Source: Psammoneis japonica
Taxonomy: Eukaryota
Direction of reading: 5' to 3'
Assembly: GCA_008632985.1 (NCBI GenBank)
Contig: QPGO01000032.1
Location: 555,330-619,329 of the forward strand
DNA: 64,000 bases
In this document: piece after piece, positions 1 to 64,000 of the stretch
Position numbering within the stretch: the stretch's first letter is position 1
How the letters are laid out: each line of letters starts with the position of its first letter
Notes under the pieces: model-generated
Databases searched by the model: none
Told to the model about the DNA's origin: nothing
What the model saw: the letters and a program-made list of their open reading frames with translations, nothing else
Translations under genes and position numbers: made by a program

Positions 1-555
1 CTCGTCTCCCGTCGCTATCATCATCTTGAATCTCTCGTCGCTATGACATGCGTCGCAGGTCGCAGCCCGCAGCCAACAGCGCGGGCAGCCATTTCCGTCC
101 GTCCGCAATTCCAGCGACCCGCGTTCCATCCGCCGCGCCATGCACACTCGCTCTTCACAATAGAGCTAAAAGAAAAAAAATAGAAATGGACCACTCTACG
201 CTAGTTGGCAATAAGATCAAGATAACTATTGTACGATGGATCAGGGAAGCCCGTTTCGCTCTTTCAAAGGAAGAGAGGGGAGTGCTTTGGCGGCAAAACC
301 AAATCTCTCGGGCTACAGCAGAGCGGGAAAAAATCCGTCAAGGACCAAGATCAAAGAATGAGCTTCTGTAGCCTCAACACGAATGTTGTGCAAAGATAAT
401 GGGTCTTACAGTGATTTACCCTACACGCGGGGAATCTAAATGGATGGCGTGTGCAGTTCGTTCATGCGCTACTCTGGACGTAGCTTCGATTTCATTCTAC
501 AACATCAGAACGCTTTGAGTACTGTAGCTTGAATGAATCGGCTTTCTATGTCTTA

Positions 556-3500
556 TCATCGAACACCCCTCCTCGTTTGAGTAGAAATCACATCTGCGCC
601 TCTTGCTGCAACATTGGAAAGTCCCTTGGCAGCTGCCTTTACAATCTCCTCCGAGGAGTCGCCGTTCCCTTCGTTCTCCAGCTCTCCTAAAGTGGTCTCA
701 ATGTTGCTGCTAGCAGTCTTTAAAAGTGTCGAAGCGAACTTCGACAACAGTAGAAGAAACACAAAGTTGAGGGACATGGACCAAGAAGAAGTACAAGGAC
801 TTGAAATGAAACCTGTTGACGATACGTAATGCAGAAATCAACGCAAAAACATACCTTTCCGCCAAGTTGCCCTACCAGAGGAGCGTACCTCGGGAGATTC
901 TCTCTTAGCTCCTTCGCTATGAGCGCCGCTTGCTCAGGTTGAATATCTCCAATGGTGTCAATGATTTCTTCTGCCGGTCTCACAGGACTGTCGCCATCAA
1001 GGGCAGTAGGCGGCACTTGCAAACTGGTCTGAGGAATTGCGCTTGTGATCTTTCCGACCAATTTTTGTGCCTTTTCTTCTTCCACAGTCTTTTTCAAGAA
1101 GGGTTTGACAACTGCTTCAATTTGTGTTGTGGGAACTAAAATGGACCCAATGCCCAAAGGTAGAGCTTCTCGGATTCGTTTAGGTGTGTCAACCAATCCA
1201 TCGCGAAGTACGTCCTTTACTTCTGCAGATGCTGCCAACGCTCCTTCACTCACAATCAAGTTTTGCACAAGATTTCCGTCAGGTGCGAGTAAAATGTCGG
1301 CAGAATCTTTGGCCAAAGTAATTGCGGCCTCTGCTTCAACTAGGTTTGTTTCTGCTTTATCTGATCCATTTGGTGCTGGCGTCTTTGCACTACCGTTCAC
1401 GGGCGCAGCATCTTTCTGGGCTTCCAACGCGTTTGTAGCCTGCTGGTTGATTGACTTTGTCGTTGTCGTGTACGTAGTGAAGCCGTCGGCAAGATCGGAA
1501 AGCCTATGAAATAAAATAACAGACGTTGAGAAGATGCAAACAGAAAAAAATACCTGCAAGTGAGGAGTGAATCAAAAATCTTGTCGGTAGAACGTACCTT
1601 TCAACGTCAATTGCGTCGCCAGCACCGTACAGCAAGTCTTTGAGCGCCTTTTGTGCACGAGGCGAGTCGTCTCCCACCAAGCGACGCGCAACGTAGGGAA
1701 AGCAACTCTGAATAATGGAATAATTCTCGTCTGCTTGTAAACTGACGCCCTCCAACGTAAGGAACGCACGTGACGTGTAAAGGAACCATTCCGGGATTGT
1801 AAACGCATCCCGGTTCCGACGCTGCAACTCTTCCACCTCCATCGTGATGCCGCTGACGGCACTCTCCTTCTTCCGCGCCTCCTCAATTTTCTGCTTCATA
1901 TCGGCCCGCATCTGCACTCGCAGTTCTTCTTCCGACAAGCCAGGATACTGCTCCCGGAATTCTGCAAAGATGCGATCTCTAGTTTTCTCTGCGCCACCGC
2001 CCTTGCCAGCCTGTTGCAGCATATACGTCAGCGGTTCCAGAAAGCCAGATGCACGCACCGTATCAAGACGCTCACGTTTGAGGAAACCAAGCTTCACAAG
2101 ATCTTCTGGAACTTCATTGTATGCCTCGCTAGTCAGGTGGGCAACAAACTCCAACAGCGAGTACTGCAAGGTAGGATCTGTGTCTAGCGTCATGCCGAAG
2201 TCCAAAATGCAAAGCCTTCCATCGTCCGTACGCAGGAGATTTCCAGGGTGTGGATCACAATGCAAGGATTGCAATTCCAGTAACATGACCAAGTAAGCAT
2301 TGAGCGCAACACTGCATAATCGAGGCACGTCGTCTGCATCACTCTGGTCCAACCTCTTTCCGTGTACCCATTCGGTTGTCAAGATACGGTCGGTACTAAA
2401 TTCTTGAACAACAGTAGGTGCAGTCACGGCGTTCATGCCTCGCGCCTTCATTTCCTCATTAAACTTCATCGTGTTGGCAGCTTCCTGCGTGTATGCCAAC
2501 TCCGCGATAAATCCTCTTCCCCATTCTTGAGCAAGACCTTGAAAGTCGGTCGCAGATCGCGTTAGTCTCTGATAGAAGGGGGCAAACTCTCGAACAAGGT
2601 ACAAATCGAGCGCAATCTCGGCTAGACCATTCGGTCGCTGAACCTTGACTGCAACCTCCGTGTCTCCCAGAAATCCCCGGTAGACTTGTCCAATGGATGC
2701 GGATGCGACGGGACCATTTGCAAAATCCAAATCACGCAACTGACCAGCCTTTGTGACTCCGAGTTCTTCCCGTAGCATTTCCTTGGCGCGTGCCCCCGAA
2801 AAGGGAGGTACTCGGTCTTGCAATGTGGAAAGGACCGTGGCGTATTCTTCTGGGATTAAATCCGGTCGTACCGACAGGGCTTGTCCCACCTTGATTGCCG
2901 TGGGTCCTGCCTTGTTGATGAGTTCGAGCAACTCTTGTGCACGCTGAGAACGCTGTTCATCTTCATTTCGGAACACATACTTGTCAAGTAGGAGATTGAA
3001 AATGAACTTGTTGCTAACTCGCAAAAGTTGTAGTGACCGCTGCAATACCAATAGCGGGTGCTTTACATAGTAGGCTCTAGCCATGAGTGGATCATACTGC
3101 CCACGAGGATACGGCTCAAATCCCTCTCGAAAGTCTTCATCTGGAAACGACAGATTGTACAAGGTGACGAATAGTAGTGCCAAAGCTGGAAGCGCAATGG
3201 ATGTTGCTTGAAGCCACAAGGGCAAAGCTGCAAACGCGGTCACGGCCGACTGCATGATTGATTCAGCCTTTGATAGTTCCGTCACCACCTCTGTTTCGAT
3301 TTCACTCACTGCACCACTCGTTGAAAAATCCATGTTTTGTAAATACCTTGCGTCTTGTGAAAGTGTGTTTCCAATGTTGGAGACGGCTTTTGCAGCATTG
3401 TCCGTGTCCCATAAAAATGATGCTTTCGAAAAGTCAATGCTTTGTGAATCTAAAAGCGACGATACGTCATTTGCAAGAGTGTTTCCAATGTTTGTCACTG

Positions 3501-3639
3501 TGTTTGCTACGGGTCCAAATGCCAAAGCGGTGTTTCTTCGGCTGTTACCATTCAGCATTGCCGCAAGCACAAAAAGTGGCCAGCGCACACTGCCGCTTGC
3601 TTGGTCACTGCATCGTTTCCGATTTCTGTTTGTTGGCAT
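556..3639 (-). CDS. ABC1/UbiB-family atypical protein kinase, probably plastid-targeted; 3 exons (3639-1598, 1503-855, 738-556)
   Basis: ABC1 motifs GPTAIKVGQALSVRPD, LQDRVPPF, PVASASIGQVY, VAVKVQRP, HCDPHPGN and LDFGM. GT-AG introns at 1597-1504 and 854-739 join the ORFs in frame. The start codon is uncertain. Confidence 0.92.
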
Positions 3640-3833
3640 CTCTTCGAAAACGATGCTGCTGAGTCGGTGGTGCAACGGACGAGAAGCCGCCTCCAGCATC
3701 CCAAATGCAAGCTCGTCGTTGTTGTTGCTTTAGCCCTAAATGTACAGAATATTTTAGTTCAGCCTGTTGTATGATTGCAGAGTGCAGAGCGATGACGTGG
3801 CGTTTTTGCGCCATTTTAGGTCGTGATCCGCGA
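3586..3833. repeat. ~245-bp duplicated promoter/5' leader, copy 1 (copy 2 at 7510-7754)
   Basis: cacactgccgcttgcttg...ggtcgtgatccgcga occurs at both sites, translating as MPTNRNRKRCSDQASGSV and MPTNRYRKRCSEQASGSV. Confidence 0.9.
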
Positions 3834-4026
3834 CCGCATCGCCGTTAGTTAATTTCCGGGCAACGTATCCCCCCGTATTTTCAATTTGTGGGGTTCCACG
3901 ACGAAAATTTGATGATGGCTTCTCATTTTTTTCCCGCGACCCCATAGAACACAAAGTTGCAAACACGATCATCAATCAACTTCGATATTCTCATGTGCAC
4001 ATGAACTGAAACTCTTTGATACCATC

Positions 4027-6573
4027 ATGAATGATTCAATCACTCGGTCCAAAGAACGCCAAAAAAAGCTTAATCAGTTGCATGACGCAGACTCTGAAGA
4101 AGGCAGAGCGCAGGAGCTCACATCGTCCAAGGTGGGAAACGTTGCCTCGCGAGTAGCCGCGTTCGAAGCAGCATTTGGAAGTCCCCACATAGTGAGCGAA
4201 CGACGACGATATGGAACGAAAACCAAACCGCCAAACAAGCGCGATACAACAGGGCCAGAACCGGTCAAATGGCCCGACGCGGTTGAAGAAAGGCCTGCGT
4301 CATCATTGTCTGGTGCTCTGGAAACGAAAGAAGCCAAACAACGCGGCGAAAACAAACAGACTTCAGTCGCGGTAGACTCTATGGGTTTTGTAATCCAACA
4401 AAAGTATGAAACCAAAGAGCTTCCTGATCCAGTTGCACCTGCTGATGAATTTGACCAGTTTTGGGAACTAAACGAACAGCTTCCAGCTTCAGATACGCCT
4501 GCAAAGGAGTCTCCTCAGAGCGAAAGCTTTGATGGTAATATCTCAACAGATGTAGAAGCTCCTCCAGCTGGGGTGCAGCAAGCGTCTTGGGAAACTTTTA
4601 CCCCCGTTTCGCCGCAGGAAAGCGTTCGTCCAGGTGCCTTTCGCATCATAGGAGCTCATCACGGAGAAGGCGACGATACCACTGGATCTTACAGCCTCAC
4701 GCAGCAACCGGAGCAATCGACACCGCACTCCGAGACCTTACTTAGTGCTCAACTTGTGGAAGAAGAATCCACGGGAATGGTTGTTGCGGGACGACCCGTG
4801 AATGCCTGTACAAACAAGTGCAGTCGACGAAATGTGGTCTTGCTTGTACTTGCGGCTCTGGCGGTGCTCGCGGGTCTCGCTGCAGGACTCGTTGTGGCTC
4901 TGACTCGTGAGGAATCCAAACCTTTAGATATTCATGTTGACCCTACTCCACCGCCGAGTCCCACTCCATCTCCTACGCGAGAGTTTCTGGCGAGGAATGA
5001 AACGCTCACGGGGTTGTCCTTTTCCTTTGACAGTATGCAGCCCATGACGGCCGAATCAATTTCGATTTGGGAGCGGGTTTCGTCGGAATATTTTGTGGAA
5101 TCGTACGATACTGGCATTAGTGTTGGTATCTCGAATGTTACGTCCTTGTATATCTATCAGAATCAAGTTCCACAAAGTCAACCTCTCCGCCAGGCACAGG
5201 CTACGGAGGAGCTTACGGTGTTTTGTCATCAAGTGGTCACCTACAGAGATCATTTGTCTGGGTTGACTCCGAACGAGGTAGCGGCTCTTCCTTTCCAAAC
5301 GCAAAGGCGACAAGCTGCTTATGTAGAGAAACTGCGAGAGACGGGCGGCGTGGCGTTTGCCAATCTGGAATCTGTGTCATTGACACAAACAGGCGTTACA
5401 CCCCTCTCGGGTGTTTGGACACAGCTGGGCCAAGACATTATGGGAAAGTCCAATGGCGATAAATTTGGTGAATCCATTGCTCTATCAAATGACGGTGCTG
5501 TCTTAGCAGTGGGTGCTCCACAGTACAATATGCAGGAAACCCCTGGCTATGTGCGAGCATATCGGTTGGACGGAACGAAATGGACGCGGCTTGGTCAGAC
5601 GCTCACTGGAGAGAATGCAATTGACGAATTCGGTGAGTTAGTATTTGGTACGGCAAGTTTTGGTGCTTCGGTATCCTTGTCAGCCAATGGAACTATCCTG
5701 GCGGTAGGTGCACCGTGGGGTGAATCCAATGGAACTGCATCTGTGTTTCAGTTGGATGGAACGGGTTGGATTCCGTTGGGGCAGGTAATTCTTGGAAAGG
5801 ATACGTTTCGGTTTGGCCATTCGGTCTCCTTGTCTTTAGATGGACGAATCTTGGCCGTTGGTGCCGACAACAATGGTGGTCTGCTGGGTGAAGTGCGCAT
5901 ATTTCTATTCGACGGAACAAAGTGGGTTCAATTGGGCCAGACTCTCGTTGACGATGCTCGACCAACAGGTTCAGATGATAGTGGATTTGGTTTCTCCGTT
6001 GCACTGTCTGCTGAAGGCACCGTCGTGGCTTCTGGTGCCCCCTATGGCACAGGCAAGGTGGACGTATTCAAGTTGGATGGAACGAACTGGAACAAGCTTG
6101 GGCAAACTCTCGTGGGAATTAATGCATGGGAATACTTTGGAGATTCAGTCTCGTTATCTGCTGATGGTACTACCATAGCTGTCGGTGCCCATGACGAAGC
6201 TGATACTGGCTACGTGCAGGTTTTCTCGTTGGATGAGAGGACTTGGGTCAAAGTGGGCCAAACTCTCAACGGCACAAATGATGGAGATGTCTTTGGTGCG
6301 GTTTCTTTGTCGGAAGATGGGAATGTCTTGGTCGTGGGTGCTCCAGGTCATGACGGTAATGGAAGCAATTCTGGCCGTGTGCAGGTGTTTCAATTTCTAT
6401 ATGGAGAGTGGGTGCAAGTGGCAAATGAATTAGATGGCGAGAGCACGGACGATTTTTTTGGCTCCCACCTGGAGCTATCGGGCAATGGCACCATTGTGGC
6501 AGTGGGTTCAAGCCAATGGGGCAAACGTGGAAATTCATCCGGATATGCAAGTGTATACCAGCTGAGGCAGTAG
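4027..6573 (+). CDS. Single-pass membrane protein with a C-terminal FG-GAP/integrin-alpha-like beta-propeller
   Basis: 848-aa ORF. Disordered N-terminus with VRPGAFRI, TM segment VVLLVLAALAVLAGLAAGLVVAL, then ~7 repeats of FG.SVSLS.DG..LAVGAP...W..LGQ. Confidence 0.88.
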   Translation: MNDSITRSKERQKKLNQLHDADSEEGRAQELTSSKVGNVASRVAAFEAAFGSPHIVSERRRYGTKTKPPNKRDTTGPEPVKWPDAVEERPASSLSGALETKEAKQRGENKQTSVAVDSMGFVIQQKYETKELPDPVAPADEFDQFWELNEQLPASDTPAKESPQSESFDGNISTDVEAPPAGVQQASWETFTPVSPQESVRPGAFRIIGAHHGEGDDTTGSYSLTQQPEQSTPHSETLLSAQLVEEESTGMVVAGRPVNACTNKCSRRNVVLLVLAALAVLAGLAAGLVVALTREESKPLDIHVDPTPPPSPTPSPTREFLARNETLTGLSFSFDSMQPMTAESISIWERVSSEYFVESYDTGISVGISNVTSLYIYQNQVPQSQPLRQAQATEELTVFCHQVVTYRDHLSGLTPNEVAALPFQTQRRQAAYVEKLRETGGVAFANLESVSLTQTGVTPLSGVWTQLGQDIMGKSNGDKFGESIALSNDGAVLAVGAPQYNMQETPGYVRAYRLDGTKWTRLGQTLTGENAIDEFGELVFGTASFGASVSLSANGTILAVGAPWGESNGTASVFQLDGTGWIPLGQVILGKDTFRFGHSVSLSLDGRILAVGADNNGGLLGEVRIFLFDGTKWVQLGQTLVDDARPTGSDDSGFGFSVALSAEGTVVASGAPYGTGKVDVFKLDGTNWNKLGQTLVGINAWEYFGDSVSLSADGTTIAVGAHDEADTGYVQVFSLDERTWVKVGQTLNGTNDGDVFGAVSLSEDGNVLVVGAPGHDGNGSNSGRVQVFQFLYGEWVQVANELDGESTDDFFGSHLELSGNGTIVAVGSSQWGKRGNSSGYASVYQLRQ

Positions 6574-6831
6574 AATACTTGGTGATGGTAGTCATCCTGC
6601 TAGTACAAAGACCTTGATAATTTGCCATTCACGAACCGCAAGAACTAACTTGCTCTACTTGAGTGACCCTCGAACTAAACACAATGTTGACAAGTCATGA
6701 AGTCGTTCCAATTTCTATTTTGTAGAAATCAAACATTCTACGTCAGCCAGAGCTATGTCTACTTTTTGTTCTTCTACTGACCCCAACTGTTGCCAGTTGC
6801 CAGCAGTGGCTGATATTCTATGCCCGTTTCG

Positions 6832-7485
6832 TCAGCTGCTAGAGCCACTGATCTGCTCGGTAAGAGCGGCGGCAAGCTCGGCCACGAATCCACCAGCCAC
6901 CAGACAGACCATCCAAAAGCCAATCTGCGACATAACAAAGGAGAAAGTGACTGTCCCCACCTGCTCGCTGGGCACAACGGCACTGCCCGTGTCGGTGGCT
7001 ACCAATTTGGTCAAGCCACCATCTAGTTTGGGACAATTGGTGCGCTCTGACACGAGTACTAAATGTTGACCATACTCAGTATCGATCGGCCCCTCGACAA
7101 TGCCAACGCGAGCCCGGGTAAAGCAGTATTCTTCGAGTTCTGAACTTTTGCAATACCCTTGGGGAACCAATTCTCCAATCAAGCCGCCCCTTTCTCTCGT
7201 CGTATCGTCGCGACTGTACTTTTGGGCCGCCCTCGCAAACACGTCCAGAACAAAATCGTCTTGGCGATGGTTGCGAATCTTTTGTTTGATGGCCAACGAT
7301 AGTTCGTCGCTGTTGGGTGGAAGCAGAATGTGATACATGGTAATGCGTCGCGTCAAGGCCAAGTAGTCCTTTCGGATCTGTTCAATGGGATTGACCCAAG
7401 CTTGGGTTGGGTGCAGAAGGGACGATATTATGAAAAGAGCCAGAAGTGGGCAAAACGAAAAGATTCGACTGTTTCTCAACTTCAT
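6832..7485 (-). CDS. Parvulin/PpiC-type peptidyl-prolyl isomerase with a signal peptide and C-terminal TM helix
   Basis: HILL...FARAAQKYSRDDTTRERGGLIG...GPIDTEYGQHLVLV rotamase pattern. Start at 7485 (MKLRN) or 7563. Confidence 0.85.
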   Translation of the reverse strand: MKLRNSRIFSFCPLLALFIISSLLHPTQAWVNPIEQIRKDYLALTRRITMYHILLPPNSDELSLAIKQKIRNHRQDDFVLDVFARAAQKYSRDDTTRERGGLIGELVPQGYCKSSELEEYCFTRARVGIVEGPIDTEYGQHLVLVSERTNCPKLDGGLTKLVATDTGSAVVPSEQVGTVTFSFVMSQIGFWMVCLVAGGFVAELAAALTEQISGSSS

Positions 7486-7509
7486 CGTTATTTCAGGAAC
7501 GTCCGAGCT

Positions 7510-7754
7510 CACACTGCCGCTTGCTTGTTCACTGCATCGTTTCCGATATCTGTTTGTTGGCATCTCTCAGAAAGCGATGATAGAGAGTCGGCGGTGCAAC
7601 GGACGATCGAGAAGCTACCTCCAGTAGGTATTACTGTATCCCAAAAGCGAGTTGCAAGCTCGTCGTTGTTGTGTTGCTTTACTGAATGAGATGCGCTCTT
7701 GACTCTTGACGTGGCGTTTTCGGTTTTCGCGCATTTTTCGGTCGTGATCCGCGA
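7510..7754. repeat. Duplicated promoter/5' leader, copy 2
   Basis: Direct repeat of 3586-3833. Confidence 0.9.
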
Positions 7755-8986
7755 TCATTGCATGCATACACACGCACGACACGCAAGAACTCTACCTCTT
7801 TTCTCTCTTCTCTCTCAGGTAGAGAGGTAGCTCAACCAGCAAAAGAAGAAAAGGAATGATGAAACCGCACGGTTAAAGTATGGTACAAGATTGGCGGAGG
7901 AAAAGGAATCAAAGAAGCTTGTTCCCCCTCTGCCTTTTCTTCTGTTGGCACAGAGAGCACCAATCGTCATGTAAGTTTTGCTCGTGGCAATTGGCAATTC
8001 CCCTGGCGCCGAGCGCGGCACCAAAGATGTCATCGATTTCCCAAGAATCCAATAGCCAAAAAAGACTGGTACAGGAGCAGCAGCTGCCTCTATTGCACCA
8101 ATGCTCAGAGGAAGCATGATGCCAGAAGCTCGTTCAATTTTCTGCCAATGAATGGAGCTCTCGCGAATAAACCGCAACCTCTTCCCTGGGACAAGGGGAG
8201 GCGACAAGAGACAAGATTATACATATTGTTCTATTTGGCAGAGTGGTGCTGTTTTCAGTACAGAAGAAAAAAAAGTGTCGTAACCCATGGTCGCTGAACG
8301 CGGCAATCAGCAATCACGACTACAATGTGGTTGTGAGCGCTCTGCTCGCGGCTACGTGTGTCATTTGTTTCCAAAGGGGTTCGATGCTCACAGTGCTTTT
8401 CTTGACTATGCCTTTCCAAACAACGTGCCACGTGCCTATTCACCGCGAGAAGTTTCGCAATTCACAACTTTAAAGTATGCGGGCTTTCTTCGGTTCTCTT
8501 CGGAACTTCCAACTGCATGGAATGCCGTAGAGAGCAAAGAAACTGTCGGACTGTCGGGCAAAACTCTCGACGTATCGATCTACGAACTACGTGACATGGA
8601 ATGAAGCGATCAAAGTGAACGGTTACTATGCATCATCCTTGGTTCGCCGTTGAAAAGCTACCTCCAAGTGACGCTAATGTGAAGCCACGTTCAAGTGGCA
8701 CCTAAATGTTTCGACTGGGAAAAAACCAAAAAGTCCGACCACGTTGTTTCAGTTTCACAATCCAATGACAACTTACGGTTCCCCCAACGAAGGTGTGAAT
8801 ACATTATATGAAACATGCAATGCTCAGGGAAGTGTCCTCTTTCTTTTCGACTCTTGAGCCTCCCATTCTTGCCCATTCTCCTCTAGTGCAGATGCTCAAC
8901 ATGCATGCAGAACACGAACATCTCCATGCAGCAGCTCACCAATGTTCTGCAAATGCAACATGCAAATGAATGGTTTATTGGGCCTC

Positions 8987-11100
8987 CTAGTCATCATATA
9001 AGGAATCCTTACTGCTGATCTTGAACTCCGCAATGTCATGGTTGTCGGCTTCATCTAAGGTCGCGCTTGTGAAGCCGACGAACACCTCTCGGCCCTTTGC
9101 GAACATTGAGGACAAATCTGTCCGGGCTTCGAGAATGGGATTGGAGGGCTTCCTTCTATGTTGCCGATGATCGTGGTAGACATACATGGTTGATCCATCG
9201 TAGTCTACCCACAAGCCTCCATGATCTCTGCATGACGTGCGAACTGGACGACTGTAGGTTTTCGGCAAGCTCGACGTTAGTTCCTTCATTGTTGATGACC
9301 TGGACACGAATGTGATTCATACTGTCGTCATGTTCATTTGGGGTATGATCTGAAGAAAGAGAGATCTGAGGTGAGAACATCGTATGGCAGCTGAAGAAGA
9401 TCAACAAGGAAAAAGTTTATTCCATGATGCTTGCATGAATCTAGCTCAACCACGAGTGCAGGTTTAGGTCCACTGTCGTAGACACCAAGATCACCGCCGC
9501 AACCACCAATGGCTGAAGTGCCTGCACTGTCCTGGTGCATGGTGAATGTCATTCCAGAGGCTGACCCATCGTCATCACCACACATGCGGTGCACCATTTT
9601 CATTGAGAAGAAGAAATCGTCCCAATGCATGGTCAGCGGAAGGTGCGCGGCAGATTTTTGTGAATCTCCACGGTCAGGAGTGAGACGCATTGCACAACAA
9701 TTCGGGCAAAGCTTGATCATCTTTGGACACTCAGTGTAACCATCTATATGATGTCCCTCCATTTCCAAAGCATCCGGGACCGCATCACAAGAGCCGTCCC
9801 AATCATGCTCGTAAACTCTCTGGGCCGCACAGGCACCAGGCCACGGTTCCGTGAGCGTCACATCTCCAGTGCACGTGTCGGTTTCACCATGCTCATTCTC
9901 AACAGTGAGAGCAACAGGGGTTGTGCCAATTTGATGTGGACCCCCGGGATTCTGATTTTTCCTTGTGAGAGCAAGACCGCCTTGATCGCATGACCCATTG
10001 TCAATCGACACCCAAATGCGATCACACTTGGGTGGGTTCCTGGCGTCCATGCGCACATTCTTGCAACGCGCTGCAGGTCCACACCCGGGGCAGCGACCTT
10101 CGACGTCCCGGGTGATGGTCACATCTGCAGTGCATGTGCCACTGATGCCGAACCCATCTTGGACCGTGAGAGCAACTCGAGTTGTGCCGATGCGGTACGG
10201 ACCTACAGGATCCTGCCTCTTTGAAGCAAGGTGGTGCCCTTTAGGGTCATGGGATCCGTCATCAACCGCTGCATCAAGGACAAAGCAATCCGGCAAGGTC
10301 TGCGCCGGCTTCTGCACATTCTTGCAACGCGCTGCAGGTCCATCCGTGCTGCATTGATTCTGCCAGTCCTGAGTGATTGTGACATCTGCAGCGCAATGGC
10401 TGCTCTCACCGAACTCATCTGTGATGGCAAGAGTCACACGAGTGGTGCCGATGCAGTGGGGACCCCCCGGGCTCTGACTGATTGAAGCAAGAGGGTGCCC
10501 TTTAGGGTCAAAGGACCCATCGTCAACCGGTGCTTCATGCTGAAAGCAATCTGGTGCGGTCCTCGCCCGCATCTGCACATTCTTGCAACGTGCTGCTGGG
10601 TCGTCGTTCGCACCAGGAATCTTGCAGCAGCCAGACTGGTCTTGGTTGATGATCACTCTTTTGGTGCAGGTGGAGAAAAGACCAACAGCGCTTGTTGCAG
10701 TGAGCCTCACGTAGTGAGTTCCAATTTGACAGGGACCAGGGGGGTCCTGAACTAGAGACACGTGTGTTCCGAGAGGGTCGCAGGTGCCATCATCAATGGA
10801 GACATCTCGTTTGCAGTCGGGAGGGGGGCTTGCTGTTGCCGTCACTTCCTTGCAGATCATTGCCGGCGGAGGTCGCAATGGAGAGAGGGTTTCAGGGGTG
10901 GAGTTGCCCTTGCCCGTGTCTTCATGGCATCAACAGTGGCACTCGCATGCGATTTGTGCAGTTGCGAACAGCAACGGGTCAGCGACAACGAGGTTGTGAA
11001 ATTTGCCGATTGCAGCAACAGTTGGGATGCGGCGCTTCCTCACCTTGAGCATGCGAAGCAAGGACAAGAGGGGCTACAAGGAAGAAATCAAATCGCACGA
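8987..11100 (-). pseudogene. Degraded secreted protein gene: four ~88-aa Cys-containing HYR/Ig-like repeats plus a legume (L-type) lectin domain
   Basis: Repeats PAARCKNV..VDDGS.DP..GP..IGTT.V.L. Lectin motifs TFTMHQD, VVELDS|YHTPNEHDDSMNHI (via intron 9434-9350), WVDYDG and VFVGFTSAT..NHDI. Frameshift near 9230, GC splice donor, Tyr replaced by Cys/His. Confidence 0.75.
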
Positions 11101-11399
11101 GAATCAATCGTAACCACGTCAATGCAATGGCAACTGAACTGTCGTTGTTTTTCTTTTTTTGTGACATGTGAACTCTCTCCCAGCACACTTCGACGACGCC
11201 GGATGCGTGAACCCAAACACACATGTTCAGCAACATTTGTATGCCTCAAATAAATGTGTTTTAGAAGACATCATAAAGTCACAGTCAAGGATGGATCGTT
11301 GTTTAGCGGTCGATTTTATTTGGAGCTCGTAAATGTCTAAAATAACCCGGATTTGTCGCAATGATGCGCGCGTTCGCCAAAAAAAAATCAGCGATGGGT

Positions 11400-14300
11400 C
11401 GAACTTGGGGTGTGTTTGTAAGACAACATAGAATGCACACATGATGGTTGCGACCATGTGCGATGTGTGGCTTAACGACTGTAGACATGTCTACAGCCGG
11501 TCAAACGCCAATTGTCGGCATTTCCTGGAAAGTTGTGGCTTGTCTACCGTGACAGTCCAATTTTGGCGGAAAATGGCGGTTTGTCGCATGTGACAACCGA
11601 GGCAAATATGACAATTGGCATTTGAAGGTTAACATGTGTGCGGCAGTTCCCATGAAGGTCTGACAGCCCTGATGGGGGCTGCACACACTCACATGTGTTT
11701 GGGAGTGCTCAGAGGCTTCGCAAAATGACACGGGCGAAGTACGGGGAAATTCGAAAATCACGAGCTATTTAAAAAAATAGTGCCAAACATCGATCCAGCC
11801 TTAAATGTTCAAGAACATTATGACAGATTCAGTCATTGTCAGTCACAATGACAAAAAACAGCGTCATTCACGGGTCGCAGTTTTTCCCGCTCGGTTTGGC
11901 GGTGCTTCGCCTGCTGCACAGTGCGTGCCTCTCAATCTCGCAAGGGATTTTAGAATGCATGATAAATGTTCAAGAACATTGCGTGTTGACACAGTCATTC
12001 AAAGTCACAATGACACAAAACGTGGTGTCGTTTGTGGGTCGCGGTTTTTTCCCCACTCTGCCTGCCAGCAGCAGTCTCACACAACACACGAAAAACCAGC
12101 TCACCACCATCATCAGCAGTGGCAGCAGTGCAGCACATTGCCCCAACTGTCGCCACTGTTGCTGGTGTTCCCAGGTTTTGCACTGCCACTGTGTGGCGTT
12201 GTCTGCACATGGCCACAAAAAGCTGGCACAGTGATCTGCTGGATGTGCTCCAGCCGTGCATGAACACGCATGCCAAAAACATGAGATTGCTTTGTTGAGT
12301 GAAAAACAATGTGCCAAGTCATCTGCAAATGTTTGGACATGCCAACAAGACACACCGAAGTGCACCAAAACAAGCAGCTGCTTTTCATTTTCCACCGCAC
12401 TCTTGTTGTGCCAACTGCATCACAAAACAAAGGCAAACCTGCTGTTCATTGCAGGCCTGTGATGCAACAATCAGACAGCTTTTTTGTGCTTTGGTGCACA
12501 ATGAGTGTGTTTTCAAACTGTGGCAGCAATGAAAGTTCTCATGTTGCATGACATGTGCAAACAACTCCATGTGGGTGAAATTCTGCATGGACTGACACAT
12601 GTGCTTTTTGCACAAGTTGCTGTGGCAGCATGCGGTCCTTTGCAATGGCTTGTTTTGACTTTGGCTGCAAAAACAGTGCTGGTTGATGACTGGTTGATGA
12701 CACGGAGGAGCAGATGATGCAACATGCGCTGCGCAGAAAATGTTGAGTTGCAGCACATTTTTTGCTGAGACTTGGACCTGTTGCATTCAAAGGATTTTGT
12801 GCAGGTGTTGATGCCCACCTGAAAGTTGACACACAAGGTCACCAAAACAGATCTGTGCAGCACGACAGAAACCACCACACAAAAGCCAGTTTTTAGATGC
12901 TGTGGATTCAAAGGGTGGGGCAAAATGGCCCAAGGAAAGGGTGAAAAACTTGTGCGCTTGAAAGTCAATGAAATGAACACAAGTCCCAAGCTGCTGGGCC
13001 AAAAACAAGAAAAATTGCACACAGAGACTGAGCAAAATGTGGTGGTCCTGATGGAGGCATTTTTGTTGCCAAAAGGTGGAAAGCAGACAATGCAGCCCTC
13101 TGTGTGGTCATGTTGTTCATTGCAACAATGTGCGCCACTTTGGGAGCTTGCTTCTCATTGAGAAAACAGCTCCCATGGAGCATGGGCAAGGTGCTCAATT
13201 TGTTTGATGCCAGAGTTAAAATGAACAGCTGTGCAGGCCAGATCTAGCTCCAGGTGAAAGAAGTCCATCTGCAGCATGCGCTGTTGTGTGCATTTTTTGG
13301 TGTGTGTGTGTCCCCCCACTAAAATGTTGTTGCACATTGAATCATGCGTCAATCATGGGTTCGTGCAAAGGACAGATCAATCACAAAGAGTTGATTGGAT
13401 GTCGAAAATTGCAAATCCAATTGCTTGATGATGTTGACATCTTGTGTGTCAATGGCAATTGCATCCAGACAATCTGTTGTCATGATCACATTGTCTGAAA
13501 GGCCTTTTGCATCATGCAGGAGCAGCACAGAAGCTCCAAGTCTTTGAGAGCTTGTTCGGAGAAACCCAAAATGATTGTGCAAAATCCAGTCTTGCAATTC
13601 TCACTTTTTGCACATTGCTCTGCTTTTGTTTGCACTTGTTCTTCCAGCACAGCACACATTGCGCATGACTTCCCACACAGATTTCAGTGCCAGGAATTTT
13701 TTGATCACCTGCAAGCCAGAGCACATGGTGGTGCAATCATCATCTCTGTCACAGTGGCTGAACAAAAGCGTGCTTTTCATGCCCACGGCTGTGCACCAAG
13801 AATGTGACTCAATCTCAAAAAGAAAAAATGTCAGGTCACTCAAAGCCTTTTTTGTGATGCCCAAAAGCAGTGCTGGCTTCCATGCCCACTGCAGGAGTGC
13901 ACACAATGCAGCACACCACTGTGTTTGCACTGTTGCAAAGCTCTTCATTTTGCAACTGCTTTGCAAACAATGTCATTTGCCGCTGTGTTTCAATGCACAT
14001 GATGTTGCCAATGTGCTTCTATGAAGAACAGTCATCATTGCCTGCTTGTTGTCATGCAATTTTTACAACACAAGTGACGAGCAATCCTTTGAGTGTCATT
14101 TTTCTTGGTTTCAACTGTCATTTTTTTTGCACTGTCTGCTCCCACCAGTTGGCTTTGGCTTTGCTGCCAGGCATGCTGAGTGGTCCAAACTGCTCTTTTG
14201 CCACTTCACATCTGTCCCAGGCTGTCATTGGTCTTCTGCAGCAGTTCTGCTGGTTCCATGAGGGCTGCTGCAAGCAGAAGCTGGAGCCATGCTTGTTGTC

Positions 14301-17300
14301 AGCATTGGAGATCAGGGTGCACTTTCCCACATTGTTTGTTGTCCTTGGGCATCCAATGGGGTCATCCAACCACAACACAAAATGACAAAGGTTTGTGGGT
14401 TTTGTCCATCTCTTGCAGCTTGTTGCTTCTTGCTGGGGTTTTTGACTCACTGCTCCACTTGAGAGCAGCCCAAAGCACTGCCAGCTGTGGGTGCTGAGAT
14501 GACGCGCCAACACACCTCAGTGGACTGGACAGGAAGCTCAGCACTCAACCATTGATGGGACAGCACAGCACGGCAGCTTCTGAGCTGCAGTCTAGAACAA
14601 GTCTCAAGCCAAGCCCCAAGTCAAGCTCAAGTCCAAGTTTCTGTTTTGAAGTCCAACTTCATTTGCACATCATGGCATGTTTGCACTTTGAAGAACTGCT
14701 GCTTTTCTGTCATGTGCTTGGGCAAAAACCATCAAAAGATTGTTTCACTGCTCACACTCAGTGTGCAGCACTGGCTGATTGGAGCTGCCAGACAACCCAC
14801 ACCACACTGCTCATCCATGTGTTGTCTTTGGTTGCTGACTTGGTCTGTTCTCTGGAGTGCAGTCATTGCACAGCACAAGCAAAAATCAGTGCACTTGCTG
14901 TGTTGTTGGTTGTGTCGCAGCTGCCTGTGGTTTGCAGCTGCACATTTGGCAATTGGCGCTGGCTGGCTGGAGCTGCCAGAGAAACTGCCACTGCTCATCC
15001 ATGCACTGTCTTCAGCTGCTGTTTTGGTCTGTTCTCCAGGGTGCAGTCCTCATGATGCAGCACAGGCGCTCAACTGACAAAACAGACAAAAACTGATGCA
15101 CTTGCCAAAGCTGCAGGCAGCACCACAGTCAAAGTGGGCCCTTCCATGATGGAGCCCACCACTCCAGCAGGGAATGTGCTTGTCATCAGCAAGCAAATTT
15201 CCAAGCAAGCGCAAGTGTTTTTAGAGCCAGCGAGTGCTTGTTGTTCAAGTCAAAGCCCACCCCTTGGCTTTTGATGCCATGTTTGGTTGACTGTCCCCCT
15301 CTTCATCATCACCCTGGTCAGGTGCAAGCTTGCTGCCATGGCTCTTTGGGTGCAACCCTGCCATTGCATCTGCTCCAGGGTCTGTTCACACTCTGCCCAA
15401 TTGCCTCTCCAGCGTGTGTGTTTGGCAATGTTCGAATGCTTTGTTTCCTTCCATGCACACCACACCAGCCACATGTGTCACCACTTGTGCTGCTTCCTCC
15501 ACCCCTCTCACTTGCCCTTCTTGTGTTGACTGACTCTTTGCACATTTTGTGGCTTTTCACAGTGTGGCATTTCCTGTCCCCACCCAGAGAGTGTGTTGTC
15601 ATGGTCTGTGTGCTTCTGTGCCAAGCTCCAATGCACCAGCACAACAAAATCCCACCAAGTCAGGGAAAATGTGCTGTCAATGGGGGAGTCATTCAAAAAG
15701 GTCTCAACTGCTGTGGTCAATTTTTAACAATGCCTTTGATTGGACAACATTTCAGCTGATTTTCCAAGAAGTTGACTTTCAAGCATGGATGCAGGACAAA
15801 CAGATGGACAGCTGGTGTTGGCACTGGTCTGCACAATTTTTGTGTGATGTCTCTCAGGGCCAAAAGAATGACTCCCATTGTTCAAGCACCAAAAGATCTG
15901 CTGAGAAACCCTTGGGCAGTCATCAGCACACCAACAGACCAAGAAGCAGACAAGAAAGCACTGCGGCATGACCTGCAACCTCAAGATGATGAAGTTTTCA
16001 TTTTTTTTGGATTGACAGTCTTGCCACCTGTCTCAAAATGATGCCATCCAGTGGCAACCCTGAAGCCATTGTTTTTGTGCAGAATCCTGCAGAACACCAC
16101 ATGAGCAAAATGGCTTTTGCAATTTTTTTCATGCAGAAAAGCCATGTTGTGGTTCCTTGTGCTCAGTGCTGGGTGGCCTTGACCAAGACATGCTGGCTGC
16201 ACTGCTGCTCTGCTGATGCTGCTGCCAGATGACTCACATTGTCAACAATTGCAGCTCATCTTGGGTTGTTTGATTTCTCATCATGTGTTGACTGTGTTTC
16301 TGCTTGCATCAAAATCAAACTCCCCTCAGCTTGCCTTGCACACTCTGCACTTGTTCTCACTCCTCATGGAGCCACACAAAAATGACACACGCGTGCTTCT
16401 CAAGAAGTGATCTCCATGTGACTCCAGCAGTTTTGCACGGCAACCATGTTGTTTGTAACTTGACAAAGAACAAGACCTTCATGGGGGACATTTGGCAACC
16501 TGGGGGATCTTTTCATTTGCTGTGTCACTCAAAAAGGTTTGTGCTGCTGGCTTGCGCAGCAGTCGTTGTGCTGCAAGTGCATCACTCAGAACAAGGAGGG
16601 CTCTGGCAACAACTCAGCCACAGCTTTCTTGCACCAGCCAACTCAAATGTGGAGAGGGCTTGAAGGCTGCAGGAAGGTTCAGGGTTGTTTTAGGGGGGAT
16701 TTTCAGCAAACTGGGGAGCACCCAGGGGAGGGAACAAGGGCCAATCCATTGACAGAAGCAGCTCACAACCCATCACATCTCCAAACAAAACACACACACC
16801 CCTGAACCCCCCCCTGAAACCCCAAGTGTTTGATCACCAGCTGCAAGGTGAGGCAACAAACATGATGGCAACAACAGCAAACCCTGGAGAGATGAGCAGG
16901 GAAAAGATGCCAGTGCAACAGCAAATGATGGGCTTGGGGACCAGCACTGTCCCAGCAAAGACATCTCATGCTTTGGCAAGTGGCTTGCTGCAATGCTGTG
17001 ATGTTGTGCACATGGTGGCAAAGGGGCAGCTGTTTGGAAGACAAGTGGAAGCAAGAGAGCCTTGCCCAATGATGAAATGGAGAGCTGGAGGGCAGTGGGT
17101 GGAGGCAGCTGTTGTTTTTGCAAGATGGCGGCAAGCCCTCACTCTCTCTTGTGTCTTTTTTATTTTTTACATTCTTGCATTGCTTGTTTTCTCATGCACT
17201 GTGTGTTTTGACCCCCCTGTCACCACAACAAGGCTAAAATGCTGAGTGCAAATGCCCAGCTGTTGTTGGATGCTTGCAGTGTTTCTTCTTCAAGGATCAC

Positions 17301-17980
17301 AAGGGAGGCAAGCTGCCCTCTTGCCTCCAGCATTCCCCCAGCCACTTTTTGTCGGTGTGGGCCAGCCAGCTGTCTGCCCCAAATGAAGCAGCTGTTTTGT
17401 GCTGGGCAACCCTGCAACAGGAGCTGCTTTTCTGTGATGGACAGAGCAACAGCATCAGATGGTCTGTCCTTTGCTGAGAGAGACCGCAGCTTGAAAGCTG
17501 TCTTGCTGGCTGTTGCTGCCTGCTCTTTTTGCTGTCTCAAAACAAAAGCAAAGGCCCCACAAGGCCAACAAGGCCAACAAGAGCCAGCACTCTCCCCACT
17601 TGCACAGACCATGTGTGGCCAAACTGTTTTGGCAGCTGAGATGACTTTGTCAGCCGAGAAGGCTCTCTGACAATCAGAGAGTTGTGCCCCGGCTTGTCAG
17701 CCAAAGTGCAGGAGCTCGCCCCATGGCACAGCATGAGACTGGACAGAAGAAGTTGTCTTAAGTTGTTCATCATGCATCAAGAAGGAAGCACAAGGAGTGA
17801 ACAACAGCATGACAGGCTCCAGCCAAGCTGCCAGAGTCTGAAAGCATGTGCTTTTTATTGTTTGTTTTGTTCTGCAGTGCTGCGAACTCCAAACAGTTTT
17901 AGTGAGCGAGAGGCAAGAATGACGTGTGTGAAAGATCGCGTGTCTGTCCTGCCGTCAGAAACAGTGACTCATTGACATCG
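11400..17980. repeat. TpA- and CpG-erased relic repeat domain A (decayed transposon DNA, family not recognisable)
   Basis: Almost no TA or CG over ~6 kb, with strong TG/CA excess. ~160-bp-spaced direct repeats at 11803 and 11964. Normal composition returns near 17990. Confidence 0.75.
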
Positions 17981-18183
17981 AGGCGAGAAAGATACCTGTA
18001 GACTTAGTACCAGACGTTACAGGACACGCAAAACAACGTGGTTTTACCACATTGTGGTCGCTTTCTTCTTTCTTGTGGTGTCACTATTGCCGACGTTGTT
18101 GCTAATCTCGGTGTTTGTTGCCTTTGCTCTGTGTCTCATCCAAAAAAGAAGAGGCAACCCTGCCTGCATTTATGACTTTCAAC

Positions 18184-19479
18184 ATGGAGCGAGTACTTGC
18201 TCTTTCTCTCATATTAGCTACGCAATGTGCTGCCTTTATGAGCAACCCTGTAGCTTCAACACGCCATGCCATGTCAGTGATGGCTGAAGCTTCTGATAAT
18301 ACCAGTGAGAGCGATCGTCGTAACTTCATCGGCCAAGTGTTGGCTGCACCGGCTGTTGCTGCAGCAGTTCCGCTTCTCACCACGTCACAACCGGCACACG
18401 CCGAGGTCTACCTGGATCCAGCCATGTACGGCGATCAGGAAAACCGAAACTCGGCCGTCAACTCACTGAAGGAAGCGGTTCGCAGAGCCATTCTGGAAGA
18501 CCCCAATTTGGCTCCTGCCTTTTATCAACTGGCCATTCTCGATGGACTTTCCTACGATGTCAATACCAAGCAGTATGGACCCGACGGAAGAGTGGTTTCG
18601 GCTGTACTGTCGTCCAAGGACAGCAGTTCCTACATGCAAAAGTTGCAAGCCGCCTGTAAGGTCTTGATTGCGTCCACGATTAGTCTCAAAAAGCTAACTT
18701 CCATCACTGTCGCGGATGCGGTTGCACTTGGTGGAGCTGAAGCTATTGAATCCATTGGTGGTCCAGTGCTTTCGGTTCAGTTGGGCCGAATGGATGCTCC
18801 CAAAGGTTCGCCAGTGAGTAATCTGAATCTGAACGTTTTGTCGGGCGAAGCTCCAGGCTCTGAAGTTTCCCAGGCATTTAAAAGTGCCGGCTTGACAGAG
18901 CGGGAAATGACAGCCTTGCTCGGCGGTTTGTTGACGCTCAGCTTGGTGAAGACCAATATGAAACCGGGGGAATACAAAAAGACCCGTGGAAAGTACCGTG
19001 AACGAGGAAAGATTGGACGCATGAGTGAATTCAAGAAACTAACTGATGACGATATTGCGGAGATGGAAGAGTACGAAGAGTCGGAAGATAACGACTGGTA
19101 CATTGCCGAGTCGTTTGGGACAAGGGACGAAGCCTTTGGTGCCAAAGCGGCCGAGGGCATTTCAGAACAAAATTTCAACAAGTATCTCAAGCAAATGAGT
19201 GAACTTATTGCCAACAGCAAGAAAAAGAAGGCCTCTGACGGCGGTGCCAGTCTCTCTGACTTTGGATGGATTGGAGCGCTCTTGTTGAATCCGGATAATC
19301 CAACGACGCAGGCGTGGTTGACCAAGTATGGAGGATCATATTTGAACTACAACAAGGATCTTGCAGTTGCCTACAATGCCATTACACAGCTCGGGGCAGA
19401 GTATACAGGGGGCAAGTATGAGAGTCTACTCAAGAACAAGCCCAGAAAGACGTTGAACGATGACTTGGATTTGTTCTAG
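18184..19479 (+). CDS. Thylakoid-lumen ascorbate-peroxidase-like protein (TL29/APX4-like, heme peroxidase fold)
   Basis: Signal peptide ending CAA|F, Tat motif DRRNF and AHA cleavage site. ITVADAVALGGAEAIESIGGP..LGRMD and FKSAGLTEREMTALLG are peroxidase-fold motifs. Confidence 0.82.
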   Translation: MERVLALSLILATQCAAFMSNPVASTRHAMSVMAEASDNTSESDRRNFIGQVLAAPAVAAAVPLLTTSQPAHAEVYLDPAMYGDQENRNSAVNSLKEAVRRAILEDPNLAPAFYQLAILDGLSYDVNTKQYGPDGRVVSAVLSSKDSSSYMQKLQAACKVLIASTISLKKLTSITVADAVALGGAEAIESIGGPVLSVQLGRMDAPKGSPVSNLNLNVLSGEAPGSEVSQAFKSAGLTEREMTALLGGLLTLSLVKTNMKPGEYKKTRGKYRERGKIGRMSEFKKLTDDDIAEMEEYEESEDNDWYIAESFGTRDEAFGAKAAEGISEQNFNKYLKQMSELIANSKKKKASDGGASLSDFGWIGALLLNPDNPTTQAWLTKYGGSYLNYNKDLAVAYNAITQLGAEYTGGKYESLLKNKPRKTLNDDLDLF

Positions 19480-20580
19480 AGAGAAACAAGCTTTTATTTA
19501 GGGCAACGTGCTAGCGATATATGTGTAGCTCTAGCTAGAGTGTGTAGCCCTACTAACTGTACTGGGAGACGCGCGGTGTCATGTCTCCGAGTACTCTGCT
19601 TGAATGACAACGGGTAGCTACTGTATTGGAACTAGCTACTATCCCGGTTCTAGAGAGAGAGGAAGAGTTGCCTACACCAAAATCTACTATTTCAGCCATG
19701 AATTTCTAGATCGAAGGCTGAGTTGTTGAAATACAGAGCTGAACCACTTGCTACAGAGAGCACCAAAGCACTGATTAGCAGTTAAGGCTGTGACAAAGAT
19801 GTTCAATGTGGAAAGCGTCTGATTTCAAAGGATCAAGCCTCTTGTCGCGTGCCCATGTCGCCGGGTTCCATGTCTGACTGCAGTTGAGAAGAAAGAAAGA
19901 ATGGATCACGTGAGAAAAGCAGCGACCACACGTATTATCACACACAAGACATCTACATGAAAAAGCAAAACTCTCGTCGGGATACAAAGTTAGATCATCG
20001 ACTGCGCATGCCCAATTTTGGCGCGTACCGTCTAGCATTAGAGGTGTCAGATAAATTGTTTGCATAAAAATGACTCGTCATTCGAGAGGCTTCCAATTCA
20101 TTAGAAATACAGAGAGTGAGGTTAGCTCGTACCTATTCAGTATTGTGAATACCGAAAACTCCTCCTCCTGAAAATGTAGCAATGGACAAACAAAGAAAAC
20201 AGGAGAATCGTGAGGGTTGCGCACCAAAACTAAAAAGCGAGATTAGTTTCAATTCGATCGCTCTCGTGTTGCATGTTCAGAATCGTGTTAGTTAGTTAGT
20301 CCCATGATTGTTATCACGCACTATAGAGCCCAAGAGGCTGGACAACAATTTATTGTAAATCCCTTTTGGATCCCAACGTAATCGTTTTCCCAATACTCTT
20401 TGACTCGAGTACAATCAAAAGACCGTCGTGATTGGTAAAAAGAGGGAAATCATCATTACAAAAAGACAAAAGCTCACATGTAGACGAGACATTGAGTCTG
20501 GAACATACCTTAATGCGCAATTTCCATACACAGTTTCACTTTGCTGCTGGCGTTCTCATAAGAACACATCTGTACAAAAT

Positions 20581-21135
20581 CTATTCATGCTGAATCCTTC
20601 GCAACTTGTCGTCCAGAGATTGCAATCGAATCTCCAATCGCCCGTGTTCCATGGTGGGTGGTATGGAAGTAGTTGGATCCAACGATTGTGGATCTAGCGC
20701 TTCATAATACGAGCTTTCTGTCTTTTGCAAGTTGCAGAGATCCGCCATGGTTCCAACCGACAGACGTTCTTCCAAGAGCGAATTTCGAGCGTTTTCGTCT
20801 GTGGCTGTTTGTAACAGAGTCTGCACGTGTGACACCAACTGTGGACCACATAACGTAATTTGACTAGTGGCTGTCGACGCAATCATTTGCTGTTGTGCTG
20901 CTGTGGTAACAGTTGGTGCGGCATTCATTGGTGGTGGCTGTGCATGAAGTTGCACCGCCGGCGGTGGTGGTGGTGGTGGAGGCGGAGGAGGCGTCCATGA
21001 TGTTTCACCAGTCGTAGGATTTGCGTAATAGATACGACCACTGGAAGGATCTGTTGCAGACACCCATCCGGGTGGTAGCAGTGGTGGTGGCGGCGGTGGT
21101 AATGGAGAAGGAACGCTACCGCTGGGATGCTGCAT
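20581..21135 (-). CDS. Proline-rich WW-domain protein
   Basis: LPPGWVSATDPSSGRIYYANPTTGETSWTPP. Confidence 0.85.
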   Translation of the reverse strand: MQHPSGSVPSPLPPPPPPLLPPGWVSATDPSSGRIYYANPTTGETSWTPPPPPPPPPPPAVQLHAQPPPMNAAPTVTTAAQQQMIASTATSQITLCGPQLVSHVQTLLQTATDENARNSLLEERLSVGTMADLCNLQKTESSYYEALDPQSLDPTTSIPPTMEHGRLEIRLQSLDDKLRRIQHE

Positions 21136-21473
21136 GGTTGCTCATGGCGTGTTTTTCTTGAGAAGAAAATGATCGGTTCTCGGTTACTGTATCTCGGCAG
21201 ATGATGCTGTCGGATGCGAGCGGCAGGGTTGTCGGACAGACGATAGTGGATGTGCAGTGTTTATACCGTATGTGTATGTCTTCATCACGTTTACATTGAC
21301 ATGACGTCGGACACGGACGTCGGATGGAGAAAATTTGCGCGGGAAACCGCGAAGTGCGAAGTGCGTTTGCGTTGTTTGTGTTGACAGAACAAAACATCAG
21401 CCACAACACCCCAAACCGAACTTTGAGCGCCTTTTGTTGCTGTTTTATTTCTTGTGACGATCAATCCATCACC

Positions 21474-21908
21474 ATGGGACTTTTGAAGCACGTCATTCTC
21501 CCCTTTTTCGCAGCCATGCACATGGTTTCCTTCAAGGCTCAATTCGCCGTCGACACGTGGGCCGAAACGTTAGATATTGAGATTGACAATGACGATAATA
21601 TCAAGGACTCGAAGCTCTTGTTGCATTCCATGGGCATCCTGCGCGCGTTCAGCATCACCATGGGTGTCTTGTGCATGGTGGGTGTCAAGCTGGAGTCGTC
21701 GCATTTTCGAGGCATTTTGATTCTTGCCGAATCGGCCATTTTTACCATGGCAGCCATTGATGCGTACTTGCTTGGGTTGGATTGGATTGTACCAGGCAGC
21801 ATGGCGGCTGGAGCAATCATGGGAGCAGCTGTTCATGCAAAGGAACCCGGGATTTTTACTGCCGACAAGAACAAACAAACGGCAGCTGCACAAGACAAGA
21901 AAAAGTAA
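21474..21908 (+). CDS. Small multi-pass membrane protein of unknown function
   Basis: ORF from accATG with ~4 hydrophobic segments and a C-terminal DKKK (possible ER retrieval signal). Confidence 0.7.
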   Translation: MGLLKHVILPFFAAMHMVSFKAQFAVDTWAETLDIEIDNDDNIKDSKLLLHSMGILRAFSITMGVLCMVGVKLESSHFRGILILAESAIFTMAAIDAYLLGLDWIVPGSMAAGAIMGAAVHAKEPGIFTADKNKQTAAAQDKKK

Positions 21909-22616
21909 GATGGACACGAGAAGTACTAGTCTATAGTATGTTGTTGTATGGGGTAGATTCTACTGATTATTGTTGCATAATGACTTGTTGGTGAATGTTG
22001 TGGGCCGTTCGTTTGTAGCTATTTTGCAACTTCCTACTCAATCAAGGGCGATGAAGGGATTTGAATTAAAGCATGGGTCACGGTGAATGAATCGCCTGCT
22101 CGATGATTGCTCTATTGACAAAAGAAAGAAAGTAGAAAGTAAGAAAAAAGAACTAGACGTCATTGGTGATATACAGAATAGGCCTTACCTGCTGATTCGA
22201 AGTGGAGGACGAAGCGTTAGCCTTAAGTTTGTCGCTAAGTCGACCTTGTCAACACTAATTAAAACGCAGTAGTAGGAACATCGAAGAGATTTCTGTCCGA
22301 GAAACATCAATTGCTTTGCATCCATGAACCAACTCCATCCACGACGAGCGGGAGTCAAAGCCCATAGCGCAAAACGACGTCCACCGTACAAATTATCAAA
22401 ACCCCGCCGCCGCCCCGTTCGATTTGGTGGATCCGCGACCCAATTGATTCGTGCAACGACTCACACAAATGGGTGTACCGGCATTGAGTATCGTGCCTCG
22501 CATCGTTTCGTCAAAGATCGGGAAAAAGAAAGCGGATTACTCACAAATTCATCATTGCCACAGAACGCACGAGAGTGAAAGAGCTGCCAAAAAGACTTTG
22601 ACTCTGACATCCCACT

Positions 22617-24069
22617 ATGAACGAAGACTCGGAAAGCCTACCCAGTGTCGAAAGCGTAGAGAGTGTGGAGGATCAGGATGAAAGGACTGCTGCTTCTCCT
22701 CCTCCCGAGACCCCTCAAGATAGGAAGCACGAATCGACCCATCGTGGCACTGACCTTATGCATCGACTCAAGGTTCTGTGGCGCCTTTTCGGTCAGGAAG
22801 CTGTAGCGGTTTCGATTGGGCTTTTGGAGCTTGTGTTCATCGCATTGAGTCTCCGTCAAGCCGTCAACACTATGCACGACTATGAAGAGGAATACGTTGC
22901 CGACCGTGTCATTCAATCGCGCTGCAGAGACTTCTGTCCAGACACTTTCGACTGCGATGAGTATCTTTCCAACTGCTGGGCTCACCTGTCCCAGTATTTT
23001 CCACGCCCCTTCTGTAACAGTACGTGGAGCCCCTCTGATTGTTACAGAGAGGTAGCCTCTTACTCGCCAGTTAGAGTCAATGCAACAATTTTTGTGGCGC
23101 TGTATAGCCTTAGGTTCTTTGCAGAATTCGTTGCCTTGGCTCAAGCATTTCTCCATGAGAAACATTGGTGCAACGCCCCTCTCTCTCGAGTGGCAGCCGG
23201 GAAGGTTGTTTGATTCTTTTTCGCTTTCCATGCTCATGTTCACGGTGGGTCTGGCAAGCATCATAAGCTCCGTCACAATTGCGGACGGTGGAGACAGTCG
23301 CGACCATCAGACAATGGAGGTCTTTACCGCCGTGTTGGGCGCCATGCTTGTTCTTATTGCCGCCGTGTTTGGCATTTGGGTTTTTGTAAAGAGAGATGAC
23401 CTGCAAACGGGTGGTCCGAGTTCAGTACCGTTCCTAGGCGCCGCCCGTACCTTCGCATTGTCTTGGGAGCTATGGAGTGCCATTATTGACATATCATACA
23501 TCCCGTTTGTCGCACAAAAATCAGATTCATCGTCCGCGGTGAATGTCATCTTGCTTCTATTGGAGTTATTGCGAAGTATCTGGGAGGTCAGTATGGAAGC
23601 CCGTGGGATGAAACTCTGCTATGCGTTCAAGCGTTTGTACGTTCCTGTTTCCGCTCGGGACAAATTACTCGCCCTCAACACGACGAGGCGGGAAGCAGTT
23701 AATGCGCACTTGACTTTGGATGGTGTTACTCTGGTCACCACTCGTCTCTGCTCGTCCCGAGAGCTGGTCCAAAGCGTGATGGACATTTGCACAACTTTAA
23801 CCTCAGGGCCCATATCGGGGGGTCATTGGTACCGCACACTTGGGAACAATGAACGGCCTTGTCGCTGGAAAGCATGGCTTGCCATTCAACCCGTAGCGGA
23901 CTCCGAGAAGGCTTGGTTTGATGGGGAACAAATTACATTAAACTTTCATCAGCTTTGTGGTGTCACGCTCTCTGCACCTCTCGATTCAAACGCGTGCTCC
24001 CAAGTGGAAGATTTTACCCGTGTTTCTGATACTGCTGGCAGGATTGTAGAAACTGTCGTGTGGCATTAA
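22617..24069 (+). pseudogene. Multi-pass membrane protein gene split by a frameshift near 23180 (pseudogene or sequence error)
   Basis: Overlapping hydrophobic ORFs 22617-23213 and 23080-24069. The frame switch lies around the ccccTCTCTCTC tract. Confidence 0.55.
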
Positions 24070-24597
24070 GTGTAGTGAAGTAATGACAAGTCATTTCCAG
24101 ATAGGATAAACTCTTGAAAAGGCTGGCATCAGGCCTCATGCATCAGCGTCTCTGTTGAGCATACAGTACCTCTTGATGTTTTTGCCCCTAATAGTATACA
24201 TGTTTCATACCCTTTCCAATCTGAAAGATCATCGGTGCGAAGAGAAATAGGTCTACACCGGTCGGTTGCTCTCTAGCAGAAGATCTGGCCATGGTAAATC
24301 TCGAGAAGCTTTGCTCAAAATTTCTTGTTCTGATGACCATCTTGATGCAAAACGTAGTGCCTTTCGTCGTAATAGCTCGGCATGGCGGTAGCAAACGGTG
24401 TTAGTCTTTCGTTTTGGTTGGGTCGAGAACTTTTTCGCCGTCGTTTGGGTGTACACACTTCGTTTCACCGAGAGCATCTCTTTCCAAAGGGTGCGCCAAT
24501 GGAAACACAGAGGCACTGGAGGAAAGCGACACCGAGGTACTCAAAGCGCTGTTCGAGTCGTGACCAGCAATTGTTGTCCCCTAGCTGTACCCAACCT

Positions 24598-24960
24598 TCA
24601 GACGCCATGTATTCGTAGATGAGTATACAACCCCAGCGTTAAATTGATTGATTCCGACTGCGCATTCAAAAAACCCGGAAAGCCTACCGCCAACACCGTA
24701 TCATCTCTTGATACCGAAAGAGACGCATCACGCATCCAGTCTATAAGTTGACCAATTTGAATCCACAACAACGAGCCAGGATCATACTCGTAAACTCGGA
24801 CTCCACCGGAGCTACCAACTTTGGGAACCATGCCCTTTTCTGAGCACAGATTCAATACCACGCAATTCCCGTCATCAGATGAGGACGCCACGTAGCCTAA
24901 TCCGTATCTGGCTCCTTGGCTAAGTATGTTTCCTCTACGCAGAATTCTTCCACTCACATA
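24598..24960 (-). pseudogene. FG-GAP repeat gene remnant
   Basis: GGVRVYEY..WIQIGQ..SLSVSRDDTVLAVGFPG resembles the repeats of 4027-6573. No complete ORF. Confidence 0.5.
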
Positions 24961-27189
24961 TCTGCACAAGCCCACGATCCGTGGTATTGACGTCACTCAA
25001 ATAAGCTCCAATAGCGACATGTCGCAGTGCTTTTTTGAGAGTTAGAGTTTCGTAGGAGAAAACGTTGGGGTGTTATTTGTCTGGGTATTGACTCTAGGCC
25101 AGCGACTCGAAGAACAAGCAGCATAAATACAATCAGTCTTGAAAGTAGTGTGTCCGGAACAATTATGTCGTGGTTGAGAACCCCGAGACCCGAGACTCCA
25201 CAAATGCTAAATCGACACCATGGTTGTGTCATAAGTTGCATCCTTGTGTAATACTATTGGGTTATTGACAATGTGAATCACAAGACATGAGCAACAACGG
25301 AATAATGCCAAAGGCTCAATAAGCTAGAGTACTTACCTTCTCCACATATCTCACCTCAGGAGCATGTAGACCGGAGTCCCACAACAGGTATATGTCTTAT
25401 GCAAACGTTTCCTTCGAGAGACCACTAAGAGTGCCGTAGACGATTCGCCAGTGAGCAGCGAATGCCGATAGAACGGTGCGGCGAATCGGTGACAGACAGG
25501 AAGAAGGCTCTTATTGTATTGTACCGTGAACTTGGAATGTTTGACTCGTGCAGCCTTCCGCGAGTGTTTTTGACGGCTACCGTGAAATGTGATTACAGCC
25601 TCGTCTGCCTCATATTGTCTACACTTTGCGTCTTTCTCTGATAATCATTGCTCAAAAAGGCGATTGTGTGTACCGCATGGCATGGCGAACGGTAGGTTGT
25701 GCGTCATGTTCATGTTTCATGTGATGATATTGCGTTGATGGCTGTTGATGGCGGCAGTTTTTTGCGTTTTGGAGGCCTACGCAACGCGTACGTAGGAATT
25801 AGTAATCACTTCGAACGTACCAACTTCCAACGACTGTTCTACATACGAAAATCTTGGTATTGACTCTGATAGAGTACACAAAAATGATAGTGATTGAGAA
25901 ATTTAGCAACGGTCACGACACACAAACAAAATCTCTCACTTTTTTCTTTCGCGCTCGTTTTTGACACAACTGCGTCGTCTCGCACGATGCTGTTGTTGTT
26001 CGCCAAGCCCGAAGCCGTGATCGTCGAGGACTTGTTTGGCATTCCACAACCAATTTTGCTTGATGGCGTGTTGTCTCAATCGGCGGCGCAGGTGTTGCCA
26101 GTTAAGTCCGGAGGTCGGAGCAAATCGAGTGCGTGTCTCCGCCATGTCACTCCTGTCTCCTGTCCGTCAGCTGTCCCGATTTTATCAACCAGTAAAGTCC
26201 CATCGACTGACCCTTCCACTCAGCCAGCTGATGCGACGACGAACCCTTTGACAGAGCCCTCGGCATTTCCCACTGCAATGCCAAGTGCAGCACACAGTGA
26301 CGTGCCATCAAAAGCACCATCAGCAGAGCCGAGCGACATTTGGAAGCACTTCGTGCTGCGACGATGAACGTGAACGATGCATCGTAAGATGCACAAGAAA
26401 AGAAAAAAAGATCAAACCAAAGATGCACTTCGATGGGATGCACCATTGCCAGGAGCCACTGGACCGATCCATTTCTTTTCTTGTCATTTTGCGACATCTG
26501 TTCTCGCAAGTTGTTTTCCGGCTGCACTTTTCCCACTCCATCCCCGTCACCCGTTGGCATGTTTCAAGTTCTCTGAAACACGCTTTGAACCTTTACAACA
26601 GAAGTAGAAAGACTAAAAGTGCCACACAGCAATCTTCATTCGCGTGTGAGTCATTCCGCACGCAGGTCAATGGACTGCGATGGCGGTCGCAGCGCTTGCG
26701 ATGTCGTTCCAAGCTTTTGTGCATCATTTCCGTTTTTGCACCACATTGCTCTCGTCCCTTCAGATGGGGTCCACGCTGGGGTGTTTGTTGTGGCATGCCC
26801 CAATTTGGGCTTGTCGTCCATGCCGCATGTGCTGGACTGTTTCGGCGTTTGTCACCTGCAGTGGTTTTCTCACAGATTCGTCGCATTCACTTGTTGTTTG
26901 TGAGTTGCAACAGAAGAATGAAAATTCTAAAGCACAGGTTTGTGGCTAGAATGCTCTCTGCCAGCAGAGAGAAACAAAAGTTTCGAAATTCGTGACTCCA
27001 CTTGTCTGACTGTGCCAAGCTCCGTTTGTCCTCTCTCTGAGGTGAAGAATCACATGGCTGGACACAATGTTGAATGCCTTCTTCAGCTGAACAAGTCCCC
27101 AACCGAAATTCTCGAGCTTGTCTTTGAAGCTGGCCTTGAGCGCATCGATTGATGCACGCATCCCAGGGTTGAGTGGAGGCTGTGAGACG

Positions 27190-27465
27190 TGACAGAAATT
27201 GAAGGCAAATGGCAAGAATTCAAACAACAACTCCTTGCTGCTGTCTAAATGGCAGATGAGTCTCCGCTCAGAGACCGTTGCAGGAGCCGAAAGACGTGTA
27301 AGTCGGCACAATTGGGCCACTGTTGTTGTTCTTGTGAGCCTTGTGGCTCGAAAGCAAACTGCGTCGCACGTGAACGCGCGGAGCTAAAGCACACAAAACT
27401 GTGCGCGGCAAACTAAACAGCGCGCGACATTTCGCGTGCACCCAAATCCTGTTCAAATCCTGTCA
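27190..27465 (-). repeat. 3' LTR (276 bp)
   Basis: tgacagaaattgaagg...caaatcctgtca, preceded by TSD agacg. Confidence 0.96.
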
Positions 27466-27560
27466 CTCCCCAGTTTGCTTGAGGAGCCACAGAAACAGAT
27501 TCAACTTCGGATGGAATGAAGTTCCAGAACATGAGGGGGCAGAGAAGGTCCCAGATTTGG

Positions 27561-28125
27561 GAAAGTCGCAGCCCAGATGGAACTCAATGGGTCCGGCACC
27601 CTTGAGCTTGAACTTGTGCTTTTCCGTGAGAGCATCGACGAAAGATTGAGGGTCCTTCATGGCAATGGCGAGGTCATCCACATAAACAGCAATGCATTCA
27701 CAGTGGTCGCCATTCCTGCGCATCCAAATGTCGGGTTCGGCGCGGCAGGGGAAGAAGCCTTCAGCTCGCAGGCAGTCGGCGAAGCGCTCGTGCCAGCGGA
27801 GACCGGAGCTGCGCAGTCCATGCAGGGCCTTGTGGATGACGAGGATGTGTCCTTCGAGTTTGCCAAATTCAGGTCCGGCCACAATGTAGAGCTTCTCCTT
27901 GGTGGTGGCTTCAAGGCAGGCATTGCCAATGTCGGTGGCCCATGTCTCCAACTCGTTGAGTTCGGCCAGGAAAATCATCAGCCGAAGGCCACGGAGGGAG
28001 ACTGCTCCGGAGTGGACACTGTCGATGGGTGCGTCCGTGAGGTGCCCATCGGCTACGAGTCGTGCCTTGTGGCAACCGTCGTGCTTCACGTCGTGCACCA
28101 GGTGCACTCGGATCTTCTTGTGTCC
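27561..28125 (-). repeat. Duplicated RT segment (copy of ~29342-29906)
   Basis: Second copy of KKIRV..KARLVADG..YVDD..FHLGCDF. Confidence 0.93.
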
Positions 28126-28126
28126 C

Positions 28127-28345
28127 TGACAGCAGATGAGTCTCCGCTCAGAGACCGTTGCAGGAGCCGAAAGACGTGCAAGTCGGTGCAATCGGGCTGC
28201 TGTTGTCATTCTTGTGAGCCTTGTGGCTCGAAAGCAAACTGCATCGCGCGCGAACGCGCGGAACTGAAGCACACAAAACTGTGCGCTGTGAACTGAACAG
28301 CGCGCGACATTTCGCGCGCACCCAAATCCTGTTCAAATCCTGTCA
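28127..28345 (-). repeat. Internal third LTR with a ~57-bp deletion
   Basis: tgaca|gcagatgagtctcc...tcctgtca, adjacent to the PPT. Confidence 0.93.
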
Positions 28346-28349
28346 CTCC

Positions 28350-30347
28350 CCAGTTTGCTTGAGGAGCCACAGAAATAGATTCGACTTCGGATGGAATGAA
28401 GTTCCAGAACATGAGGGGGCGGAGAAGGTCCCAGGTTTGGGAGCAACCCCAATGCTTGCTGAGAATGTCAGCAGGGTTGCGGGAGCCTTCGATGAAGTGG
28501 AGCTCAAGGTGACCAGAGGCAATTGCCTCACGCACACGGTGGAACGACAGTGCGGTGTGTCGCTTGTGTAACTTGGAGTGCGGGATGGTGGCACTGTCTA
28601 CAACCGACTTGTTGTCACCGAACATGCAACTGACATTGCGGATCGGGACGCCAAGGCAGTGCAGGGTGATGCGCAGGTCGATGATCTGCTCGACACAAGT
28701 CCTTGCGGCAACAAATTCAGACCCGTGGGTTGCAGTCTCCATGGTGGCTTGCTTCTTGGAGAACCAATCAGCCGGGAATTTGTTGAGGAAGTGGAGCATT
28801 CCCATGACAGAGCGTCCGGTGAGCATGCAATGGCACAAGTTTGCATCGACGCAGTGGGTGGCAGTGACGAACTTGCCAAGGGGCGGTGGAGCGTCCTTTG
28901 GGATCATCTCTTCTGCTTCGCCGCACACGGAATGCATCCATTCACAGGCCGGAGCAGGGAGATCCGAGTGGTCGGGCTCTTCCGTGTGAACACGGAGAGC
29001 GCCGTGTCGCATCTTGGAGAGGTGCCCACAGACGTGTTTGGCATGATCCAAGTGGCCTTGACGGGGCGCAGCTTGGAAGCTAGAGAGTGACATGACGGCC
29101 ATGGCAATGTCAACTCGACCAAGGGACACTGCCCATTGGAGTGAACCAACAAGAGACTGGAACTTGTGAATGCCATTGGGCCCCAGCAGTTTGGAAGTGT
29201 CCAGCTCGGGGTGGTCACCCTTCTCCAGAGGTGACAGGGCGTTGGTGGTGGGTTTCTCCCCAAACAGTCAGGTGCAGCTGTCGACCATGCGCTCGATGCA
29301 CTTGCACGGAGACAGGCACAAGGTGCCGTCAGGATCCCGGGAAAAGTCGCAGCCCAGATGGAACTCAATGGGTCCGGTGCCCTTGAGCTTGAACTTGTGC
29401 TTTTCCGTGAGAGTGTCGACAAAAGATTGAGGGTCCTTCACAGCAATGGCGAGGTCATCCACATAAATGGCAATGTGTTCACCGTGGTTGCCGTTCCTGC
29501 GCATCCAAATGTTGGGTTTGGCGCGGCAGGGGAAGAAGCCTTCAGCTCGCAGGCAGTCGGTGAAGTGTTTGTGCCAGCGGAGACTGGAGCTGCGCAGTCC
29601 ATGCAGGGCCTTGTGGATGACAAGGATGTGTCCTTCGAGTTTGCCAAATTCGGGTCTGGCCACAATGTAGAGCTTCTCCTTGGTGGTGGCTTCAAGGCAG
29701 GCATTGCCAATGTTGGTGGCCCATGTCTCCAACTCGTTGAGTTCGGCCAGGAAAATCATCAGCCGAAGGCCACGGAGGGAGACTGCTCCGGAGCAGACAC
29801 TGTCGATGGGTGCATCCGTGAGGTGCCCATCGGCTGCGAGTCGTGCCTTGTGGCGACCGTCGTGTTTCACATCGCACACCAGGTTCACTCGGATCTTCTT
29901 GTGTCCTGCAGGAGGAGTGGAAGACTCGAAGGGCCCGCAGTCATGGAAGACTTCGTATTCCTCGAGTTGGTCCATCTCGAGATTAGTTGCGTCTCCCCAT
30001 TTGCGGTTGCCGTTGTGTTCGTCTAGTGACATGGCGTGTTTGCAGTTCCGGGGAACTTCGTGTCCACACTTGCAGCGAGGTGCAGTGCGGAAGGAGCGAA
30101 GCTTGGCTTGGTTGGCCATGCGAAATGGCTTCTTCTGGTGCCTCGCGATGGTGCGGAACCGCTTCCAGCCATCAGTGTCGAGAAGTCCATTCTCTCGTGC
30201 ATAGATGGCGCAGGTGATGGGGTCGTCCTTGGCGATGATGGCAAGAGGCTCGGACGTGATCTCCCCACTTTCCCATTCAAGCATGATGTTGTAGCTTGAG
30301 CCTTTCCAGGTTGGGTCTTGAGGCTTCAGAGGTCCTTCGTGTGACAC
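28350..30347 (-). pseudogene. pol: Copia reverse transcriptase and RNase H (mutated)
   Basis: KARLAADG, KALHGLRSS, IYVDD, FSKKQAT.ETATHGSEFVAA, GDNKSV and NPADILSK. Confidence 0.95.
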
Positions 30348-30353
30348 GATGCG

Positions 30354-31802
30354 TCAAAATTTCCAAACAGCAGTGTCTTCGTCTTCTTGCTCAATGTGAT
30401 TCATGATGTCGTTGCAGGCAAGGACTTCCTTGTGTTCGTCGTTGTTGACAGAGCAGACAAACTTGGTGAGCTCGGGATTGCCGTTCACTTTCCATTCATG
30501 GTCTTCGACGGCCTTGACGATGCGAGCTCTGTGGCGTTGTCCGTCCTCTTGTGGCTGCATGAGGAAGGTGCGTCCGATGATGTCTTGCGGGTCGAAAACT
30601 GGCATCTTGGGTGTCCTGATCTCCCCATCAGGAGAATCGACGGGGTTGTCGTCATGGCGAGATTTGATGATGGGTTCAGGTGGCTCCCCATCAGGAGGAT
30701 CAAGACGCAGGTTTCGAACGGCAGGATCGGTGGCAGTGGATCGTACGTTGGACCGGTGGAGGATCTTCTGAGTCTCGTCAGAGAGAATCTTGAAGGTCAT
30801 CTGGTGGCCGACGTGCTCAGCAATGCCAACAAAGCATCCACGCAACTCACGGGATTCGGACAGCCAATCGGAGTCATCGAGGTGGAAGCACACGGGTTCC
30901 CACCAGTGAAAGCGAAGCAATGGGCTGATGTCCGGGGTGGAGCCAGTGAGAGTCTCGAGGGGCGTGCACCAGTGGAGACGTGGGGACGCTGTGTGGTTGA
31001 GCATGAAGCACACGTGCATGAGCGCCAGCAGCCATGTGTGGGCAGGCGAACCGAAACGATCCATGACAGTGTTCGCCATGCGCTTCACGGTCTGGTGTCG
31101 ACACTCGGCAAAGTTTTGGTGTTGCTGGTGAGGCTCACTTTGCCAGCTGGAGATGAAGAGGGCTCGTAGGATCCCGAGCACCTTGTTGCTGATCTCAACT
31201 TGAGCACGGTCGCCAATGAGTTTGGATGGGGCACCACGCTCACGGATCTGATCCTCGAGTGTGTTGACAAACTCTTTGTCCGTCTTGGTGCCGCAGACGT
31301 CAGTGACGGCAGACTCGGTGCCAACAAACAGTTGGGCGCTGGTGCAACCAGAGTCGATGGCCGGGGTGTCGGCATGAACGGTGTCAGTGGCGACAGGCTC
31401 GTTGCGGCGGTGCACATTAAGGGCGGGGTTGGGTGATTTGCAGGCCTTCCTAAGGTGTGTGCCAGCGGGCATGCGGGCGCACTGCGTGGTGCAGTCAAAA
31501 GTGCGACGGACCGCATCGGCAGGTGGGAAGCCAAAACAAGGCCGAAGAGACTCGAAGGGGGGGTCCTTGGGCTGCACAGTGCGCTCCGGGGGCGGAACGT
31601 TGTCGTCCTTAGGGTCAATCGCGTGTGGATGACACTCGTAGAACACGTCGTCGTTTGGAATGAGGTGATCATCGAGGGCGGACGCGTGATCGGCAGACAA
31701 GGAAGCGGACATGATGGTCTTGTTGACAACGACACGATGACGGCAGTTGCCGCATTCGTCAAATGGGTTGGCAGTGGGATCGTCCTGCAGGTCAGAGATC
31801 AC
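30354..31802 (-). pseudogene. pol: Copia integrase (mutated)
   Basis: VATDT..DRAQVEIS..SEPHQQHQNFAE DDE core and TPDISPLLRFHWWEPV. Ends at a TGA that probably derives from CGA. Confidence 0.92.
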
Positions 31803-33673
31803 GTCGCACCACTGGTCGCGACGACGGGACCACGCTGGGTCTCAATGATGGCGCCAGCAGTGACAACAGGGATGTCTGCCAATTGATGGTCGTCAATGCC
31901 CTGAACGTCGACTTGGTGAGAGGTGTGTGCAATGACGCAAACGTCGTCGCCAGCAATGCCGCCGTTGGCCCCACGATCGACCAGAGCACCAGCGCGTGTG
32001 GAGCGATGAGCAGAGGCAGAGCAAATGACATTGTGGCCACCAACGCGGCGGCAAGTGCGGCCGTTGAGTTCCATGTCATCGGCAGGAGCTGGCGGAGTAG
32101 AGGGAGCGGCGGATGGCCCCGGTCGACTGGCGTTGGGGGCTTGGTTAGGAGACAACAGACGTTGCAGATCACCGGGTGGCAGTGGCTTGCGCTTGGTGAG
32201 GTGCGCCAGGATGGGATTGTCCGAAGTGGCACCCACATTTGGAGCGGGGTCACCAGAGTCAGCAGGAGTCGTGTTGGACAAGTTGACATCACCATCACTC
32301 CCAAGGCGTTGGTCGTGAAGGTTGGCCGTAATGGACTCATGGCAGTTGCTGGCTCGCGGGTTGCGGGGAGGCGGACGAGAATGCTCAAGGATGATCGCCT
32401 TGGAGGAATGGGGCAACGAATCCCAAATCCGTTGGTGGTCGGGAGGGAGACGTTTCCATTGGTCACCGGCGAGGCTGGGACCACGGGTGCAGGCAGCATT
32501 GGCCTGAAGGGCGTCAATGTCGCTGTCAATGTCGCAGAACACATCGTCGGATGGTTCCTCGGAGCAGACGTCGTGTGCGTGTGTGGCACGTCGGGGAGCT
32601 CGAGGTGTCGTCTTGGGTTGAAACGTGCTGTCGCATTGAGCCGCCGCGGAGAGGAGCAAGCCACAGCATTGATCACATGTGAGGCTCTTGCCACTCTGCA
32701 TGCGATGCTGATCAGCTTGGTTCTTGACAGCACGGAGTTCCTCGACAGGGTGTGCGGCATTCTCGAGCATGACGCGCTTCTGTCCTTCAGAGAAGTGGTC
32801 ACTGGCCGGGATGAGTGCCTCGCACTTGTGCAACTGATCTTGCCAATGAAGGATGAACCCATGGGTCGGACCTTTCCAAGTGCCATCACCAAGACGTGCG
32901 GTGGCAAGGTGCGTGAGCAAGGTGGAGGACTCGACAGATGCGCAGGTGGAGGCGAGCGCACACTCAGACAAGGCGCGGCAGATGGTCTGGGCGTCAGAAG
33001 ACCCCACATTTTCGCGAATGAGAGCCTTGCCCTTGTCGGTGAGAAGGATGCATTCGAAGATGGCGAACACGTGCTTTTGCTGTTCAGCAAAGAGCAGTTT
33101 GTCTTCGGGGCTGGTCGGTTTGTACGATGAGTCTAGAGTGCACTCGACGTCTTGGGCATGGGCTTGTGCCACAAGTGAGGTGTGCCAAGTGTGCCACTGC
33201 TTGTCAGATTTGAGAGCCGTGAAAGCAGTGGGGTCACGCTTGATGCCTCGCTTGAAGTCTCGCACCGGGTCGCGTGCCTTGGTTGGGTTGGTGACATGCG
33301 GAGGTGCAAGGGGTGAGCTGCCGATGGACACAGAAGACATGCAGTCGGGGCTGAGGCGGCAGGCAAGGAACTCGTCATGCGTGAACAACGAGGAGTCATT
33401 GGCAACGTCAAGACCTTCGTGTGCTTTGACAATGCACAGACCAGTTGGAGCTGCCAACATGTTCTTATGACCGCGGGGCAAAGGGATCACATTAGTGCCG
33501 TTGTCGCACTCAAGCGAGTCGATTTGGGACGGTGTTAACGTGAACAGTTCTTGACACGAGTCCGTGCCGTCTTGGGTCAAAGCCAAACGAAGAGGGCTCC
33601 CAGCACCTTGGGCAAGCACGGTTCCAACAACGTGCTCGAAACCATCGGTTTGTTGCTGACGAGTGAGAACCAT
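31799..33673 (-). pseudogene. gag: Copia gag and aspartic protease (mutated)
   Basis: DFKRGIKRDP and LVDRGANGG (protease). Frameshift or deletion near 31805. Confidence 0.88.
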
Positions 33674-34612
33674 GGCAGACAAAAGTGGTGTCAGGACAAG
33701 CAATTCTTGTTGGGAAGCGAAGGCAGACTTGAAACTTGGGTGAGAATGGACTTGACTTGAAATGGACTTGACTTGAAATCTTGAACTACCTTGAAATCAG
33801 AAGTCGCCGGGCTGTGCCATCCCGTTCGTTGTCAAGTGCTAAACTTCCCATCCGGTCCGCAGAGTTGTGCCGGCACGTCCGAACCCGCAGCCAGCGGCGC
33901 TTTGGGTTGCTTGCGAGCGGAGCAGCGGGTTGCAAACCCCTGCAGGCAAGCTGACCAGAGGTGGACAAGACCCCCGAACCATTCTTGTTTTACATCGGTT
34001 GGATTTCCCGATCAGGCTGGCCAGTTGACGCAGGCGTCAGGCGCTGTGGACGAACGAACAAACGCGGGAAAACACCCTCGCCCCAATGCAGGCTGCAATC
34101 ACGGCTGCTTGCTCTCACAGTCGTCCTCGTGGATCTAGCAGAACTGCAGAGCACCAGCAGTCTGGGGTAGATCAGGCACAACAGACTCGGCGTGCTTGCA
34201 GAGTGGCAGCAAAGCCGCAGTCCAAAGAGTGGGTTCAAGTCCTTGGCCGTGAAGATGTGTGTGTGTGTGCATGTCTTCAGCGACGAAGATCCTTGAATGT
34301 GTGGGGTTCTTGACCGTCAACCATTGAATGGGTGTGTCAAGGGATGAGGATCAAGGATGGACTTGGACATGACCGTTGAATGCATGTCTTCAGCGACAAA
34401 AGGCAGTGTGATCAATCCAGACATCCAGCGGCAAGGAGACTTGACGGTGACGTTAACTTCCTGCCGATGCCCTGGCATTGAATGCGTGCAGACTTGCCGA
34501 TGTGCGTAGAACACACACGGAGGTCCACGCAGAATTGAAATGCTGTCGTCGGTAAATCAATGACGACGATGGCGGTTGCTCAATGGGTTGACAATGAGCA
34601 AGACTGTCAATC

Positions 34613-34888
34613 TGACAGAAATTGAAGGCAAATGGCAAGAATTCAAACAATGGCTCCTTGCTGCTGTCCAAATGGCAGATGAGTCTCCGCTCAGAGACCA
34701 TTGCAGGAGCCGAAAGACGTGCAAGTCGGCACAATCGGGCTGCTGTCATCATTCTTGTGAGCCTTGTGGCTCGAAAGCAAACTGCACAGCGCGCGAACGC
34801 GCGGAACTAAAGCACACAAAACTGTGCGCGGTGAACTAAACAGCACGCGACATTTCGCGCGCACCTGAATCCTGTTCAAATCCTGTCA
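34613..34888 (-). repeat. 5' LTR (276 bp)
   Basis: Matches 27190-27465 and is followed by TSD agacg. Confidence 0.96.
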
Positions 34889-36819
34889 AGACGAATCGAA
34901 TGTACGACCGCATTGGATGTTGGGATTTCTTCATTGACAACTACAATGGCCACGGACAATCCCTTGCGAGCGGTCTCTTGCTCCTTTCCGTTGCTCTTAA
35001 TGGAGGTCACTTTCCAACGTGCAGCCCTCCCAAATCTGGGGTGCACAATGCAGTGCCGACTTTGAGAACAGCTTCCGTAGCTTCACACCAAAAATGATTG
35101 GATGCTCGATCCACGAACGTGCCAGCTTCTTTCCAAAACTGCAGTTCAACATGCATGCCCCATTTCCTCTAAGAATGCTGCGTTCGGCCAGCTGTCATTG
35201 CTGCGAAATCCGTCCACCAGCGTGCAACGTTTCGCCTCCTCAAGTGAGCAGTCTCCATTCACCATCCTTTTCGCGACATTCACATGGATTGGACCAATGA
35301 TCTTGTCGTCAAGCGGGTCTGCAATGGCAGCGACTTGGCACCACGTTTTGAGGACTTGTGAATCTTGAGGAAATGTGTCTCCACTCCATCCGCGCTCGCT
35401 TCCTTCATTTTGTGCAATCTTTCCGCAAGTGTGTGCACAAAAGCGGAACGCTCTCTGAGATCCTCCCACAAAAGCCACTGTGCACCCCACTCTGCTCCGC
35501 CCTCGGCCACGAGACCATGCGGCGAAAATGCATTCACGACCGAGAATTCCACCCATCCTCGCTTTTTCACGAGTTCCGTCTCCACTTGACTAAACATGAA
35601 GTGATGTCCGGGCATGCCTCGTGTGTGGGAAGCTGCAAAAACTTGTCAATGGAGAGCAATCGAGCCAGGTTCGCCTGCGTTTCACTGGCACATCGCGTGT
35701 GAACCCTTCAAAGGCCTCCCACAAAACATTCTTGTCATCTGGTCACTTCATGGTCAGCTTTTGACACATCTTGAGGTCATTCTTCTCACATTTTTCCTTG
35801 CAATGATCCAAGGCAAATTCGAAAAGTTTGTGACAACAAGCTTTTTTTTGGAGCCAGAAAGAATTTCCGCATTGCCTCGAACCATGCACTCAGTGACTTG
35901 GGACCACATTGGAGAACCTGCGGGGAACAGTCTTTCCTCGAGAATTTTGAGTTTGCTGTCCACTTGTTGGCTGGCCGTCCTTGCAGAATTCATGAATGCT
36001 TGGTTTGATGTCGTGGAATTTCTCGCATTGGCAGTCAAACCAGATCTGTTGGCTTTTGCCGCTGGCACTGCAAAGTTTGTCAATCCTGGTGGCCAGCGTG
36101 CCCTGACCTCGGCCCGCATCCAAGAGGGCGCGGCATGCGGCATTGCTGTCCCCTTCGCCTCGACCAGAGAGCTTCTTCGAGTCAAAGTTCCAAGTCTCGC
36201 ACCAAGGCAAGGAGGTTGTCACAGGTCCATTTTTTCTTCTTTCCATCGTTGCTCTCATTGATTGATTGGACGTGCTGCTTGATCATCTCTTGCCGCTCAA
36301 GAGGACCAAAGTGCACGTCCAGCGAATCCTCGTCAAAGATTGACAGCACAAGCGAGCAGGCGGAAAATTCTTGTGCCAATCGGTCAATCGGGCTGTTTGT
36401 TGTTGTTTCTTGGCTGCCTGCTCCTGGCGGTGTTGCCTTTGCATGCGGAGCGAGTTTCGCCAGAAGTGCTCTCCAGCAAGGGATCTTGTTTCTTCTCGCA
36501 CCATCCATTCAAACAACTCTGTTTCAAGTCTTCAAAGCAACGATGGAACAAAATGAAGCAATAAAGAGCACTCTAGCTTACAGATTGTGGAGAAGTAAGT
36601 GAATGTTGAATGTGATCATCAGATCATCAGTTCAGTCAGTTCGATTTATTGTTGTTTGTTGGACTGGAGGGTCCGTCCCTCCATCAGGAGGTTCGCGCAT
36701 GCTGCTTTCACTATCGCGCGCAAAATGCGCGAGCGACGAGAGAGGAGAAATGGGGGGGGGAGAAAGAGACGGGCCATTTGTCACATTTTCTGCTGTTGAC
36801 AACAATCGATCATCGATCA

Positions 36820-38461
36820 TCATGGTTCATCATCATCATCATCACATTCCTTGTGGCTATCGTCACTTGTTTCAGGATGCAATTACCGTCACGATACCCT
36901 TGGAGGTGACGGCAGATTTAGCAATCCAATGTCAAGATGCCGTACCAAACGAATCCGCAAAATCCGTGAACGCTTTCCAGAGCTTATTGTGGCTGCCGCA
37001 GAACCGACTGCAAATCTGGAGAAGCGTCTAATAGTAGTGAGGATGATGATGAAGACAAAACAAGTAATGATAATATCGACAAGAATGAAAAGAAAACAAA
37101 AAACCCCAAGGAGAAAAATCAGGAAGTGTTGAAAACGCAGAAACGAGGTGTACCTCAGCGACACGAATACGCATCCATGGTGGACTATCTAGAGGCCAAG
37201 TATATCAGGGAGTCATGGTCAACGACGACAAGGACGATGGAGGCACTGTATCGTCGGTGGAAGGAAATAATTCAGTGTATTCAGTAGACTCCTTCATCAA
37301 TGATACAGAACTCAAACGCGACGTGGTGGGACAAGTGCTGTCTCAATCGATTCAGACAAAGTTGGAAGAAGAGAATGAAAGCGGCGACGAGTTTTTCGTC
37401 AATGTGGGTAATTTAGAGGTAAAAGACTCTCAACATCTCATGGATTACGATATAAACAAGGATGAAAGCATAAAGAAAAAGGCAAAGAAACCTGCAACGA
37501 AAAAGAAACGAGCCGCATCTACCGAATCGACAAAGGCATCCCCGAAAAAGAAGAAAGCAAAAACCACAAACAGTGACGGCGCTCCGCCCAAAGCCAAAAA
37601 GACGGAACAAAAGCCCGAAGCACCACCAAAGTCACCAAAGAAGCTCAAAGAGATTGAAGCCTCAAGCAAAAGGCAAAGGAGCTCGACGACGCCAAGAATG
37701 TCTTGCACGACCAAGTCGTCAATGCGATTCAAAACATGACGGACCAACAATTGCCACGCCAAAAGAAGACCGTCAAGCTCAGAATTCCAGTTCCAGAAGG
37801 CAAAAAGGGCGGCGACTCGATACTGTTTGCGTAAGTTTACATGTTGTTGTTCTGCGCGCCGCATGGATCTTTCGAGCGCATCGTCTCACACTACTTTTGC
37901 TCGTCACCCTTGTCTCTTATTGTAGCAACCCACACGTTCCCAACCAGCGATTGAAAGCAACCGTGCCTCAAAAGAGCGGACCGGGCGAAACCTTTGTGGT
38001 GAGCGTTCCCGCTCCGCCTCCACCAGAGGACACGGACAATAAGTTTGATCGTGACTTTCAAGACTTGTTGGACGACTATTCCCAAGCACACGATGCGTGG
38101 GCTCAAGCACAAGTACTCGTTCATGCCGCCGAGGGAACCGAAAAGGACTTTTCTCCACATCAGGAACGAATGAACAAGTTTGACAAGTTGCTCAAGGAAT
38201 TTCCGTCCAATCTCGTGGTGCCGGTGGATGCCGTGTATTTGCGAAAGGTGGTGCGTCGAGCTAGACAAATCGAAACAAGCGCAAGAACAAGACGACTGTT
38301 GTTGCCAAACCTGTAGAAAAAGCTACAGAAGATGCGGAGCAGGAAGAAGAACCAGAAGAAGAAGTCGTTCCCAAGACTTGAAAATGAATGTGCCGGGAAT
38401 GGGACGCAACTTTGACCAAGTGGAAATCAATCTAGAGGACTTCAACCTCAAGAATGCGTAA
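36820..38461 (+). CDS. HPC2/ubinuclein-like (HUN/HRD domain) histone chaperone subunit; frame broken by several single-base indels
   Basis: YASMVDYLEAKY..YSVDSFINDTEL..FFVNVGNLEV resembles the Hpc2-related domain. Lys-rich tract. Intron starting gtaag at 37831. Boundaries approximate. Confidence 0.6.
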
Positions 38462-38681
38462 TATATTTGCAGAGGTACTTCTTTCTAAGATATGGTGGTA
38501 TAGAGTTTTTGGATATCCCGTAAGTCAAGACTACTATAGCTACTTGAGAGTATCGACTTTTGTTGTCGCGTCATGCTACATCACGTAACCCGTTTTGCAC
38601 ACTTGTCTTTCAAGAGGCGTACGAAGAGAAGTAAAATCGTAGTTATTGCCAAAATATCGATACTCTAGATGCAAGCCGTAG

Positions 38682-39841
38682 CTATTTCTCCATGGAGAAC
38701 ACTTGCAACCACCCCTTTTCCGTTCCAGCCACGAGACGATTATGGTCGTAATTGGCGTGAATTGTCCACGGTGTATTGTGTCCCGGAGAATCATCGTCTT
38801 GTGCGCTAAATTTAAAGAGAGGCGCATACGATCCTTGACCCGACAAGGTCCATACATGAATGCGTCCATCGGTTCCACTCGTGACAAACCGCCGACTGTC
38901 CTCACATGGAATCAAATCTAAAATCCAACCCTCATGCGCCCTCGTGACGTGATGAATGAGTGGTGGCGACGTCAAGTTTTTGCGATTCAAATCCCAGATA
39001 CAAACCATACCTCTGTCACTCCCCGCAATCAAAAGTTGTCCATCCGGTGTAAAGGCAATTCCACGAACCGGACTGGAATGTCGTGCAAACTTGTGCCATC
39101 GTTTGCCTTCGCGATACAAATCAATGGTCCCATCCTGACGTCCGACGGCGAGCAATTGAGCAAACGCCGAGTGCCACACGAGACGAGTCGCAACCGCGTT
39201 CTTGTCGGAACCAAGTGTCTCGACAATTGTACCAGCCTCCAATGGTTTTTTGTTGGCCTTTTCGAGAGCAGGAGTTCCCAATCCGCTAGCCACCACGACG
39301 ACCGATCCATCCAAACAACCTACAGCCATGAGAATGTTTTGATTGTATCGAGTATTGGAGCCATTGTTTTTTGGAGAACACAGTGCCATGCTTGTACCAG
39401 TCGCGCTTTCCAAGTGAAATTCAACAACTGGCTTTTTCTTGAGTGACTCGGTTGTTGTCTGATTGATTCTTCTTCTGAAATGCTCCAAACTCGCACCTGC
39501 CTACCAAATCGATACTCGCACAAGCACATCTCCCGCCAAGTCATCATCTCCAACATAATTACGAATGACTGATACTTGTGTGCATCCCAAGGAAGCCTTA
39601 CTGTTGCTTGTAGGAACTGCATTGTTCGCTACCAATTCAAACGAGGAAACAGTTTCAACGCTGCCGCATCCAACGAGTCGTCGGTATTATCTTTTTCATG
39701 TACTCGAAAGCCATTGACAATTCCGTTTCCACTAGCTGTCCATATCATCCAACCATTCTTATACGTCATGGTTTGTACCTGCCAAATGGGAGCACCATGA
39801 TCATTGGCGGCTTGTCGGTGCAACGAACGGTAGCCGCTCAT
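38682..39841 (-). CDS. WD40-repeat protein (WDR61/SKI8-like); frame broken in the 5' part
   Basis: HSSPVRGIAFTPDGQLLIAGSDRGMVCIWD and AHEGWILD..FVTSGTDGRIHVW. N-terminal exon AANDHGAPIW. Confidence 0.75.
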
Positions 39842-40129
39842 GGTGTGCTGCAGAAAAAAGTGAGAGCGCGGGAGCGCGAAAACTCTTGGGAGAGCTCGCG
39901 GCCCCTTTGGAATGAATCATAAAAAACCTCCATGGATGAATACTATTCAATGCATCTCATTTTTTGGATTTTTCGAAAAAACTGGCAACGACCGACACAA
40001 AACACACAGTCAGCACGCACCGTTTCTTTGCGAAAGGAGACGCTAACGATACTGTTTGATGAAACACAAAGCTACGATAGAGCACATTTCTCTCGCAAGG
40101 TAGTCCACATCTCTCTCGTCTGGCTTGTC

Positions 40130-42655
40130 ATGAGGACCTTTGCGTTGAGTGCAGCGTGGGTCTTTTCCTGTTTCTCCTTCAGCAGCGCCTTCACATTATT
40201 TTCGCCTCGGCATCACTCAACATCGTTTATCGTTGATGGTCGCGGCGGCATAGCTACCAAGACGTCGAGTAGTAGTCTTTATGCAAGCACATCCGATGAG
40301 AGAGTAATTCCCCGCAAGACTCTGTTTGGCAATCCCGAATATGCATCGCCCATGCTTTCACCCGATGGCAATTACTTGGCCTACCTTGCTCCATCTCCAC
40401 AAGGTGTCCTCAATGTCTTTTGCTCTCCGCTGCAACGAAACAATGACGATGCTGACTGCAGCATTCAAGTTTTGGACGCGACACAAGTCACCAATGATAC
40501 GTCTCGTGGTATTCGTCGAGCCTTTTGGGCACAAGACTCTCAAACCATGTTGTACATGCAAGATGTAGAGGGCAATGAAAACTTTCATTTGTGGGCCATT
40601 AATGCGACACTTGCGTGTAGCTCCAAGGAACAACAGGTGGCACACGATTTGACACCGGGAGATGACGTCAAGGTGAGTAATATAGTACTGTAAGCGACCT
40701 GTCAAGAAAATCATTGGAACAACAAGAAAGATACATGGCGCTTACAAAGAACGCTTCCCATATATACATACACAACAACAACTCGATATAGGCACAAAAC
40801 GTCATTACCAACAAGCGGTATCCCAACCAGATATTGGTGGCAACGAATGAACGTGACTCCAAATGCTTTGACATGTATCGTTGTGATTTGGAAACCAAAA
40901 CATTAACGTTGCAAGAAAAAAATCCTGGCAACGTGATTGGTTGGGGCTGTGAAGACGAAAGCTTTGAGGTTCGTCAAGCTACCGTTCGGAATCAAGCAGA
41001 CTCGTCGTCAACGGTTCGTGTCCTACACAATGGTGAGTGGAAAGATCTCATTACGTTCCCCTTTGATGAAGATGGAAGCTTTGTGGATTTTTGTACCGAT
41101 GACGGCAAGTCGTGTTGGATGACGAGCAGTTTGGGACGGGAAACGACAGCCCTGCTGCGTGTTGATTTGAAAACGGGAGAAACCATGGAAGAAGTGTTTT
41201 CGACGGACAAGTGCAATGTCGGTGGAGTATCACTTGATCAAGGTATAGTATTAGTAGTTGTGTGGTATCGTCCCTTTTTTACTTCTCCTCTGTGCAACAA
41301 TAATTCACTTATACCCTATTCTCTTCGGTGCGCTCCTGCCAGACACCAAGGAGGTTCGAGTTGTATCATACAACTATGCTCGACTAGAACGCGTATTTTT
41401 TGACAAGGAACTTGAAGAGGATTACAAAGTGCTGAAATCCCTGGGTCCTACGGATGCGGAGTTTTCACCTGTTAGCAAAACACGAGACGAAGACTTGTGG
41501 GTGGTCAGCTATCGTCGGTCGGACGGTCCTGCTGAATACGTCTTGTACAATCAAGTGGAAAAGACCACGACGCCGCTGTTTGTGTCGAAACCCGACCTGT
41601 TGGAATACAAGCTGGCTCCCATGGAGGATGTGCGGATAAAGGCGAGGGATGGCTTGGAGCTTGTTGGATACCTCACTCGAGCATCCACAGATTCGAAAAC
41701 ACCTCTAATACTGCTGGTACACGGCGGTCCTTGGGCACGAGATTATTGGGGCTTTAACCCACAGGCACAGTGGTTTGCCAATCGCGGATACGCTACGCTT
41801 CAGGTGAGAATGAGGTGCTTTCACTTATTGACGGCGTTGCGTAACTCGAATCCTGTTTCCAACTTTCTTTGCGGCTTTAACTTCAGGTGAATTATCGCGG
41901 CTCAACAGGATACAGCAAGACCTTTCTACACAAGGGTGACAAGCAATGGGGAGTTGGTGACATGCAACACGATCTGACTGATGCTGTAAAGTGGGCGATT
42001 GAAGAAGGCATAGCTGACAAGGACAACATTGCCATTTATGGCGGTTCGTACGGAGGGTATGCTTGTTTGGCTGGAATGACCTTTACACCAGACTTGTACA
42101 AGTGTGGAGTCGACATTGTGGGGGTAAGCCATACCTCTTTTGATAATGCCGAAAAACGTGTGTTCCACAATGACAAGCTAACTCTCGCTCTCTTTCCAAC
42201 TTTCTTCATTGCGTTGTTTTCTCTATCAGCCGTCAAACATCAAGACGTTGCTTGATAGTATCCCAGATTACTGGGGACCACTTCGAAATGGCATGCTGTT
42301 GAAAATTGGCGACGTTGACGAAGACGAAGAATTCAACAAGAAGATTTCGCCTCTTTTCCACGTGGATAACATCAAATCCCCACTCCTTATCGGTCAAGGT
42401 GCGAACGATCCTCGCGTCAAGCAAGCAGAGGCTGATCAAATCGCCTTCTCCATGCAAGACAAAGGCATCCCAGTTGAGTATGTTTTGTATCCTGACGAAG
42501 GCCACGGCTTTGCCAGACCTGACAACCGAATCGACTTTAATGGCCGTTCAGAACTCTTTCTAGCGAAGCACTTGGGTGGACGATGCGAAGAATTTGAAAA
42601 GCCAGAGGGATCGACTGCTACGTTCCCTTTGGAGACAAGAGGACTGGCCAAATAG
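40130..42655 (+). CDS. S9-family serine peptidase (prolyl oligopeptidase/acylaminoacyl peptidase), probably plastid-targeted; 5 exons
   Basis: [22 protein letters not shown] (Ser), GANDPRV (Asp) and DEGHG (His). Introns ~40673-40791, 41243-41342, 41804-41886 and 42124-42229. SSA|F presequence. Confidence 0.93.
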
Positions 42656-42759
42656 AATCATAGATTTGCGACTAATGTAAAATCCACTGAGTTGCCTGGT
42701 GTAATGCGGCATTCAGTTACCATGAGTAGTGGTTTTTGTCTGCGGGTATACAACAACAA

Positions 42760-44180
42760 CAAAAACATGTTGTGTTGAATCACCTCGCTTCCTCCTCACA
42801 GTCAAGGCGCGTGCGTGCAGCACTGTTGGCCCAAGCACAATGAGAATCACATCATTTGGGCACACATGTGTAGTGCGGGATTTTGGGATGTGCTGGACTC
42901 CCTCCGACCTCACCGCGGGGTTTCCACGAGGAAATCAAAAGAATTGGGCGTCAACAATGGTGAATTGAGCTTGTTTTTTTTTTTTTTTGCTCTTAACCTT
43001 CATTGTTTCTGGAGACCATTGCAGTCACAAAAACTCTGTCTCATCCTGACTTGCAAGCTGCTGCAATCTTGTCCAATCACAGAGACACCCACGCACACTC
43101 TGGGAGGGTTGATCTTGTGTGCCATGGTGCACTGACACCCACTGACCATCAGCAGGGTGGACAGTGCAAAATCAAGGCAGGAGTTGTTGCAAGTCACCGA
43201 GAGCATGACAGCTGTTCTTTTCCATGCAGGCCAGCACAAAAATTTGCTGCAAATGTTGAGAACAGCTTTCCAGGTTCTGCGTGGAGACAAGCATCCAAAA
43301 AAATCTGCAAAAACAGTGCTCAATGTGGTGGTGCCAAATGCAGCGATGGGGGCACTGCATCTGGCCAGAAATTGGCTGATCAAGCAAAGATCAAATCTTC
43401 TTAGGGGCAAAAAAACAAAAACTAAAACAAAAAAAGCCAGTGGTCAGTGAGGGCAAGTGGCAATCACCAAAAGAAAGAGATGATGGCAAGCCAACACGAG
43501 GTCCCTTGCCATTGGAAAAAGAAGCAGAGTGTGGCCACTCACAAAAAACAAAAAAAAGCCAAGCACCATGCTCTCAAAGCCCACCCATTAGCAAAGCAAA
43601 AGCAGCTGCTCTGTGGCTGCAAGTGTGAGTTTGGCACTGCTCAGCAGCTCAAGCTCCAACGAGCACGGCATTGGGCAACTGGAAGGACAAAAAATTGCCA
43701 AAAAAGTTGAGAAAGAGTGAGCAGCAACAGTGCACAGTTGGCAACAGAGGGGCAAGCAGATTTTGGATCCCACAGCCATGCTCAACCCCTGCAGCATTTG
43801 GTCTGATCTGGGCCTGGTGGGACACCACCTCTCAGCTGGCCCGGCTGGAGAAAGCTGGTGGCCTTTTTGTTTCTCACAACAAACAGCTCAGTGCCACATC
43901 AGCCCACAACATGCAAGTGGGCTCTGGGCAGCAAAAATCTCTTCTTTGGCTGCAGCAAGCAAGCATTTGACCTGCCGCCATTTGCAACAGACTTGCGACC
44001 CATGCAAAGGGGAGAGGACGAGGCTCTGGCCATCGACAGGCCTGGCTTTGGTTGGAGAGGTGCTGGTGTGTTGTGCACACATTCGAAGAGCAGCGCAGTC
44101 AGTGCACATCAATGAGAAGTGGCCACAAATGAGAACCAACGCACAAACGAGAACTTTGGGAGATGAGCGAATGCTCGCAA
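42760..44180. repeat. TpA/CpG-erased relic domain C
   Basis: Near absence of TA and CG between two normal genes. Confidence 0.7.
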
Positions 44181-44547
44181 CGTGTGAAGACTAGAGACAA
44201 CCCAGAAAACAGGTGGCAGCACGATGAAGAGTTAAGAATCAGTGAGGCAAAGATCTGTCCATTGTACATAAAAGTTCTATGAGTTTTACGAGCCACAACT
44301 TCAACTGAAGATTGCCCACGATCTTTTCCAGGATGTTCCGGACTCGCCGAATTCGCGGAGTATCACTTTCGCGGCATCTGATTCGCGGAACGACTCAAGT
44401 TGGGACTGCCACCGTCACTTTTCAGTCGATTCACTCGTGTTCTTGCGAACACTCATGATCACTTCACTTCTTGTGAAACACATCGTCACGCCAAAAAATT
44501 CTGAAGAACCCCATTTCTCCCAAACGATCAAGACTCTCAGTCAAAAG

Positions 44548-45018
44548 ATGACAAATAATACAATTCATGCTGCAACACAGCCACATATCTACGAGCTACC
44601 CATTGTGGTTATGACTGCGGGGAAGCTTGCCTTGTGGCCGCAAGCATCACCGATTTTCAGTTCTTCTTGGATTCCTGGAGTATGTTTAGGCTTTCCGCTT
44701 CTGTTTATGGGGCTATTTTGGGCACTGGAGGCACAATCCGCGTTTAAAGCCGCAAAAATTCCACTGACAGGAGGTCCCTCAGACGTCTTACATACAAGCG
44801 GAGCATACGAGGTATCCCGCAATCCAATGTATTTGGGAATCGTATTTGCGCTGGTAGGAGCAGCCTTTGTCACGAATTGCGTATGGCACATGGCGCTCCC
44901 AGTAGCATGTATGCTGGTGATGGACTTCTACCTTATTCCAATAGAAGAGGAGCAGCTCAAAGACAGATTTGGCATTCAGTATTTGAAATACAAAGAAAAG
45001 GTGAACAGATGGCTTTAG
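44548..45018 (+). CDS. ICMT/PEMT-family membrane methyltransferase
   Basis: LHTSGAYEVSRNPMYLG..IPIEEEQLKDRFGIQYLKYKEKVNRW. Confidence 0.85.
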   Translation: MTNNTIHAATQPHIYELPIVVMTAGKLALWPQASPIFSSSWIPGVCLGFPLLFMGLFWALEAQSAFKAAKIPLTGGPSDVLHTSGAYEVSRNPMYLGIVFALVGAAFVTNCVWHMALPVACMLVMDFYLIPIEEEQLKDRFGIQYLKYKEKVNRWL

Positions 45019-46365
45019 GCTGCATTTCTTTCACGAGCCAACAACCAAGAGCTCTCCTTCACTACGATCTGCAGCCTACCGTATCCCAAGTCCACAGCTT
45101 CCAGCACTTCCCAACTCAAAAGGAACTCCAGGACAGCACCAGAAGTCGGACCTTCAGAAGAATATGTACCGAGAGGAGCGATATATGCGTTATACACAGG
45201 CAGCAGGCGGCGTACCGGTATTACATCGCCAACGCCATTATTATCTAAAGAAGCGCCTTGCTTCGCCTAGGGATCTGCAGCTGCGAATCCAATAGGACTG
45301 CAATCACAGCTTGAGAAAAGGCTACACTTAACATATAAAGCATATAAAGTTTGCAACTTACAAAATAGTGGATCAATTATTTATCCTTCGTCGGCTACTG
45401 TATCATGTTCCGATCTACGGAGAGCTCGACGAAATTATTACCGAGGTAGAAGGTAGAGTTCTTATCGTTTCTCAAAAGGCTGCACACTTGACGAATGAGA
45501 AATCGAACTAATAGATCATTCGACGAATATGAAGAGGCGGCACTACAATAGAACATGGGCGTTGCGGGATGGACACCATAAATCTGCGTGTCTTCGTATT
45601 CGGAGAAACTAGCAAACAGACACTAGCTCCTTCAATTTGATGGTTGTGGGCAGAAGATCGAAGTGCAAGTGTGCATGAAACATGCAAAGTTTTGTGTGCG
45701 CCTGCACTTCGATTTTGGAGAAATAAAAAATTGAAGAAGTTTGTTGTGCCAAATGCGAGGTGGGCCATTTGGTGGGGGGCCCACGTGTGTTGCCCAAAGC
45801 TCGAGCAGGCCCCTGGTGATGACAACAAAAATCAATGGCCTCCCACTCATGGTCACCACACCACGTCAACAATGAAATGACCAGGTTTGTCTCTGACCAG
45901 AAGATCAAGACACTGCTTGCTGGTTGAGTGCTGCAGCCAAGCTCGCAAGGCTTGCAAGAAGCTCAGGCATTTGCCTCCAGCACGGCCAGACAGGCAAATC
46001 GAAGAGCCACAAGAGGAGCCAGCAGGAAGAAAGCAGTGGCTCCTCACTGCCATCTGTGTGGCTGCTGAGTCTCCATGCAGAGACCACTGAAAGTGCCAAA
46101 AGACATCATGCTTGTTGCAAAGTTGGCGCTGCTGGTCTGCTGCCACTGCTCTTGGTGGTGTGAGCTGCGTGTCTTGAGAGAGAAGAGCTGCACAATCGCA
46201 GTGGTGCGCAAGGAGTCAAGAGAACACATGCCTGTGTGCAAAAACTGGCAACTGGCACACCACACAACAAATTGTGTGCAACTGGCACCCCATTCAATCA
46301 GCCCAGTGGCTCCCCATTTTGCTTGGGGGAGCTGCAGAAGTGGGCTCAATGCTGGGTTGACTGAA

Positions 46366-46755
46366 GACGGGTTCCAGTCCTAGGTGGGACTCCGTGTGAC
46401 ATTGGGCCCGTAGAATTCTACGTGCGAGCTCCGTAGTACGAGAATTTAATTAATGTATGTGTTTATCTTTAACATCAAATAAACGGCCAAGTTTGTGGTA
46501 CAATTATGCCTCTTGCCACTCGACGTTTTTGCAAATGCGCCTGCCCTACGCGATTCTTAAGACATTATAGAATCGCGCTGTAACAAAAAATGTCAAAAGT
46601 TGTTGGACGGATCGCTCAATAAGTGTACCGTAAAATGACACAAAATATCGAAAAAATCACGTAGAAATCTACGTGCGCGACATACGACGTGATTCAAAAA
46701 ACTATCGATGTCACAGTTCAGTAGTGCGAGGTCCCACCTAGACCTGGAACTCGTC
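46366..46755. mobile_element. MITE, 390 bp, young and unmutated
   Basis: 25-bp TIRs GACGGGTTCCAGTCCTAGGTGGGAC and GACGAGTTCCAGGTCTAGGTGGGAC (3 mismatches). 4-bp TSD TGAA. Rich in TA and CG. Confidence 0.9.
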
Positions 46756-48649
46756 TGAAGGCCTCAAGACTGAGGAGCATGGCACGCTGCTCAGTTGGAG
46801 CTCCCCTGCAGTGCAGCCAGCTGAAGAGCTTCAAGCAGGGCAGGCAAGGACACAAGATCAAGGAGAGTGCACTGTGTCAGGGCAATGAGAGTGCTGTCTT
46901 GCTGGCAAAGAACTCAGAAGCTGAACATCCAGTGCCAAATGAGCAAAAAGCACGCAGGAGCCATGCGACACTTGTTTGTGGCTGACAACAAAGAAAAGAC
47001 AATCTGACAGCCAGATGGTGCCCAGCCAAGATCATGCTTGCTGCCTGCTTTGCCAAGCTGCCACAAGAATTTGGTGCCATTCATCAAACTTTGAAGCCAG
47101 GTCATCATGAACATGGACAACAATCCCCCAGTTGATGACCTGAGCCACAGCAGAATTGTGCTGGAGAGCACAAAGAGCATGCTCACCTTTGAGCCACAAA
47201 AGAAGCAATGAAGAAGGTGGCAGGCCCAGCTGCAAATCTGCAATCAAGGAATTTAGCAAGTGATGCACTGAAGGCAAAGCAACCTTTTTTGGAGCTCCAG
47301 TTGGCTGGGGAAATGAAAACAAGAGGAGCGGTGCAGCAGCAAGGGTGTGCTCTTGACACAATGCAAAAAGACAAGGTGGTCAAAGAAAAGATGCAATTTG
47401 GCTCACTTTTCCAGTGCCTGTCAGAGTGTGTTGACTCTGCACCCAAAAGCTCAAGCACTTGCAGCCCAGAGCACACCCGTGCAGGGCCAGCACAGCCAAC
47501 AACTCAGCTGACACTAAGATGGGACCCAAAGCAGAGCACGGTGCTGGGGAGTGCTGCTGCGCTGCCTTGCTGCTTTGTGACAGTGACAACATGCAACTGC
47601 AACACAAGAAGACCCACTCTGCTGAGCCACAAATGAAAATCAGCCCTCTGGACATGGGCAAGCTGTCACTCACTCCGCCATCAAACCATGGAGGGTCAGT
47701 GGTGTGCTGCAATGCACAGCACAGCTTCAATCTAACTTTGTGTCTGCAAGCCACTCTGCTGTTGTTGTGAAGCTGGAGGGCACACAAAAATGGAAAAGAT
47801 GAGCTTCTTTCCATCAATGGCATCAGGTGCACAAATGGGTCAAATGGTGCCATTGTGACAGCATGCACAAAATGAACCCTTCTTGTGAGTTGGTTGACAT
47901 GCCATGCATGTGGAGCATTGGCACATGATTGTGGCAACATGCTGTGACATCTCTGCAGCATGGCAGCATTTTGGTCATTCTTGCAGTGTGGTGTGTTCTT
48001 TGTGCTGACTCTTGAAGTGCAAGTGCTGTGAAGGTGCGCACACTCCAAACATGCAGGCAAAAAACACCAGATGCCCTGGTGCTGCACACAAAGAAAAGAA
48101 AACAATGCACACTCTCCTTGTGAACAACTGCTGCTTGCTTGAGAATGTGCCTCTTTTGTTTTGGTGTCTGTGTCAAAGAAAGAGTCAGCAAATCTCTGCT
48201 CTGTGAATGGCAGATGAAGATCATGTCTTTGAAGTTTGAGGGAAACACGGCGCCTTTGTCATTTTCAGCTCCAAGCTTTGTCTGGGCAACAAGGCTGGAG
48301 CTGTGGACAGTGATGGGGTGGGAGAGTTGAGAGGAGCACCCTTCAAGCAAGATGCAAAGTGAGCAGAGACAGGGACACTTGTTTCATGCTGGTGGTTTCA
48401 TCTGTGGTGATCATGCCAGTGCTTTGTTCTGTCACAGCCCACATGATTTGACCACTTTCTCAGTGGCGCACAGCTGAGCAACAGATGAAGAGGTCAATTT
48501 GATGTGGGGGAGACATCTCATGCTGGTCATGTGTGGCCAAATCATGCTCTTTCTTGCACATCAGCAAAAAGAAAAAGTTGTGCACTCTCATGGAGAGAGC
48601 TCAGACTTGAGATGCCTCAAGCTTGGTGGCAGAAAATCCTGCTGAAGAT

Positions 48650-49150
48650 GAAAGCTGTGACATGCCAGCAACAAGAGTGGCAACAGCTTTGTTTTGCACT
48701 GTGCTTGTCTTGCTTGACATGTGTGACCCCCTTCTGTTGGGCTGCAATGCTCCTTTGCCAACTTTGCATCTGTTGGCAAGGACGATGGTGCAGTCTGGAG
48801 GTGAAAGAAGAAGGCCACAGCTTTTCTCTGTTCTCAGCACAGCCCACACACCCCAACAAAACAGCAAAGCTGTGCAGGGGCTTGTGCTGACCCCCACAAA
48901 CTTGTGTTTGGCTTTTCTCAGCTTTGCTTTCAGGCTTTTCTAGATTCTCAATGAGCCCAGCAATGGTGCTGATCTCAGTGTGCTGACAGCACTTGAGTTG
49001 GTGCACCTTGGAGGGTTTAGCAGCATGCTTGTGACTCTCAGCCACAGCCAGCTTTTTGCTGAGTCTGGCTGATGTGTGCTGAATGTGACAGTGTGGTGAA
49101 GGACCTTTTGTGAGATGATCACTTTTTGAGCATGCAGAGCATCTTGTTCA
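48650..49150 (+). repeat. Decayed dispersed repeat homologous to ~59945-60440
   Basis: Shared blocks tctctgttctcagcacagcc, aaaacagcaaagctgtgcag, ttctagattctcaatgagcccagcaa and cacttgagttggtgcaccttg. Confidence 0.85.
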
Positions 49151-51641
49151 GCAAGAAAAGAGCAGTTTGTCTGGCTCAAACAGCTCCAAAATGAAAGACT
49201 CTTTGCTCAATGCAAAACAACCAGCTGCAGCACACGTCAGTTGAAGCACATTGCCACAGCAATGCTCAAAAAAGGAAGATGTAGACAAGCCCCTTTGAGC
49301 ACAATGTTGACAGCAGCAGTGTGATGCTGGTGAATGAGCTTCTGAACCCACAGGAAATGCTGAAGAGAAGTTCATCTGCAAAGTGGTTTCCCCACTCTGC
49401 AAACGCACTCTGAGCCACACATTCTGCTGCAACAATGGCACAGCCAGAACACAATTTGTGAAAATTTGCTTCAGCTCAGAGTGTTGGTTTTTTTTTCACT
49501 CAGCTCAGAATGCCAACCTGAAATGTGCAGCTCACAGAGGCAGCTTTGACAAAATTGATTTGCAGAGCAACTGTCACAAACAATTCAAAGGCCAGTCATT
49601 GCAAAGTGCATCATTTCACAGCGCACTTTGGTTGTTCAATCTCCAACAAATTGCCCATCATTCATTTCAGTCATTTGCTGCTGCAACACTTTGATGCAAA
49701 ACATCTTGTGCACTCAAAAGCTCCATGTTCTTTTGTGTTTTCACATTTTCATGTTTTGTGTTCAACAAGCCGTTGTGACCCAGCTGCACATCTGGCATGA
49801 TGGAAGCTGCCACTGCACTTTGTTTTGACTTCATCCACCTTGGCCATTGCCCCCCTCCTTCTTGTGTTCTTGTGCTCCCTTGTTCTTGTTGCTTGCCCAC
49901 TGTGCTCCACCCCTGTTCTCTTTGCTGGCACTGCAACATCTGTTTGCCCATGAGCCACTTTTGTTGTCTTCTTTTCTGTTTCGGTGCTTCATCAAAATGT
50001 CAGACACGACACTCTGCTGTCTTGCCTCCTGTGCGTGCACCATTTTGCAGCTGCCATCATTGTCAGGAGCCACTTTGTTGCCTGTCCAATCCATGCACCT
50101 TGTGTTTTTTTCTCTTCTTTGCAAAGAAAGCCCACAGCAAAATGTGTGCTCAGCAACATTGTGCCAGCCATGTTTCTCCTTTTTGTTCATTGCCTTGCCT
50201 TGTTTTTTCATGTGCTGTTGCCCTCTGTTTGCCCTGAAACAGCATTTTGTGTTCTTGTGTTTGTGCAGAAGCTCTCTTCATGCATCTGCTCTCTGTCTCT
50301 GAGCTTGTTGCGCTTCAAACCATCAATTGGTTTCACCAGCTGGTCCCATTTTTTGTGTTTCTTCTCTGTTTGCATTTGTTTGACAGTTTTTTTTTGTCAT
50401 GGACACAGTTTCTCTTCAAAATTCCACCCAGTTTTGAACCTCATTTCTTTTTGTTCATGTTTTTGCACACAAGATGTTTGGGTGGCAGAGCAACCACAGC
50501 ATGACACTCACTTCACAAGGTCATCAAAAATTGTTCAATTTTTCCTCTCACACTCAATGTCACCATGTCTGCACTTTGGAGTCTTTCATTTGAATCTTGT
50601 TTTGCACCCTCCATTCTTGCACAAAGGGCTTTGCATTGCACTCAACTTTCTGCTAAAAGCTTCCAATGCCTGTTTGCTTGCAACCCTCTCAGCACACTTG
50701 CTTGCCATCACAGGTCATCAACAACGCCTGGCTCACTGCAAGCGCCATCTGGTCAGGTGTGACCCATGAATCTGCTGGCTTTGGGAAGCCAGCGTGTGAC
50801 ATTCTTTTCAAACATGCAACTGGCCCATGTTCTTTGAAGAGCAGCAAACATGAGTTTGATGCTCCCAAAATGCACAAAGAACTCTGGGACTCAACCAAGA
50901 AAGGAACATCTTCACCCACTTGATGAAGAGCACAACATTGTCCTTTCTTCCTGTGACAAATTGTTGAAATTTTTGGAGTCTGATTTTCTCAAACTCTTCA
51001 GTGTGTCCAAAAATGAGGCACAATTTGATCTTCAAGCCCTTCCTTGCCTGTTTTCAGGATTTGGCAGCATGCGCCAAACATGGCTGGCTGTTCAAGAATG
51101 AAATGGAGTGACACACTTGCCCCTCTTTGCACCATTCTTGTGCCCCTGTGCCATCACCACAATGAAAAGTTAGCTCTCAACCACAAGTGTGCTGAAGCCA
51201 AAGACAAATCCTCTCCATGCATGACAGTGTGGCTGTTCTCAAATCCAGCTCCAGCAAAGCCAGCAGTGGTGCCAATGGCCATTGCATGAAGGAGTCTCTC
51301 ACTTGCCTTCTTGTCACCCACAAAATTTTTGGTGCATTTGCAGCTGCAAAGATTTTGTGGAGACTGATTTTGACCAATGTTGAGCCCAAGTTGCTGGAGT
51401 GCATTCCTTCTGCCCCCCACAGCAAGGACATGGACTGATTTGTTGACGGGCTCAGCTGGAAGAAACTTGGCAGAGCCAAACAAAAGAGCTGTGGCCAGTG
51501 AGAGCTGTGTTGCTTCATTGACATGTGGGGCAGTGCTGTCAAGTGGGTCTGCCACCTGGACAAGAAAAAATGAAACAGCATGTGGTTGAGAGGCACCACA
51601 GGGCATCAATGCCAAGCCACTCATGATGGCAAACGTGCCAA

Positions 51642-51939
51642 GATGCACTCCAACCTGGGCAGGACTGTGCACAACATTCACTCACAGAATTCTGCGCACA
51701 AACTTTGCAGCTTGTGTTCTGGTCAATGGGTGCATTTGTCTTCAACATCCAAACAAGTGACCAAATTTGCAGCATGCCCACCACACCTCTCAATGCTCAA
51801 AGCCATCTCTAAAAAAAATTGTCAAAAGTTGTTGAGTGGATCACCCAACAATTGCGCTGCAAAGTGACACAAAATTTCACAAAAGTCATGCAGAATTGTG
51901 CATGTGCAACATGAGGTGCACCTGCAGCTGGAGTGCATC
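51642..51939 (+). mobile_element. Old, hypermutated relative of the 46366-46755 MITE
   Basis: Collinear homology (tgtcaaaagttgttg...tgacacaaaat...). Remnant TIR gatgcactcca/tggagtgcatc. Degenerate TSD ccaa/ccac. Confidence 0.8.
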
Positions 51940-54324
51940 CCACCAACAAGAGCCCACCCACTGCTGTTCCAGCCACCAAAATGCTCTCCCACCCTGAGTG
52001 GCTGGGTGCAGCCAGACATGTTCGAACCCCAGGCGGGGCTCCGTCTGACATTTGCCTGCAGAGTTCTGCAAGCTCCACAGCAAAATCATTGGGTGATGAA
52101 CACATGAATGACAACCAACAGAAAAAGATGCAATTTTGTGAGTGCATCTCCTTCTCCAAACTTGAAGCACTTGAGGCATCCTGCAAAGACTCAACTTTGC
52201 TGCACAGAGTTCACACACAGATCTGCACACAACACGTGCCAGAGATCATGTGTGGGCAAGATGCAGAACCCCAGTGCTGATTTTTGATCCAAGATTTTGT
52301 CTCTGACAGTGTGAGTCCCACAAAAATTGTGGATCAAACTCCTGTGCGGGACTCAACATGACATGACTCAGAGGAGCCAGATGACAACAACATCTCTTTC
52401 TTGCAAGACCCAATGAGCCACACATGCATGGAAAGATTGTTGCTCAAGAGTGGATCAATTGCAAAAGTCAAGCTGCATCTCACACCATTGTGTGTGCAGC
52501 AGACATCACAAACAGTTTAAAATCCAATGCCCTCCCAGCTTGCAATTTTGAGGAAAAGTCTGATGACACCTTTAGACATGATGATGTGAGACACAATTTG
52601 ATGCCCCCCCCCCCCCAACCTTTTTCCCCAGCACATGCTTGAGACACTTTGATGCCTCTTTCTCTGCAATGCTCAACATGTTGACAGAATGATTGTTGCA
52701 GAAAATCTTTGCTCCACTCAGTGGATTCATTGCAGCCTCAACAACAAAAAGGGAAATGAAAAGGCTTTGCAAAACAGGGAGGAGTGTCAAACAATTTTGC
52801 ATGAGGCAGCATGCAGAAATGAGCATGCATGACATGTGGCATGATCCAAAAAAGGTCCCACCTGCCAGCTGCACCAACAGAGCTGGAGTGCACCTGAAAT
52901 GGCAGCTGCAGCATGCTGCACACAGCCCCACCACATTTGTTTTGCACCTGGCATGTGGTCAATGCTCCTCTGCTCTTGGTCATTTTTCTCTGCAGGGTCT
53001 TGGAGACATCCATTCTCTCACCTTTTCAACCAAGCAAATCTCATCCAGGGAAGATGCCCTGTGCAGATTTTTCCTCTTCATCTTACACACCAATGCCTTG
53101 TGTGGTTGCAACATGCATCCATGGCATTCTTTCCTGCCCCCCAATTCCTGTTTTTCTCCACTGCCCAAAACTGAGCTGCAGAATCTCAGTCACATTTGCC
53201 ACGTGGTGTGGTGCCATTGTGTTTGCAACAAGTGCTTTCCATCATGACAAGGATGACCAAAAGGAGCAGAGCTCAAGGTGGTGGTTGGATGGTGAAAGAC
53301 TCCTCACCCCTTCTTGGAAACATTGAGGAGGACAACACAACAGAGTCAGTGGTCTGGCAGATGGATTCTTAGAAGTTGGTGATGAAGATGCCATTCAAAC
53401 GGCATGATGAAATCTTGCACAGCTGCATGGAAGTGCATTGTCTTTGGCAGCTCCTGTTGTGGCAGGCACTGCAGTGCAAAGCACTTCAGCTTGAGCACCA
53501 TCACACTGCAGAACAGCTGAAGTGTCCATGCACTCATCCCACCCATGCACATGCAGAGTTCTTCAGCATGGACACATGGTGTGCAGGATTTGGACACACC
53601 AAGATTGGGGACAAGTTTTTGAAGACTGACATTCAATCTGATGTGGAGACACAGTTATGTTGTGAGATGTGCATCCTGATGACTGGAAAGATTCATCAAA
53701 TGAATGCAGTGCATGGCACAATGTTTTCTTCATTCAAAGCTCCAAGCACGAGAACAGATGTCATTGAACCAGCCATGCAGACACGCAAAATCGGTCTTTT
53801 GCCACGGCATGCCGCCAAAAAATTGCTTGAGCGTCATGAGAAGGGAAACGGAGCGACTCCAGACTGAAATGTTTGAGCACGGATCTTTGGGAAGAAATGC
53901 GAGAGAAAAGCCGAAAAGCACCGTCTCTTGTTTGCATGCTGGACTCGCAACAACGCAAAATTTTGAAAATGCTCATAGATTTGCCTGCTTTTACTTACAG
54001 GCCGCCATCATTTCACATGTGAAAAGTTGAAACAGTGCCTGCCATGCCGAATCCAGAAAAAAAGACTGGCTGGCAGGCTTGTGCCATTACTAGAGTAGAG
54101 CCTCTACGCTGCGGGAATGAACGAGCCTTCTGTTTGGCACAGACAGAAACGCTCTGCGGTTGCCCATGCGTTCATTTCCTACTATCGTAAAATTATATTG
54201 GAATGCTGCTCTTCGTGTTCTCAGGTCCGAAGAAGCAGGGCTCTACTATTATCCACCTTTGATCGTGGCCTCCACGGTGACGGATCCATGAATGAGATAG
54301 AAGCTACCCAAGTAGAATAGTACC

Positions 54325-57300
54325 CTAAGTTTGACATTGTTTGTATAGACTGTCCTCACGCAACAGAGTATCGATAATCAATGTGGCAGTGCTCAAAAGA
54401 TCCTCTACAGGGCCATCGGATCGCGTACACGAGACAATCTTTTGCTTCAGATCGTCCGGAAGGGATTCAGGAAGGCGACTGTAGCAGGCCCAAGTTGCAC
54501 GAAAGACCGGCCACCAATGGAGCACAGCTAGAAGGAAACGCCGAAGTTTGAGTTTACACCAGACGATTGTGCGATCGATTCTTGGTCGCTCCGGGCTCTC
54601 AATCTGAGACACTGCTTTTGAGACCGTCTGCGTGGGCTGTAGCAGTTGCCCCACCAACGGGTCTTCTCTGGTGGTCAGGTTTGGGTTCACACTCCCTGAC
54701 CCGACTCTTTCCAGTCTATGAAACTTCGTGGTGTGTTGGCTAACGCAATTCGCACATGAATCGAAATCATCGCAGTCGAGACAATGGAATCGGTCTTCGT
54801 GGGGTGCAATCATGCGTTTACAATTGTCACAATAAAACGAAACGGTCGGGTCCATCCGAATACGTCGCTGCGCCATGATAAGGTCATCCATCGCCTGCTT
54901 GAGCGACATGTCATTCTGGGCCGGAGCAAAAGTCTTGCCAACCGGAAAGTTCATTGCACTGGCCCACATTGGGAGCTCATTGGGCGTAGGAGCCCGAGAA
55001 GGAGTGGGCGCCGAGCCAGCGAAACCACTAGTGGCAGGCGCAGCTGCCCCGAAAGGAGCTGGAGCAGACCCGAAGGAGGGAGCGGGGGCAGATGAGCCAA
55101 ATGCCCCACCAGCGGGAGCTGGCGCAGGCCCAAAGGAGAGAGCTGGTGCGGATGCGCCAGGAAACCCACCAGCCCGAGCGGGCGCAGAGCCCGCGAAGGC
55201 AGCAGCCTGGACAGGAGCAGATCCAAACAAAGTGCCAGTGACAGGTGCACTAGCCCCAAAAGAGCCTTGAGTAGCAGACCCTCTGGGTGAACCGACTATA
55301 CCACCAGGTGCAGGCGCCCGGCTCCCAAAAGAAGACGGAGAAGGTGAATCAAACAAACCAAGGGCTGGTGGGCCAAAGGGACTGGCACCAAACGACGAAA
55401 ACGCTGGTAGGAACGGAGCGGGTGGCTGATGGTCAGCATCAATGGGAGCCCGAGTTGCCACTGTTCGACGCCGACCAAGATATGATGTACTCCCAGAGGG
55501 TGATGGGATATTGAAGCGAAAAGAGACTTCATCCTCCAACCGAGTTCGAAGATTTGTCCTCATAATGGGAGCTAGACATACGCCCTTGCCTTTGCTATTG
55601 CCAACCAACCCGCCACCGCTAGTCAGTAACTTCAACCAATCATGCGCAATGAAGCCCACGCCCAAACTCTCTGCTTCTGGTACCACATCTGCTTTGTTTT
55701 CGACGCTCGAACCATCTGCACTAAACCGAATATCCAACGCTGTCGCAAGCTGAGACGCACTTTCCAAACGAGACACCAAGTAGACAACCAACTCATCATT
55801 CGCTACCACATTTTCGAGGACTGTCGTTGTATAATTCTCATTAGAAACATCTGGTAATCCAAACTTTGGCAGTTCATCGTGACTTTCGCTAGCTCGTTGA
55901 ATGGCCAACACTTCGACGCCATTCGCACGCCCGGAGGAATATGAAACACTCCCTGCCGCTACCATTACCTTGAATGGCGGAGGCCTACGCAGAGCACTCA
56001 CCCATGAAGCAAAGCTCTTTCGAAAGATTTGATTCAGCCCCTCAGTGCCTGGATCAGGAATGTCCAAGGCCAGTTGCGCCGGAACTTGTCCGAATATGCG
56101 AGCTACGCGACTTGCACAGTCTTGATTCAACCACGCACCAAAGCCGGTTACGACGCCATTCTTAATTCGAGCGACTTTACAGAGATTTTCAAGACTCGAC
56201 AGGTAGCCGACTCCTCGGTTGTGGCCTCCATCTGTGTCAAATTCCACAAAGGTACAAGCAAGCGGTTTGGCTGCTTCGCGACGCCATTGCTCATACTCTT
56301 TGGCAATGGTTTCGGGGCCCACGGCAAAGTCTGTAGCACCTCCTGGAGTAGTATGTCGCAGTGCCTGGACGTATTGGACGATGTTCGGCTGCGTGTTACT
56401 AGCTGTGGCCAGATCATTGTTCCGAATGGCATGGACAAGCTGCACAATGGAACACATAACATCCGCAACCGTGAAAGTCACTTTTGAAATGGATGTGTTC
56501 GGTGCTCTATGATCAAATGGCAGGAAAACATCCATCCAAACATCAGCTGGCAGTAATACTCCCGCTTCCACCAAGGTAGGAATGGATTCTAGCCGCTTGA
56601 GGAATCGAAGTTCGGCCAGCTCGTTGAAGCGTTGTCGTACCGTCGTGTTTCCAGTGGAAGAGCGCCCCGTTGACCCCGATTTGTCAGAAAGTGTTAGATT
56701 TAACAAGAACATCCCTTGTTGACGGGGCAGAGCATTTGGAGCCTTGACTTTTAGACGCCAAAGGCTCCCCATTGGCCCATGACCCGGCAACGGAACCTGA
56801 AGATTTCTCAACTCAGACGGCACTAGCAACTTCGCTTGTGGCGCTGGAGGCGTCGTCACTTGCAATTGATTCATGACATGTACAAAATCATCATCCGTAC
56901 CAGTTTGATTATTCGGCATAGCCAACCAGGCCAAGACACCGCAAGATCTAGGTGGCAAACATTCCCACTGGATGGAGCAAGACACGACATCACTGCTGGT
57001 GGCCGATGCTTCCAACTCAGACAGGGCAAGAATTGTAGTTTGTTTCATATGATCCTGATTCTTCAAATGCTTGTAAGCATCATGATTCGTGGGCATGATC
57101 ACTGCTCCAGCAGGAGCTGACAGCACAAGAGATAAACGTGCCAAACCTCCCTCATGGTTGGTCTCGGCGAATGGCAATACAACCCAAAGTGGCAATAGAC
57201 GGTACCCTCCAATATCTAGACCGTCCAGACTCTGAGCTTCATACGTATACAGCGATTCTGTCTGAAGCGTGACAATGAGTCGTGCTTTTTGTGAAAAGGG

Positions 57301-57786
57301 TCCCAGAGTCAGTTTGACCGAGTCGGCCGAGACGGTTGCTTTTCCAGCTGTTTGTCCCGTGTCTTGTGTCATGACTGCCTGTACCACCTCATCCGCAGTG
57401 GTTGTATAATCAATTTGTGCCGTAATATCCACCCACTGTCCGTGGATGTATTCTTGAAATTCCGTCGCCACAACGGCTAATTCTTGATCCCCATGCACGA
57501 TACTTTTCGCCATGGCTACGCGGACGACCATGGATTCATTTGGATGAGGATTCTCGAATTCGAAACAAGCACCCACTTGTAGAGAGTTGTCGGCTTTGAG
57601 CTGTACTTCATAATCAATCCGAGAAGGAAACACCTGAGATCGAAACGGCGAAACAGAGAATCCTGCACTTGCCACCATTGGCAACGAAATGCCGTTGAGT
57701 GTGGTCGTCGAATTGGGGGGAGAAGTGTCATCTCCGGGCTGAGGTTGAATTGGTGCTGAGTTTGTAGAGGAAGATGGATCAATCAT
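54325..57786 (-). CDS. Large protein with a vWA-like domain, a Pro/Ala/FG low-complexity linker and a ZZ-type zinc finger
   Basis: Intronless ORF. LSDKSGST (MIDAS-like), PGGATDF and FDTDGG. PAPAxFG repeats. CDNC..RFHCLDCDDFDSCANC..H..H. Confidence 0.8.
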   Translation of the reverse strand: MIDPSSSTNSAPIQPQPGDDTSPPNSTTTLNGISLPMVASAGFSVSPFRSQVFPSRIDYEVQLKADNSLQVGACFEFENPHPNESMVVRVAMAKSIVHGDQELAVVATEFQEYIHGQWVDITAQIDYTTTADEVVQAVMTQDTGQTAGKATVSADSVKLTLGPFSQKARLIVTLQTESLYTYEAQSLDGLDIGGYRLLPLWVVLPFAETNHEGGLARLSLVLSAPAGAVIMPTNHDAYKHLKNQDHMKQTTILALSELEASATSSDVVSCSIQWECLPPRSCGVLAWLAMPNNQTGTDDDFVHVMNQLQVTTPPAPQAKLLVPSELRNLQVPLPGHGPMGSLWRLKVKAPNALPRQQGMFLLNLTLSDKSGSTGRSSTGNTTVRQRFNELAELRFLKRLESIPTLVEAGVLLPADVWMDVFLPFDHRAPNTSISKVTFTVADVMCSIVQLVHAIRNNDLATASNTQPNIVQYVQALRHTTPGGATDFAVGPETIAKEYEQWRREAAKPLACTFVEFDTDGGHNRGVGYLSSLENLCKVARIKNGVVTGFGAWLNQDCASRVARIFGQVPAQLALDIPDPGTEGLNQIFRKSFASWVSALRRPPPFKVMVAAGSVSYSSGRANGVEVLAIQRASESHDELPKFGLPDVSNENYTTTVLENVVANDELVVYLVSRLESASQLATALDIRFSADGSSVENKADVVPEAESLGVGFIAHDWLKLLTSGGGLVGNSKGKGVCLAPIMRTNLRTRLEDEVSFRFNIPSPSGSTSYLGRRRTVATRAPIDADHQPPAPFLPAFSSFGASPFGPPALGLFDSPSPSSFGSRAPAPGGIVGSPRGSATQGSFGASAPVTGTLFGSAPVQAAAFAGSAPARAGGFPGASAPALSFGPAPAPAGGAFGSSAPAPSFGSAPAPFGAAAPATSGFAGSAPTPSRAPTPNELPMWASAMNFPVGKTFAPAQNDMSLKQAMDDLIMAQRRIRMDPTVSFYCDNCKRMIAPHEDRFHCLDCDDFDSCANCVSQHTTKFHRLERVGSGSVNPNLTTREDPLVGQLLQPTQTVSKAVSQIESPERPRIDRTIVWCKLKLRRFLLAVLHWWPVFRATWACYSRLPESLPDDLKQKIVSCTRSDGPVEDLLSTATLIIDTLLREDSLYKQCQT

Positions 57787-58099
57787 GGTAGTCGACAACT
57801 CATGCAAACCACTGCCATCCAAACGAAAGAGGCATCCTTCTGAAGTGTTGCGGCTCTTTTCTTGTTCGTTGTTTGCTCGCCATTCAATCGTTGACATGTT
57901 GCTCTTGTTGTTGGTTGTTTTGAGATTCCGTGACTCCTCGCGGTGAATACCTTTCTCTTGTAGCTATGATTTGTGTCCACGATCGTGAATCGTGATGCTT
58001 GCAGTCGCATCTGCTTGCTTTGTCTGCGGTCGATTTTATTCATTTCATTCTAATACGGCGCATGCAGCGTGCGCATCTTCACGCTCCCGCCGGCAGCAG

Positions 58100-61000
58100 T
58101 CGTTTTGCAAAACCACACACAAAATGATAAAGATGAGTTTCTCCATTGACGTCACCAGTGCAAAAACAGGTCAAATGACAAAGTCACTGTGATGTTGCAT
58201 GTGCAATGACCCCTGCCCTCCTGATGGGTCAGTTGATGCTGTGTGTGTGCAGCATCAGCAGATTGTGGCAGCACACTGTGACACCTCTTTGCAGCAGCGC
58301 TGCATTTTGGTCATCATTGTGGCGTGAGTTGTTTGTGCTCCTGACTCTCAGAGCACAAGTGCATCAAAGCTGTGTGCTCCAAAGCCACACACACAAAATT
58401 TTGGAGGAAGCAGAACCAGGTTGTGCTACCTGAAACAATGATGCACCACGCTCTTCTGGACTCCTCATGCATGGACAGCACCGTTGCTTGCCAGAGGAAG
58501 CACCTTGGTTTTTGTGTTTCTGCAAAAGAAAGAGCCAGCAGAGAGTGCACCAGCTGCAGCACCACTGGTCTTGACCAGCACACCTTTGAATTTTGGGGGC
58601 AATCATGTCACCTTTGCCATTTTTAGCTCTGAATTTTGTCTGGACAACAAGGCCAGAGATGCGGGCAGCAAGGGAGCAGGGGGGGGGGGTCAACAAAGAA
58701 CTTTCTTTTGGAGCAAGAAGTGCTTGAAGCAAACAAACAGGGGTGCATGTCTCATGCTGGCAGCTTTGTCTGTGATGCAACCAGTGCTTTAAAACGCTGC
58801 CAGCCCACACTTGATTGCTTCTTTTTCTCTGTGGCGAGCAGCTTGCAGCATGAAGAGGCCAAGTTCTTGATGACTTGTTCCAGACTTAGGTGGCGCGCAC
58901 ATGCCCCTTTTCGCAGAAAAAATAATTTTTTAATGCTTTATGGAACACCGTACATATTTAATAAAATTGATCATATAAATGGCTTCTAAGTAAAATAAAC
59001 AGAATAAACTCGAACAAACAAACAGCCAAACCGGCCATGGCTTTCAGTGACCATGACGGCCCACTTTTTTCAGCCTTATGGAAAATTGAATGTCATGACC
59101 AGGATCTCCGTATTTGATATAGTCTGTGTCATCAACAACAATAGTGAAAATGCTTGTTGAAGGCTGCAGCGCGGCACAATAATGCTAAATCTGTCAGCAA
59201 CAACAATTGAGCCTCTATTCACTCACAATTTGCCTCTAAGGACCATTTCTTTTCTATTACCATGTATATTTCCTCAATATATTCGACTGATTCAAGTGTA
59301 TCAATCGTTTATGCCTTTTAAACCGTGAAAAATGGTCCGAAGTCGACGCCATTGCGTGGGCTGAGCTACACTTCTTCTCACGTCGTCCTAAACTTATTAA
59401 TCAACGTATGCTTTATTCGATCCGTTGAGTGTAACTCGTATTTGCGTATAGAAACAAAATATTAATTATGCTATGTTAAAGACTTAATTTATATATATTA
59501 ATAATATTTTATATGTTTCTTGTTACATTAAGGCATATATAAATAGCTCATCGGAAAATTCGAGCTCTCAACTTACGGTACAATTTAGCGACTAACAACT
59601 GAGTCCATCAACAGTTTCGAATACATGGGTACACGCACAAGACAATTCTGTATGTACCCATAACAACACATTTGTAAATTGTTATGTTTTTACTATCGAA
59701 AATGGTACCGCAAGTGTGGACCGCGCGTTTCATGCAAAAAGGGTCTTTTTTCGCGCGTGAGTGCACCTAAGTCTGGAACAAGTCTGATGCAGGGAATGCA
59801 GTTTTGTGCCGTGTGTGTGTGTGGTCAGATGTGCTGCATGTCTCTTGAACATCAGCAAAAATTTTAAGTCATGGACAATTCACATTTTGAAAGAGTTGAA
59901 AGAATGTAAGATGGGTCGAGCTTGGCAAAAGAAAGTCCACTCAATGTGAGAGCTGTGACAGCAAGAACAACAGCAAGAGTTGTGTTTTGCCTTTTGTGCT
60001 TGTTTTGCTTGTCATGTGCACTCCTTCTGTTGGACTGCATTGCTCCATTGCCAACTTTGCTTCTGCAATTGCAAAAGACACCAACATCATCTTGAAATAA
60101 AAAAAAGAAGGCTGCAGCTCATCTCTGTTCTCAGCACAGCCTCTGCAAATGCACCCCAGCAAAACAGCAAAGCTGTGCAGCGACTCTTTGTGCTGACTCA
60201 CAAACTCAGCTTGGCTTTTCTCTGCACTGCCCAGACTTTTCTAGATTCTCAATGAGCCCAGCAACAACATTGATCTCAGCATGTGCCAACAGTGCACTTG
60301 AGTTGGTGCACCTTGAAGAGTTCAGCAGTGTGCTTGTGATTCTGCACCATGGTCAACCAGCCACTGACATGTGCCAAAGGTGACAGCACAGCAAAGGACC
60401 TTGTGGAGAGTGCTTTGAGAGCATGCAGAGCATCTTGTGAAGGAAGAAAAGAGTGGGGTCCAGCTGCCTGACCCCAGGCAGCTTTGAAACAAAAAAATCA
60501 TCTGAAGGGGCAGAAAAAAGCCTGCTGTGACAAAGATTGGCTGGAGCTGCCCACAAAAAGGAAAAGGAGCTCAAAACTTCTTCATGCATTCTCATCTCTC
60601 ATCCATGGACAAGCTTGAAAAAATCCAAAGAACCCTTTGCTCAGGAAGAGATTGACAGCAGCAGTGATGACAACAAATGAGCCAAGCCTGCAGATCTCAC
60701 AGAAAAGTTGAAGAGATGCCAAACCAGGGTGTTGAAGACAGAGGAGAGGTGAGACAAAACCGGAGGATGCAGAGCAGTTGGAGAAAGCAGGTGTGCTGAA
60801 CAGAGAGTGGAGTGCACAACTGCACTGCTCCTCCATCATCAGCCCTGTCCAGACCTGAGCACAAAAGAAAAAGCAAGCCATGAGCCACAGCATCACTGCA
60901 ACCCCAATGTGCTGCAGTCCCTCAGCAACATTGCCAGCCCCCACCAGCAAAACAACAGCGCAAAAGTTGCTCATGCATTTCACAGCTGCTGTGTGCTCAG

Positions 61001-61700
61001 ACAGCAGGGTGCTCTGCATGTTCTTCTCTGATGGGGAGCTTGGGCATGTGGCAAACTTCTTGGGTGCATGTTTGTTGTTGCCAACTTTCAACTCTCATCA
61101 TCAGCGTGCTCTGGTGCTGCTTTTGAAGCTCCAAAACACTTGGCCAGACTTGTCAAGGAGCACTGTGCGCATGCTGCAGTGCAACAAAAGTGCTCTCCAG
61201 TGCACAAGTGAGGTGCTGTCATGTTGCAAAAAAGCTGCCTCCGTGCCCTCCTTCCCAGATCAACAGATCAACTTGAAACGCACTCCTCTCCCTTGGCTGG
61301 GTTGTGCTGCAACAAGCTTGTCTGCCACAATCAAAAGTTGCTGAAAATGAAGGCTTTTTCACCAGAGAGGCAGAGATCTGCACAAGTGCTCCAAATCTTT
61401 TGTGGTGCAAGCGTGCCGCTGATGTGCAGCAGATGGGAGCAGCGCCTCTGAGCACCGTGGAGCATGGCTCTGCAACTTTTCCCCAGTTCTGGAAAGTTTG
61501 TGGCATTCTTGCATTGGCGGGTGTAGCAACTTGTTCTATCCTCTTCAAACTCTTCACCAAAATCATCTTGAAGGTGTCATCAAAAAACTGCTTTCTGTTG
61601 GGCTTGCCTTGTCGAAAATGTGGTTTCAAAAAGTGCGGTGGAAACACTGTTGATTGTGGCTCCAAAGCAGCCAGACAACAATGGTAAATTCGAACACAAA
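58100..61700. repeat. TpA/CpG-erased relic domain E
   Basis: TA and CG are nearly absent at 58100-58870 and 59790-61700. Confidence 0.75.
58872..59784. mobile_element. Non-autonomous TIR element, 913 bp, young and unmutated
   Basis: Perfect 21-bp TIR GACTTGTTCCAGACTTAGGTG and 4-bp TSD TGAT. AT-rich, TA-rich non-coding interior. Confidence 0.93.
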
Positions 61701-62276
61701 GCACACTAAACAGGAATTGTCCATGTTAGTTTTGGAAAATCAAGCTTTACAAATTCGGTGTCGGATTTAGAATGGAGTTGGTGCCGTGCTTCGAGTCGTC
61801 GCCGCCTTGTCCTGCTGGCGTACAGTGCAGTACGTTCCCGCGGTCGTTTTCCGCGCACCGGTAATGGGATTGCTTGTTTGATTGGGGGTCTATTAAGTCA
61901 TTTTGAACAGCCGATTCAGCTTTAAGTGTTTCCGATCATTTATGTTGCACCCTTTTGGTATGACAAATAATGTTGAAAGCATTCAAATAATGCCTTTCAA
62001 TCGTACGACTGCAATCAGTAATTGCCCAACGAGTCACTGGTGTCGGAAAACGACAGTATACTTATTGCCCGTACTAAGTATGACAACCACTTCGGTCACA
62101 ATAAATGTTGTGTGATCACTTATCAAGCGACAATTCGAGAGGTTTTTGGAGACCTCTACTAACCCCGTTGCATTATTTCGTCGAAGCACTTCTCTCACAA
62201 AAAATAACCAAAATCATCGCAAAGAGAGAACACTACTTTCGAGAAACCAAAACATTGATACTTCATAAAGAGAACC

Positions 62277-63585
62277 ATGCGTTTCCTTACCCTTGCTTTC
62301 CTGTTGGCTGCTTGTGCCATGGACGTCAGTGGATCGGTCTCTGAGGACAACAATGCCTCAGTAAGTGCTGCAAAAACCGCAGTCATTCTCATTGAATTAT
62401 ACCCGTTCTCATTCGAGTTCCTTGCTCGTCTATCAGGTGCAGCTTGAAGACCAACCTGAAGGTGGTCCTGATGTCGAAGAAGAACAAGGTGGTGCTGTCG
62501 TCTTGGAAGGAGAAGAGCAAGAACATCGTTATTTACGACGTACGCGCCCGGGACTACCCCCAGGCGTCACATTGATAACGGGTCTCGGGGGCAAGAACAC
62601 CTTAATCATGACTGTTTACGTCTGGTACTGGCTGGGGGCGAAAGATTTGTGCATCAATCCTATCGAGTGGTGCAACACTCAAGTTAACGAAAAGTTTGAA
62701 TACGCAAAATTGTACCGAGACGAACCTGATAAGAGTGCGGTCTACGCAATGGTGGAAGCTGGAGCCACCTGCTGGGCCCAAGCTAAGGCCCTCACAAGGA
62801 TGAATGCCGTGGTTCATGGAAAAGCCGAACTCACCGTCAGGCAAATAGGACGTATCGGGCCAATCCCCGAAGTCAGTTTCAGATCGAGTTTAAGCACGTG
62901 TACACTGTCTGTGGCATTCGCTCGAAGTGAGTCCGAAGCTGCAGCTTTTTCTCAAGGGACAGCTGGTGCATCGGTTAGACCGAATGAAATGTGCGAAAGC
63001 CTGCCGCGTAATCACAGGTTTATCGAACATCGTATGTGTACCACTGCAGAGGGAGAAGTGGAAGCTACTGGCGAGGCTGATGCTGTTAGCACCGCTTCCT
63101 CTTTCTCAAGGGCGCTTGCAGAGTCCAGAAATACTCAGTTGGTAAGCGTGATAGCCAAAGGCAGGAGTCTCGATTTCTTTGATGCTGTAGTGATTGGAGG
63201 AGCGTCGAGCTTCACTGCGGTAAAAAGTAAATCGATTACTTCTGCCCTCACCGATGTCGTCGCCTACGCAGATGGTTACACTTGGATTCAAAACTGCATA
63301 GAGTGGTTGGTGGATTACTGTGGTAGCCTCCACTTCCCTTGGTGCGAGCCAGTTAAAATCGGCGAGTATTGTAGAGAAGTAGAAGCAGAGGCCTCTTCCA
63401 GGGTCGGCGCCAATGCCCACGCTTTTTCCAAGGCTGTTGCGAACTCATTCGGGAATCTCGAAATCTCAGTTGCATTTAATGCATACTTGAGACGCGACAG
63501 CTTGACGGGATTTATCGATATGGGCTTGAACACGAATTCTGGCTTTTCTGCAGGAGCCGTTACCACCTGTAAATCTAAGACCTAG
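62277..63585 (+). CDS. Secreted Ala/Ser/Cys-rich protein of unknown function; 2 exons (62277-62360, 62437-63585)
   Basis: Signal peptide MRFLTLAFLLAACA. In-frame gtaag...cag intron. Acidic pro-region ending HRYLRR. Confidence 0.8.
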
Positions 63586-64000
63586 AAGGAACGATGGAAT
63601 GTCCTGAGCGATTAGGGGCCATGAGCTCGTCTTTTCGCTGGGTGTTGGATGATTGTTTGGAAGTGCATAGTGCATGTTTAGTGGAGATCAGCAGCATTAG
63701 ATGGATTAGATGGAAGTTACTGAAACGGTCTCATCATGAGTGACACAAGTTCAGAGGAGAAGACGGGCTGAAGCTTGTCTCGCAAATAGATAATACTTAC
63801 CATAGTTAGAAAGCCTTTGTATGTGATTTTCACGTACTTTGTCTTTGTTCACAGACCATTGGATATTGGATCACGCGACGGGATCGCGATGAATTGCGGT
63901 GCGCGGTGCCCAATAAGCAGTTTCTCTTGTTCGTGCTGTACGAGCTAATCACGGAGAAATTGGAGAAGATCGGATTCTTAGTAGGCTGTCGGTACGCTGT

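Follow-up and report, generated by a model that had tools for sequence, protein, structure and literature searches.

The closest known case to the locus described here is the TpA hypermutation of Bigelowiella natans, reported in one 2026 preprint (Mettrop et al., bioRxiv 10.64898/2026.01.13.699255). According to that preprint, the hypermutation is restricted to TpA and affects integrated giant-virus and virophage DNA, where new mutations arise at a rate ~1000-fold above that of the rest of the genome. Its authors suggest an ADAT-like adenine deaminase, and they describe TpA-poor, CpA- and TpG-rich clusters of the B. natans genome in which reverse-transcriptase and DDE domains are overrepresented. 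The main text of the preprint has no mention of CpG, and none of the words trinucleotide, flanking, or context. A literature search found, among the matches listed, no report of TpA hypermutation of transposable elements in a diatom.

Decay of methylated CpG is known from the silenced transposons of vertebrates and plants. TadA and ADAT2-ADAT3, whose natural substrate is RNA, act on tRNA A34, which follows an invariant U33 (the context is U-A-C-G in bacterial tRNA-Arg). Early versions of the TadA-derived adenine base editors favored Y-A-C. RIP changes C to T, chiefly at CpA, which creates TpA and lowers GC, and it needs duplication and a sexual phase. RIP is described from Neurospora and other ascomycetes (PMC7296669).

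We compared these systems with a 64,000-nucleotide stretch of Psammoneis japonica DNA (contig QPGO01000032.1, positions 555,330 to 619,329), called the window here, in which all coordinates are given. As the preprint describes for B. natans, the changes are transitions at TpA that yield TpG or CpA by strand, and they are kept to foreign or integrated DNA while neighboring genes are normal. However, B. natans is a rhizarian, in a different supergroup from diatoms. Its viral regions keep many TA (3.3% and 9.2% of dinucleotides), whereas the diatom domain is saturated (0.28 TA per 100 bp). Instead of viral DNA, the diatom targets are a copia retrotransposon, small inverted-repeat elements, and anonymous silent DNA, and a Pfam search of 104 + 71 ORFs found no viral domains in the window. 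The diatom locus resembles RIP in that DNA-level, dinucleotide-specific transitions have ruined mobile DNA in place, in sharp-edged tracts. The direction is opposite, however, because TpA is destroyed (o/e 0.04) and CpA/TpG is made (o/e 1.9). RIP acts only on duplicated sequence; most of the diatom domain has single-copy depth at 80% likeness or more, a threshold under which converted copies would drop. The CG loss resembles methylated-CpG decay in turning CG into TG or CA on both strands of silent repeat DNA, without a flank rule and down to an o/e of ~0.1, but here it always comes with, and after, TA loss.

A domain almost free of TA and CG

The focal TA-free domain spans 11964-17992. It keeps 17 TA and 58 CG, whereas ~200 to 260 TA and ~320 CG are expected at the rates of neighboring DNA. 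With rates taken from the window background, the counts in 11985-17990 have Poisson probabilities of 1e-64 (TA) and 3e-74 (CG). A preliminary description had reported ~6 kb nearly free of both dinucleotides, starting at 11400 and returning sharply to normal at ~17990. The loss and the sharp right edge were borne out, with the TA run resuming at 17993 and CG back ~110 bp earlier, at 17883. However, the start was off by ~565 bp; 11400-11963 belongs to a high-copy element and is normal. Normally spaced TA ends at 11963, and the left edge for CG lies at ~12043 by change-point analysis. The domain and its borders contain the following features, with copy number given as summed contig depth (single copy, ~60).

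11336-11963: high-copy element, unmutated, adjoining the left edge (depth up to 2644; TA and CG normal)
11963-12052, plus strand: converted partial copy of 11802-11888, making up the first 90 bp of the focal domain (transition-blind alignment)
12043-17882: CG-poor core within the focal domain (CG counts, change-point)
13347-13600: very high-copy short repeat, with this copy inside the focal domain (depth 11528, ~190x)
14373-14583, plus strand: copia-leader homologue (89% in purine/pyrimidine code to 33997-33797 on the minus strand)
14753-15054, plus strand: old local tandem duplication (transversions, 0.053 per site; 9 TG/CA-discordant columns)
18106-19479, plus strand: unaffected host gene of the heme peroxidase family (50 to 60% identity to diatom proteins)

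In 1-kb bins across 12001-18000, TA o/e was 0.01 to 0.13, CG o/e was 0.08 to 0.30, and TG and CA o/e were 1.65 to 2.18, compared to background bins with TA o/e of 0.42 to 0.75 and CG o/e mostly of 0.8 to 1.1. Over the whole domain TG and CA were approximately doubled, and their counts (717 and 705, respectively) mean that both strands were hit alike. YpR steps numbered 24.9 per 100 bp, against 24.0 to 24.7 in six large background blocks, and this conserved total fits conversion of TA and CG into TG/CA. Runs of TG versus CA were not strand coordinated beyond the background-block range (z = -1.8 in the domain; range, -1.94 to +1.14). CG was more frequent in 11985-13400 than in 13401-17880 (1.48 versus 0.65 per 100 bp), and tandem structure was limited to one 184-bp duplication. 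The peroxidase gene starts ~110 to 120 bp beyond the right edge, where TA is normal. The focal domain is best explained as old, putatively silent DNA, derived from repeats and largely non-coding, that separates two diatom genes of divergent orientation.

Four further stretches of the 64-kb window have lost both dinucleotides. They are listed here with the other elements of the window.

26000-36400: TA-erased, CG-keeping domain (TA o/e 0.11, CG o/e 0.84, GC 0.55)
27190-28126, minus strand: second, partial copia copy of the same family (LTR and reverse-transcriptase fragment)
28128-34888, minus strand: copia-type LTR retrotransposon (LTRs 28128-28345 and 34613-34888; RVT_2 domain)
~42750-44191: short both-erased domain (composition, change-point)
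46365-46756: unmutated inverted-repeat element of 392 bp within erased DNA, the "before" copy (26-nt terminal repeats; 28 TA in 46381-46739)
46757-53975: second large both-erased domain (TA o/e 0.05, CG o/e 0.12)
51640-51920: the "after" copy, related to the 46365-46756 element and fully converted (transition-blind alignment)
58129-58871: both-erased fragment, homologous to 47787-48409
58872-59784: AT-rich unmutated element of 913 bp with perfect 21-nt terminal inverted repeats, interrupting an old erased element
59785-61684: both-erased fragment, homologous to 48603-49198

Change-point analysis placed the edges of TA-poor and CG-poor tracts 27 to 227 bp apart at 10 of 10 edges. A rule by which CG-poor tracts would invariably lie inside TA-poor ones was dropped, being true at only 7 of the 10. 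When the window was divided into 128 segments of 500 bp, the 63 segments normal for both TA and CG all lay outside erased tracts, and every CG-low segment was also TA-low, save 2 at boundaries. CG loss was seen only where TA was already gone. Within the TA-low segments CG o/e was bimodal (25 below 0.2, 6 at 0.2 to 0.6, and 18 at 0.6 or more).

Direction, flanking bases, and order of loss

In this DNA we observed the direction of change, its restriction to particular dinucleotides, its occurrence on both strands, a flank effect, an order of loss, and signs of recent activity. Both TA and CG changed to TG or CA, and the direction was one-way. We found unconverted relatives by transition-blind alignment in purine/pyrimidine code. 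Between the element at 46365-46756 and its relative at 51640-51920, 16 of 18 TA columns had become TG or CA (CA, 10; TG, 6; kept, 1; CG, 1), and the CG columns had become TG (11) or CA (7), with 1 kept. No TG/CA column of the before/after pairs had reverted (0/36). Of the CG columns in the copia-leader copy, 15/17 were TG or CA in the focal domain, and at 4 of 6 majority differences in the 13347-13600 repeat, the other copies had CG where the window copy had TG or CA. These results agree with the preliminary description, in which TA and CG both funnel into TG/CA. It had also considered simple satellites or single-copy expressed sequence with no TA- or CG-bearing homologues, but relatives carrying TA and CG were found. 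Alignment in purine/pyrimidine code recovers lost homologies and provides a clock undisturbed by hypermutation.

TA conversion favored 5'-T-A-pyrimidine, and CG was lost without a flank effect. Residual TA (n = 95) had a 5' A in 5% and a 3' T in 6% of cases, compared to 25% and 25% in the background. Only 0 to 0.38 R-TA-Y sites were left per kb (background, 11.8), versus 1.7 to 2.4 Y-TA-R sites (background, 6.0). With mixed flanks, TA events gave YTGY/RCAR outcomes 15 times and went the other way twice (P = 0.002), whereas CG events were split 18 to 23 (P = 0.53). The Tyr codons of copia, a comparison that is marginal alone (Fisher P = 0.054), had become Cys 10 times and His twice after Y, and Cys 7 times and His 9 times after R. 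A flank rule at TA but none at CG argues for two processes. The T-A-Y rule for TA conversion is a new detail.

The copia domain has lost TA and mostly kept CG, as first described. Its polyprotein (33673 to 28383) is 39 to 65% identical to an 1859-aa homologue. At 36 conserved Tyr columns we found Cys 17 times, His 11 times, Tyr 4 times, and other residues 4 times, and CG reversal accounted for 26/108 conserved-column differences. Three comparisons of young copia copies, covering 942 sites, had only 3 transversions (0.4%). Between young copia copies, transitions fell within YpR columns in 85/98 cases, many as CA facing TG. Therefore, these changes arose after insertion and on both strands. The TA columns were TA/TA (4), TA/mutated (4), or discordant (13), and the CG columns were CG/CG (43) or CG/mutated (25). 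Calculated from these counts, per-copy loss was ~82% for TA and ~22% for CG, a ratio of ~7:1, and TA is indeed lost faster than CG, as had been proposed. Two observations on CG weigh against the two-process reading. Conserved Arg columns of copia had become His 8 times and Cys twice, an asymmetry, and residual CG in erased DNA was R-CG-Y (~51) ~4x as often as Y-CG-R (~13), an excess not accounted for by flank-free CG loss.

The preliminary description had arranged the elements as an age series, and this is partly supported. Fresh inserts are intact, young elements are TA-poor with most of their CG, and long-resident DNA has neither. Three young inserts in or beside erased DNA are unmutated (11336-11963, 46365-46756, and 58872-59784), and transversions rise from 3/942 in young copia to 0.043 to 0.066 per site in fully erased pairs, a distance that for dispersed copies also counts divergence predating insertion. 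However, the order compares a single young copia family with about three groups of old repeats, all from this window. There are also signs that TA/CG conversion was recently active in the domain. A same-locus contig, possibly from the window's own sample, had 9 differences in 13559-17169 and none in 17170-20000, and 8 of 13 single-copy differences in the domain exchanged TA or CG with TG or CA, both counts being among the 40 listed of 227 differences.

Spurious ORFs and protein searches

The focal domain carries a stack of Cys/His-rich ORFs because stop codons are rarer there and Cys and His codons are commoner, in line with the earlier suggestion that the ORFs are spurious products of stop loss. 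Six-frame stop codons were at 2.5% versus 3.7%, Cys was at 7.1% versus 3.8%, His was at 5.2% versus 3.6%, and Tyr was at 0.05% versus 2.4%. ORFs of at least 100 aa numbered 4.7 per kb, against 2.0 to 3.1. Pfam searches of 104 ORFs of at least 130 aa across the window (E ≤ 0.01) and of 71 ORFs of at least 55 aa in the focal domain (E ≤ 0.5) found no transposon or viral families in the domain, where weak matches (E, 0.012 to 0.47) were to unrelated families. With full-length copia homologues, tblastn matched only 27556-33673 among the rows listed for two of six queries.

We also used a transition-tolerant protein search with log-odds scoring, for which six shuffled-query maxima (48.3 to 59.1) served as the null. 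This search, of the TG/CA-ambiguous kind proposed in the preliminary description, gave no score above the null for the focal domain (best, 47.7) or for the other erased domains (≤53.6). The idea that erasure makes elements unrecognizable did not hold for erasure alone: after in silico conversion to the end state, a copia coding region kept scores of 829 to 1553, against a null of ≤59. We therefore rejected a decayed copia pol gene as the origin of the focal domain. Such a gene was never present or was lost long ago.

Proposed mechanism and its implications

Old silent repeat-derived DNA has probably been brought near compositional equilibrium by two in-place DNA transition processes, a faster one at TA and a slower one at CG. 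The faster process would turn TpA into TpG or CpA and is read most simply as adenine deamination in 5'-T-A-Y-3' on either strand. With this target, the flanking bases would set which strand is hit, and R-TA-Y sites would go first and Y-TA-R sites last. The other process, ~3 to 7x slower, would turn CpG into TpG or CpA independently of flanks, as for methylated-CpG decay in silenced DNA. We infer the enzyme, the methylation, and the target mark of the two processes. Diatoms methylate transposons, and loss of DNMT5a in Phaeodactylum depletes methylation (PMC9998398). The putative 5'-T-A-pyrimidine target resembles the anticodon-loop context of TadA/ADAT2-ADAT3, a resemblance that serves as a lead.

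A single enzyme with both activities, such as an ADAT2-like deaminase that attacks A as well as C in DNA, might account for both losses if TA were a better substrate than CG, and methylation would be unneeded. The nearly co-extensive tracts (edges 27 to 227 bp apart, 10/10) are consistent with this, as is the CG loss already quick in young copia (25 CG/mutated columns versus 3 transversions in 942 sites), and amphioxus ADAT2 edits A and C in DNA, as cited in the B. natans preprint (10.64898/2026.01.13.699255). However, we think it unlikely because the flank rule is unlike at the two dinucleotides (TA, 15 versus 2; CG, 18 versus 23) and because 210/211 changes in the larger viral region of the B. 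natans bursts were A to G or T to C, with no C-to-T part in the preprint's account. The bimodal CG o/e of TA-low segments (25 low, 6 intermediate, and 18 high) might instead reflect two fixed categories rather than ages, with all silenced DNA TA-hypermutated, only a methylated subset losing CG, and copia unmethylated. This is improbable, since CG loss is under way in copia (26/108 conserved-column differences; 25/68 CG columns differing between young copies), CG is intermediate within part of the focal domain (1.48 versus 0.65 per 100 bp), and transversion ages differ in the direction expected from an age series.

Two other readings have very little probability. ADARs favor a 5' U, according to the discussion in the B. 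natans preprint (10.64898/2026.01.13.699255), and A-to-I editing of retrotransposon RNA before reverse transcription could have been copied into the genome. Such editing would affect the transcript strand only and precede integration, but TG and CA are raised equally, copies have come to differ since insertion, with CA in one facing TG in another, a DNA-type inverted-repeat element was converted too, and TA sites differ between same-locus contigs. It is just as hard to believe that the domain is satellite or compositionally constrained sequence in which TA and CG were never present. Its mostly single-copy depth (at least 80% likeness) and the failure of any protein family to match it would fit, but TA- and CG-carrying relatives exist, the before/after pairs contradict this reading, the YpR total is conserved, and the only tandem structure is the 184-bp duplication.

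Returning to the two-process reading, a wider version of it is tentative. A still-active diatom DNA adenine deaminase of the TadA/ADAT type may recognize an anticodon-loop-like 5'-T-A-Y and mark DNA by residence time in silent chromatin, not by repetition. In combination with CpG decay, this enzyme would leave all long-resident non-genic DNA without TA and CG. Because a rhizarian has the same TpA signature, this could be an ancient stramenopile-alveolate-rhizarian defense, a functional mirror of fungal RIP. The T-A-Y rule and the lack of a rule at CG set concrete, testable limits on the enzyme, and a DNA adenine deaminase would also be of interest to base-editing research. Since repeats escape detection at the nucleotide level and spurious Cys/His-rich ORFs arise, repeat annotation and gene prediction would be biased in such genomes. 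The long-term outcome of such a system would be a composition with TA o/e of ~0.04 and CG o/e of ~0.1. If the two-process reading is true, diatoms would have a mutational genome defense whose kind is so far known from a single report, on an unrelated alga, and such a defense might be widespread among eukaryotes.

Extent and composition of the erased domain

In 1-kb bins, normal DNA of the window has observed/expected (o/e) ratios of 0.42-0.75 for TA and ~0.8-1.1 for CG. From 26001 to 37000, around the copia LTR retrotransposon (28128-34888, minus strand), TA is erased (o/e 0.05-0.19), while CG o/e is 0.65-1.0 and GC at most 0.60. Therefore, copia has indeed lost TA and mostly kept CG, as the preliminary description had it. 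Both dinucleotides are erased in 12001-18000 (the focal domain) and in four more stretches (~42750-44191, 46757-53975, 58129-58871, and 59785-61684).

Normally spaced TA ends at 11963 and resumes as a run at 17993, with 17 TA in between. The right edge had been placed correctly, but the left edge is 11964 rather than 11400, because 11400-11963 is normal DNA. Within 11985-17990 there are 17 TA and 58 CG, against ~204-258 and 324 expected from window background rates (Poisson P = 1e-64 for TA and 3e-74 for CG), and domain o/e values are 0.04 (TA), 0.16 (CG), 1.87 (TG), and 1.92 (CA). The reported near-absence of TA and CG is a real feature. Its neighbours are as follows.

9337-10929, minus strand: 531-aa ORF with an HYR domain (E=2e-9), left of the focal domain
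18106-19479: haem-peroxidase-family ORF with homologues, just right of the focal domain

With the haem-peroxidase ORF on its right and the minus-strand HYR ORF on its left, the domain fills the gap between two divergent genes. The best relatives of the haem-peroxidase ORF are 50-60% identical and include named diatom proteins of Seminavis, Odontella, and Ditylum. The host-like HYR ORF is made up of 261-bp tandem repeats and, especially in 9800-10900, is TA-depleted (o/e 0.14) while partly retaining CG (0.68). All 12 listed differences between this region and a same-place contig, which may be misregistered within the repeats, are interconversions among TA, CG, TG, and CA, including two adjacent TG-to-CA pairs.

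Stops account for 2.5% of six-frame codons in the focal domain (TGA 274, TAA 17, and TAG 11 of 12008), compared with 3.7% in the genic DNA alongside. Cys (7.1% versus 3.8%) and His (5.2% versus 3.6%) are raised and Tyr almost vanishes (0.05% versus 2.4%), and there are 4.7 ORFs of at least 100 aa per kb versus 2.0-3.1. The ORFs are spurious, Cys/His-rich products of TAA/TAG loss, as had been suggested.

Conversion of TA and CG to TG and CA

Per 100 bp, TA, CG, TG, and CA together number 24.9 in the focal domain and 24.6 in the copia one; six large background blocks have 24.0-24.7. This unchanged sum is the prediction of conversion inside the pyrimidine-purine class. Because all suspected changes are transitions, we recoded the window as purines and pyrimidines before BLAST. 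This revealed homologies that were absent from nucleotide-level repeat finding or only 70-75% there, of which the following pair is the clearest.

46365-46756: unmutated 392-bp element with 26-nt terminal inverted repeats and 28 TA in 46381-46739
51640-51920: relative of the 392-bp element, inside erased DNA

From the first to the second, TA columns became CA (10), TG (6), TA (1), and CG (1), and CG columns became TG (11), CA (7), and CG (1). None of 36 TG/CA columns became TA or CG, so TG/CA is the shared end product, as proposed. Recoded as purines and pyrimidines, focal positions 14373-14583 match 89% of the copia leader (33997-33797, minus strand), and 15 of the leader's 17 CG columns appear there as TG or CA. 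Positions 13347-13600 belong to a family at ~190-fold depth in public-run contigs; at four of six majority differences the family has CG and the focal copy TG/CA. The possibility that the domain has no TA/CG-bearing homologues is therefore contradicted by the 392-bp element, the copia leader, and this family.

Order, rate, and sequence context of loss

Among 128 windows of 500 bp, 25 were low in both dinucleotides and 18 in TA only; just two were CG-low with TA at or above 0.35, both across domain edges. Transversions, a clock blind to hypermutation, numbered 3 in 942 sites between young copia copies (three comparisons between two copies), whereas fully erased pairs had 0.043-0.066 per site and a focal tandem duplication 0.053. 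The same three young comparisons gave TA/TA 4, TA/mutated 4, TG-against-CA 13, CG/CG 43, and CG/mutated 25. Assuming independent hits and even strand choice, each young copy has lost ~82% of its TA and 22% of its CG, a rate ratio near 7 from small counts, so TA conversion is the faster, as had been claimed. At the copia CG rate (again from small counts), a fall in CG o/e from ~0.9 to 0.14 takes ~7 times the young copies' age. The ~2-3% transversions per pair that this predicts fall short of the observed 4-7%, and those observed values set an upper limit to age.

All five erased stretches have TA o/e of 0.02-0.08 and CG o/e of 0.08-0.16, common end values consistent with a plateau. Should ordinary back-transitions balance the loss at this level, TA would be lost at least 85 times faster than it is remade, and CG at least 24 times faster. 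CG density is intermediate in 11985-13400 (1.48 per 100 bp versus 0.65 in 13401-17880). The proposed age series is partly supported, in that TA is lost before and faster than CG and fully erased pairs carry more transversions; against it, independent elements are few and the CG distribution is bimodal. Overall, the earlier interpretation was largely right.

Three unmutated elements, the 392-bp element and two others, lie in or against erased DNA.

58872-59784: untouched 913-bp AT-rich element with perfect 21-nt terminal inverted repeats, splitting an old erased element
11336-11963: untouched high-copy element making the left edge of the focal domain

These inserts indicate that state tracks the residence time of each piece, not position alone. 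The 913-bp element has GC ~0.37 and TGAT flanking both sides. Because their termini are alike, it and the 392-bp element may be members of a single, perhaps currently mobile, DNA-transposon superfamily. Next to the latter, 45800-46364 is TA-depleted and retains CG. After purine/pyrimidine recoding it aligns with the copia LTR (46031-46366 with 27222-27521, score 57; 46031-46106 with 34645-34720, score 52), and it probably represents a solo LTR or LTR fragment at the same early stage as copia. Within 27190-29907, a partial second copia copy (LTR and reverse-transcriptase fragment) adjoins the full element's left LTR, which misses its first 58 bp, and 896 bp (28444-29339) are present in one copia copy only.

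The 95 TA that remain in depleted DNA are preceded by A in 5% and followed by T in 6% of cases, versus 25% each in the background. R-TA-Y is almost gone (0-0.38 per kb versus 11.8), and Y-TA-R survives best (1.7-2.4 versus 6.0). In before/after and duplicate pairs, TA sites with a single favourable flank gave Y-TG-Y or R-CA-R in 15 cases and the opposite in 2 (p=0.002). Counted likewise, CG sites split 18 versus 23 (p=0.53), i.e., no flank effect. A further test, largely independent of these counts, drew on 693 columns conserved among 24 full-length copia polyprotein homologues. At the 36 conserved Tyr columns the window copia has 17 Cys, 11 His, 4 Tyr, and 4 other residues; the Cys:His outcome was 10:2 for Tyr codons after a pyrimidine and 7:9 for those after a purine (Fisher p=0.054, binomial p=0.039). 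These data fit an adenine preferentially attacked in 5'-T-A-Y-3', on either strand offering that context, and the difference between TA and CG favours two processes over one. Bacterial TadA acts in the context U33-A34-C35, and early adenine base editors preferred Y-A-C.

Among 108 copia differences at conserved columns, one TA reversal explains 35, one CG reversal 26, and either 62; by the 26, copia is already losing CG. At conserved Arg columns (28383-33673, minus strand), His 8 and Cys 2 indicate CG-to-CA over CG-to-TG on the coding strand, an asymmetry not seen in the pair-based counts. Residual CG in erased DNA (11985-17990, 43000-43950, 46800-53600, 58200-58800, and 60000-61400) is ~4 times more often R-CG-Y than Y-CG-R (~51 versus 13 sites), whereas the background is equal (12.6 versus 13.0 per kb). 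CpG might be newly created by off-target deamination of A at C-A-Y.

A same-locus contig from a public run shows 9 differences from the window across 13559-17169 and is identical to it across 17170-20000 (P ~0.035 under uniformity). Among 40 of 227 differences listed, 13 lie in the domain at single-copy depth: 8 between TA/CG and TG/CA (4 of TA type, 4 of CG type) and 5 others. Because only these 40 are listed and the run may come from the window's own sample, the differences hint at allelic or strain polymorphism but give no rate.

Origin of the domain and related systems

Neither the 71 focal-domain ORFs of at least 55 aa nor those of at least 130 aa (104 such ORFs searched window-wide) matched a transposon or viral protein family. 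We also aligned a 1859-aa copia polyprotein locally to DNA, using codon log-odds over possible ancestors with TG/CA read as TA or CG. The focal domain scored 47.7 and other erased domains at most 53.6, against 48.3-59.1 for six shuffled queries. For comparison, we simulated end-state erasure of the window's own copia coding sequence, adding 3-6% transversions, 5-10% other transitions, and indels. This control still scored 829-1294 with an ordinary matrix and 996-1553 with the tolerant one in 6/6 trials. Erasure by itself thus does not conceal a pol gene, contrary to the view that it makes old elements unrecognisable. Decayed pol of this copia family is ruled out, the focal score being at shuffled-query level. 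At a likeness of at least 80% in public-run contigs, the domain is mostly at single-copy depth (~60), with these repeated islands.

12338-13339: depth ~97
13340-13673: depth 11528
14342-14675: depth 169
15678-16011: depth 121

Converted copies are too diverged for the 80% threshold, so single-copy depth is no proof of single-copy origin. We infer that the domain is a mosaic in which old repeat pieces, most of them non-coding, are possibly joined by some swept-in intergenic DNA.

Phaeodactylum transposons are reported to be methylated through DNMT5a (PMC9998398), and by analogy methyl-CpG decay is plausible here. Fungal RIP runs in the chemically opposite direction. Our literature search found no diatom report of TpA-directed hypermutation. 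For mutation-accumulation lines of Bigelowiella natans, the preprint of Mettrop et al. (bioRxiv 10.64898/2026.01.13.699255) places 231 of 302 nuclear mutations within two integrated viral regions. A-to-G or T-to-C changes made up 210/211 in the larger and 20/20 in the smaller, the GC-biased changes there were all at TpA, and the genome also has TpA-poor, CpA- and TpG-rich clusters. The main text is silent on CpG and on flanking-base context, whereas here there are both CG loss and a T-A-Y rule. It proposes an ADAT-type candidate, for which the likeness of T-A-Y to the TadA and base-editor contexts offers a lead rather than a test. The feature represents a diatom version of a mutational process for which this preprint is the single known source.

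Follow-up and report, generated by a model that had tools for sequence, protein, structure and literature searches.

A hypermutation process that acts at a single dinucleotide, TpA, has been described very recently. In a 2026 preprint, Mettrop et al. report A:T>G:C hypermutation of integrated viral DNA, at TpA only, in the chlorarachniophyte Bigelowiella natans (bioRxiv 10.64898/2026.01.13.699255). As described there, 231 of the 302 mutations found in mutation-accumulation lines fell in two viral insertions, where every mutation except one was A>G or T>C, those all at TpA, and where the rate was about 1000 times the background. A eukaryotic enzyme that edits DNA is also on record: BjADAT2, a tRNA adenosine deaminase of amphioxus, acts on A as well as C in DNA, with GAA as the reported context for adenine and TCG for cytosine (PMC10354150); no other eukaryotic ADAT2 is known to edit DNA.

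In the 64-kb window, by which we mean the whole stretch of DNA analysed here, we find a TpA signature in a diatom (a stramenopile). The diatom case is a real finding, and its kind of signature has been described only very recently, in B. natans; the sequence-only reading of this locus had known of no such system and had called for a check of the literature, and its statement is overtaken by the preprint. In the literature on diatoms we found nothing comparable. The direction of mutation, its dinucleotide specificity, its timing after integration, its sequence context and its regional extent are all matters of observation at this locus. It is likely, in our judgement, that a DNA-level A:T>G:C process acting at 5'-TpA-3' after integration, the same phenomenon as in B. 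natans, has worked on the copia element described below.

The element (27190-34888, minus strand) is a dead Ty1/copia LTR retrotransposon, identified by its RVT_2 matches, its LTRs, the 5-bp TSD AGACG on either side, and homologous polyproteins. Its parts are as follows.

34613..34888, minus strand: 5' LTR, 276 nt with TG...CA ends, 90.9% identity to 27190-27465; AGACG adjoins at 34889-34893
31799..33796, minus strand: gag-like ORF, 665 aa stop to stop, 1 Tyr
30354..31841, minus strand: protease/integrase part of pol, 495 aa, 1 Tyr, in-frame TGA stop at 30354-30356
29268..30353, minus strand: reverse transcriptase (RVT_2, PF07727, E=1.9e-22), in-frame TGA stop at 29268-29270
28206..29267, minus strand: RNase H part of pol, 353 aa, no Tyr, homologues at 58-68% identity
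28132..28442, minus strand: internal LTR copy (28132-28345) and polypurine-side spacer (28346-28442), 92.9% identity to 27252-27562 and 93.9% to 34675-34888
27559..28125, minus strand: duplicated RT fragment, copy of 29340-29906, 93.65% identity over 567 nt, RVT_2 E=1.1e-23
27190..27465, minus strand: 3' LTR, with a purine-rich tract before it on the element strand; AGACG at 27185-27189

The gag frame differs from that of pol, which it overlaps at 31799-31841, and this break and the two in-frame TGA stops leave the copy dead. Five related polyproteins were compared with the gag ORF by tblastn: in four of them the N-terminal ~630 aa match it at 35-41% identity, and P0059, which is shorter, gives no match there. 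A Pfam search returned no match for the gag-like ORF, and none at E≤0.01 for the protease/integrase ORF, which can be aligned with related polyproteins. The RT ORF holds 5 Tyr, that of its YVDD motif among them, and two RNase H homologues with internally duplicated matches, P0293 and P0318, stand at 46% and 53% identity. The duplicated RT fragment makes the element a composite; in a three-way alignment the internal LTR copy, which lacks 62 nt at one end, resembles the 5' LTR more closely than the 3' LTR, and the history of the element is therefore not a simple one.

The composition of the element bears out the initial observation that TA is almost absent while most CG is kept. Its 7,699 bp contain 42 TA (o/e 0.11), against ~281 expected from the density in the undepleted part of the window (1351 TA in 37,023 bp), and 513 CG (o/e 0.85). 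CA and TG stand at o/e 1.52 and 1.39, and GC is 0.564. In 1-kb bins of the window that are not depleted, TA o/e is ~0.45-0.75 and CG o/e ~1.

The encoded proteins carry the same mark. The low Tyr counts first reported for gag, integrase and RNase H recur in the stop-to-stop ORFs listed above; the lengths given then, 634 and 482 aa, are presumably those of ATG-started versions of the 665- and 495-aa frames. Cys makes up 3.1-4.1% and His 4.7-6.5% of the four minus-strand ORFs (gag, integrase, RT and RNase H, stop to stop); among the 120 homologues listed, the values are 0.95% and 3.5%, with a median Tyr content of 3.8% (2.9-5.0). The element was aligned with 32 homologues, the members of P0001-P0040 that exceed 1600 aa (shorter ones were dropped), and a column was taken as a conserved Tyr column when 80% or more of these homologues had Tyr there. 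Of the 31 such columns, 5 still hold Tyr in the element, while 16 hold Cys, 7 His, 2 Phe and 1 Gly; thus 26 of the 31 Tyr are lost, some of them in catalytic-domain motifs. In the same alignment, all other conserved residue types are kept in 78-100% of their columns. The motifs quoted earlier as altered (NACLEA, KALHGL, VCSG/VHSG, ATHGSEF, CLGVPI, SCMFGDN and KHWGC) are all present in the element, and the family consensus (GNAYLEA, KALYGLR, ATYGSEF, RYLGVPI, SYMFGDN, HWGYSQ) places Tyr at each altered position.

The proposed direction, from TpA to TpG or CpA on either DNA strand, agrees with this replacement of Tyr by Cys or His. It agrees as well with a pair of paralogues in the window: 46578-46683 (106 nt) has TA and CG where 51807-51912 has CA or TG. 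When changes at conserved columns are classified so that TpA and CpG explanations take priority wherever a one-step path exists, the 87 changes comprise 29 TpA>TpG/CpA, 22 CpG decays, 4 other transitions, 16 transversions and 16 multi-step changes. The 29 TpA changes compare with 4 A>G or T>C elsewhere, which upholds the expected excess of TpA over other A contexts. Changes of T to C on the sense strand are common (7 Tyr>His, 10 TpA>CpA).

The depletion extends beyond the element. Besides the class I domain, the window holds six blocks without TA and CG, four of them long and two short (1.3 and 0.7 kb), though 1-kb bins over the shortest, 45724..46381, show CG o/e of 0.57-0.75. The depleted regions, none assigned to a strand, include the following.

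~26000..36800: class I domain, TA-poor and CG-retaining, 63 TA in 10.8 kb (200-bp bins)
11963..17760: class II block, no TA or CG, CA/TG o/e ~2
42994..44192: short class II block, from TA/CG bins
45724..46381: short TA-free block (0.7 kb), a 657-bp TA-free gap to the left of a TA-bearing island, 46381-46739
46739..53976: class II block whose diverged paralogues lie at 58114-58362 and 59843-60453
60242..61524: class II block, from TA/CG bins

A Pfam search of 34 ORFs in the block at 11963..17760 gave no match. For the counts of TA and CG by context, the depleted-block mask included 45724..46381. Relative to background, the density of TA is 0.013 in RTAY, 0.09 in mixed contexts and 0.325 in YTAR (chi-square 88.9, p=5e-20); thus about a third of YTAR survives, and RTAY is nearly absent. 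By trinucleotide, TAY is retained at 5-11% and TAR at 23-27%. CA/TG doublets between copies number 5 in YTAY, 5 in RTAR, 5 in RTAY and 1 in YTAR, with no excess of RTAY over YTAY or RTAR. From class I to class II, retention of TA in mixed contexts falls from 0.164 to 0.033, and CG goes from its o/e of 0.85 in the element to a density ratio of 0.16. By our estimate these correspond to a ~1.9-fold higher 'dose' for TA and a ~10-fold higher one for CG, and TA and CG loss therefore run on separate clocks.

It is important to ask which base was altered. TpA is self-complementary, and hence T>C cannot be distinguished from A>G on the opposite strand. A modified T at TpA (5-hydroxymethyluracil, 5-formyluracil or a J-like base), for which a TET/JBP-type enzyme is the candidate maker, could mispair with G and yield T>C. 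5-Formyluracil is mutagenic towards A:T>G:C, and in dinoflagellates 5hmU is located at TpA and TpC. Both CA and TG outcomes are seen, from which sequence alone cannot tell the base that changed, and the preferred RTAY is palindromic, as expected of an enzyme that reads double-stranded DNA. However, a modification directed to TpA and TpC might also deplete TpC, and TC is not depleted in the element (o/e 1.21); moreover, the authors of the B. natans preprint favour adenine deamination. We regard thymine chemistry as rather unlikely, while giving it more weight than any of the alternatives below.

The timing of the changes is recorded in the LTRs. Between the two outer LTRs we count 19 difference events: 6 CA/TG doublets, 2 CA/TA, 7 CG/(CA|TG) and 4 others. 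In principle CA/TG doublets can also come from CpG, but only ~0.4 are expected from CpG decay (an estimate from CG counts), and so most of these doublets began as TA. Since the outer LTRs belong to one TSD-flanked insertion, the change at TA postdates integration. An alignment of all three LTRs gives matching patterns, and the RT fragment 27559..28125 differs from its twin by 7 CA/TG doublets, 16 CG/(CA|TG), 1 TA/TG and 5 other events.

These results bear on the possibility that an ADAR- or ADAT-like enzyme edited UA adenosines in RNA before integration, with reverse transcription fixing the A>G changes. Retroelement RNA is a natural target, and both ADARs and fungal editing are described as preferring U 5' of the edited A (PMC11156358; bioRxiv 10.64898/2026.01.13.699255). 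Yet LTRs are identical at integration, and those of this one insertion differ by CA/TG doublets; the frequent sense-strand T>C and the favoured 3' pyrimidine also speak against editing, fungal editing being reported as often at UAG and UAA (PMC11156358). In addition, TA depletion reaches flanks outside the element. The class I domain is made up of an older repeat (~25.9-27.19 and 34.89-~35.2 kb), the copia element, and a flank of ~1.4 kb (35.2-36.6 kb) that is single-copy by contig depth (68-92 from 35208 on). Paralogue contigs join 27142 or 27158 to 34889. Taken together, the LTR and flank data largely refute RNA editing before integration, which we consider very improbable. The same flank qualifies the claim that the process is aimed at repeats: its concentration in repeat DNA stands, but the wording is too narrow or unproven, given that DNA which is single-copy by contig depth is TA-poor too. 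An ORF in the flank had no homologue among 1.84 billion representatives, and the flank might represent unique DNA of foreign origin, an old relic, instead of a sign of spreading.

Post-integration change of DNA is also visible among copies of the family, as far as contigs of one public sample, possibly that from which the window itself comes, can represent them. Summed contig depth over the family is 33,000-113,000, against 57-92 in single-copy flanks. Its contigs vary at 883 places, with 694 transitions and 171 transversions; among the 40 of these places that were listed are linked TG>CA pairs at 28026/7 and 28969/70, at about half depth, and TA alleles at 27880 (0.92 of depth) and 28031 (0.54). 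Judging from these sequences, TA sites appear to have changed independently in separate copies, to TG or to CA. Could a long-read base-caller, for instance, have systematically misread heavily modified bases in the chromatin of transposable elements? The contigs and the window do differ by small indels. Nonetheless, the element is recovered in k-mer contigs of the public run, 3,358 of them matching at 99% or more, and so is the TA-free flank 35784-36180 (2 other letters). Identical local contexts read CA in one copy and TG in another, which a deterministic miscall would not produce, and host genes in the window have normal Tyr content. The same protein signature, furthermore, occurs in two other copia lineages, in other public assemblies: in a set of 120 shorter homologues, two, P0345 and P0249, have 0-0.24% Tyr. 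They share 60% identity, and at Tyr columns one can have Cys where the other has His, an alternation seen among members of their clusters as well. An artefact of sequencing or assembly thus seems highly improbable. Finally, it is scarcely credible that absence of TA is native to the family (as an escape from a nuclease that reads TA, say) and that active copies have Cys or His at these sites: the TA o/e of host genes in the window (0.36-0.69) does indicate some genome-wide pressure against TA, but this copy is dead and has lost most conserved Tyr, the same site is CA in one copy and TG in another while other copies carry TA, and 80 related metagenome loci have TA o/e of 0.33-1.07 (median 0.68).

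We therefore return to a post-integration process at TpA. Such a process would convert A:T to G:C at TpA steps, each TA becoming CA or TG because either strand can be the target, and would favour RTAY and spare YTAR. It would outpace ordinary substitution by far, and CpG decay as well, and would cover a chromatin-sized domain, here the element, the older repeat and the depth-defined single-copy flank. The element would be disabled without stop codons, by the removal of Tyr codons (TAY to TGY or CAY) and presumably by the loss of other TA-bearing signals. A slower, separate clock, most likely 5-methylcytosine deamination, would then erase CpG, and the end state would be old blocks with CA or TG at every pyrimidine-purine step. 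We infer a genome defence in which an enzyme is directed to DNA that is silenced or foreign; more tentatively than anything else here, that enzyme might deaminate adenine in DNA. Hypoxanthine pairs with C.

Among known enzymes, BjADAT2 belongs to the TadA family, the candidate type proposed for B. natans, but the analogy is weakened by its reported preference for GAA at adenine (and TCG at cytosine) rather than TpA. Methyl-CpG decay is under way in the element, where it accounts for the 22 CpG changes above, and its work is nearly complete in class II blocks; it cannot, however, remove TpA, and its clock differs from that of TpA loss. APOBEC3 and ADAR likewise restrict retroelements by deamination and leave clustered transitions in integrated copies (PMC4866542). 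APOBEC, though, makes G>A on the plus strand before integration, whereas the changes here are A:T>G:C, on both strands and after integration, and ADAR acts on RNA, whereas here the changes reach flanking DNA. RIP, in Neurospora and other fungi, is also a dinucleotide-specific transition hypermutation of repeats that kills transposons, leaks into neighbouring unique DNA and leaves blocks of skewed composition, but it turns CpA/TpG into TpA, so that GC falls, where TpA here becomes CpA/TpG and GC rises (PMC7296669). RIP makes stop codons, while the diatom process removes TAA and TAG.

The likeness to B. natans, as its preprint describes the process, is of several kinds. Changes are almost only A>G and T>C, at TpA only, giving TpG or CpA by strand; they occur only in DNA that is integrated, foreign or silenced, where the rate exceeds the background by orders of magnitude; over the long term they leave clusters poor in TpA and rich in CpA and TpG, and coding sequences enriched in reverse-transcriptase and DDE domains; and the process is independent of copy number, the NCLDV region being single-copy there and the flank single-copy by depth here. 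The two cases differ in host (a rhizarian there, a diatom here), in target (integrated viral DNA there, an LTR retrotransposon family here) and in extent, with a rho of 0.45 in the NCLDV region against a near-saturated o/e of 0.11 here and 0.01-0.05 in older blocks. The strong preference for RTAY over YTAR and the association with CpG loss belong to the diatom; the abstract, Results and Discussion of the preprint report no extended context, and 'CpG' has 0 occurrences in its main text. The process was measured in mutation-accumulation lines there and is read from its footprint here. A signature common to a diatom and a distant alga suggests a little-known DNA-editing defence against mobile DNA.

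The copia element that the sequence-only reading had placed at 27190-34888 is borne out by its long terminal repeats (LTRs), its target duplication and a match to RVT_2; it belongs to the Ty1/copia LTR retrotransposons and lies on the minus strand. Its gene order is gag, protease/integrase, reverse transcriptase (RT), RNase H, and by tblastn it is collinear with polyproteins of 1845-1933 aa in which the integrase lies upstream of RT. The matches of five copia polyproteins to the window are confined to 27547-33673. The LTR ends read TGACAG...CTGTCA, and the 5-bp target-site duplication AGACG stands on either side of the element. Judging from protein matches, the host is a diatom: the best named matches of the ABC1-kinase ORF at 1504-3729 (minus strand) are from Fragilaria crotonensis (72%), Attheya, Seminavis and other diatoms. 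The long ORFs near it are ordinary host genes.

Parts of the copia element, in window positions
34613-34888, minus strand: 5' LTR, 276 nt, TG...CA ends
31799-33796, minus strand: gag
30354-31841, minus strand: protease/integrase
29268-30353, minus strand: RVT_2-type reverse transcriptase (PF07727, E=1.9e-22)
28206-29267, minus strand: RNase H
28132-28345: shortened third LTR copy inside the element
27559-28125: second copy of part of RT, 93.65% identical to 29340-29906
27190-27465, minus strand: 3' LTR, 276 nt, TG...CA ends, 90.9% identical to the 5' LTR

The element is a composite. Between 27466 and 28442 there is a shortened LTR copy, followed by the duplicated RT fragment, which is joined straight to the polypurine-side spacer; the internal LTR resembles the 5' LTR (10 events in 214 nt) more closely than it does the 3' LTR. 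Pol is cut by two in-frame TGA stops, and its frame differs from that of gag. With these stops and this frame break, the loss of 26 of 31 conserved Tyr residues and the internal duplication, the element is not an intact, potentially active copy. This copy is dead.

As the sequence-only reading had noticed, TA dinucleotides are nearly absent from the element and CG is mostly kept: there are 42 TA, an observed/expected ratio (o/e) of 0.11, against a CG o/e of 0.85. The window outside depleted blocks has a TA o/e of about 0.45-0.75 and a CG o/e of about 1. The products of TA loss are CA and TG (o/e 1.52 and 1.39 in the element, about 2 in the blocks depleted of both TA and CG that are described below). 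At the protein level, gag, integrase, RT and RNase H contain 1, 1, 5 and 0 Tyr, respectively, with Cys at 3.1-4.1% and His at 4.7-6.5% across the four ORFs, compared to medians of 3.8% Tyr (2.9-5.0), 0.95% Cys and 3.5% His among the 120 homologous polyproteins listed.

To place these losses at individual positions, we aligned the element with 32 full-length homologues, namely those of the listed copia polyproteins P0001-P0040 that are longer than 1600 aa; shorter ones were left out. There are 31 columns with Tyr in at least 80% of the 32 homologues; of these, the element retains Tyr in 5 and shows Cys in 16, His in 7, Phe in 2 and Gly in 1, whereas every other conserved residue type is retained in 78-100% of its own columns. 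All the Cys and His motifs quoted by the sequence-only reading are found in the element, and the family consensus has Tyr at every one of them. We then assigned each of the 87 differences at conserved columns to its cheapest one-step path, giving priority to TpA and CpG explanations.

Differences of the copia element at conserved columns, by cheapest path (87 in all)
TpA>TpG: 19
TpA>CpA: 10
CpG>CpA: 18
CpG>TpG: 4
other transitions: 4
transversions: 16
multi-step: 16

That is, 29 changes from TpA to TpG or CpA stand against 4 other A>G or T>C changes, as expected of the TpA-specific A>G process that had been proposed; few A>G or T>C changes lie outside TpA, even under a scheme that gives priority to TpA and CpG. 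CpG decay forms a second spectrum beside the TpA changes. Both outcomes, and hence both strands, are represented (Tyr>Cys 16, Tyr>His 7), and adjacent double differences with CA in one copy and TG in the other, which we call CA/TG doublets, occur between copies. The sense strand has 610 CA and 497 TG and a GC skew of -0.154, but the skew of its relatives ranges from -0.175 to 0.128 and the Tyr codons lean the opposite way (16 TG versus 7 CA); the strand bias therefore allows no conclusion.

The polarity of the change can be read from a pair of 106-nt paralogues within the window. The copy at 46578-46683, which lies in TA-normal DNA, retains TA and CG at sites where the copy at 51807-51912, in a depleted block, reads CA or TG. 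Relatives elsewhere give a reference level: a metagenome scan with the mutated protein of the element returned no relative, but its repeat with an alignment (A1) returned 80 related copia loci, with a TA o/e of 0.33-1.07 (median 0.68) and a median GC of 0.476. No copy of the same family was found in the protein collection, where the best identity is 65-68%; independent copies are thus visible only through a summary of contigs from public runs.

These contigs come from four public runs of one sample, possibly the source of the window itself, and were aligned over 24000-38000 (14,783 contigs in the largest run). Their summed depth is 33,000-113,000 over the element and 57-92 in single-copy flanks. 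The variable places comprise 165 A>G, 165 T>C, 193 C>T and 171 G>A, compared to 171 transversions altogether. Among those of the 40 listed variable places (of 883) that fall inside the element, linked TG>CA pairs at 28026/7 and 28969/70 account for about half of the depth, a TA allele is found at 27880 (0.92 of depth; CA in the window copy) and at 28031 (0.54; TG in the window copy), and many others are CpG decays private to the window copy. The TA alleles and the mixed CA/TG outcomes imply that the family is not natively TA-free and that outcomes vary by copy. The public-run contigs, whose platform is not on record, reproduce the sequence of the window copy, which argues against an artefact of base calling.

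Reverse transcription makes the two LTRs of an insertion identical when it integrates, and so their differences accumulate afterwards. The outer LTRs, which share one target duplication, differ by 19 events: 6 CA/TG doublets, 2 CA/TA, 7 CG/(CA or TG) and 4 others. Fifteen CG are shared and seven are half-decayed, which by our own arithmetic amounts to a CpG decay of about 0.19 per copy. Decay at this rate would yield about 0.4 CA/TG doublets, and therefore nearly all six come from a TA that was hit independently in each LTR. The same patterns appear in the three-way LTR alignment and in the RT duplicate (7 doublets in 567 nt). The LTR differences at former TA sites thus indicate that the process hit chromosomal DNA, once the element had integrated, and that it could hit either strand. 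Only 4 differences in the 276 nt of the LTR pair lie outside pyrimidine-purine (YR) steps, while nearly all TA has been lost; the TpA process has by far outpaced ordinary substitution (non-YR divergence is about 1.4%), and CpG decay several-fold.

Which TA survive is not random. In the 26,977 bp of all depleted blocks there remain 104 TA, compared to 1,351 in the 37,023 bp elsewhere, and their density relative to this background is 0.013 for RTAY, 0.09 for RTAR/YTAY and 0.325 for YTAR (chi-square 88.9, p=5e-20). Counting both strands, retention is 11% for TAC, 5% for TAT, 27% for TAA and 23% for TAG. Tyr codons after a pyrimidine fall 12:2 toward TGY in our own count. A simple rule that only TAY is edited is ruled out by the doublets between copies, which are equally frequent in YTAY, RTAR and RTAY (5 each; YTAR 1).

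The depletion extends beyond the element. A domain that is poor in TA and retains CG runs from about 26000 to about 36600-36800, and, like the other domains of TA depletion, has sharp edges. Further, older blocks, which we call class II, have lost both TA and CG, so that practically all of their pyrimidine-purine steps are CA or TG.

Other depleted blocks, in window positions
11963-17760, 42994-44192, 46739-53976 and 60242-61524: class II blocks, TA o/e 0.01-0.09, CG o/e 0.05-0.3, CA/TG o/e about 2
45724-46381: short TA-free block

These blocks and the copia domain amount to about 42% of the window. Between the copia domain and class II, mixed-context TA retention falls from 0.164 to 0.033 and CG from about 0.85 to 0.16. 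Since the two losses are not proportional, we take the TpA process to be fast and the CpG loss to follow a separate clock that runs more slowly, presumably 5mC deamination. The CpG that survive in class II also differ by context (retention 0.56 for GCGC, 0.075-0.11 for TCGA, TCGG, TCGT and TCGC), an effect behind which there could be either duplex stability or, as at TpA, a preference for T on the 5' side. The class II blocks have no Pfam-recognisable coding: 34 ORFs of 11963-17760 gave no Pfam match, and among the 102 of 188 extracted ORFs (at least 70 aa) searched from class II and flanks no match was credible, all falling below curated cut-offs.

The process had been described as aimed at repeats, and some of the affected blocks are repeats. 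The copia family is affected, as are the older repeat that hosts it (which makes up the left flank and, on the right, about 0.3 kb; here depth runs into the thousands and paralogue contigs link 27142 or 27158 to 34889) and the class II block at 46.7-54 kb, which has diverged paralogues in the window. Depletion also covers about 1.4 kb of DNA whose contig depth is that of a single copy: 35208-36608 has a depth of 68-77, yet one TA in 1,200 bp, and its longest ORF (35605-36258) has no homologue among 1.84 billion representatives. The process is therefore regional, or it leaks, and is not strictly confined to repeats. The sole in-window paralogue match of 11963-17760 is 90 nt at the block edge.

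Several smaller observations concern the same region. Over 35784-36180, in the TA-free single-copy flank, two public-run contigs of depths 33 and 36 carry 2 and 25 other letters (plus gaps), and are probably two haplotypes. A 360-bp island of normal TA and CG within depleted DNA, 46381-46739, contains the unmutated paralogue 46578-46683 of 51807-51912, and may have been inserted more recently or have escaped the depletion. The host genes at 1504-3729, 3916-6573, 18106-19479, 54325-57963 and 38682-39500 have a TA o/e of 0.36-0.52 and a CG o/e of about 1; weak background activity of the TpA process is possibly behind low TA genome-wide. At 9334-10929 (minus strand), an intact 531-aa ORF with HYR domains and internal tandem repeats of about 87 aa (10053-10338 versus 10314-10599, 75%) is poorer in TA (o/e 0.19; Tyr 1.3%) than other host genes (o/e 0.36-0.69); the TpA process may have touched a host gene that bears repeats, or the low TA may be no more than a matter of its composition.

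Two of the 120 shorter homologues, P0345 and P0249, share the protein signature; they belong to other copia lineages and are 60% identical to each other. P0345 has 0% Tyr, 3.8% Cys and 7.7% His, and P0249 has 0.24% Tyr. Where they have a residue at conserved Tyr columns, it is Cys or His in 12 of 14 and 9 of 13, respectively, in patterns unlike that of the element. Cys/His is among the commonest differences within the clusters to which the two belong (identity at least 90%), with 29 pairwise counts in cluster 1 and 5 in cluster 2. Two further copia RNase H-region proteins, P0293 (on an ENA contig of 2.0 Mb) and P0318 (519 kb), have an internal tandem duplication of about 120-190 aa and, on inspection, apparently normal Tyr content.

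We conclude that this diatom retrotransposon and its surroundings bear a real footprint of TpA-specific A:T>G:C hypermutation, made at the DNA level after integration; the mechanism behind it we infer. Such footprints have practical consequences. Hypermutated copies lose Pfam matches, the integrase and gag of this element giving none; long spurious ORFs in TA-free DNA affect gene prediction; and insertion ages estimated from LTR divergence are distorted. Base-editing research, too, would have an interest in a natural editor of A:T>G:C in double-stranded DNA.

The sequence-only reading knew of no described system with this signature, but one has since been described, in a preprint on Bigelowiella natans (bioRxiv 10.64898/2026.01.13.699255). 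According to that preprint, 231 of 302 nuclear point mutations in mutation-accumulation lines fell in integrated giant-virus and virophage regions; all but one of the 231 were A>G or T>C, and every such GC-biased change was at TpA. Such changes arose at a rate of about 6e-7, some 1000-fold above background, and only some lines were affected. TpA-poor coding sequences of B. natans are enriched in reverse-transcriptase and DDE domains, and the authors propose an ADAT2-like DNA adenine deaminase; the preprint mentions neither diatoms nor CpG. For diatoms, nothing comparable was found in the literature searched, whose coverage omits most subscription journals, and only this preprint has the signature; the SPLASH paper mentions hypermutation for immunoglobulins only (PMC9258296).

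Among explanations of the footprint, adenine editing and a route through modified thymine are equally compatible with the sequence data. The sole eukaryotic ADAT2 shown to edit DNA prefers adenine in the context GAA (PMC10354150), and thus an ADAT2-like enzyme stays a candidate only. Biased gene conversion and UV TA-photoproducts are rejected by reasoning, as neither predicts TpA-restricted transitions confined to transposable-element domains. Editing by APOBEC or ADAR before integration acts on cDNA or RNA, and would leave the same edits in both LTRs and on one strand only; here the LTRs differ at former TA sites, both strands are hit, and so are the flanks. The signature does not conform to simple CpG decay. 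Fungal RIP, which is triggered by sequence duplication and turns C to T at CpA (or CpG), leaving TpA excess and AT-rich relics, is ruled out by its direction: as had been claimed, the element runs the opposite way (TA o/e 0.11; GC 0.564, above its flanks).

A broader proposal is that diatoms have an active defence enzyme, homologous to the Bigelowiella system, which targets RTAY/TpA steps of double-stranded DNA throughout silenced chromatin domains, editing their adenine (or thymine), and spreads in cis from new insertions into unique DNA. We hold this tentatively, and think it somewhat more apt to prove wrong than right. If true, an ancient, SAR-wide (or older) editing immunity, a 'reverse RIP', would so far have been overlooked while shaping TpA content genome-wide.

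TpA-specific A:T>G:C hypermutation has so far been documented in one preprint and one organism, and a saturated footprint in a diatom would put the process in a second, ecologically dominant lineage, with two more copia lineages in public data carrying a matching protein signature. The diatom case also offers natural material: roughly thousand-fold contig depth of one family, LTR pairs as internal clocks, an extended RTAY context and apparent spreading into unique DNA. At the sequence level, the element agrees with B. natans TpA hypermutation on every defining point. As in B. natans, the changes behind TA loss are almost only A:T>G:C transitions, at TpA, with both TpG and CpA outcomes; and as in B. 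natans, they are localised to integrated DNA and far above background, with sharp domain edges and host genes that keep their TA. The kind of process itself was described in 2026; what is new here is the lineage, a diatom, together with the saturation, the context, the regional extent and the relation to CpG decay.

Follow-up and report, generated by a model that had tools for sequence, protein, structure and literature searches.

The locus at positions 27190–34888 on the minus strand is a single Ty1/copia LTR retrotransposon insertion in the nuclear genome of a diatom, Psammoneis japonica, and its sequence is probably explained by hypermutation at TpA after integration, through a process of the type described in the chlorarachniophyte Bigelowiella natans (Mettrop et al., bioRxiv 10.64898/2026.01.13.699255). 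That the process acts on DNA and is targeted to TpA is very probable; adenine deamination as its chemistry stands at about even chances. Positions refer to the window, i.e. the whole 64 000 nt stretch of DNA that was analysed. The parts of the insertion are as follows.

27185–27189, no strand: target-site duplication AGACG, left copy (sequence; same 5 bases at 34889–34893)
27190–27465, minus strand: LTR_A, the 3′ LTR, 276 bp, TGACAG...CTGTCA (LTR alignment, self-BLAST)
27466–27562: 97 bp internal tail that precedes the LTR, joined directly to RT1
27559–28125, minus strand: RT1, the duplicated RT segment (self-BLAST, 93.7 % to 29340–29906; RVT_2, E = 1.1e-23)
28132–28345, minus strand: LTR_B, internal LTR copy lacking 62 bases of its 3′ end in the sense orientation (LTR alignment, self-BLAST)
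28206–31841, minus strand: pol frame (integrase region, RT, RNase H region), 1212 codons (translation, RVT_2, homologues 63–70 % identical, tblastn)
29340–29906, minus strand: RT2, the RT segment at the normal pol position (self-BLAST, alignment)
31799–33796, minus strand: gag/protease-side ORF, 665 aa with one Tyr (residues 1–628 of the homologue P0004 align)
34613–34888, minus strand: LTR_C, the 5′ LTR, TGACAG...CTGTCA (LTR alignment, self-BLAST)
34889–34893, no strand: target-site duplication AGACG, right copy (sequence)

The features of a Ty1/copia element are present: an RT of the RVT_2 type, LTR ends TG...CA and a 5 bp target duplication. LTR_A and LTR_C have identical termini and share the AGACG duplication, and hence represent the LTR pair of a single insertion. 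Both RT copies match RVT_2 in Pfam (E = 1.9e-22 and 1.1e-23), while no Pfam integrase match was obtained on the mutated pol ORF. The element protein has 1400 homologues, the best of them ~70 % identical and ~1900 aa long, and the full-length homologue P0004 is colinear with the element in tblastn, gag being followed by pol. The gag/protease-side ORF lies in another frame than pol and overlaps it by 43 bases. In translation, the pol frame reads TGA at positions 496, 858 and 1212, and TAA and TAG are absent. Internally the element is rearranged: the RT segment is present twice and there is an extra, truncated LTR; by self-BLAST the LTR_B copy is 92.9 % identical to LTR_A over 27252–27562. A second element, instead of a duplication of the first, could be the source of LTR_B and RT1. 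The three LTR copies and two RT copies described in an earlier note on this DNA were thereby located at 27190–34888 by alignment and self-BLAST.

The differences between copies that the earlier note quoted are all present in the sequence. LTR_A and LTR_C differ as gtcTAaat/gtcCAaat and as gcCActgtTGtTGtt/gcTGctgtCAtCAtt; gtgTAag in LTR_A is gtgCAag in LTR_B and LTR_C, acTAaac in LTR_A and LTR_C is acTGaac in LTR_B, and accCAaat in LTR_A and LTR_B is accTGaat in LTR_C. The RT copies differ as VHDVK/VCDVK and VHSG/VCSG (both CAC/TGC) and as RLVAD/RLAAD (GTA/GCA). Alignment of the three LTRs and of the two RT copies gives differences that are almost exclusively transitions inside YpR dinucleotides. 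Transitions make up 21 of 22 differences over 309 positions for LTR A/B, 24 of 25 over 276 for A/C, and 11 of 13 over 214 for B/C; LTR_A and LTR_C show six reciprocal CA/TG and two CA/TA sites. RT1 (27559–28125) and RT2 (29340–29906) differ at 36 of 566 aligned bases, with 34 transitions, and YpR dinucleotides, with 48.5 % of the positions, account for 33 of the 36 (binomial p = 4.5e-8). Purine changes outside YpR number just 2–3 among the pairwise differences. By dinucleotide, the RT pair has CG/TG at nine sites, CA/CG at seven, CA/TG at seven, TA/TG at one and other combinations at five; the seven adjacent double differences of the CA/TG kind compare with 2.3 expected under independence. A correction to the note concerns these RT differences: 8 of the 24 YpR sites are pure CA/TG or TA, and the majority, 16, involve CG.

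An ancestral CG at the variable sites would speak against a TpA-directed process. In gag-pol, 30 homologues define 39 conserved Tyr (TAY) sites and 57 conserved Arg sites. At most sites CG does not fit as the ancestral state, since 28 of the 39 Tyr have turned into Cys or His and Arg stands at no such site: 18 are Cys (17 TGC, 1 TGT), 10 are His (8 CAC, 2 CAT), 6 remain Tyr and 5 are other residues. At the Arg sites 46 are kept, with 7 His, 2 Cys, 1 Gln and 1 Thr. Likewise, in the 31 columns in which Tyr is conserved in at least 80 % of 45 homologues, 5 are kept, 14 are Cys, 8 are His and 4 are other. Tyr makes up 0.5 % of pol versus a mean of 3.78 % in 72 homologues, with Cys at 3.56 versus 0.93 %, His at 5.54 versus 3.55 % and Arg unchanged at 6.29 versus 5.84 %. 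TA is ancestral at five of the seven reciprocal CA/TG sites of the RT duplicate when judged against the 45 homologues. Among these, residues 683 and 789 are Tyr in 45/45, residue 656 is Phe in 32 and Tyr in 13, and residues 801 and 822 have TA-ancestral sites at the first bases of Met and Thr; Val 792, one of the seven, has an ancestral CG, and the remaining site has no firm polarity. The GTA to GCA change at Val669 is also polarized, this residue being Val in 45/45. Polarity was read from amino-acid conservation among homologues 55–70 % identical and covers coding sites alone, so that at the quoted LTR sites an ancestral TA is presumptive. Of the Tyr sites in the duplicated RT, 4–5 show one and the same derived state in RT1 and RT2 and three are reciprocal, and some TA may thus have been lost before the duplication.

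As controls, 80 of 386 confirmed related metagenome loci (48–66 % aa identity) were used. They are too distant for LTR alignment and thus serve for composition and Tyr only; an exact 24-base LTR word was found in 0 stretches among the metagenome contigs. The fraction of Tyr changed to His or Cys relative to P0004 is 0.64 here, with a median of 0.036 in the 80 loci. TpA observed/expected (o/e) is 0.12 in the element, with TpG at 1.38 and CpA at 1.52, and ranges from 0.31 to 1.07 in the 80 loci, none being below 0.3. GC content is 56 % in the element and 48–49 % in the remainder of the window on either side.

The depletion is localized to a domain centred on the copia element and to four further blocks, and host-gene DNA in the window is normal (TpA o/e ~0.5, CpG ~1.0).

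25905–36561, no strand: TA-poor domain, the copia element with a 1.29 kb left flank and a 1.67 kb right flank (TA spacing, dinucleotide o/e)
11700–17300, no strand: older block, TpA and CpG nearly gone (TpA o/e 0.01–0.13, CpG 0.07–0.30, TpG and CpA 1.7–2.2)
43000–43600, no strand: short TA-poor, CpG-poor block (TpA 0.05, CpG 0.16)
46900–53200, no strand: older TA-poor, CpG-poor repeat block (TpA 0.00–0.09, CpG 0.04–0.29)
59900–61000, no strand: TA-poor, CpG-poor repeat block (dinucleotide o/e, self-BLAST)

The left edge of the domain is sharp, with a TA every ~20 bp up to 25904 and then nine through 27189. On the right, six TAs lie in 34889–35591 and none in 35592–36561, with normal density beyond. 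Within the domain TpA o/e is 0.02–0.19 and CpG o/e 0.65–1.0, against a TpA o/e of ~0.5 outside. Self-BLAST shows repeats common to the 46900–53200 block and 58.1–60.5 kb, and in the repeat pair 48552/59843 reciprocal CA/TG accounts for 18 of 22 YpR/YpR dinucleotide differences. In a Pfam scan of 17 ORFs and of 66 ORFs of at least 100 aa, the flanks and old blocks gave no match at gathering score; the three matches listed in the ORF scan, at E ~0.007–0.008, fall below it. With six copia homologues as tblastn queries the copia element is the sole match in the window, and by sensitive blastn the flanks had no match elsewhere in the window or in the 80 loci. The TA-poor flanks may be host DNA reached by spreading or an unrecognized older element. 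Second forms of the flank contigs occur at equal depth in the read data, with 12–17 differences per ~200 bases, and could be alleles or paralogues.

The TAs that survive in the TA-poor blocks are not a random sample. Of 98 survivors, 5 are in RTAY, 41 in mixed and 52 in YTAR context, versus 397, 627 and 212 of the 1236 TAs in normal window DNA (chi2 = 82.6, p = 1e-18). Taken separately, the RTAY/mixed/YTAR counts are 1/7/7 in the flanks, 1/13/26 in the old blocks and 3/21/18 in the copia element, the last versus 6283/9219/3093 in 79 related loci (p = 2e-6). Fitted per-strand survival of the A in TA-N is 0.07–0.09 before T, 0.18–0.20 before C, 0.52–0.55 before G and 0.52–0.63 before A. The target is thus wider than TpA, an A:T pair in 5′-TAY-3′ being lost ~4 times faster than one in TAR. 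The A in 5′-TAY-3′ is equivalent to the T in 5′-RTA-3′, and at any one site each strand behaves independently of the other.

The claim that both strands were mutated is borne out by the 18 Cys and 10 His at conserved Tyr sites (binomial p = 0.18). A transcription-strand asymmetry was considered and rejected: the Cys:His ratio of 30 to 12 seen against P0004 alone becomes 18 to 10 at the strictly conserved sites. The Cys excess arises because a Tyr codon always offers TAY on the sense strand; Tyr codons after a purine gave 7 Cys to 7 His, and those after a pyrimidine 11 Cys to 3 His. The copies were also said to have mutated independently in chromosomal DNA, and here LTR_A and LTR_C, which belong to one insertion with one AGACG, nevertheless differ at 25 of 276 positions including the six reciprocal CA/TG sites; these changes are therefore post-integration. 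Heritable mutation in chromosomal DNA is supported by this comparison of copies.

The reciprocal sites could in principle come from ordinary methylated-CpG decay alone, every CA/TG site deriving from a CG that decayed on opposite strands in the two copies. CpG decay is indeed present: CG/TG and CA/CG together form the largest class in the RT pair, 10 of the 57 conserved Arg have been replaced by His, Cys or Gln, Val792 is a reciprocal site with an ancestral CG, and the old blocks have CpG o/e of 0.04–0.3. The CG sites of the RT pair that could be polarized (Arg663, Arg759, Asp710, Gly729, Gly753, Glu775 and Asp777) are CpG decay, and two processes are thus superimposed. However, the conserved Tyr codons have become TGY or CAY while 27 CpGs remain common to both RT copies, and at ~23 % CpG loss per copy about one reciprocal site is expected, against seven seen. 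CpG decay is incapable of removing TpA or of producing the YTAR bias of the survivors, and relatives with CpG o/e of 0.1–0.3 keep normal TpA (0.57 in locus L054, for example). As the sole explanation it is refuted, with practically no probability left to it; it remains a second, slower process, running parallel to TpA loss at roughly a tenth of the rate and saturated only in the older blocks. Loss in the element is ~15–23 % for CpG and ~89 % for TpA, so there TpA loss seems to have outrun CpG loss. A sequencing or assembly artefact, such as a modified T or A at TpA that is miscalled in long reads, is hardly credible either. The available runs are probably the assembly's own data, with no platform on record, and all four are from one sample and one study, so that comparison with them is not an independent test. 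Nevertheless, contigs of run X1 (mean ~214 bases, depth ~30) match stretches of the TA-poor flanks with no difference over 175 and 214 bases, and variant places among family pieces comprise 402 transitions versus 49 transversions. The changes are moreover codon-coherent, each copy has a fixed, different outcome, the domain edges are sharp, and the same signature was obtained from Illumina reads in B. natans (Mettrop et al.).

Editing before integration, in which adenosines would be deaminated in element RNA, in the cDNA strand of RNA:DNA hybrids or in both, and the product then integrated, is very unlikely. ADARs are to our knowledge a metazoan family. A>G with a 5′ U is an ADAR-type preference (Mettrop et al.), and the 4–5 same-state Tyr sites against three reciprocal ones allow for some loss before the duplication. 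Pre-integration editing is nonetheless largely refuted by the reciprocal and CA/TA differences between LTR_A and LTR_C with their shared AGACG; both strands were struck, and 1.3–1.7 kb of flanking DNA is equally TA-poor. ADAR hyperediting fixed by retrotransposition was rejected on the same three counts. Thymine chemistry is the least improbable of the alternatives, though still unlikely. Here a dioxygenase would oxidize the T in 5′-RTA-3′ to 5-hydroxymethyl- or 5-formyluracil in silenced domains, and mispairing with G would yield T>C. 5-Formyluracil does mispair with G, and in dinoflagellates hydroxymethyluracil (hmU) lies preferentially at TpA. Since the TAY of one strand reads as RTA on its complement, deamination of adenine and modification of thymine would leave identical patterns in the sequence. 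Against thymine chemistry, adenine deamination was favoured and an ADAT2-like candidate found in B. natans (Mettrop et al.).

On this evidence, the element and 1.3–1.7 kb on each side underwent near-saturating, context-specific mutation after the insertion. The A:T pair of a TpA becomes G:C, leaving TG or CA depending on which A:T pair is struck. As neither TG nor CA is a target any longer, a site never goes on to CG, and as duplicated copies were struck independently, reciprocal CA-versus-TG sites followed. As the likeliest chemistry, adenine would be deaminated enzymatically to hypoxanthine in chromosomal DNA and read as G at the next replication, with the activity seemingly limited to a silent domain that chromatin or RNA defines. 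The best guess for the enzyme is a deaminase acting on adenine in DNA. The TadA/ADAT2 tRNA adenosine deaminases, from which adenine base editors derive, act on A34 after U33, followed in bacterial tRNA-Arg by C35; this U-A-C context resembles the T-A-Y seen here. We know of no natural member of that family that hypermutates chromosomal domains. An ADAT2-like enzyme has been proposed for B. natans (Mettrop et al.).

The process would be the same as the de novo one in B. natans mutation-accumulation lines, where invading or mobile DNA is the target of hypermutation. Sequencing of 15 such lines by Illumina gave 231 de novo mutations in two integrated viral regions; A>G or T>C made up 230 of them, all on TpA, at a rate of ~6e-7 per site per generation, ~1000-fold over background, and the TpA-poor coding sequences of that genome are enriched in reverse transcriptase and DDE domains (Mettrop et al.). 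Shared with B. natans, as its preprint describes it, are transitions from A:T to G:C restricted to TpA, with TpG or CpA as the product depending on the strand, confinement to foreign or mobile DNA, and genomic clusters poor in TpA and rich in CpA and TpG; the direction, the restriction to TpA, the localization and the action on chromosomal DNA were all found here. The rate is far above background there, and the process was observed de novo; here the process is deduced from differences already fixed. The present host is a diatom (a stramenopile) rather than a chlorarachniophyte, and the target an LTR retrotransposon and other repeats rather than NCLDV or virophage. Depletion is near-saturating here (o/e 0.12 and 0.00–0.1), versus a Rho of 0.45 in the B. 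natans NCLDV region. The TAY preference and coexisting CpG decay are features of the present locus; the words 'trinucleotide', 'CpG' and 'diatom' do not occur in the main text of the preprint.

Targeted C>T hypermutation of mobile DNA is well known from fungal RIP and APOBEC. Like RIP, the present process is a DNA-level, dinucleotide-specific transition hypermutation that inactivates repeats or mobile DNA, can spill into neighbouring sequence and leaves a dinucleotide-ratio signature. RIP, however, converts C to T, chiefly in CpA, and so generates TpA (PMC2621366), whereas TpA is destroyed and GC raised here, the opposite direction. RIP was rejected as a candidate, TpA being depleted and GC standing at 56 % versus 48–49 %. 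The present process may or may not depend on repeats; the region struck in B. natans is single-copy (Mettrop et al.). Decay of methylated CpG in transposons likewise acts on both strands after insertion and yields TpG and CpA, and is present in the element and saturated in the older blocks, but it cannot explain TpA loss or Tyr to Cys/His and is ~10 times slower in the young element. APOBEC3/AID- and ADAR-type editing are also deaminase hypermutation of retroelements and viruses in a short sequence context. However, APOBEC converts C to U on single-stranded cDNA before integration, strand-asymmetrically (G>A on the plus strand), and ADAR has dsRNA as its substrate; the change at the present locus is A:T>G:C, affects both strands alike and is post-integration.

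In the open full-text literature searched, in its 2026 copies, no report of the signature in diatoms was found, and the A:T>G:C TpA signature occurs only in the B. natans preprint (Mettrop et al.). A near-saturated signature in a diatom retrotransposon implies that the process is not peculiar to one alga or to integrated viruses, and suggests a defence that counters mobile DNA by editing it. Tentatively, and with rather less than even probability, diatoms and chlorarachniophytes, possibly with much of SAR, may share a RIP-like but chemically opposite defence, in which a TAY-specific DNA adenine deaminase acting in sharply bounded silent domains would rapidly remove nearly all Tyr codons and all TAA and TAG from transposons and integrated viruses, every YpR ending as CA or TG together with CpG methylation decay. 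TAY is a sharper motif that any candidate enzyme must reproduce, and the process is displayed here together with CpG decay and inside sharply bounded domains. Diatoms are genetically tractable, and the enzyme could be looked for across species that show the signature and species that lack it; should it prove to be a natural deaminase of adenine in DNA, it would be of both basic and practical interest. In such genomes LTR divergence is unusable for dating insertions. Additionally, the TA-poor blocks lack TAA and TAG and thus give rise to long spurious ORFs in all six frames.

The minus-strand Ty1/copia LTR retrotransposon at 27190–34888 has LTRs with the same termini and a common AGACG at their outer edges, so the whole span is one insertion. 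Its parts are the following.

27190–27465, minus strand: LTR_A, the 3′ LTR, termini TGACAG...CTGTCA, same as LTR_C
34613–34888, minus strand: LTR_C, the 5′ LTR, termini TGACAG...CTGTCA, same as LTR_A
27185–27189 and 34889–34893: target duplication AGACG, flanking LTR_A and LTR_C
28132–28345: LTR_B, a truncated internal LTR copy, after pol and its 97-base tail in sense order
27559–28125: RT1, a duplicate of a 567-base piece of the RT, after LTR_B in sense order
29340–29906: RT2, the normal RT copy

The rearranged part thus reads, in sense order, pol, 97-base tail, LTR_B, RT1, 97-base tail again and LTR_A. Pfam RVT_2 is recognised in each of the RT copies (E = 1.9e-22 and 1.1e-23). The pol frame (P0001, with X at in-frame TGA codons) has 1400 database relatives, the best of about 63–70 % identity and about 1900 aa in length, and a full-length relative is colinear with the element, gag and then pol. 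The in-frame stops of pol are all TGA, codons 496 and 858 of P0001 among them. The gag-side and pol ORFs overlap by 43 bases (31799–31841) in different frames, which could reflect a programmed frameshift or an indel.

Every LTR and RT example quoted in the earlier note is present in the alignments. RT1 and RT2 differ at 36 of 566 bases, with 34 of the 36 being transitions; by dinucleotide site the differences are CG/TG (9), CA/CG (7), CA/TG (7), TA/TG (1) and other (5). YpR dinucleotides contain 33 of the 36 but make up 48.5 % of positions (p = 4.5e-8), and neighbouring positions both differ in 7 cases where 2.3 would be expected. The LTR pairs show 22/309, 25/276 and 13/214 differences, of which 21, 24 and 11 are transitions and 4, 6 and 3 are reciprocal sites, i.e. 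CA in one copy and TG in the other.

Amino-acid conservation in relatives served as the outgroup for the direction of change. Tyr makes up 0.5 % of the element's pol versus 3.78 % in 72 relatives, while Cys stands at 3.56 versus 0.93 %, His at 5.54 versus 3.55 %, and Arg is unchanged. At the 31 columns where Tyr is conserved to at least 80 % in 45 relatives, 5 are still Tyr in the element, 14 are Cys and 8 are His; in the same alignment 40 of 47 conserved Arg are kept (His 5, Cys 1, Gln 1). Over gag-pol, with 30 relatives, the 39 conserved Tyr have become Cys 18 times (TGC 17, TGT 1) and His 10 times (CAC 8, CAT 2), with Tyr at 6, other residues at 5 and Arg at none, and the 57 conserved Arg read Arg 46, His 7, Cys 2, Gln 1 and Thr 1. 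These counts correspond to change of TAY to TGY or CAY at ~70 % of Tyr codons and to CGN decay at ~18 % of Arg codons.

Within the RT duplicate, five of the seven reciprocal sites derive from TA: residues 683 and 789 (Tyr in 45/45), 656 (Phe 32, Tyr 13), 800/801 (Met) and 821/822 (Thr). One derives from CG (791/792, Val 44/45), and 809/810 is left unassigned; the GTA>GCA difference at Val669 is polarised by Val in 45/45. The earlier note had read these differences as changes at ancestral TA and had named ancestral CG as the finding that would overturn this. By the conservation of the relatives TA is right, and CG fails, for most reciprocal sites, yet the TA process is not the only one. The CG-containing differences in the RT pair are attributable to a second, ordinary process, CpG decay, which is seen in the polarisable one-sided CG differences at Arg663, Arg759, Asp710, Gly729, Gly753, Glu775 and Asp777, most of them in RT2. 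The two processes coexist in the element.

The two LTRs of an LTR retrotransposon are identical at integration. The 25 differences between the LTRs sharing AGACG include the six reciprocal CA/TG sites and two CA/TA sites, and the changes are thus post-integration, as the earlier note had held in proposing that each copy mutated independently in chromosomal DNA. Its expectation that both strands were affected is likewise borne out, with 18 Tyr codons changed to Cys and 10 to His (p = 0.18). In the RT duplicate, the two copies agree in their derived state at 4–5 Tyr sites and are reciprocal at 3; these counts are small and about equal, as independent hits predict, and allow for some loss before duplication.

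TpA loss is a property of the element's own copy and not of the copia family. Among the best 80 of 386 confirmed related loci from metagenome contigs, the TpA observed/expected ratio (o/e) is 0.31–1.07, with none below 0.3, versus 0.12 in the element. At the 66 Tyr positions of the full-length homologue P0004 the element has Tyr 7, His 12, Cys 30 and other 17, a His/Cys fraction of 0.64; the same fraction in those best 80 loci has a median of 0.036 and a maximum of 0.38 (locus L063). L063 is itself partly affected over 22–2759, with TpA o/e of 0.31 and His or Cys at 15/39 Tyr positions, against a median of 3.6 % in other loci, so this process may also operate in some environmental organism.

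The surviving TAs define the context. The 98 survivors in TA-poor blocks comprise 5 RTAY, 41 RTAR or YTAY and 52 YTAR, whereas the 1236 TAs of normal window DNA fall as 397, 627 and 212 into the same classes (chi2 = 82.6, p = 1e-18). Survivors in the copia element (3, 21, 18) differ in the same way from 79 intact relatives (6283, 9219, 3093; p = 2e-6), and the pattern recurs in the flanks (1, 7, 7) and the old blocks (1, 13, 26). The 16 contexts are fitted by a model of independent loss of A on each strand, governed by the base 3′ to it, with survival of 0.07–0.09 for TAT, 0.18–0.20 for TAC, 0.52–0.55 for TAG and 0.52–0.63 for TAA; the A:T pair in 5′-TAY-3′/5′-RTA-3′ thus disappears at about four times the rate seen in TAR. 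Tyr codons after a purine, with the motif on both strands, gave 7 Cys and 7 His, and those after a pyrimidine, with the motif on the sense strand only, 11 Cys and 3 His, both small numbers. The mild Cys excess follows from the TAY motif, and transcription is not needed.

TA loss is confined to domains, and the one around the element extends past it on both sides. On the left there is roughly one TA per 20 bp as far as 25904, with 9 TAs from there to the element; on the right there are 6 TAs to 35591, none at 35592–36561, and normal density beyond. CpG o/e of the flanks is ~0.8–0.9, resembling the young element and not the old blocks. Two readings fit the flanks: the process reached 1.3–1.7 kb beyond the element into adjacent DNA, or the copia insertion went into another young, unrecognised element; the flanks gave no Pfam match and no similarity in the window or in the related loci compared. 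In sequencing run X1 the single-copy flanks occur in two forms of about equal depth (~30 each) at 26519–26702, 35394–35607, 35632–35798 and 35784–35996, one identical or nearly so to the window and the other with 12–17 differences per ~200 bases. The two forms may represent highly diverged alleles in a diploid, in which case the domain went on mutating after the alleles separated, or a paralogue.

An assembly artefact is contradicted by contigs that exactly match TA-poor flank stretches, 175 bases at 26575–26749 and 214 bases at 35394–35607. The reads come from one sample (four runs, one study), probably the assembly's source, and no platform is recorded for them; the agreement is supportive, not independent. 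Among the 12,637 X1 contig pieces that align to the element with an identity of at least 90 %, variant places are overwhelmingly transitions, spread evenly over the four types (A>G 90, T>C 99, C>T 107, G>A 106; 49 transversions in total). Editing of RNA or cDNA before integration is contradicted by the LTR differences within one insertion, by the involvement of both strands and by the TA-poor flanks. CpG decay as sole cause is contradicted by the Tyr-derived sites and by several relatives that have lost CpG (o/e 0.10–0.3) with normal TpA, so that CpG decay alone does not yield TpA loss. Seven whole loci (L054, L039, L005, L020, L044, L069 and L072) have CpG o/e of 0.10–0.24 and TpA still at 0.43–0.64; CpG decay of the copia family is common in other hosts, those of environmental relatives, without the TpA process.

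The pattern would fit an enzyme that acts on silenced mobile elements within chromosomal DNA. Deamination of adenine to hypoxanthine would be the simplest chemistry halting at TG/CA with the strands treated independently, and the U-A-C/T-A-Y context brings to mind the natural substrate of TadA-type deaminases. Thymine oxidation at RTA, followed by mispairing to G, predicts the same sequence pattern as adenine deamination and is regarded as a less likely source of it.

The element is a further case of a very recently described TpA hypermutation. Of 302 nuclear point mutations recorded in Bigelowiella natans mutation-accumulation lines, 231 lay in an integrated NCLDV and a virophage, 230 of the 231 were A>G or T>C, and all these GC-biased mutations were at TpA, with a rate of ~6e-7 per site per generation in some lines only (bioRxiv 10.64898/2026.01.13.699255). 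That genome has TpA-poor, CpA+TpG-rich clusters, reverse transcriptase and DDE domains are over-represented in its TpA-poor CDS, and the authors propose a DNA adenine deaminase, with an ADAT2-like candidate, as defence; diatoms, CpG and trinucleotide context are absent from the preprint's main text (bioRxiv 10.64898/2026.01.13.699255). A full-text literature search found no report of the signature in diatoms and one paper with it at all, that on B. natans. Unlike in B. natans, the host here is a diatom and the target an LTR retrotransposon together with old repeats; the loss is nearly saturated, the motif (TAY) is sharper, and the domain is sharply bounded. The diatom affinity is apparent in the window's ABC1-kinase ORF, whose best named relatives are Fragilaria crotonensis (72 %), Attheya (69 %) and Seminavis robusta (66 %), followed by Mayamaea, Chaetoceros and Nitzschia, with chlorarachniophytes up to 49 %; the protein atlas agrees, and long intron-free ORFs also fit a diatom.

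By 1-kb windows, the 64-kb window has two states of TpA/CpG. Host-gene DNA (ABC1 kinase, FG-GAP protein, peroxidase, WD40 protein, PEMT-type methyltransferase, ZZ-finger protein) has TpA of ~0.5 and CpG of ~1.0. The other state is that of the old blocks.

~11.7–17.3, 43.0–43.6, 46.9–53.2 and 59.9–61.0 kb: old TA-poor blocks, TpA 0.00–0.13, CpG 0.04–0.3, TpG/CpA 1.6–2.2

Degenerate repeats are common to the blocks at 46.9–53.2 and 59.9–61.0 kb, and in two repeat pairs of the old blocks reciprocal CA/TG sites make up 18/22 and 15/17 of YpR differences. Such a composition is the predicted outcome once TA and CG, the two palindromic YpR steps, both end up as CA/TG. The young copia element has lost ~89 % of TpA (42 TAs in 7.7 kb versus 48.6 per kb in relatives) and only ~15–23 % of CpG; the TpA process is thus roughly ten times faster. 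GpC is raised in the old blocks at 12001–17000 and 47001–53000 (o/e 1.26–1.53 in 2-kb windows, versus ~1.0–1.2 elsewhere).

As TAA and TAG need TA, TA-poor blocks (11700–17300, 25905–36561, 46900–53200) are open in all six frames over long spans. The window contains 160 stop-to-stop ORFs that are 110 aa or longer; 89 of them overlap six TA-poor stretches (the four blocks, the copia domain and a stretch at 9.4–10.6 kb) covering ~40 % of it, and gene predictors would call spurious genes in TA-poor blocks. The stretch at 9.4–10.6 kb involves an intact 531-aa ORF (9337–10929, minus strand) with HYR and lectin-like matches, TA-poor at 9479–11075 (10 TAs in 1.6 kb). Its composition is Tyr 1.3 %, His 4.0 % and Cys 5.8 %, compared with 1.4–3.7, 0.4–1.9 and 0.6–1.7 % in four host ORFs. 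Its tandem repeats (10053–10338 versus 10314–10599, 74.6 % identity) are not transition-rich, with 34 transitions and 41 transversions. The same process may have acted on this ORF as a gene with repeats, or its composition may simply be unusual.

Follow-up and report, generated by a model that had tools for sequence, protein, structure and literature searches.

A mutation process that acts at the DNA level on transposon copies only, changing TpA to TpG or CpA site by site and followed by a slower loss of CpG, probably produced the TA- and CG-depleted blocks of the window (probability about 0.7), the window being the whole 64,000-nucleotide stretch of Psammoneis japonica DNA analyzed here. Within this window, such a process would act on transposon copies and leave genes and other non-coding DNA alone. 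After insertion of an element, TpA would be changed to TpG or CpA (A:T to G:C) on either strand; the slower change of CpG to TpG/CpA in the same copies would then be explained by ordinary methyl-CpG deamination. The window represents three stages: fresh insertions (stage 0; a MITE of 390 bp and its 913-bp relative), copies with TA gone and CG kept (stage 1; a Copia cluster at 26–37 kb), and copies with both gone (stage 2; blocks at 12–18, 43–44, 46–54, and 58–61.5 kb and two old MITE copies). The obvious enzyme to propose is a DNA adenine deaminase, by analogy with the proposal for the alga Bigelowiella natans, while one enzyme acting on both TA and CG steps at different efficiencies is an alternative. 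The window itself shows the site specificity, the direction, the action on both strands, the independence of the copies, the confinement to elements and the loss of TA ahead of CG, while the enzyme, CpG methylation, the manner in which elements are recognized and the tempo are what we infer here; the analysis was based on one assembly and reads from one sample, which is probably the source of that assembly.

The window is diatom nuclear DNA, with an ABC1 kinase ORF at 1504-3699 (minus strand) that was 72% identical to that of Fragilaria crotonensis and 66–69% identical to those of other diatoms. Gene-bearing DNA was normal in composition (O/E of 0.5–0.7 for TA and about 1 for CG). The altered DNA lay in the following blocks:

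11988..17797, minus strand: block D1, one old copy of the Copia-type element of block D2, with TA and CG fully converted (end-to-end alignment with 30426-36523)
26200..36560, minus strand: block D2, clustered partial Ty1/copia copies (RVT_2, E 1e-23 and 2e-22)
42750..44190, no strand assigned: block D3, converted (5 TA, 29 CG)
45725..53975, no strand assigned: block D4, made up of a patchwork of old repeats nearly without TA and CG, with a young MITE inside (from TA/CG positions)
58130..61520, no strand assigned: block D5+D6, split by the 913-bp element, an old paralogue of 47800-49385 (from RY-coded 30-mer matches)

In the converted blocks the TpA O/E was 0.01–0.1, that of TpG/CpA was about 2 and G+C was 0.475–0.55, and TG and CA were about equally frequent in every fully converted block. 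D1 (5810 bases) retained 15 TA and 50 CG beside 694 TG and 689 CA, and positions 46756-53750 of D4 retained 14 TA and 37 CG beside 810 TG and 836 CA; at the right edge of D4, CG reappeared at about 53750 and TA at about 53975. None of the 20 ORFs tested in converted DNA scored above the Pfam cut-off, and two ORFs tested in D3 gave no Pfam match. The fully converted blocks are taken as old transposon copies, a putative origin for most of this DNA. The alignment of D1 to 30426-36523 scored 923 (shuffles 519 ± 27), and the compositional edges of D1 were only about 25–60 bases from the alignment ends. Since the edges of the block were those of the Copia element, conversion is confined to elements.

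Once its insert was removed, 58134-60930 was paralogous to 47800-49385 in D4, with 1101 identities, 296 transitions and 110 transversions in 1507 columns; 214 pyrimidine-purine steps were concordant and 63 had TG in one copy and CA in the other. In the alignment of D2 with D1, which was 59% identical with 13% transversions and may be misaligned in part, TG stood against CA at 134 of 616 steps, and the 317 CG steps of D2 corresponded to 114 TG, 100 CA, and 11 CG in D1 (214/317 TG or CA). Paralogous copies thus differed in outcome at about 22% of steps, which indicates that conversion struck each copy on its own, once it had inserted, and could fall on either strand.

Two elements inside the converted blocks were unconverted:

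46366..46755, plus strand: unconverted "young" copy of a non-coding MITE, 390 bp (from sequence, inverted repeat, TA/CG counts and read-contig loose ends)
46366-46390 and 46731-46755: terminal inverted repeats of the MITE, 25 nt, differing at 3 positions (88% complementary)
46362-46365 and 46756-46759: 4-bp target duplication TGAA, flanking both ends of the MITE
58872..59784, plus strand: second unconverted element, 913 bp, with a terminal-repeat core in common with the MITE
58868-58871 and 59785-59788: target duplication TGAT of the 913-bp element

The 390-bp element is a MITE, being short, non-coding and present in high copy number, with terminal inverted repeats and a target duplication; no ORF of at least 200 aa overlapped it. 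Read-contig loose ends began at 46366, its first base, and summed read-contig depth over it was about 103,000 compared to about 60 in unique DNA, depth not being equal to copy number. The 3565 read-contig pieces placed on a 20-kb stretch fell, by depth, mostly on the two young elements, and 465 of them were at least 99% alike. The inverted repeats, target duplication and very high read copy number together mark the young MITE as a real insertion. It contained 28 TA and 28 CG (O/E 0.91 and 1.52), against 0 TA and 11 CG (O/E 0 and 0.24) in the left flank (45725-46365) and 1 TA and 4 CG (O/E 0.03 and 0.10) in the right flank (46756-47400). Because conversion reached both of its ends, the MITE arrived after its surroundings had been converted; it belongs to a very abundant family with recent activity and landed, not long ago, in debris that had been converted by then.

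Like the MITE, the 913-bp element is an unconverted insertion inside a converted block, with O/E values of 0.87 (TA) and 1.21 (CG) compared to 0.06–0.08 and 0.08–0.18 in its flanks, and a summed read depth of 2500–3900. The pattern GTTCCAGNCYYRGGTGG had four matches in the window (0.22 expected), all of them at the termini of the two elements. A paralogous, uninterrupted (empty) site for the 913-bp element was found inside 48464-48541, confirming 58872-59784 as an insertion.

Two old copies of the MITE lay within D4:

51642..51960, plus strand: old converted MITE copy with internal deletions (from alignment to the young MITE)
52015..52411, plus strand: second, more decayed converted MITE copy, directly downstream of the first (score 148.5, null maximum 96)

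A transition-tolerant local alignment of 46365-46756 with 51560-52010, in which the scoring favors transitions, scored 263.5 (261.5–263.5 for the old copy at 51642-51960), while 200 shuffles scored 63.7 ± 9.9 with a maximum of 94.5. In its 319 columns there were 205 identities, 91 transitions and 23 transversions. The 320 bases at 51641-51960 held 1 TA and 2 CG. The 25 aligned TA steps of the young MITE were 13 CA, 6 TG, 1 TA, and 4 other dinucleotides in the old copy, and its 22 aligned CG steps were 11 TG, 9 CA, 1 CG, and 1 AG. TG or CA therefore occurred at 39 of the 47 aligned steps, compared to about 23.5% TG+CA expected from the surrounding domain (1646/6994 steps). Counted by context, 49 bases were changed and 46 unchanged inside TA/CG steps, against 65 and 159 for other bases (Fisher p = 2e-4). 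Plain match/mismatch scoring reduced the alignment to 112 columns but kept the pattern (TG/CA at 8 of 9 CG and 4 of 7 TA steps). The transversions, 23 in 319 columns, show that this old copy had also aged ordinarily. For the second old copy, convincing alignment to the MITE was limited to the first ∼110 bases; the two old copies had 21 converted steps in common, which agreed in outcome at 11 and differed at 10. The MITE pair thus offers a true comparison of a single DNA transposon before and after conversion.

A first-pass annotation of the window had proposed this comparison from the letters alone. The homology of the two stretches (score 263.5), the change of nearly every TA and CG of the young copy to TG or CA, and the insertion of the young copy after conversion, in which the 913-bp element concurs, all held, and its three quoted sequence examples were found in the alignment. 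The start of the old copy at 51642 also stood, whereas its end, put at 51939, lay at 51960. Calling the young copy untouched was slightly too strong: its 28 TA and 28 CG are kept, but 7 of its 19 TG steps were CA in the old copy, and it has G at 46459, 46461, and 46726 where other family copies in the reads have A (TA instead of TG). With these mismatches and variants, the young MITE may not be pristine.

The Copia cluster D2 is an intermediate stage, in which TA was lost without loss of CG. Over its ∼10 kb, 54 TA (O/E about 0.1) and 648 CG (O/E 0.65–1.0) were left, and its TG and CA counts (974 and 871) were less even than in the fully converted blocks. Internal duplicates were 91–94% identical. 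Among their 96 differences, 90 were transitions and 89 lay in pyrimidine-purine steps, while ordinary positions had 8 transitions and 4 transversions in 596 (1.3% transitions). Over 1154 bp, the duplicates had 4 TA-TA, 7 TA-versus-TG/CA, and 17 TG-versus-CA steps, from which about 87% of TA steps are estimated to have been converted per copy; for CG, 60 CG-CG steps compared with 30 CG-versus-TG/CA. Relative to background transitions per step, these counts give rough rates of ∼150-fold for TA and ∼15-fold for CG, roughly tenfold faster for TA, based on small counts from three duplicate pairs assumed to have been identical at the start. Only 1 of 256 bins was CG-poor and TA-normal; the near absence of such DNA fixes the order, TA before CG, and speaks against joint loss.

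The direction of change was read from the reverse-transcriptase ORF of D2. At 16 columns that are mostly Tyr in 25 homologues, 5 codons were TAY, 6 TGY (Cys), and 3 CAY (His), and four invariant Tyr were among those lost. The replacement of Tyr codons by Cys and His codons fixes the direction as TA to TG/CA. In 80 related Copia loci from metagenomes, TA O/E ranged from 0.35 to 1.02 (median 0.74). Five of the seven residual TA of this ORF were in Tyr codons, a hint that the element was partly converted at a time when selection still acted on it, or that sequence context plays a part.

These results do not agree with three other parts of the first-pass annotation. Conversion of TA and CG jointly by one process is contradicted by D2, which lost TA with CG still at an O/E of 0.65–1.0; for TA, a slow process is at odds with ∼87% of steps converted against 1.3% transitions at ordinary positions; and the region-wide converted domain dissolves into a mosaic of old transposon copies, individually converted, with edges that are element edges. 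It follows from this mosaic structure that position inside the domain says less about exposure than had been assumed.

An episodic system resembling repeat-induced point mutation (RIP), for example premeiotic, could instead have converted TA and CG together across a domain, with the young copy arriving after the last episode. Five blocks nearly without both TA and CG, their sharp edges and the two unconverted elements within converted DNA would fit it, as would reports, in the parts of these sources used here, that the TpA process of B. natans was active in only 11 of 15 lines (10.64898/2026.01.13.699255) and that DNMT4, a protein grouping with fungal RID, is encoded by many diatoms (PMC9998398). 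Such a system appears unlikely given that D2 lost TA and not CG at rates about tenfold apart, that the order of loss was fixed (TA-normal, CG-poor DNA in 1 bin of 256), and that the blocks were separate element copies independently converted. Nor were there strand-coherent runs of outcomes (63, 26, and 24 runs compared to 66.5, 29.7, and 20.2 expected), and A>G would be unexplained by an enzyme like a cytosine methyltransferase. The random strand of the hits and the likeness of MITE-family read pieces, ranging from 85 to 100% with no obvious gap, lean towards many separate hits, without settling between episodic and continuous action. Alternatively, the unconverted copies might be exempt and not young, as short non-coding elements that go unrecognized (too short, unmethylated or without a matching small RNA) and convert slowly if at all. 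Both are indeed short (390 and 913 bp) and of one terminal-repeat type, in an extremely abundant family with many pieces at least 99% alike; but two older MITE copies were fully converted, 9 of the 10 best-supported read variants inside the MITE were TA/CG-step transitions, which means that family copies do get hit, and the target duplications were intact with well-preserved element ends, leaving exemption a quite doubtful explanation.

The remaining two explanations are far less probable. Under a genome-wide neutral mutation bias, unconstrained DNA would drift to a TA- and CG-free state and selection would hold the normal DNA, in keeping with converted blocks that are intergenic and without recognizable coding content. 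This is very improbable, since O/E at codon boundaries of five long ORFs was near normal (TA 0.62, CG 0.80), six stretches without long ORFs had TA at 0.49–0.72 and CG at 0.91–1.11, block edges were element edges, and the rate seen in the D2 duplicates (∼87% of TA lost, 1.3% transitions) would leave no silent TA in genes. An artefact, whether modified bases of silenced DNA misread by the sequencing chemistry or an assembly fault, has in its favor that a single sample underlies all data and that no library type is recorded for the runs. It is hard to credit, as D4 was reproduced over 5489 bases, with 2 differences, by independently built contigs of run X1, misreading of a palindromic step from both strands should not yield clean TG or CA with TA/CG never appearing, indels and 7–13% transversions were also present in converted copies, and the Tyr to Cys/His codon changes of the reverse-transcriptase ORF were coherent.

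The TpA-then-CpG process proposed here resembles several known systems in part. RIP in Neurospora and other fungi is premeiotic and acts on duplicated sequence, changing C to T mainly at CpA, which creates TpA and lowers G+C. As in RIP, the changes in the window were sharp-edged dinucleotide-context transitions limited to repeat or mobile DNA, which ruined coding capacity and spared genes. In contrast to RIP, TpA was destroyed, TG and CA were the products, and G+C did not fall (0.475–0.55); the fungal signature of raised TpA was reversed (TpA O/E 0.01–0.1, TpG/CpA about 2). Also unlike RIP, the process coexists with a family of hundreds of near-identical copies, which argues against efficient action triggered by duplication.

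The substrates of ADAR and APOBEC enzymes are RNA or single-stranded cDNA, so that retro-copies bear the footprint on one strand; ADAR prefers U before the edited A. The deamination-type transitions are shared, whereas here both strands were hit equally and a DNA transposon, the MITE, was converted. Editing of RNA or cDNA was rejected because the MITE has no RNA copy step. The decay of methylated CpG, known from silenced transposons of vertebrates and plants, leaves TpA alone. The second step would correspond to it, with CG changed to TG/CA only in transposon copies (20/22 steps in the MITE pair; 214/317 from D2 to D1), at a rough ∼15-fold over background as estimated from sequence. Diatom transposons carry CG methylation, according to the part of PMC9998398 used here.

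For a transposon-directed mutation footprint of this type, the one report to date is a preprint about an unrelated alga. In mutation-accumulation lines of B. natans, the sections of that preprint drawn on here describe 230 new A>G/T>C changes within integrated viral DNA, each of which fell at a TpA and which arose in some lines only (Mettrop et al., bioRxiv 10.64898/2026.01.13.699255); the targets were integrated giant-virus and virophage DNA (10.64898/2026.01.13.699255). As far as these sections go, the two systems have in common TpA-restricted changes to TpG or CpA depending on strand, in the A:T>G:C direction (here on either strand, at 19/25 TA steps of the MITE pair and as TAY to TGY/CAY in 9/16 Tyr columns), confinement to foreign or mobile DNA (here, within this window), action that is probably not constitutive in the diatom either, and clusters poor in TpA and rich in CpA+TpG with an excess of reverse-transcriptase and DDE domains. 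The rate over background is given as about 1000-fold in B. natans; here it was roughly ∼150-fold over background transitions, from small counts. The hosts differ, a diatom (stramenopile) here and a chlorarachniophyte there, as do the targets, a Copia retrotransposon, MITEs and old repeats compared to the viral inserts of the preprint's account. A second stage, with CpG lost from the same elements, is seen here, and none is described for B. natans in those sections. The B. natans changes were observed in mutation-accumulation lines, whereas those in the diatom are deduced from one assembly, and they had come near saturation in the diatom, with a TA O/E of 0.01–0.1 compared to the 0.45 that the preprint gives for the B. 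natans viral region.

The window is nuclear diatom DNA, with an ABC1-kinase ORF sharing 72% identity with Fragilaria crotonensis and 66–69% with Attheya and Seminavis. Dinucleotide odds per kb, 250-bp bins and a map of all TA and CG positions revealed five blocks in which both steps were nearly absent and TG and CA were about doubled, and a further block depleted in TA only. Steps of TA or CG that now read TG or CA are termed converted, and O/E denotes observed/expected. The limits of the doubly depleted blocks were taken from TA/CG positions.

about 11965–17800: doubly depleted block
26200–36560: TA-only block (TA O/E about 0.1, CG O/E 0.65–1.0)
42750–44190: doubly depleted block
45725–53975: doubly depleted block
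46366–46755: young MITE (390 bp), with 25-nt terminal inverted repeats that mismatch at three positions and without a long ORF
51642–51960: first old MITE copy
52015–52411: second old MITE copy, more decayed and downstream of the first
58130–58870: doubly depleted block
58872–59784: second unconverted element (913 bp)
59790–61520: doubly depleted block

Genes lay within normal DNA (TA O/E 0.5–0.7, CG about 1). At the codon boundaries of five long ORFs, O/E was 0.62 for TA and 0.80 for CG, and six normal stretches without long ORFs had values of 0.49–0.72 and 0.91–1.11, respectively. The depletion is not genome-wide. At two block edges (45725–46365 and 11988–12400), TA was absent and CG only partly depleted, with 11 CG to the left of the MITE (O/E 0.24), while at the right edge of the 46–54 kb block CG resumed about 225 bases ahead of TA. 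A host-like HYR-domain gene (ORF 9334–10878, minus strand) was also TA-poor over its 3′ two thirds (9480–11075), with 10 TA in ∼1600 bases (O/E 0.13–0.32) and CG at about 0.7; its two tandem units differed by 28 transitions and 32 transversions, and so were unlike products of the transposon process. Sequencing run X2, from the same sample as the DNA reads, was RNA-like and covered 40014–42716, 44493–45365 and 54165–57943, one contig falling into five pieces across 40014–42716 with gaps of about 85–120 bases (small introns). The highest X2 depth (548) was on the contig at 44493–45365, so the island of normal DNA at 44.2–45.7 kb, between two converted blocks, seems to hold an expressed gene. X2 coverage of the converted blocks was nil, and no inference is drawn from this.

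Both MITE stretches named in the first-pass annotation were present as described. The young MITE is flanked on either side by TGAA, which may be read as a 4-bp target duplication, and contains 28 TA and 28 CG (O/E 0.91 and 1.52). It lies 640 bases inside the third doubly depleted block, with no TA and 11 CG in the 641 bases to its left, and 1 TA and 4 CG in the 645 bases to its right. Transition-tolerant local alignment of the MITE with 51560–52010 scored 263.5, compared to 63.7 ± 9.9 for 200 shuffles. The 319 columns comprised 205 identities, 91 transitions and 23 transversions, in a type of alignment that favors transitions. Among 22 aligned CG steps of the young copy, the old one had TG in 11 and CA in 9; for 25 aligned TA steps it had CA in 13 and TG in 6. 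About 23.5% TG or CA would be expected from the composition of the surrounding DNA. Plain scoring aligned only 112 columns, yet TG or CA still stood at 8 of 9 CG and 4 of 7 TA. The proposed pairwise alignment was thus significant, with differences enriched at TA and CG (20/22 CG and 19/25 TA to TG or CA).

The second unconverted element, 58872–59784, shares a terminal-repeat core with the MITE. The core pattern matched four sites in the window (0.22 expected), all of them the ends of these two elements. Its TA and CG O/E were 0.87 and 1.21, compared to a TA O/E of 0.06–0.08 in its converted flanks, and it is bordered by a TGAT target duplication. The paralogous stretch at 48464–48541 is uninterrupted and has a single TGAT, which confirms 58872–59784 as an insertion into pre-existing repeat DNA. 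Insertion after conversion, as earlier proposed for the MITE, is therefore well supported for both elements, whose flanks were already converted. An end motif, GAC..GTTCCAG.C.TAGGTGG, was common to both (46366–46390 and 58872–58893), and both target duplications begin with TGA (TGAA and TGAT). No transposase gene was found within the 64-kb window. Candidate older copies of the 913-bp element had marginal scores (165.5 vs. a null maximum of 147.5), and a metagenome scan for the MITE interior, written as a degenerate pattern, had no matches.

The blocks themselves were traced to transposons. Two segments of Ty1/copia reverse transcriptase (RVT_2, E 1e-23 and 2e-22) lay in the TA-only block, along with internal duplicates of 91–94% identity. 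Further paralogy emerged when the sequence of the window was reduced to a purine/pyrimidine code, in which transitions are invisible. The block at 11988–17797 (D1) aligned over its whole length with the opposite strand of 30426–36523, within the TA-only Copia cluster (D2), scoring 923 against 519 ± 27 for shuffles, and 47800–49385 aligned with the 58–61 kb block, insert removed, over 1507 columns at 73% identity. Compositional edges of the 11988–17797 block fell about 25–60 bases from the alignment ends. Given these edges and paralogies, the "converted domain" of the first-pass annotation is not a regional state; the blocks are separate old element copies, or mosaics thereof. Most of the fully converted DNA is identified solely through paralogy: none of its 20 ORFs exceeded curated Pfam cut-offs (DUF4134 was sub-threshold, E 0.008), and a search for LTR pairs in D1 and D2 found none.

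Independent conversion of an ancestral TA or CG in each of two copies should leave TG in one and CA in the other at half of the steps converted in both, an outcome for which ordinary mutation needs two adjacent transitions. Such discordant steps were common: 63 (214 concordant) between 47800–49385 and its paralogue, 134 (482 concordant) in the Copia pair D2/D1, 17 within 1154 bp aligned between duplicates inside the TA-only block, and 10 out of 21 in the pair of old MITE copies. The copies were therefore converted independently, after insertion, copy by copy and on both strands. In the TA-only duplicates, 90 of 96 differences were transitions and 89 lay in pyrimidine–purine steps. TG and CA counts were about equal in all fully converted blocks and less even in the TA-only block (974 TG, 871 CA). 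Outcomes formed no strand-coherent runs (63 vs. 66.5 expected, 26 vs. 29.7, and 24 vs. 20.2). Editing of RNA or cDNA is excluded for the MITE because it moves as DNA.

The coding sequence gave the direction of change, from TA to TG or CA. In the reverse-transcriptase ORF at 29271–30353 (minus strand), a majority of 25 homologues have Tyr at 16 columns; of these 16, the codon here was TAY in 5, TGY (Cys) in 6 and CAY (His) in 3, and four family-invariant Tyr were among the losses. Selection for DNA free of TA and CG was considered and rejected, since outcomes varied at random from copy to copy and family-invariant Tyr codons had been lost. Metagenome relatives of the Copia element (n = 80) had a TA O/E of 0.35–1.02 (median 0.74), and the unconverted Copia state is TA-normal; because the seed peptides contained Tyr, the codons of which are destroyed by conversion, converted relatives would escape detection and this set says nothing about other hosts. 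Three of the 80 loci (L004, L024, and L075) had CG O/E of 0.22–0.24, TA of 0.41–0.49 and TG/CA of 1.4–1.6; partial conversion in other hosts, or CpG decay alone, may account for them. Conserved Tyr codons hold five of the seven residual TA in the ORF, which could reflect sequence context, or partial TA loss while the lineage was under selection. The TA steps that survive in 26200–36560 and in the fully converted blocks had a non-random context, with ATAN almost gone. The 26–37 kb block retained ATAT 0, ATAC 1, ATAG 2 and ATAA 3 times (87–228 in normal DNA), the best survivors being CTAA (15) and CTAC (14). An additive fit, on small counts, suggests that a purine is preferred two bases ahead of the converted A.

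Rates were counted on three pairs of duplicates, all non-redundant, inside the TA-only block. Their 596 ordinary positions showed 8 transitions and 4 transversions, CG was kept in 60 cases and stood against TG/CA in 30, and TA steps were TA in both copies in 4, TA vs. TG/CA in 7 and TG vs. CA in 17. From these small counts, an estimated ∼87% of TA steps were converted per copy; the rough rate per TA step was ∼150 times the background transition rate and ∼10 times the CG rate. CG conversion was roughly 15 times background, a ratio typical of methylated CpG. Opposite 317 CG steps of the TA-only Copia element, the fully converted paralogue D1 has TG in 114 cases, CA in 100 and CG in 11. Only one of 256 bins was CG-poor with normal TA, and TA-only bins fringed the converted blocks. 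Both steps are indeed lost, but given the differing rates and the near-absence of CG-poor, TA-normal bins, two processes, a fast one at TpA and then a slower one at CpG, explain the pattern better than the single conversion first proposed. The description of conversion as slow fails for TA, with ∼87% converted per copy.

Reads came from three runs, all of one sample in one study. In the only DNA run with contigs from this stretch, these piled up on the MITE to a summed depth of ∼103,000, compared to ∼60 in unique DNA. Contigs of run X1 stopped at 46393 and restarted at 46728, and none among those listed bridged 46365 to 46756, as contigs of an empty allele would. On a 20-kb stretch lay 3565 contig pieces, most of them, judged by depth, on the two young elements; likeness was at least 99% in 465, 95–99% in 1021, 90–95% in 1487 and below 90% in 592. 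As evidence on bimodal versus continuous conversion, these classes are no more than suggestive, the pieces being short and of mixed origin. Among the 10 best-supported variant places within the MITE, five were TA here and TG or CA in other copies, one was CG to CA, three were TA in other copies and TG here, and one was a transversion. Depth, likeness and variant places together indicate a family of high abundance and recent activity, on whose copies conversion visibly acts. The young copy, earlier called untouched, does retain its 28 TA and 28 CG, but those three places, and the 7 of its 19 TG steps that are CA in the old copy, indicate that it may already bear a few hits.

As to tempo, conversion may be episodic or continuous; the random choice of strand and the spread of likeness lead us to lean toward many separate hits. 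An alternative to recent insertion is that short elements of the MITE family are poorly recognized by conversion. That both old copies were converted argues against full immunity of the family. The evidence as a whole comes from one assembly and from reads that probably belong to the same sample. A bolder reading, to which we give slightly less than even odds (about 0.45), is a diatom transposon defense that deaminates adenine in dsDNA at TpA, element by element, a "reverse RIP". Together with methyl-CpG decay it would erase both self-complementary pyrimidine–purine steps in a fixed order, making TA and CG content a two-hand clock of copy age, and the active MITE family would outrun or evade it. 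We infer an enzyme and a targeting signal; diatoms are culturable, crossable and editable, and both could therefore be found there. New here are a DNA transposon seen before and after conversion, with RNA-level editing ruled out and direct site rules, the staged order of TA then CG with rough relative rates, and post-conversion insertions that make tempo testable across one very abundant family.

Fungal RIP follows a like logic, with opposite chemistry and opposite compositional outcome. To our knowledge, targeted A:T>G:C hypermutation of eukaryotic DNA was unknown before a 2026 preprint on one chlorarachniophyte, and a full-text literature search for TpA hypermutation in diatoms found none. 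Diatom DNMT4 clusters with fungal RID (PMC9998398); a relative of cytosine methyltransferases would not account for A>G. In mutation-accumulation lines of Bigelowiella natans, integrated viral DNA was hypermutated from TpA to TpG or CpA, with on/off activity between clonal lines (bioRxiv 10.64898/2026.01.13.699255). This is the closest match, having in common the site rule, action on both strands, confinement to foreign DNA and non-constitutive activity, and differing in host lineage, targets, and the near-saturation and extra CpG stage seen here. If the bolder reading is true, P. japonica and B. natans would show that two widely separated SAR lineages have such a system.
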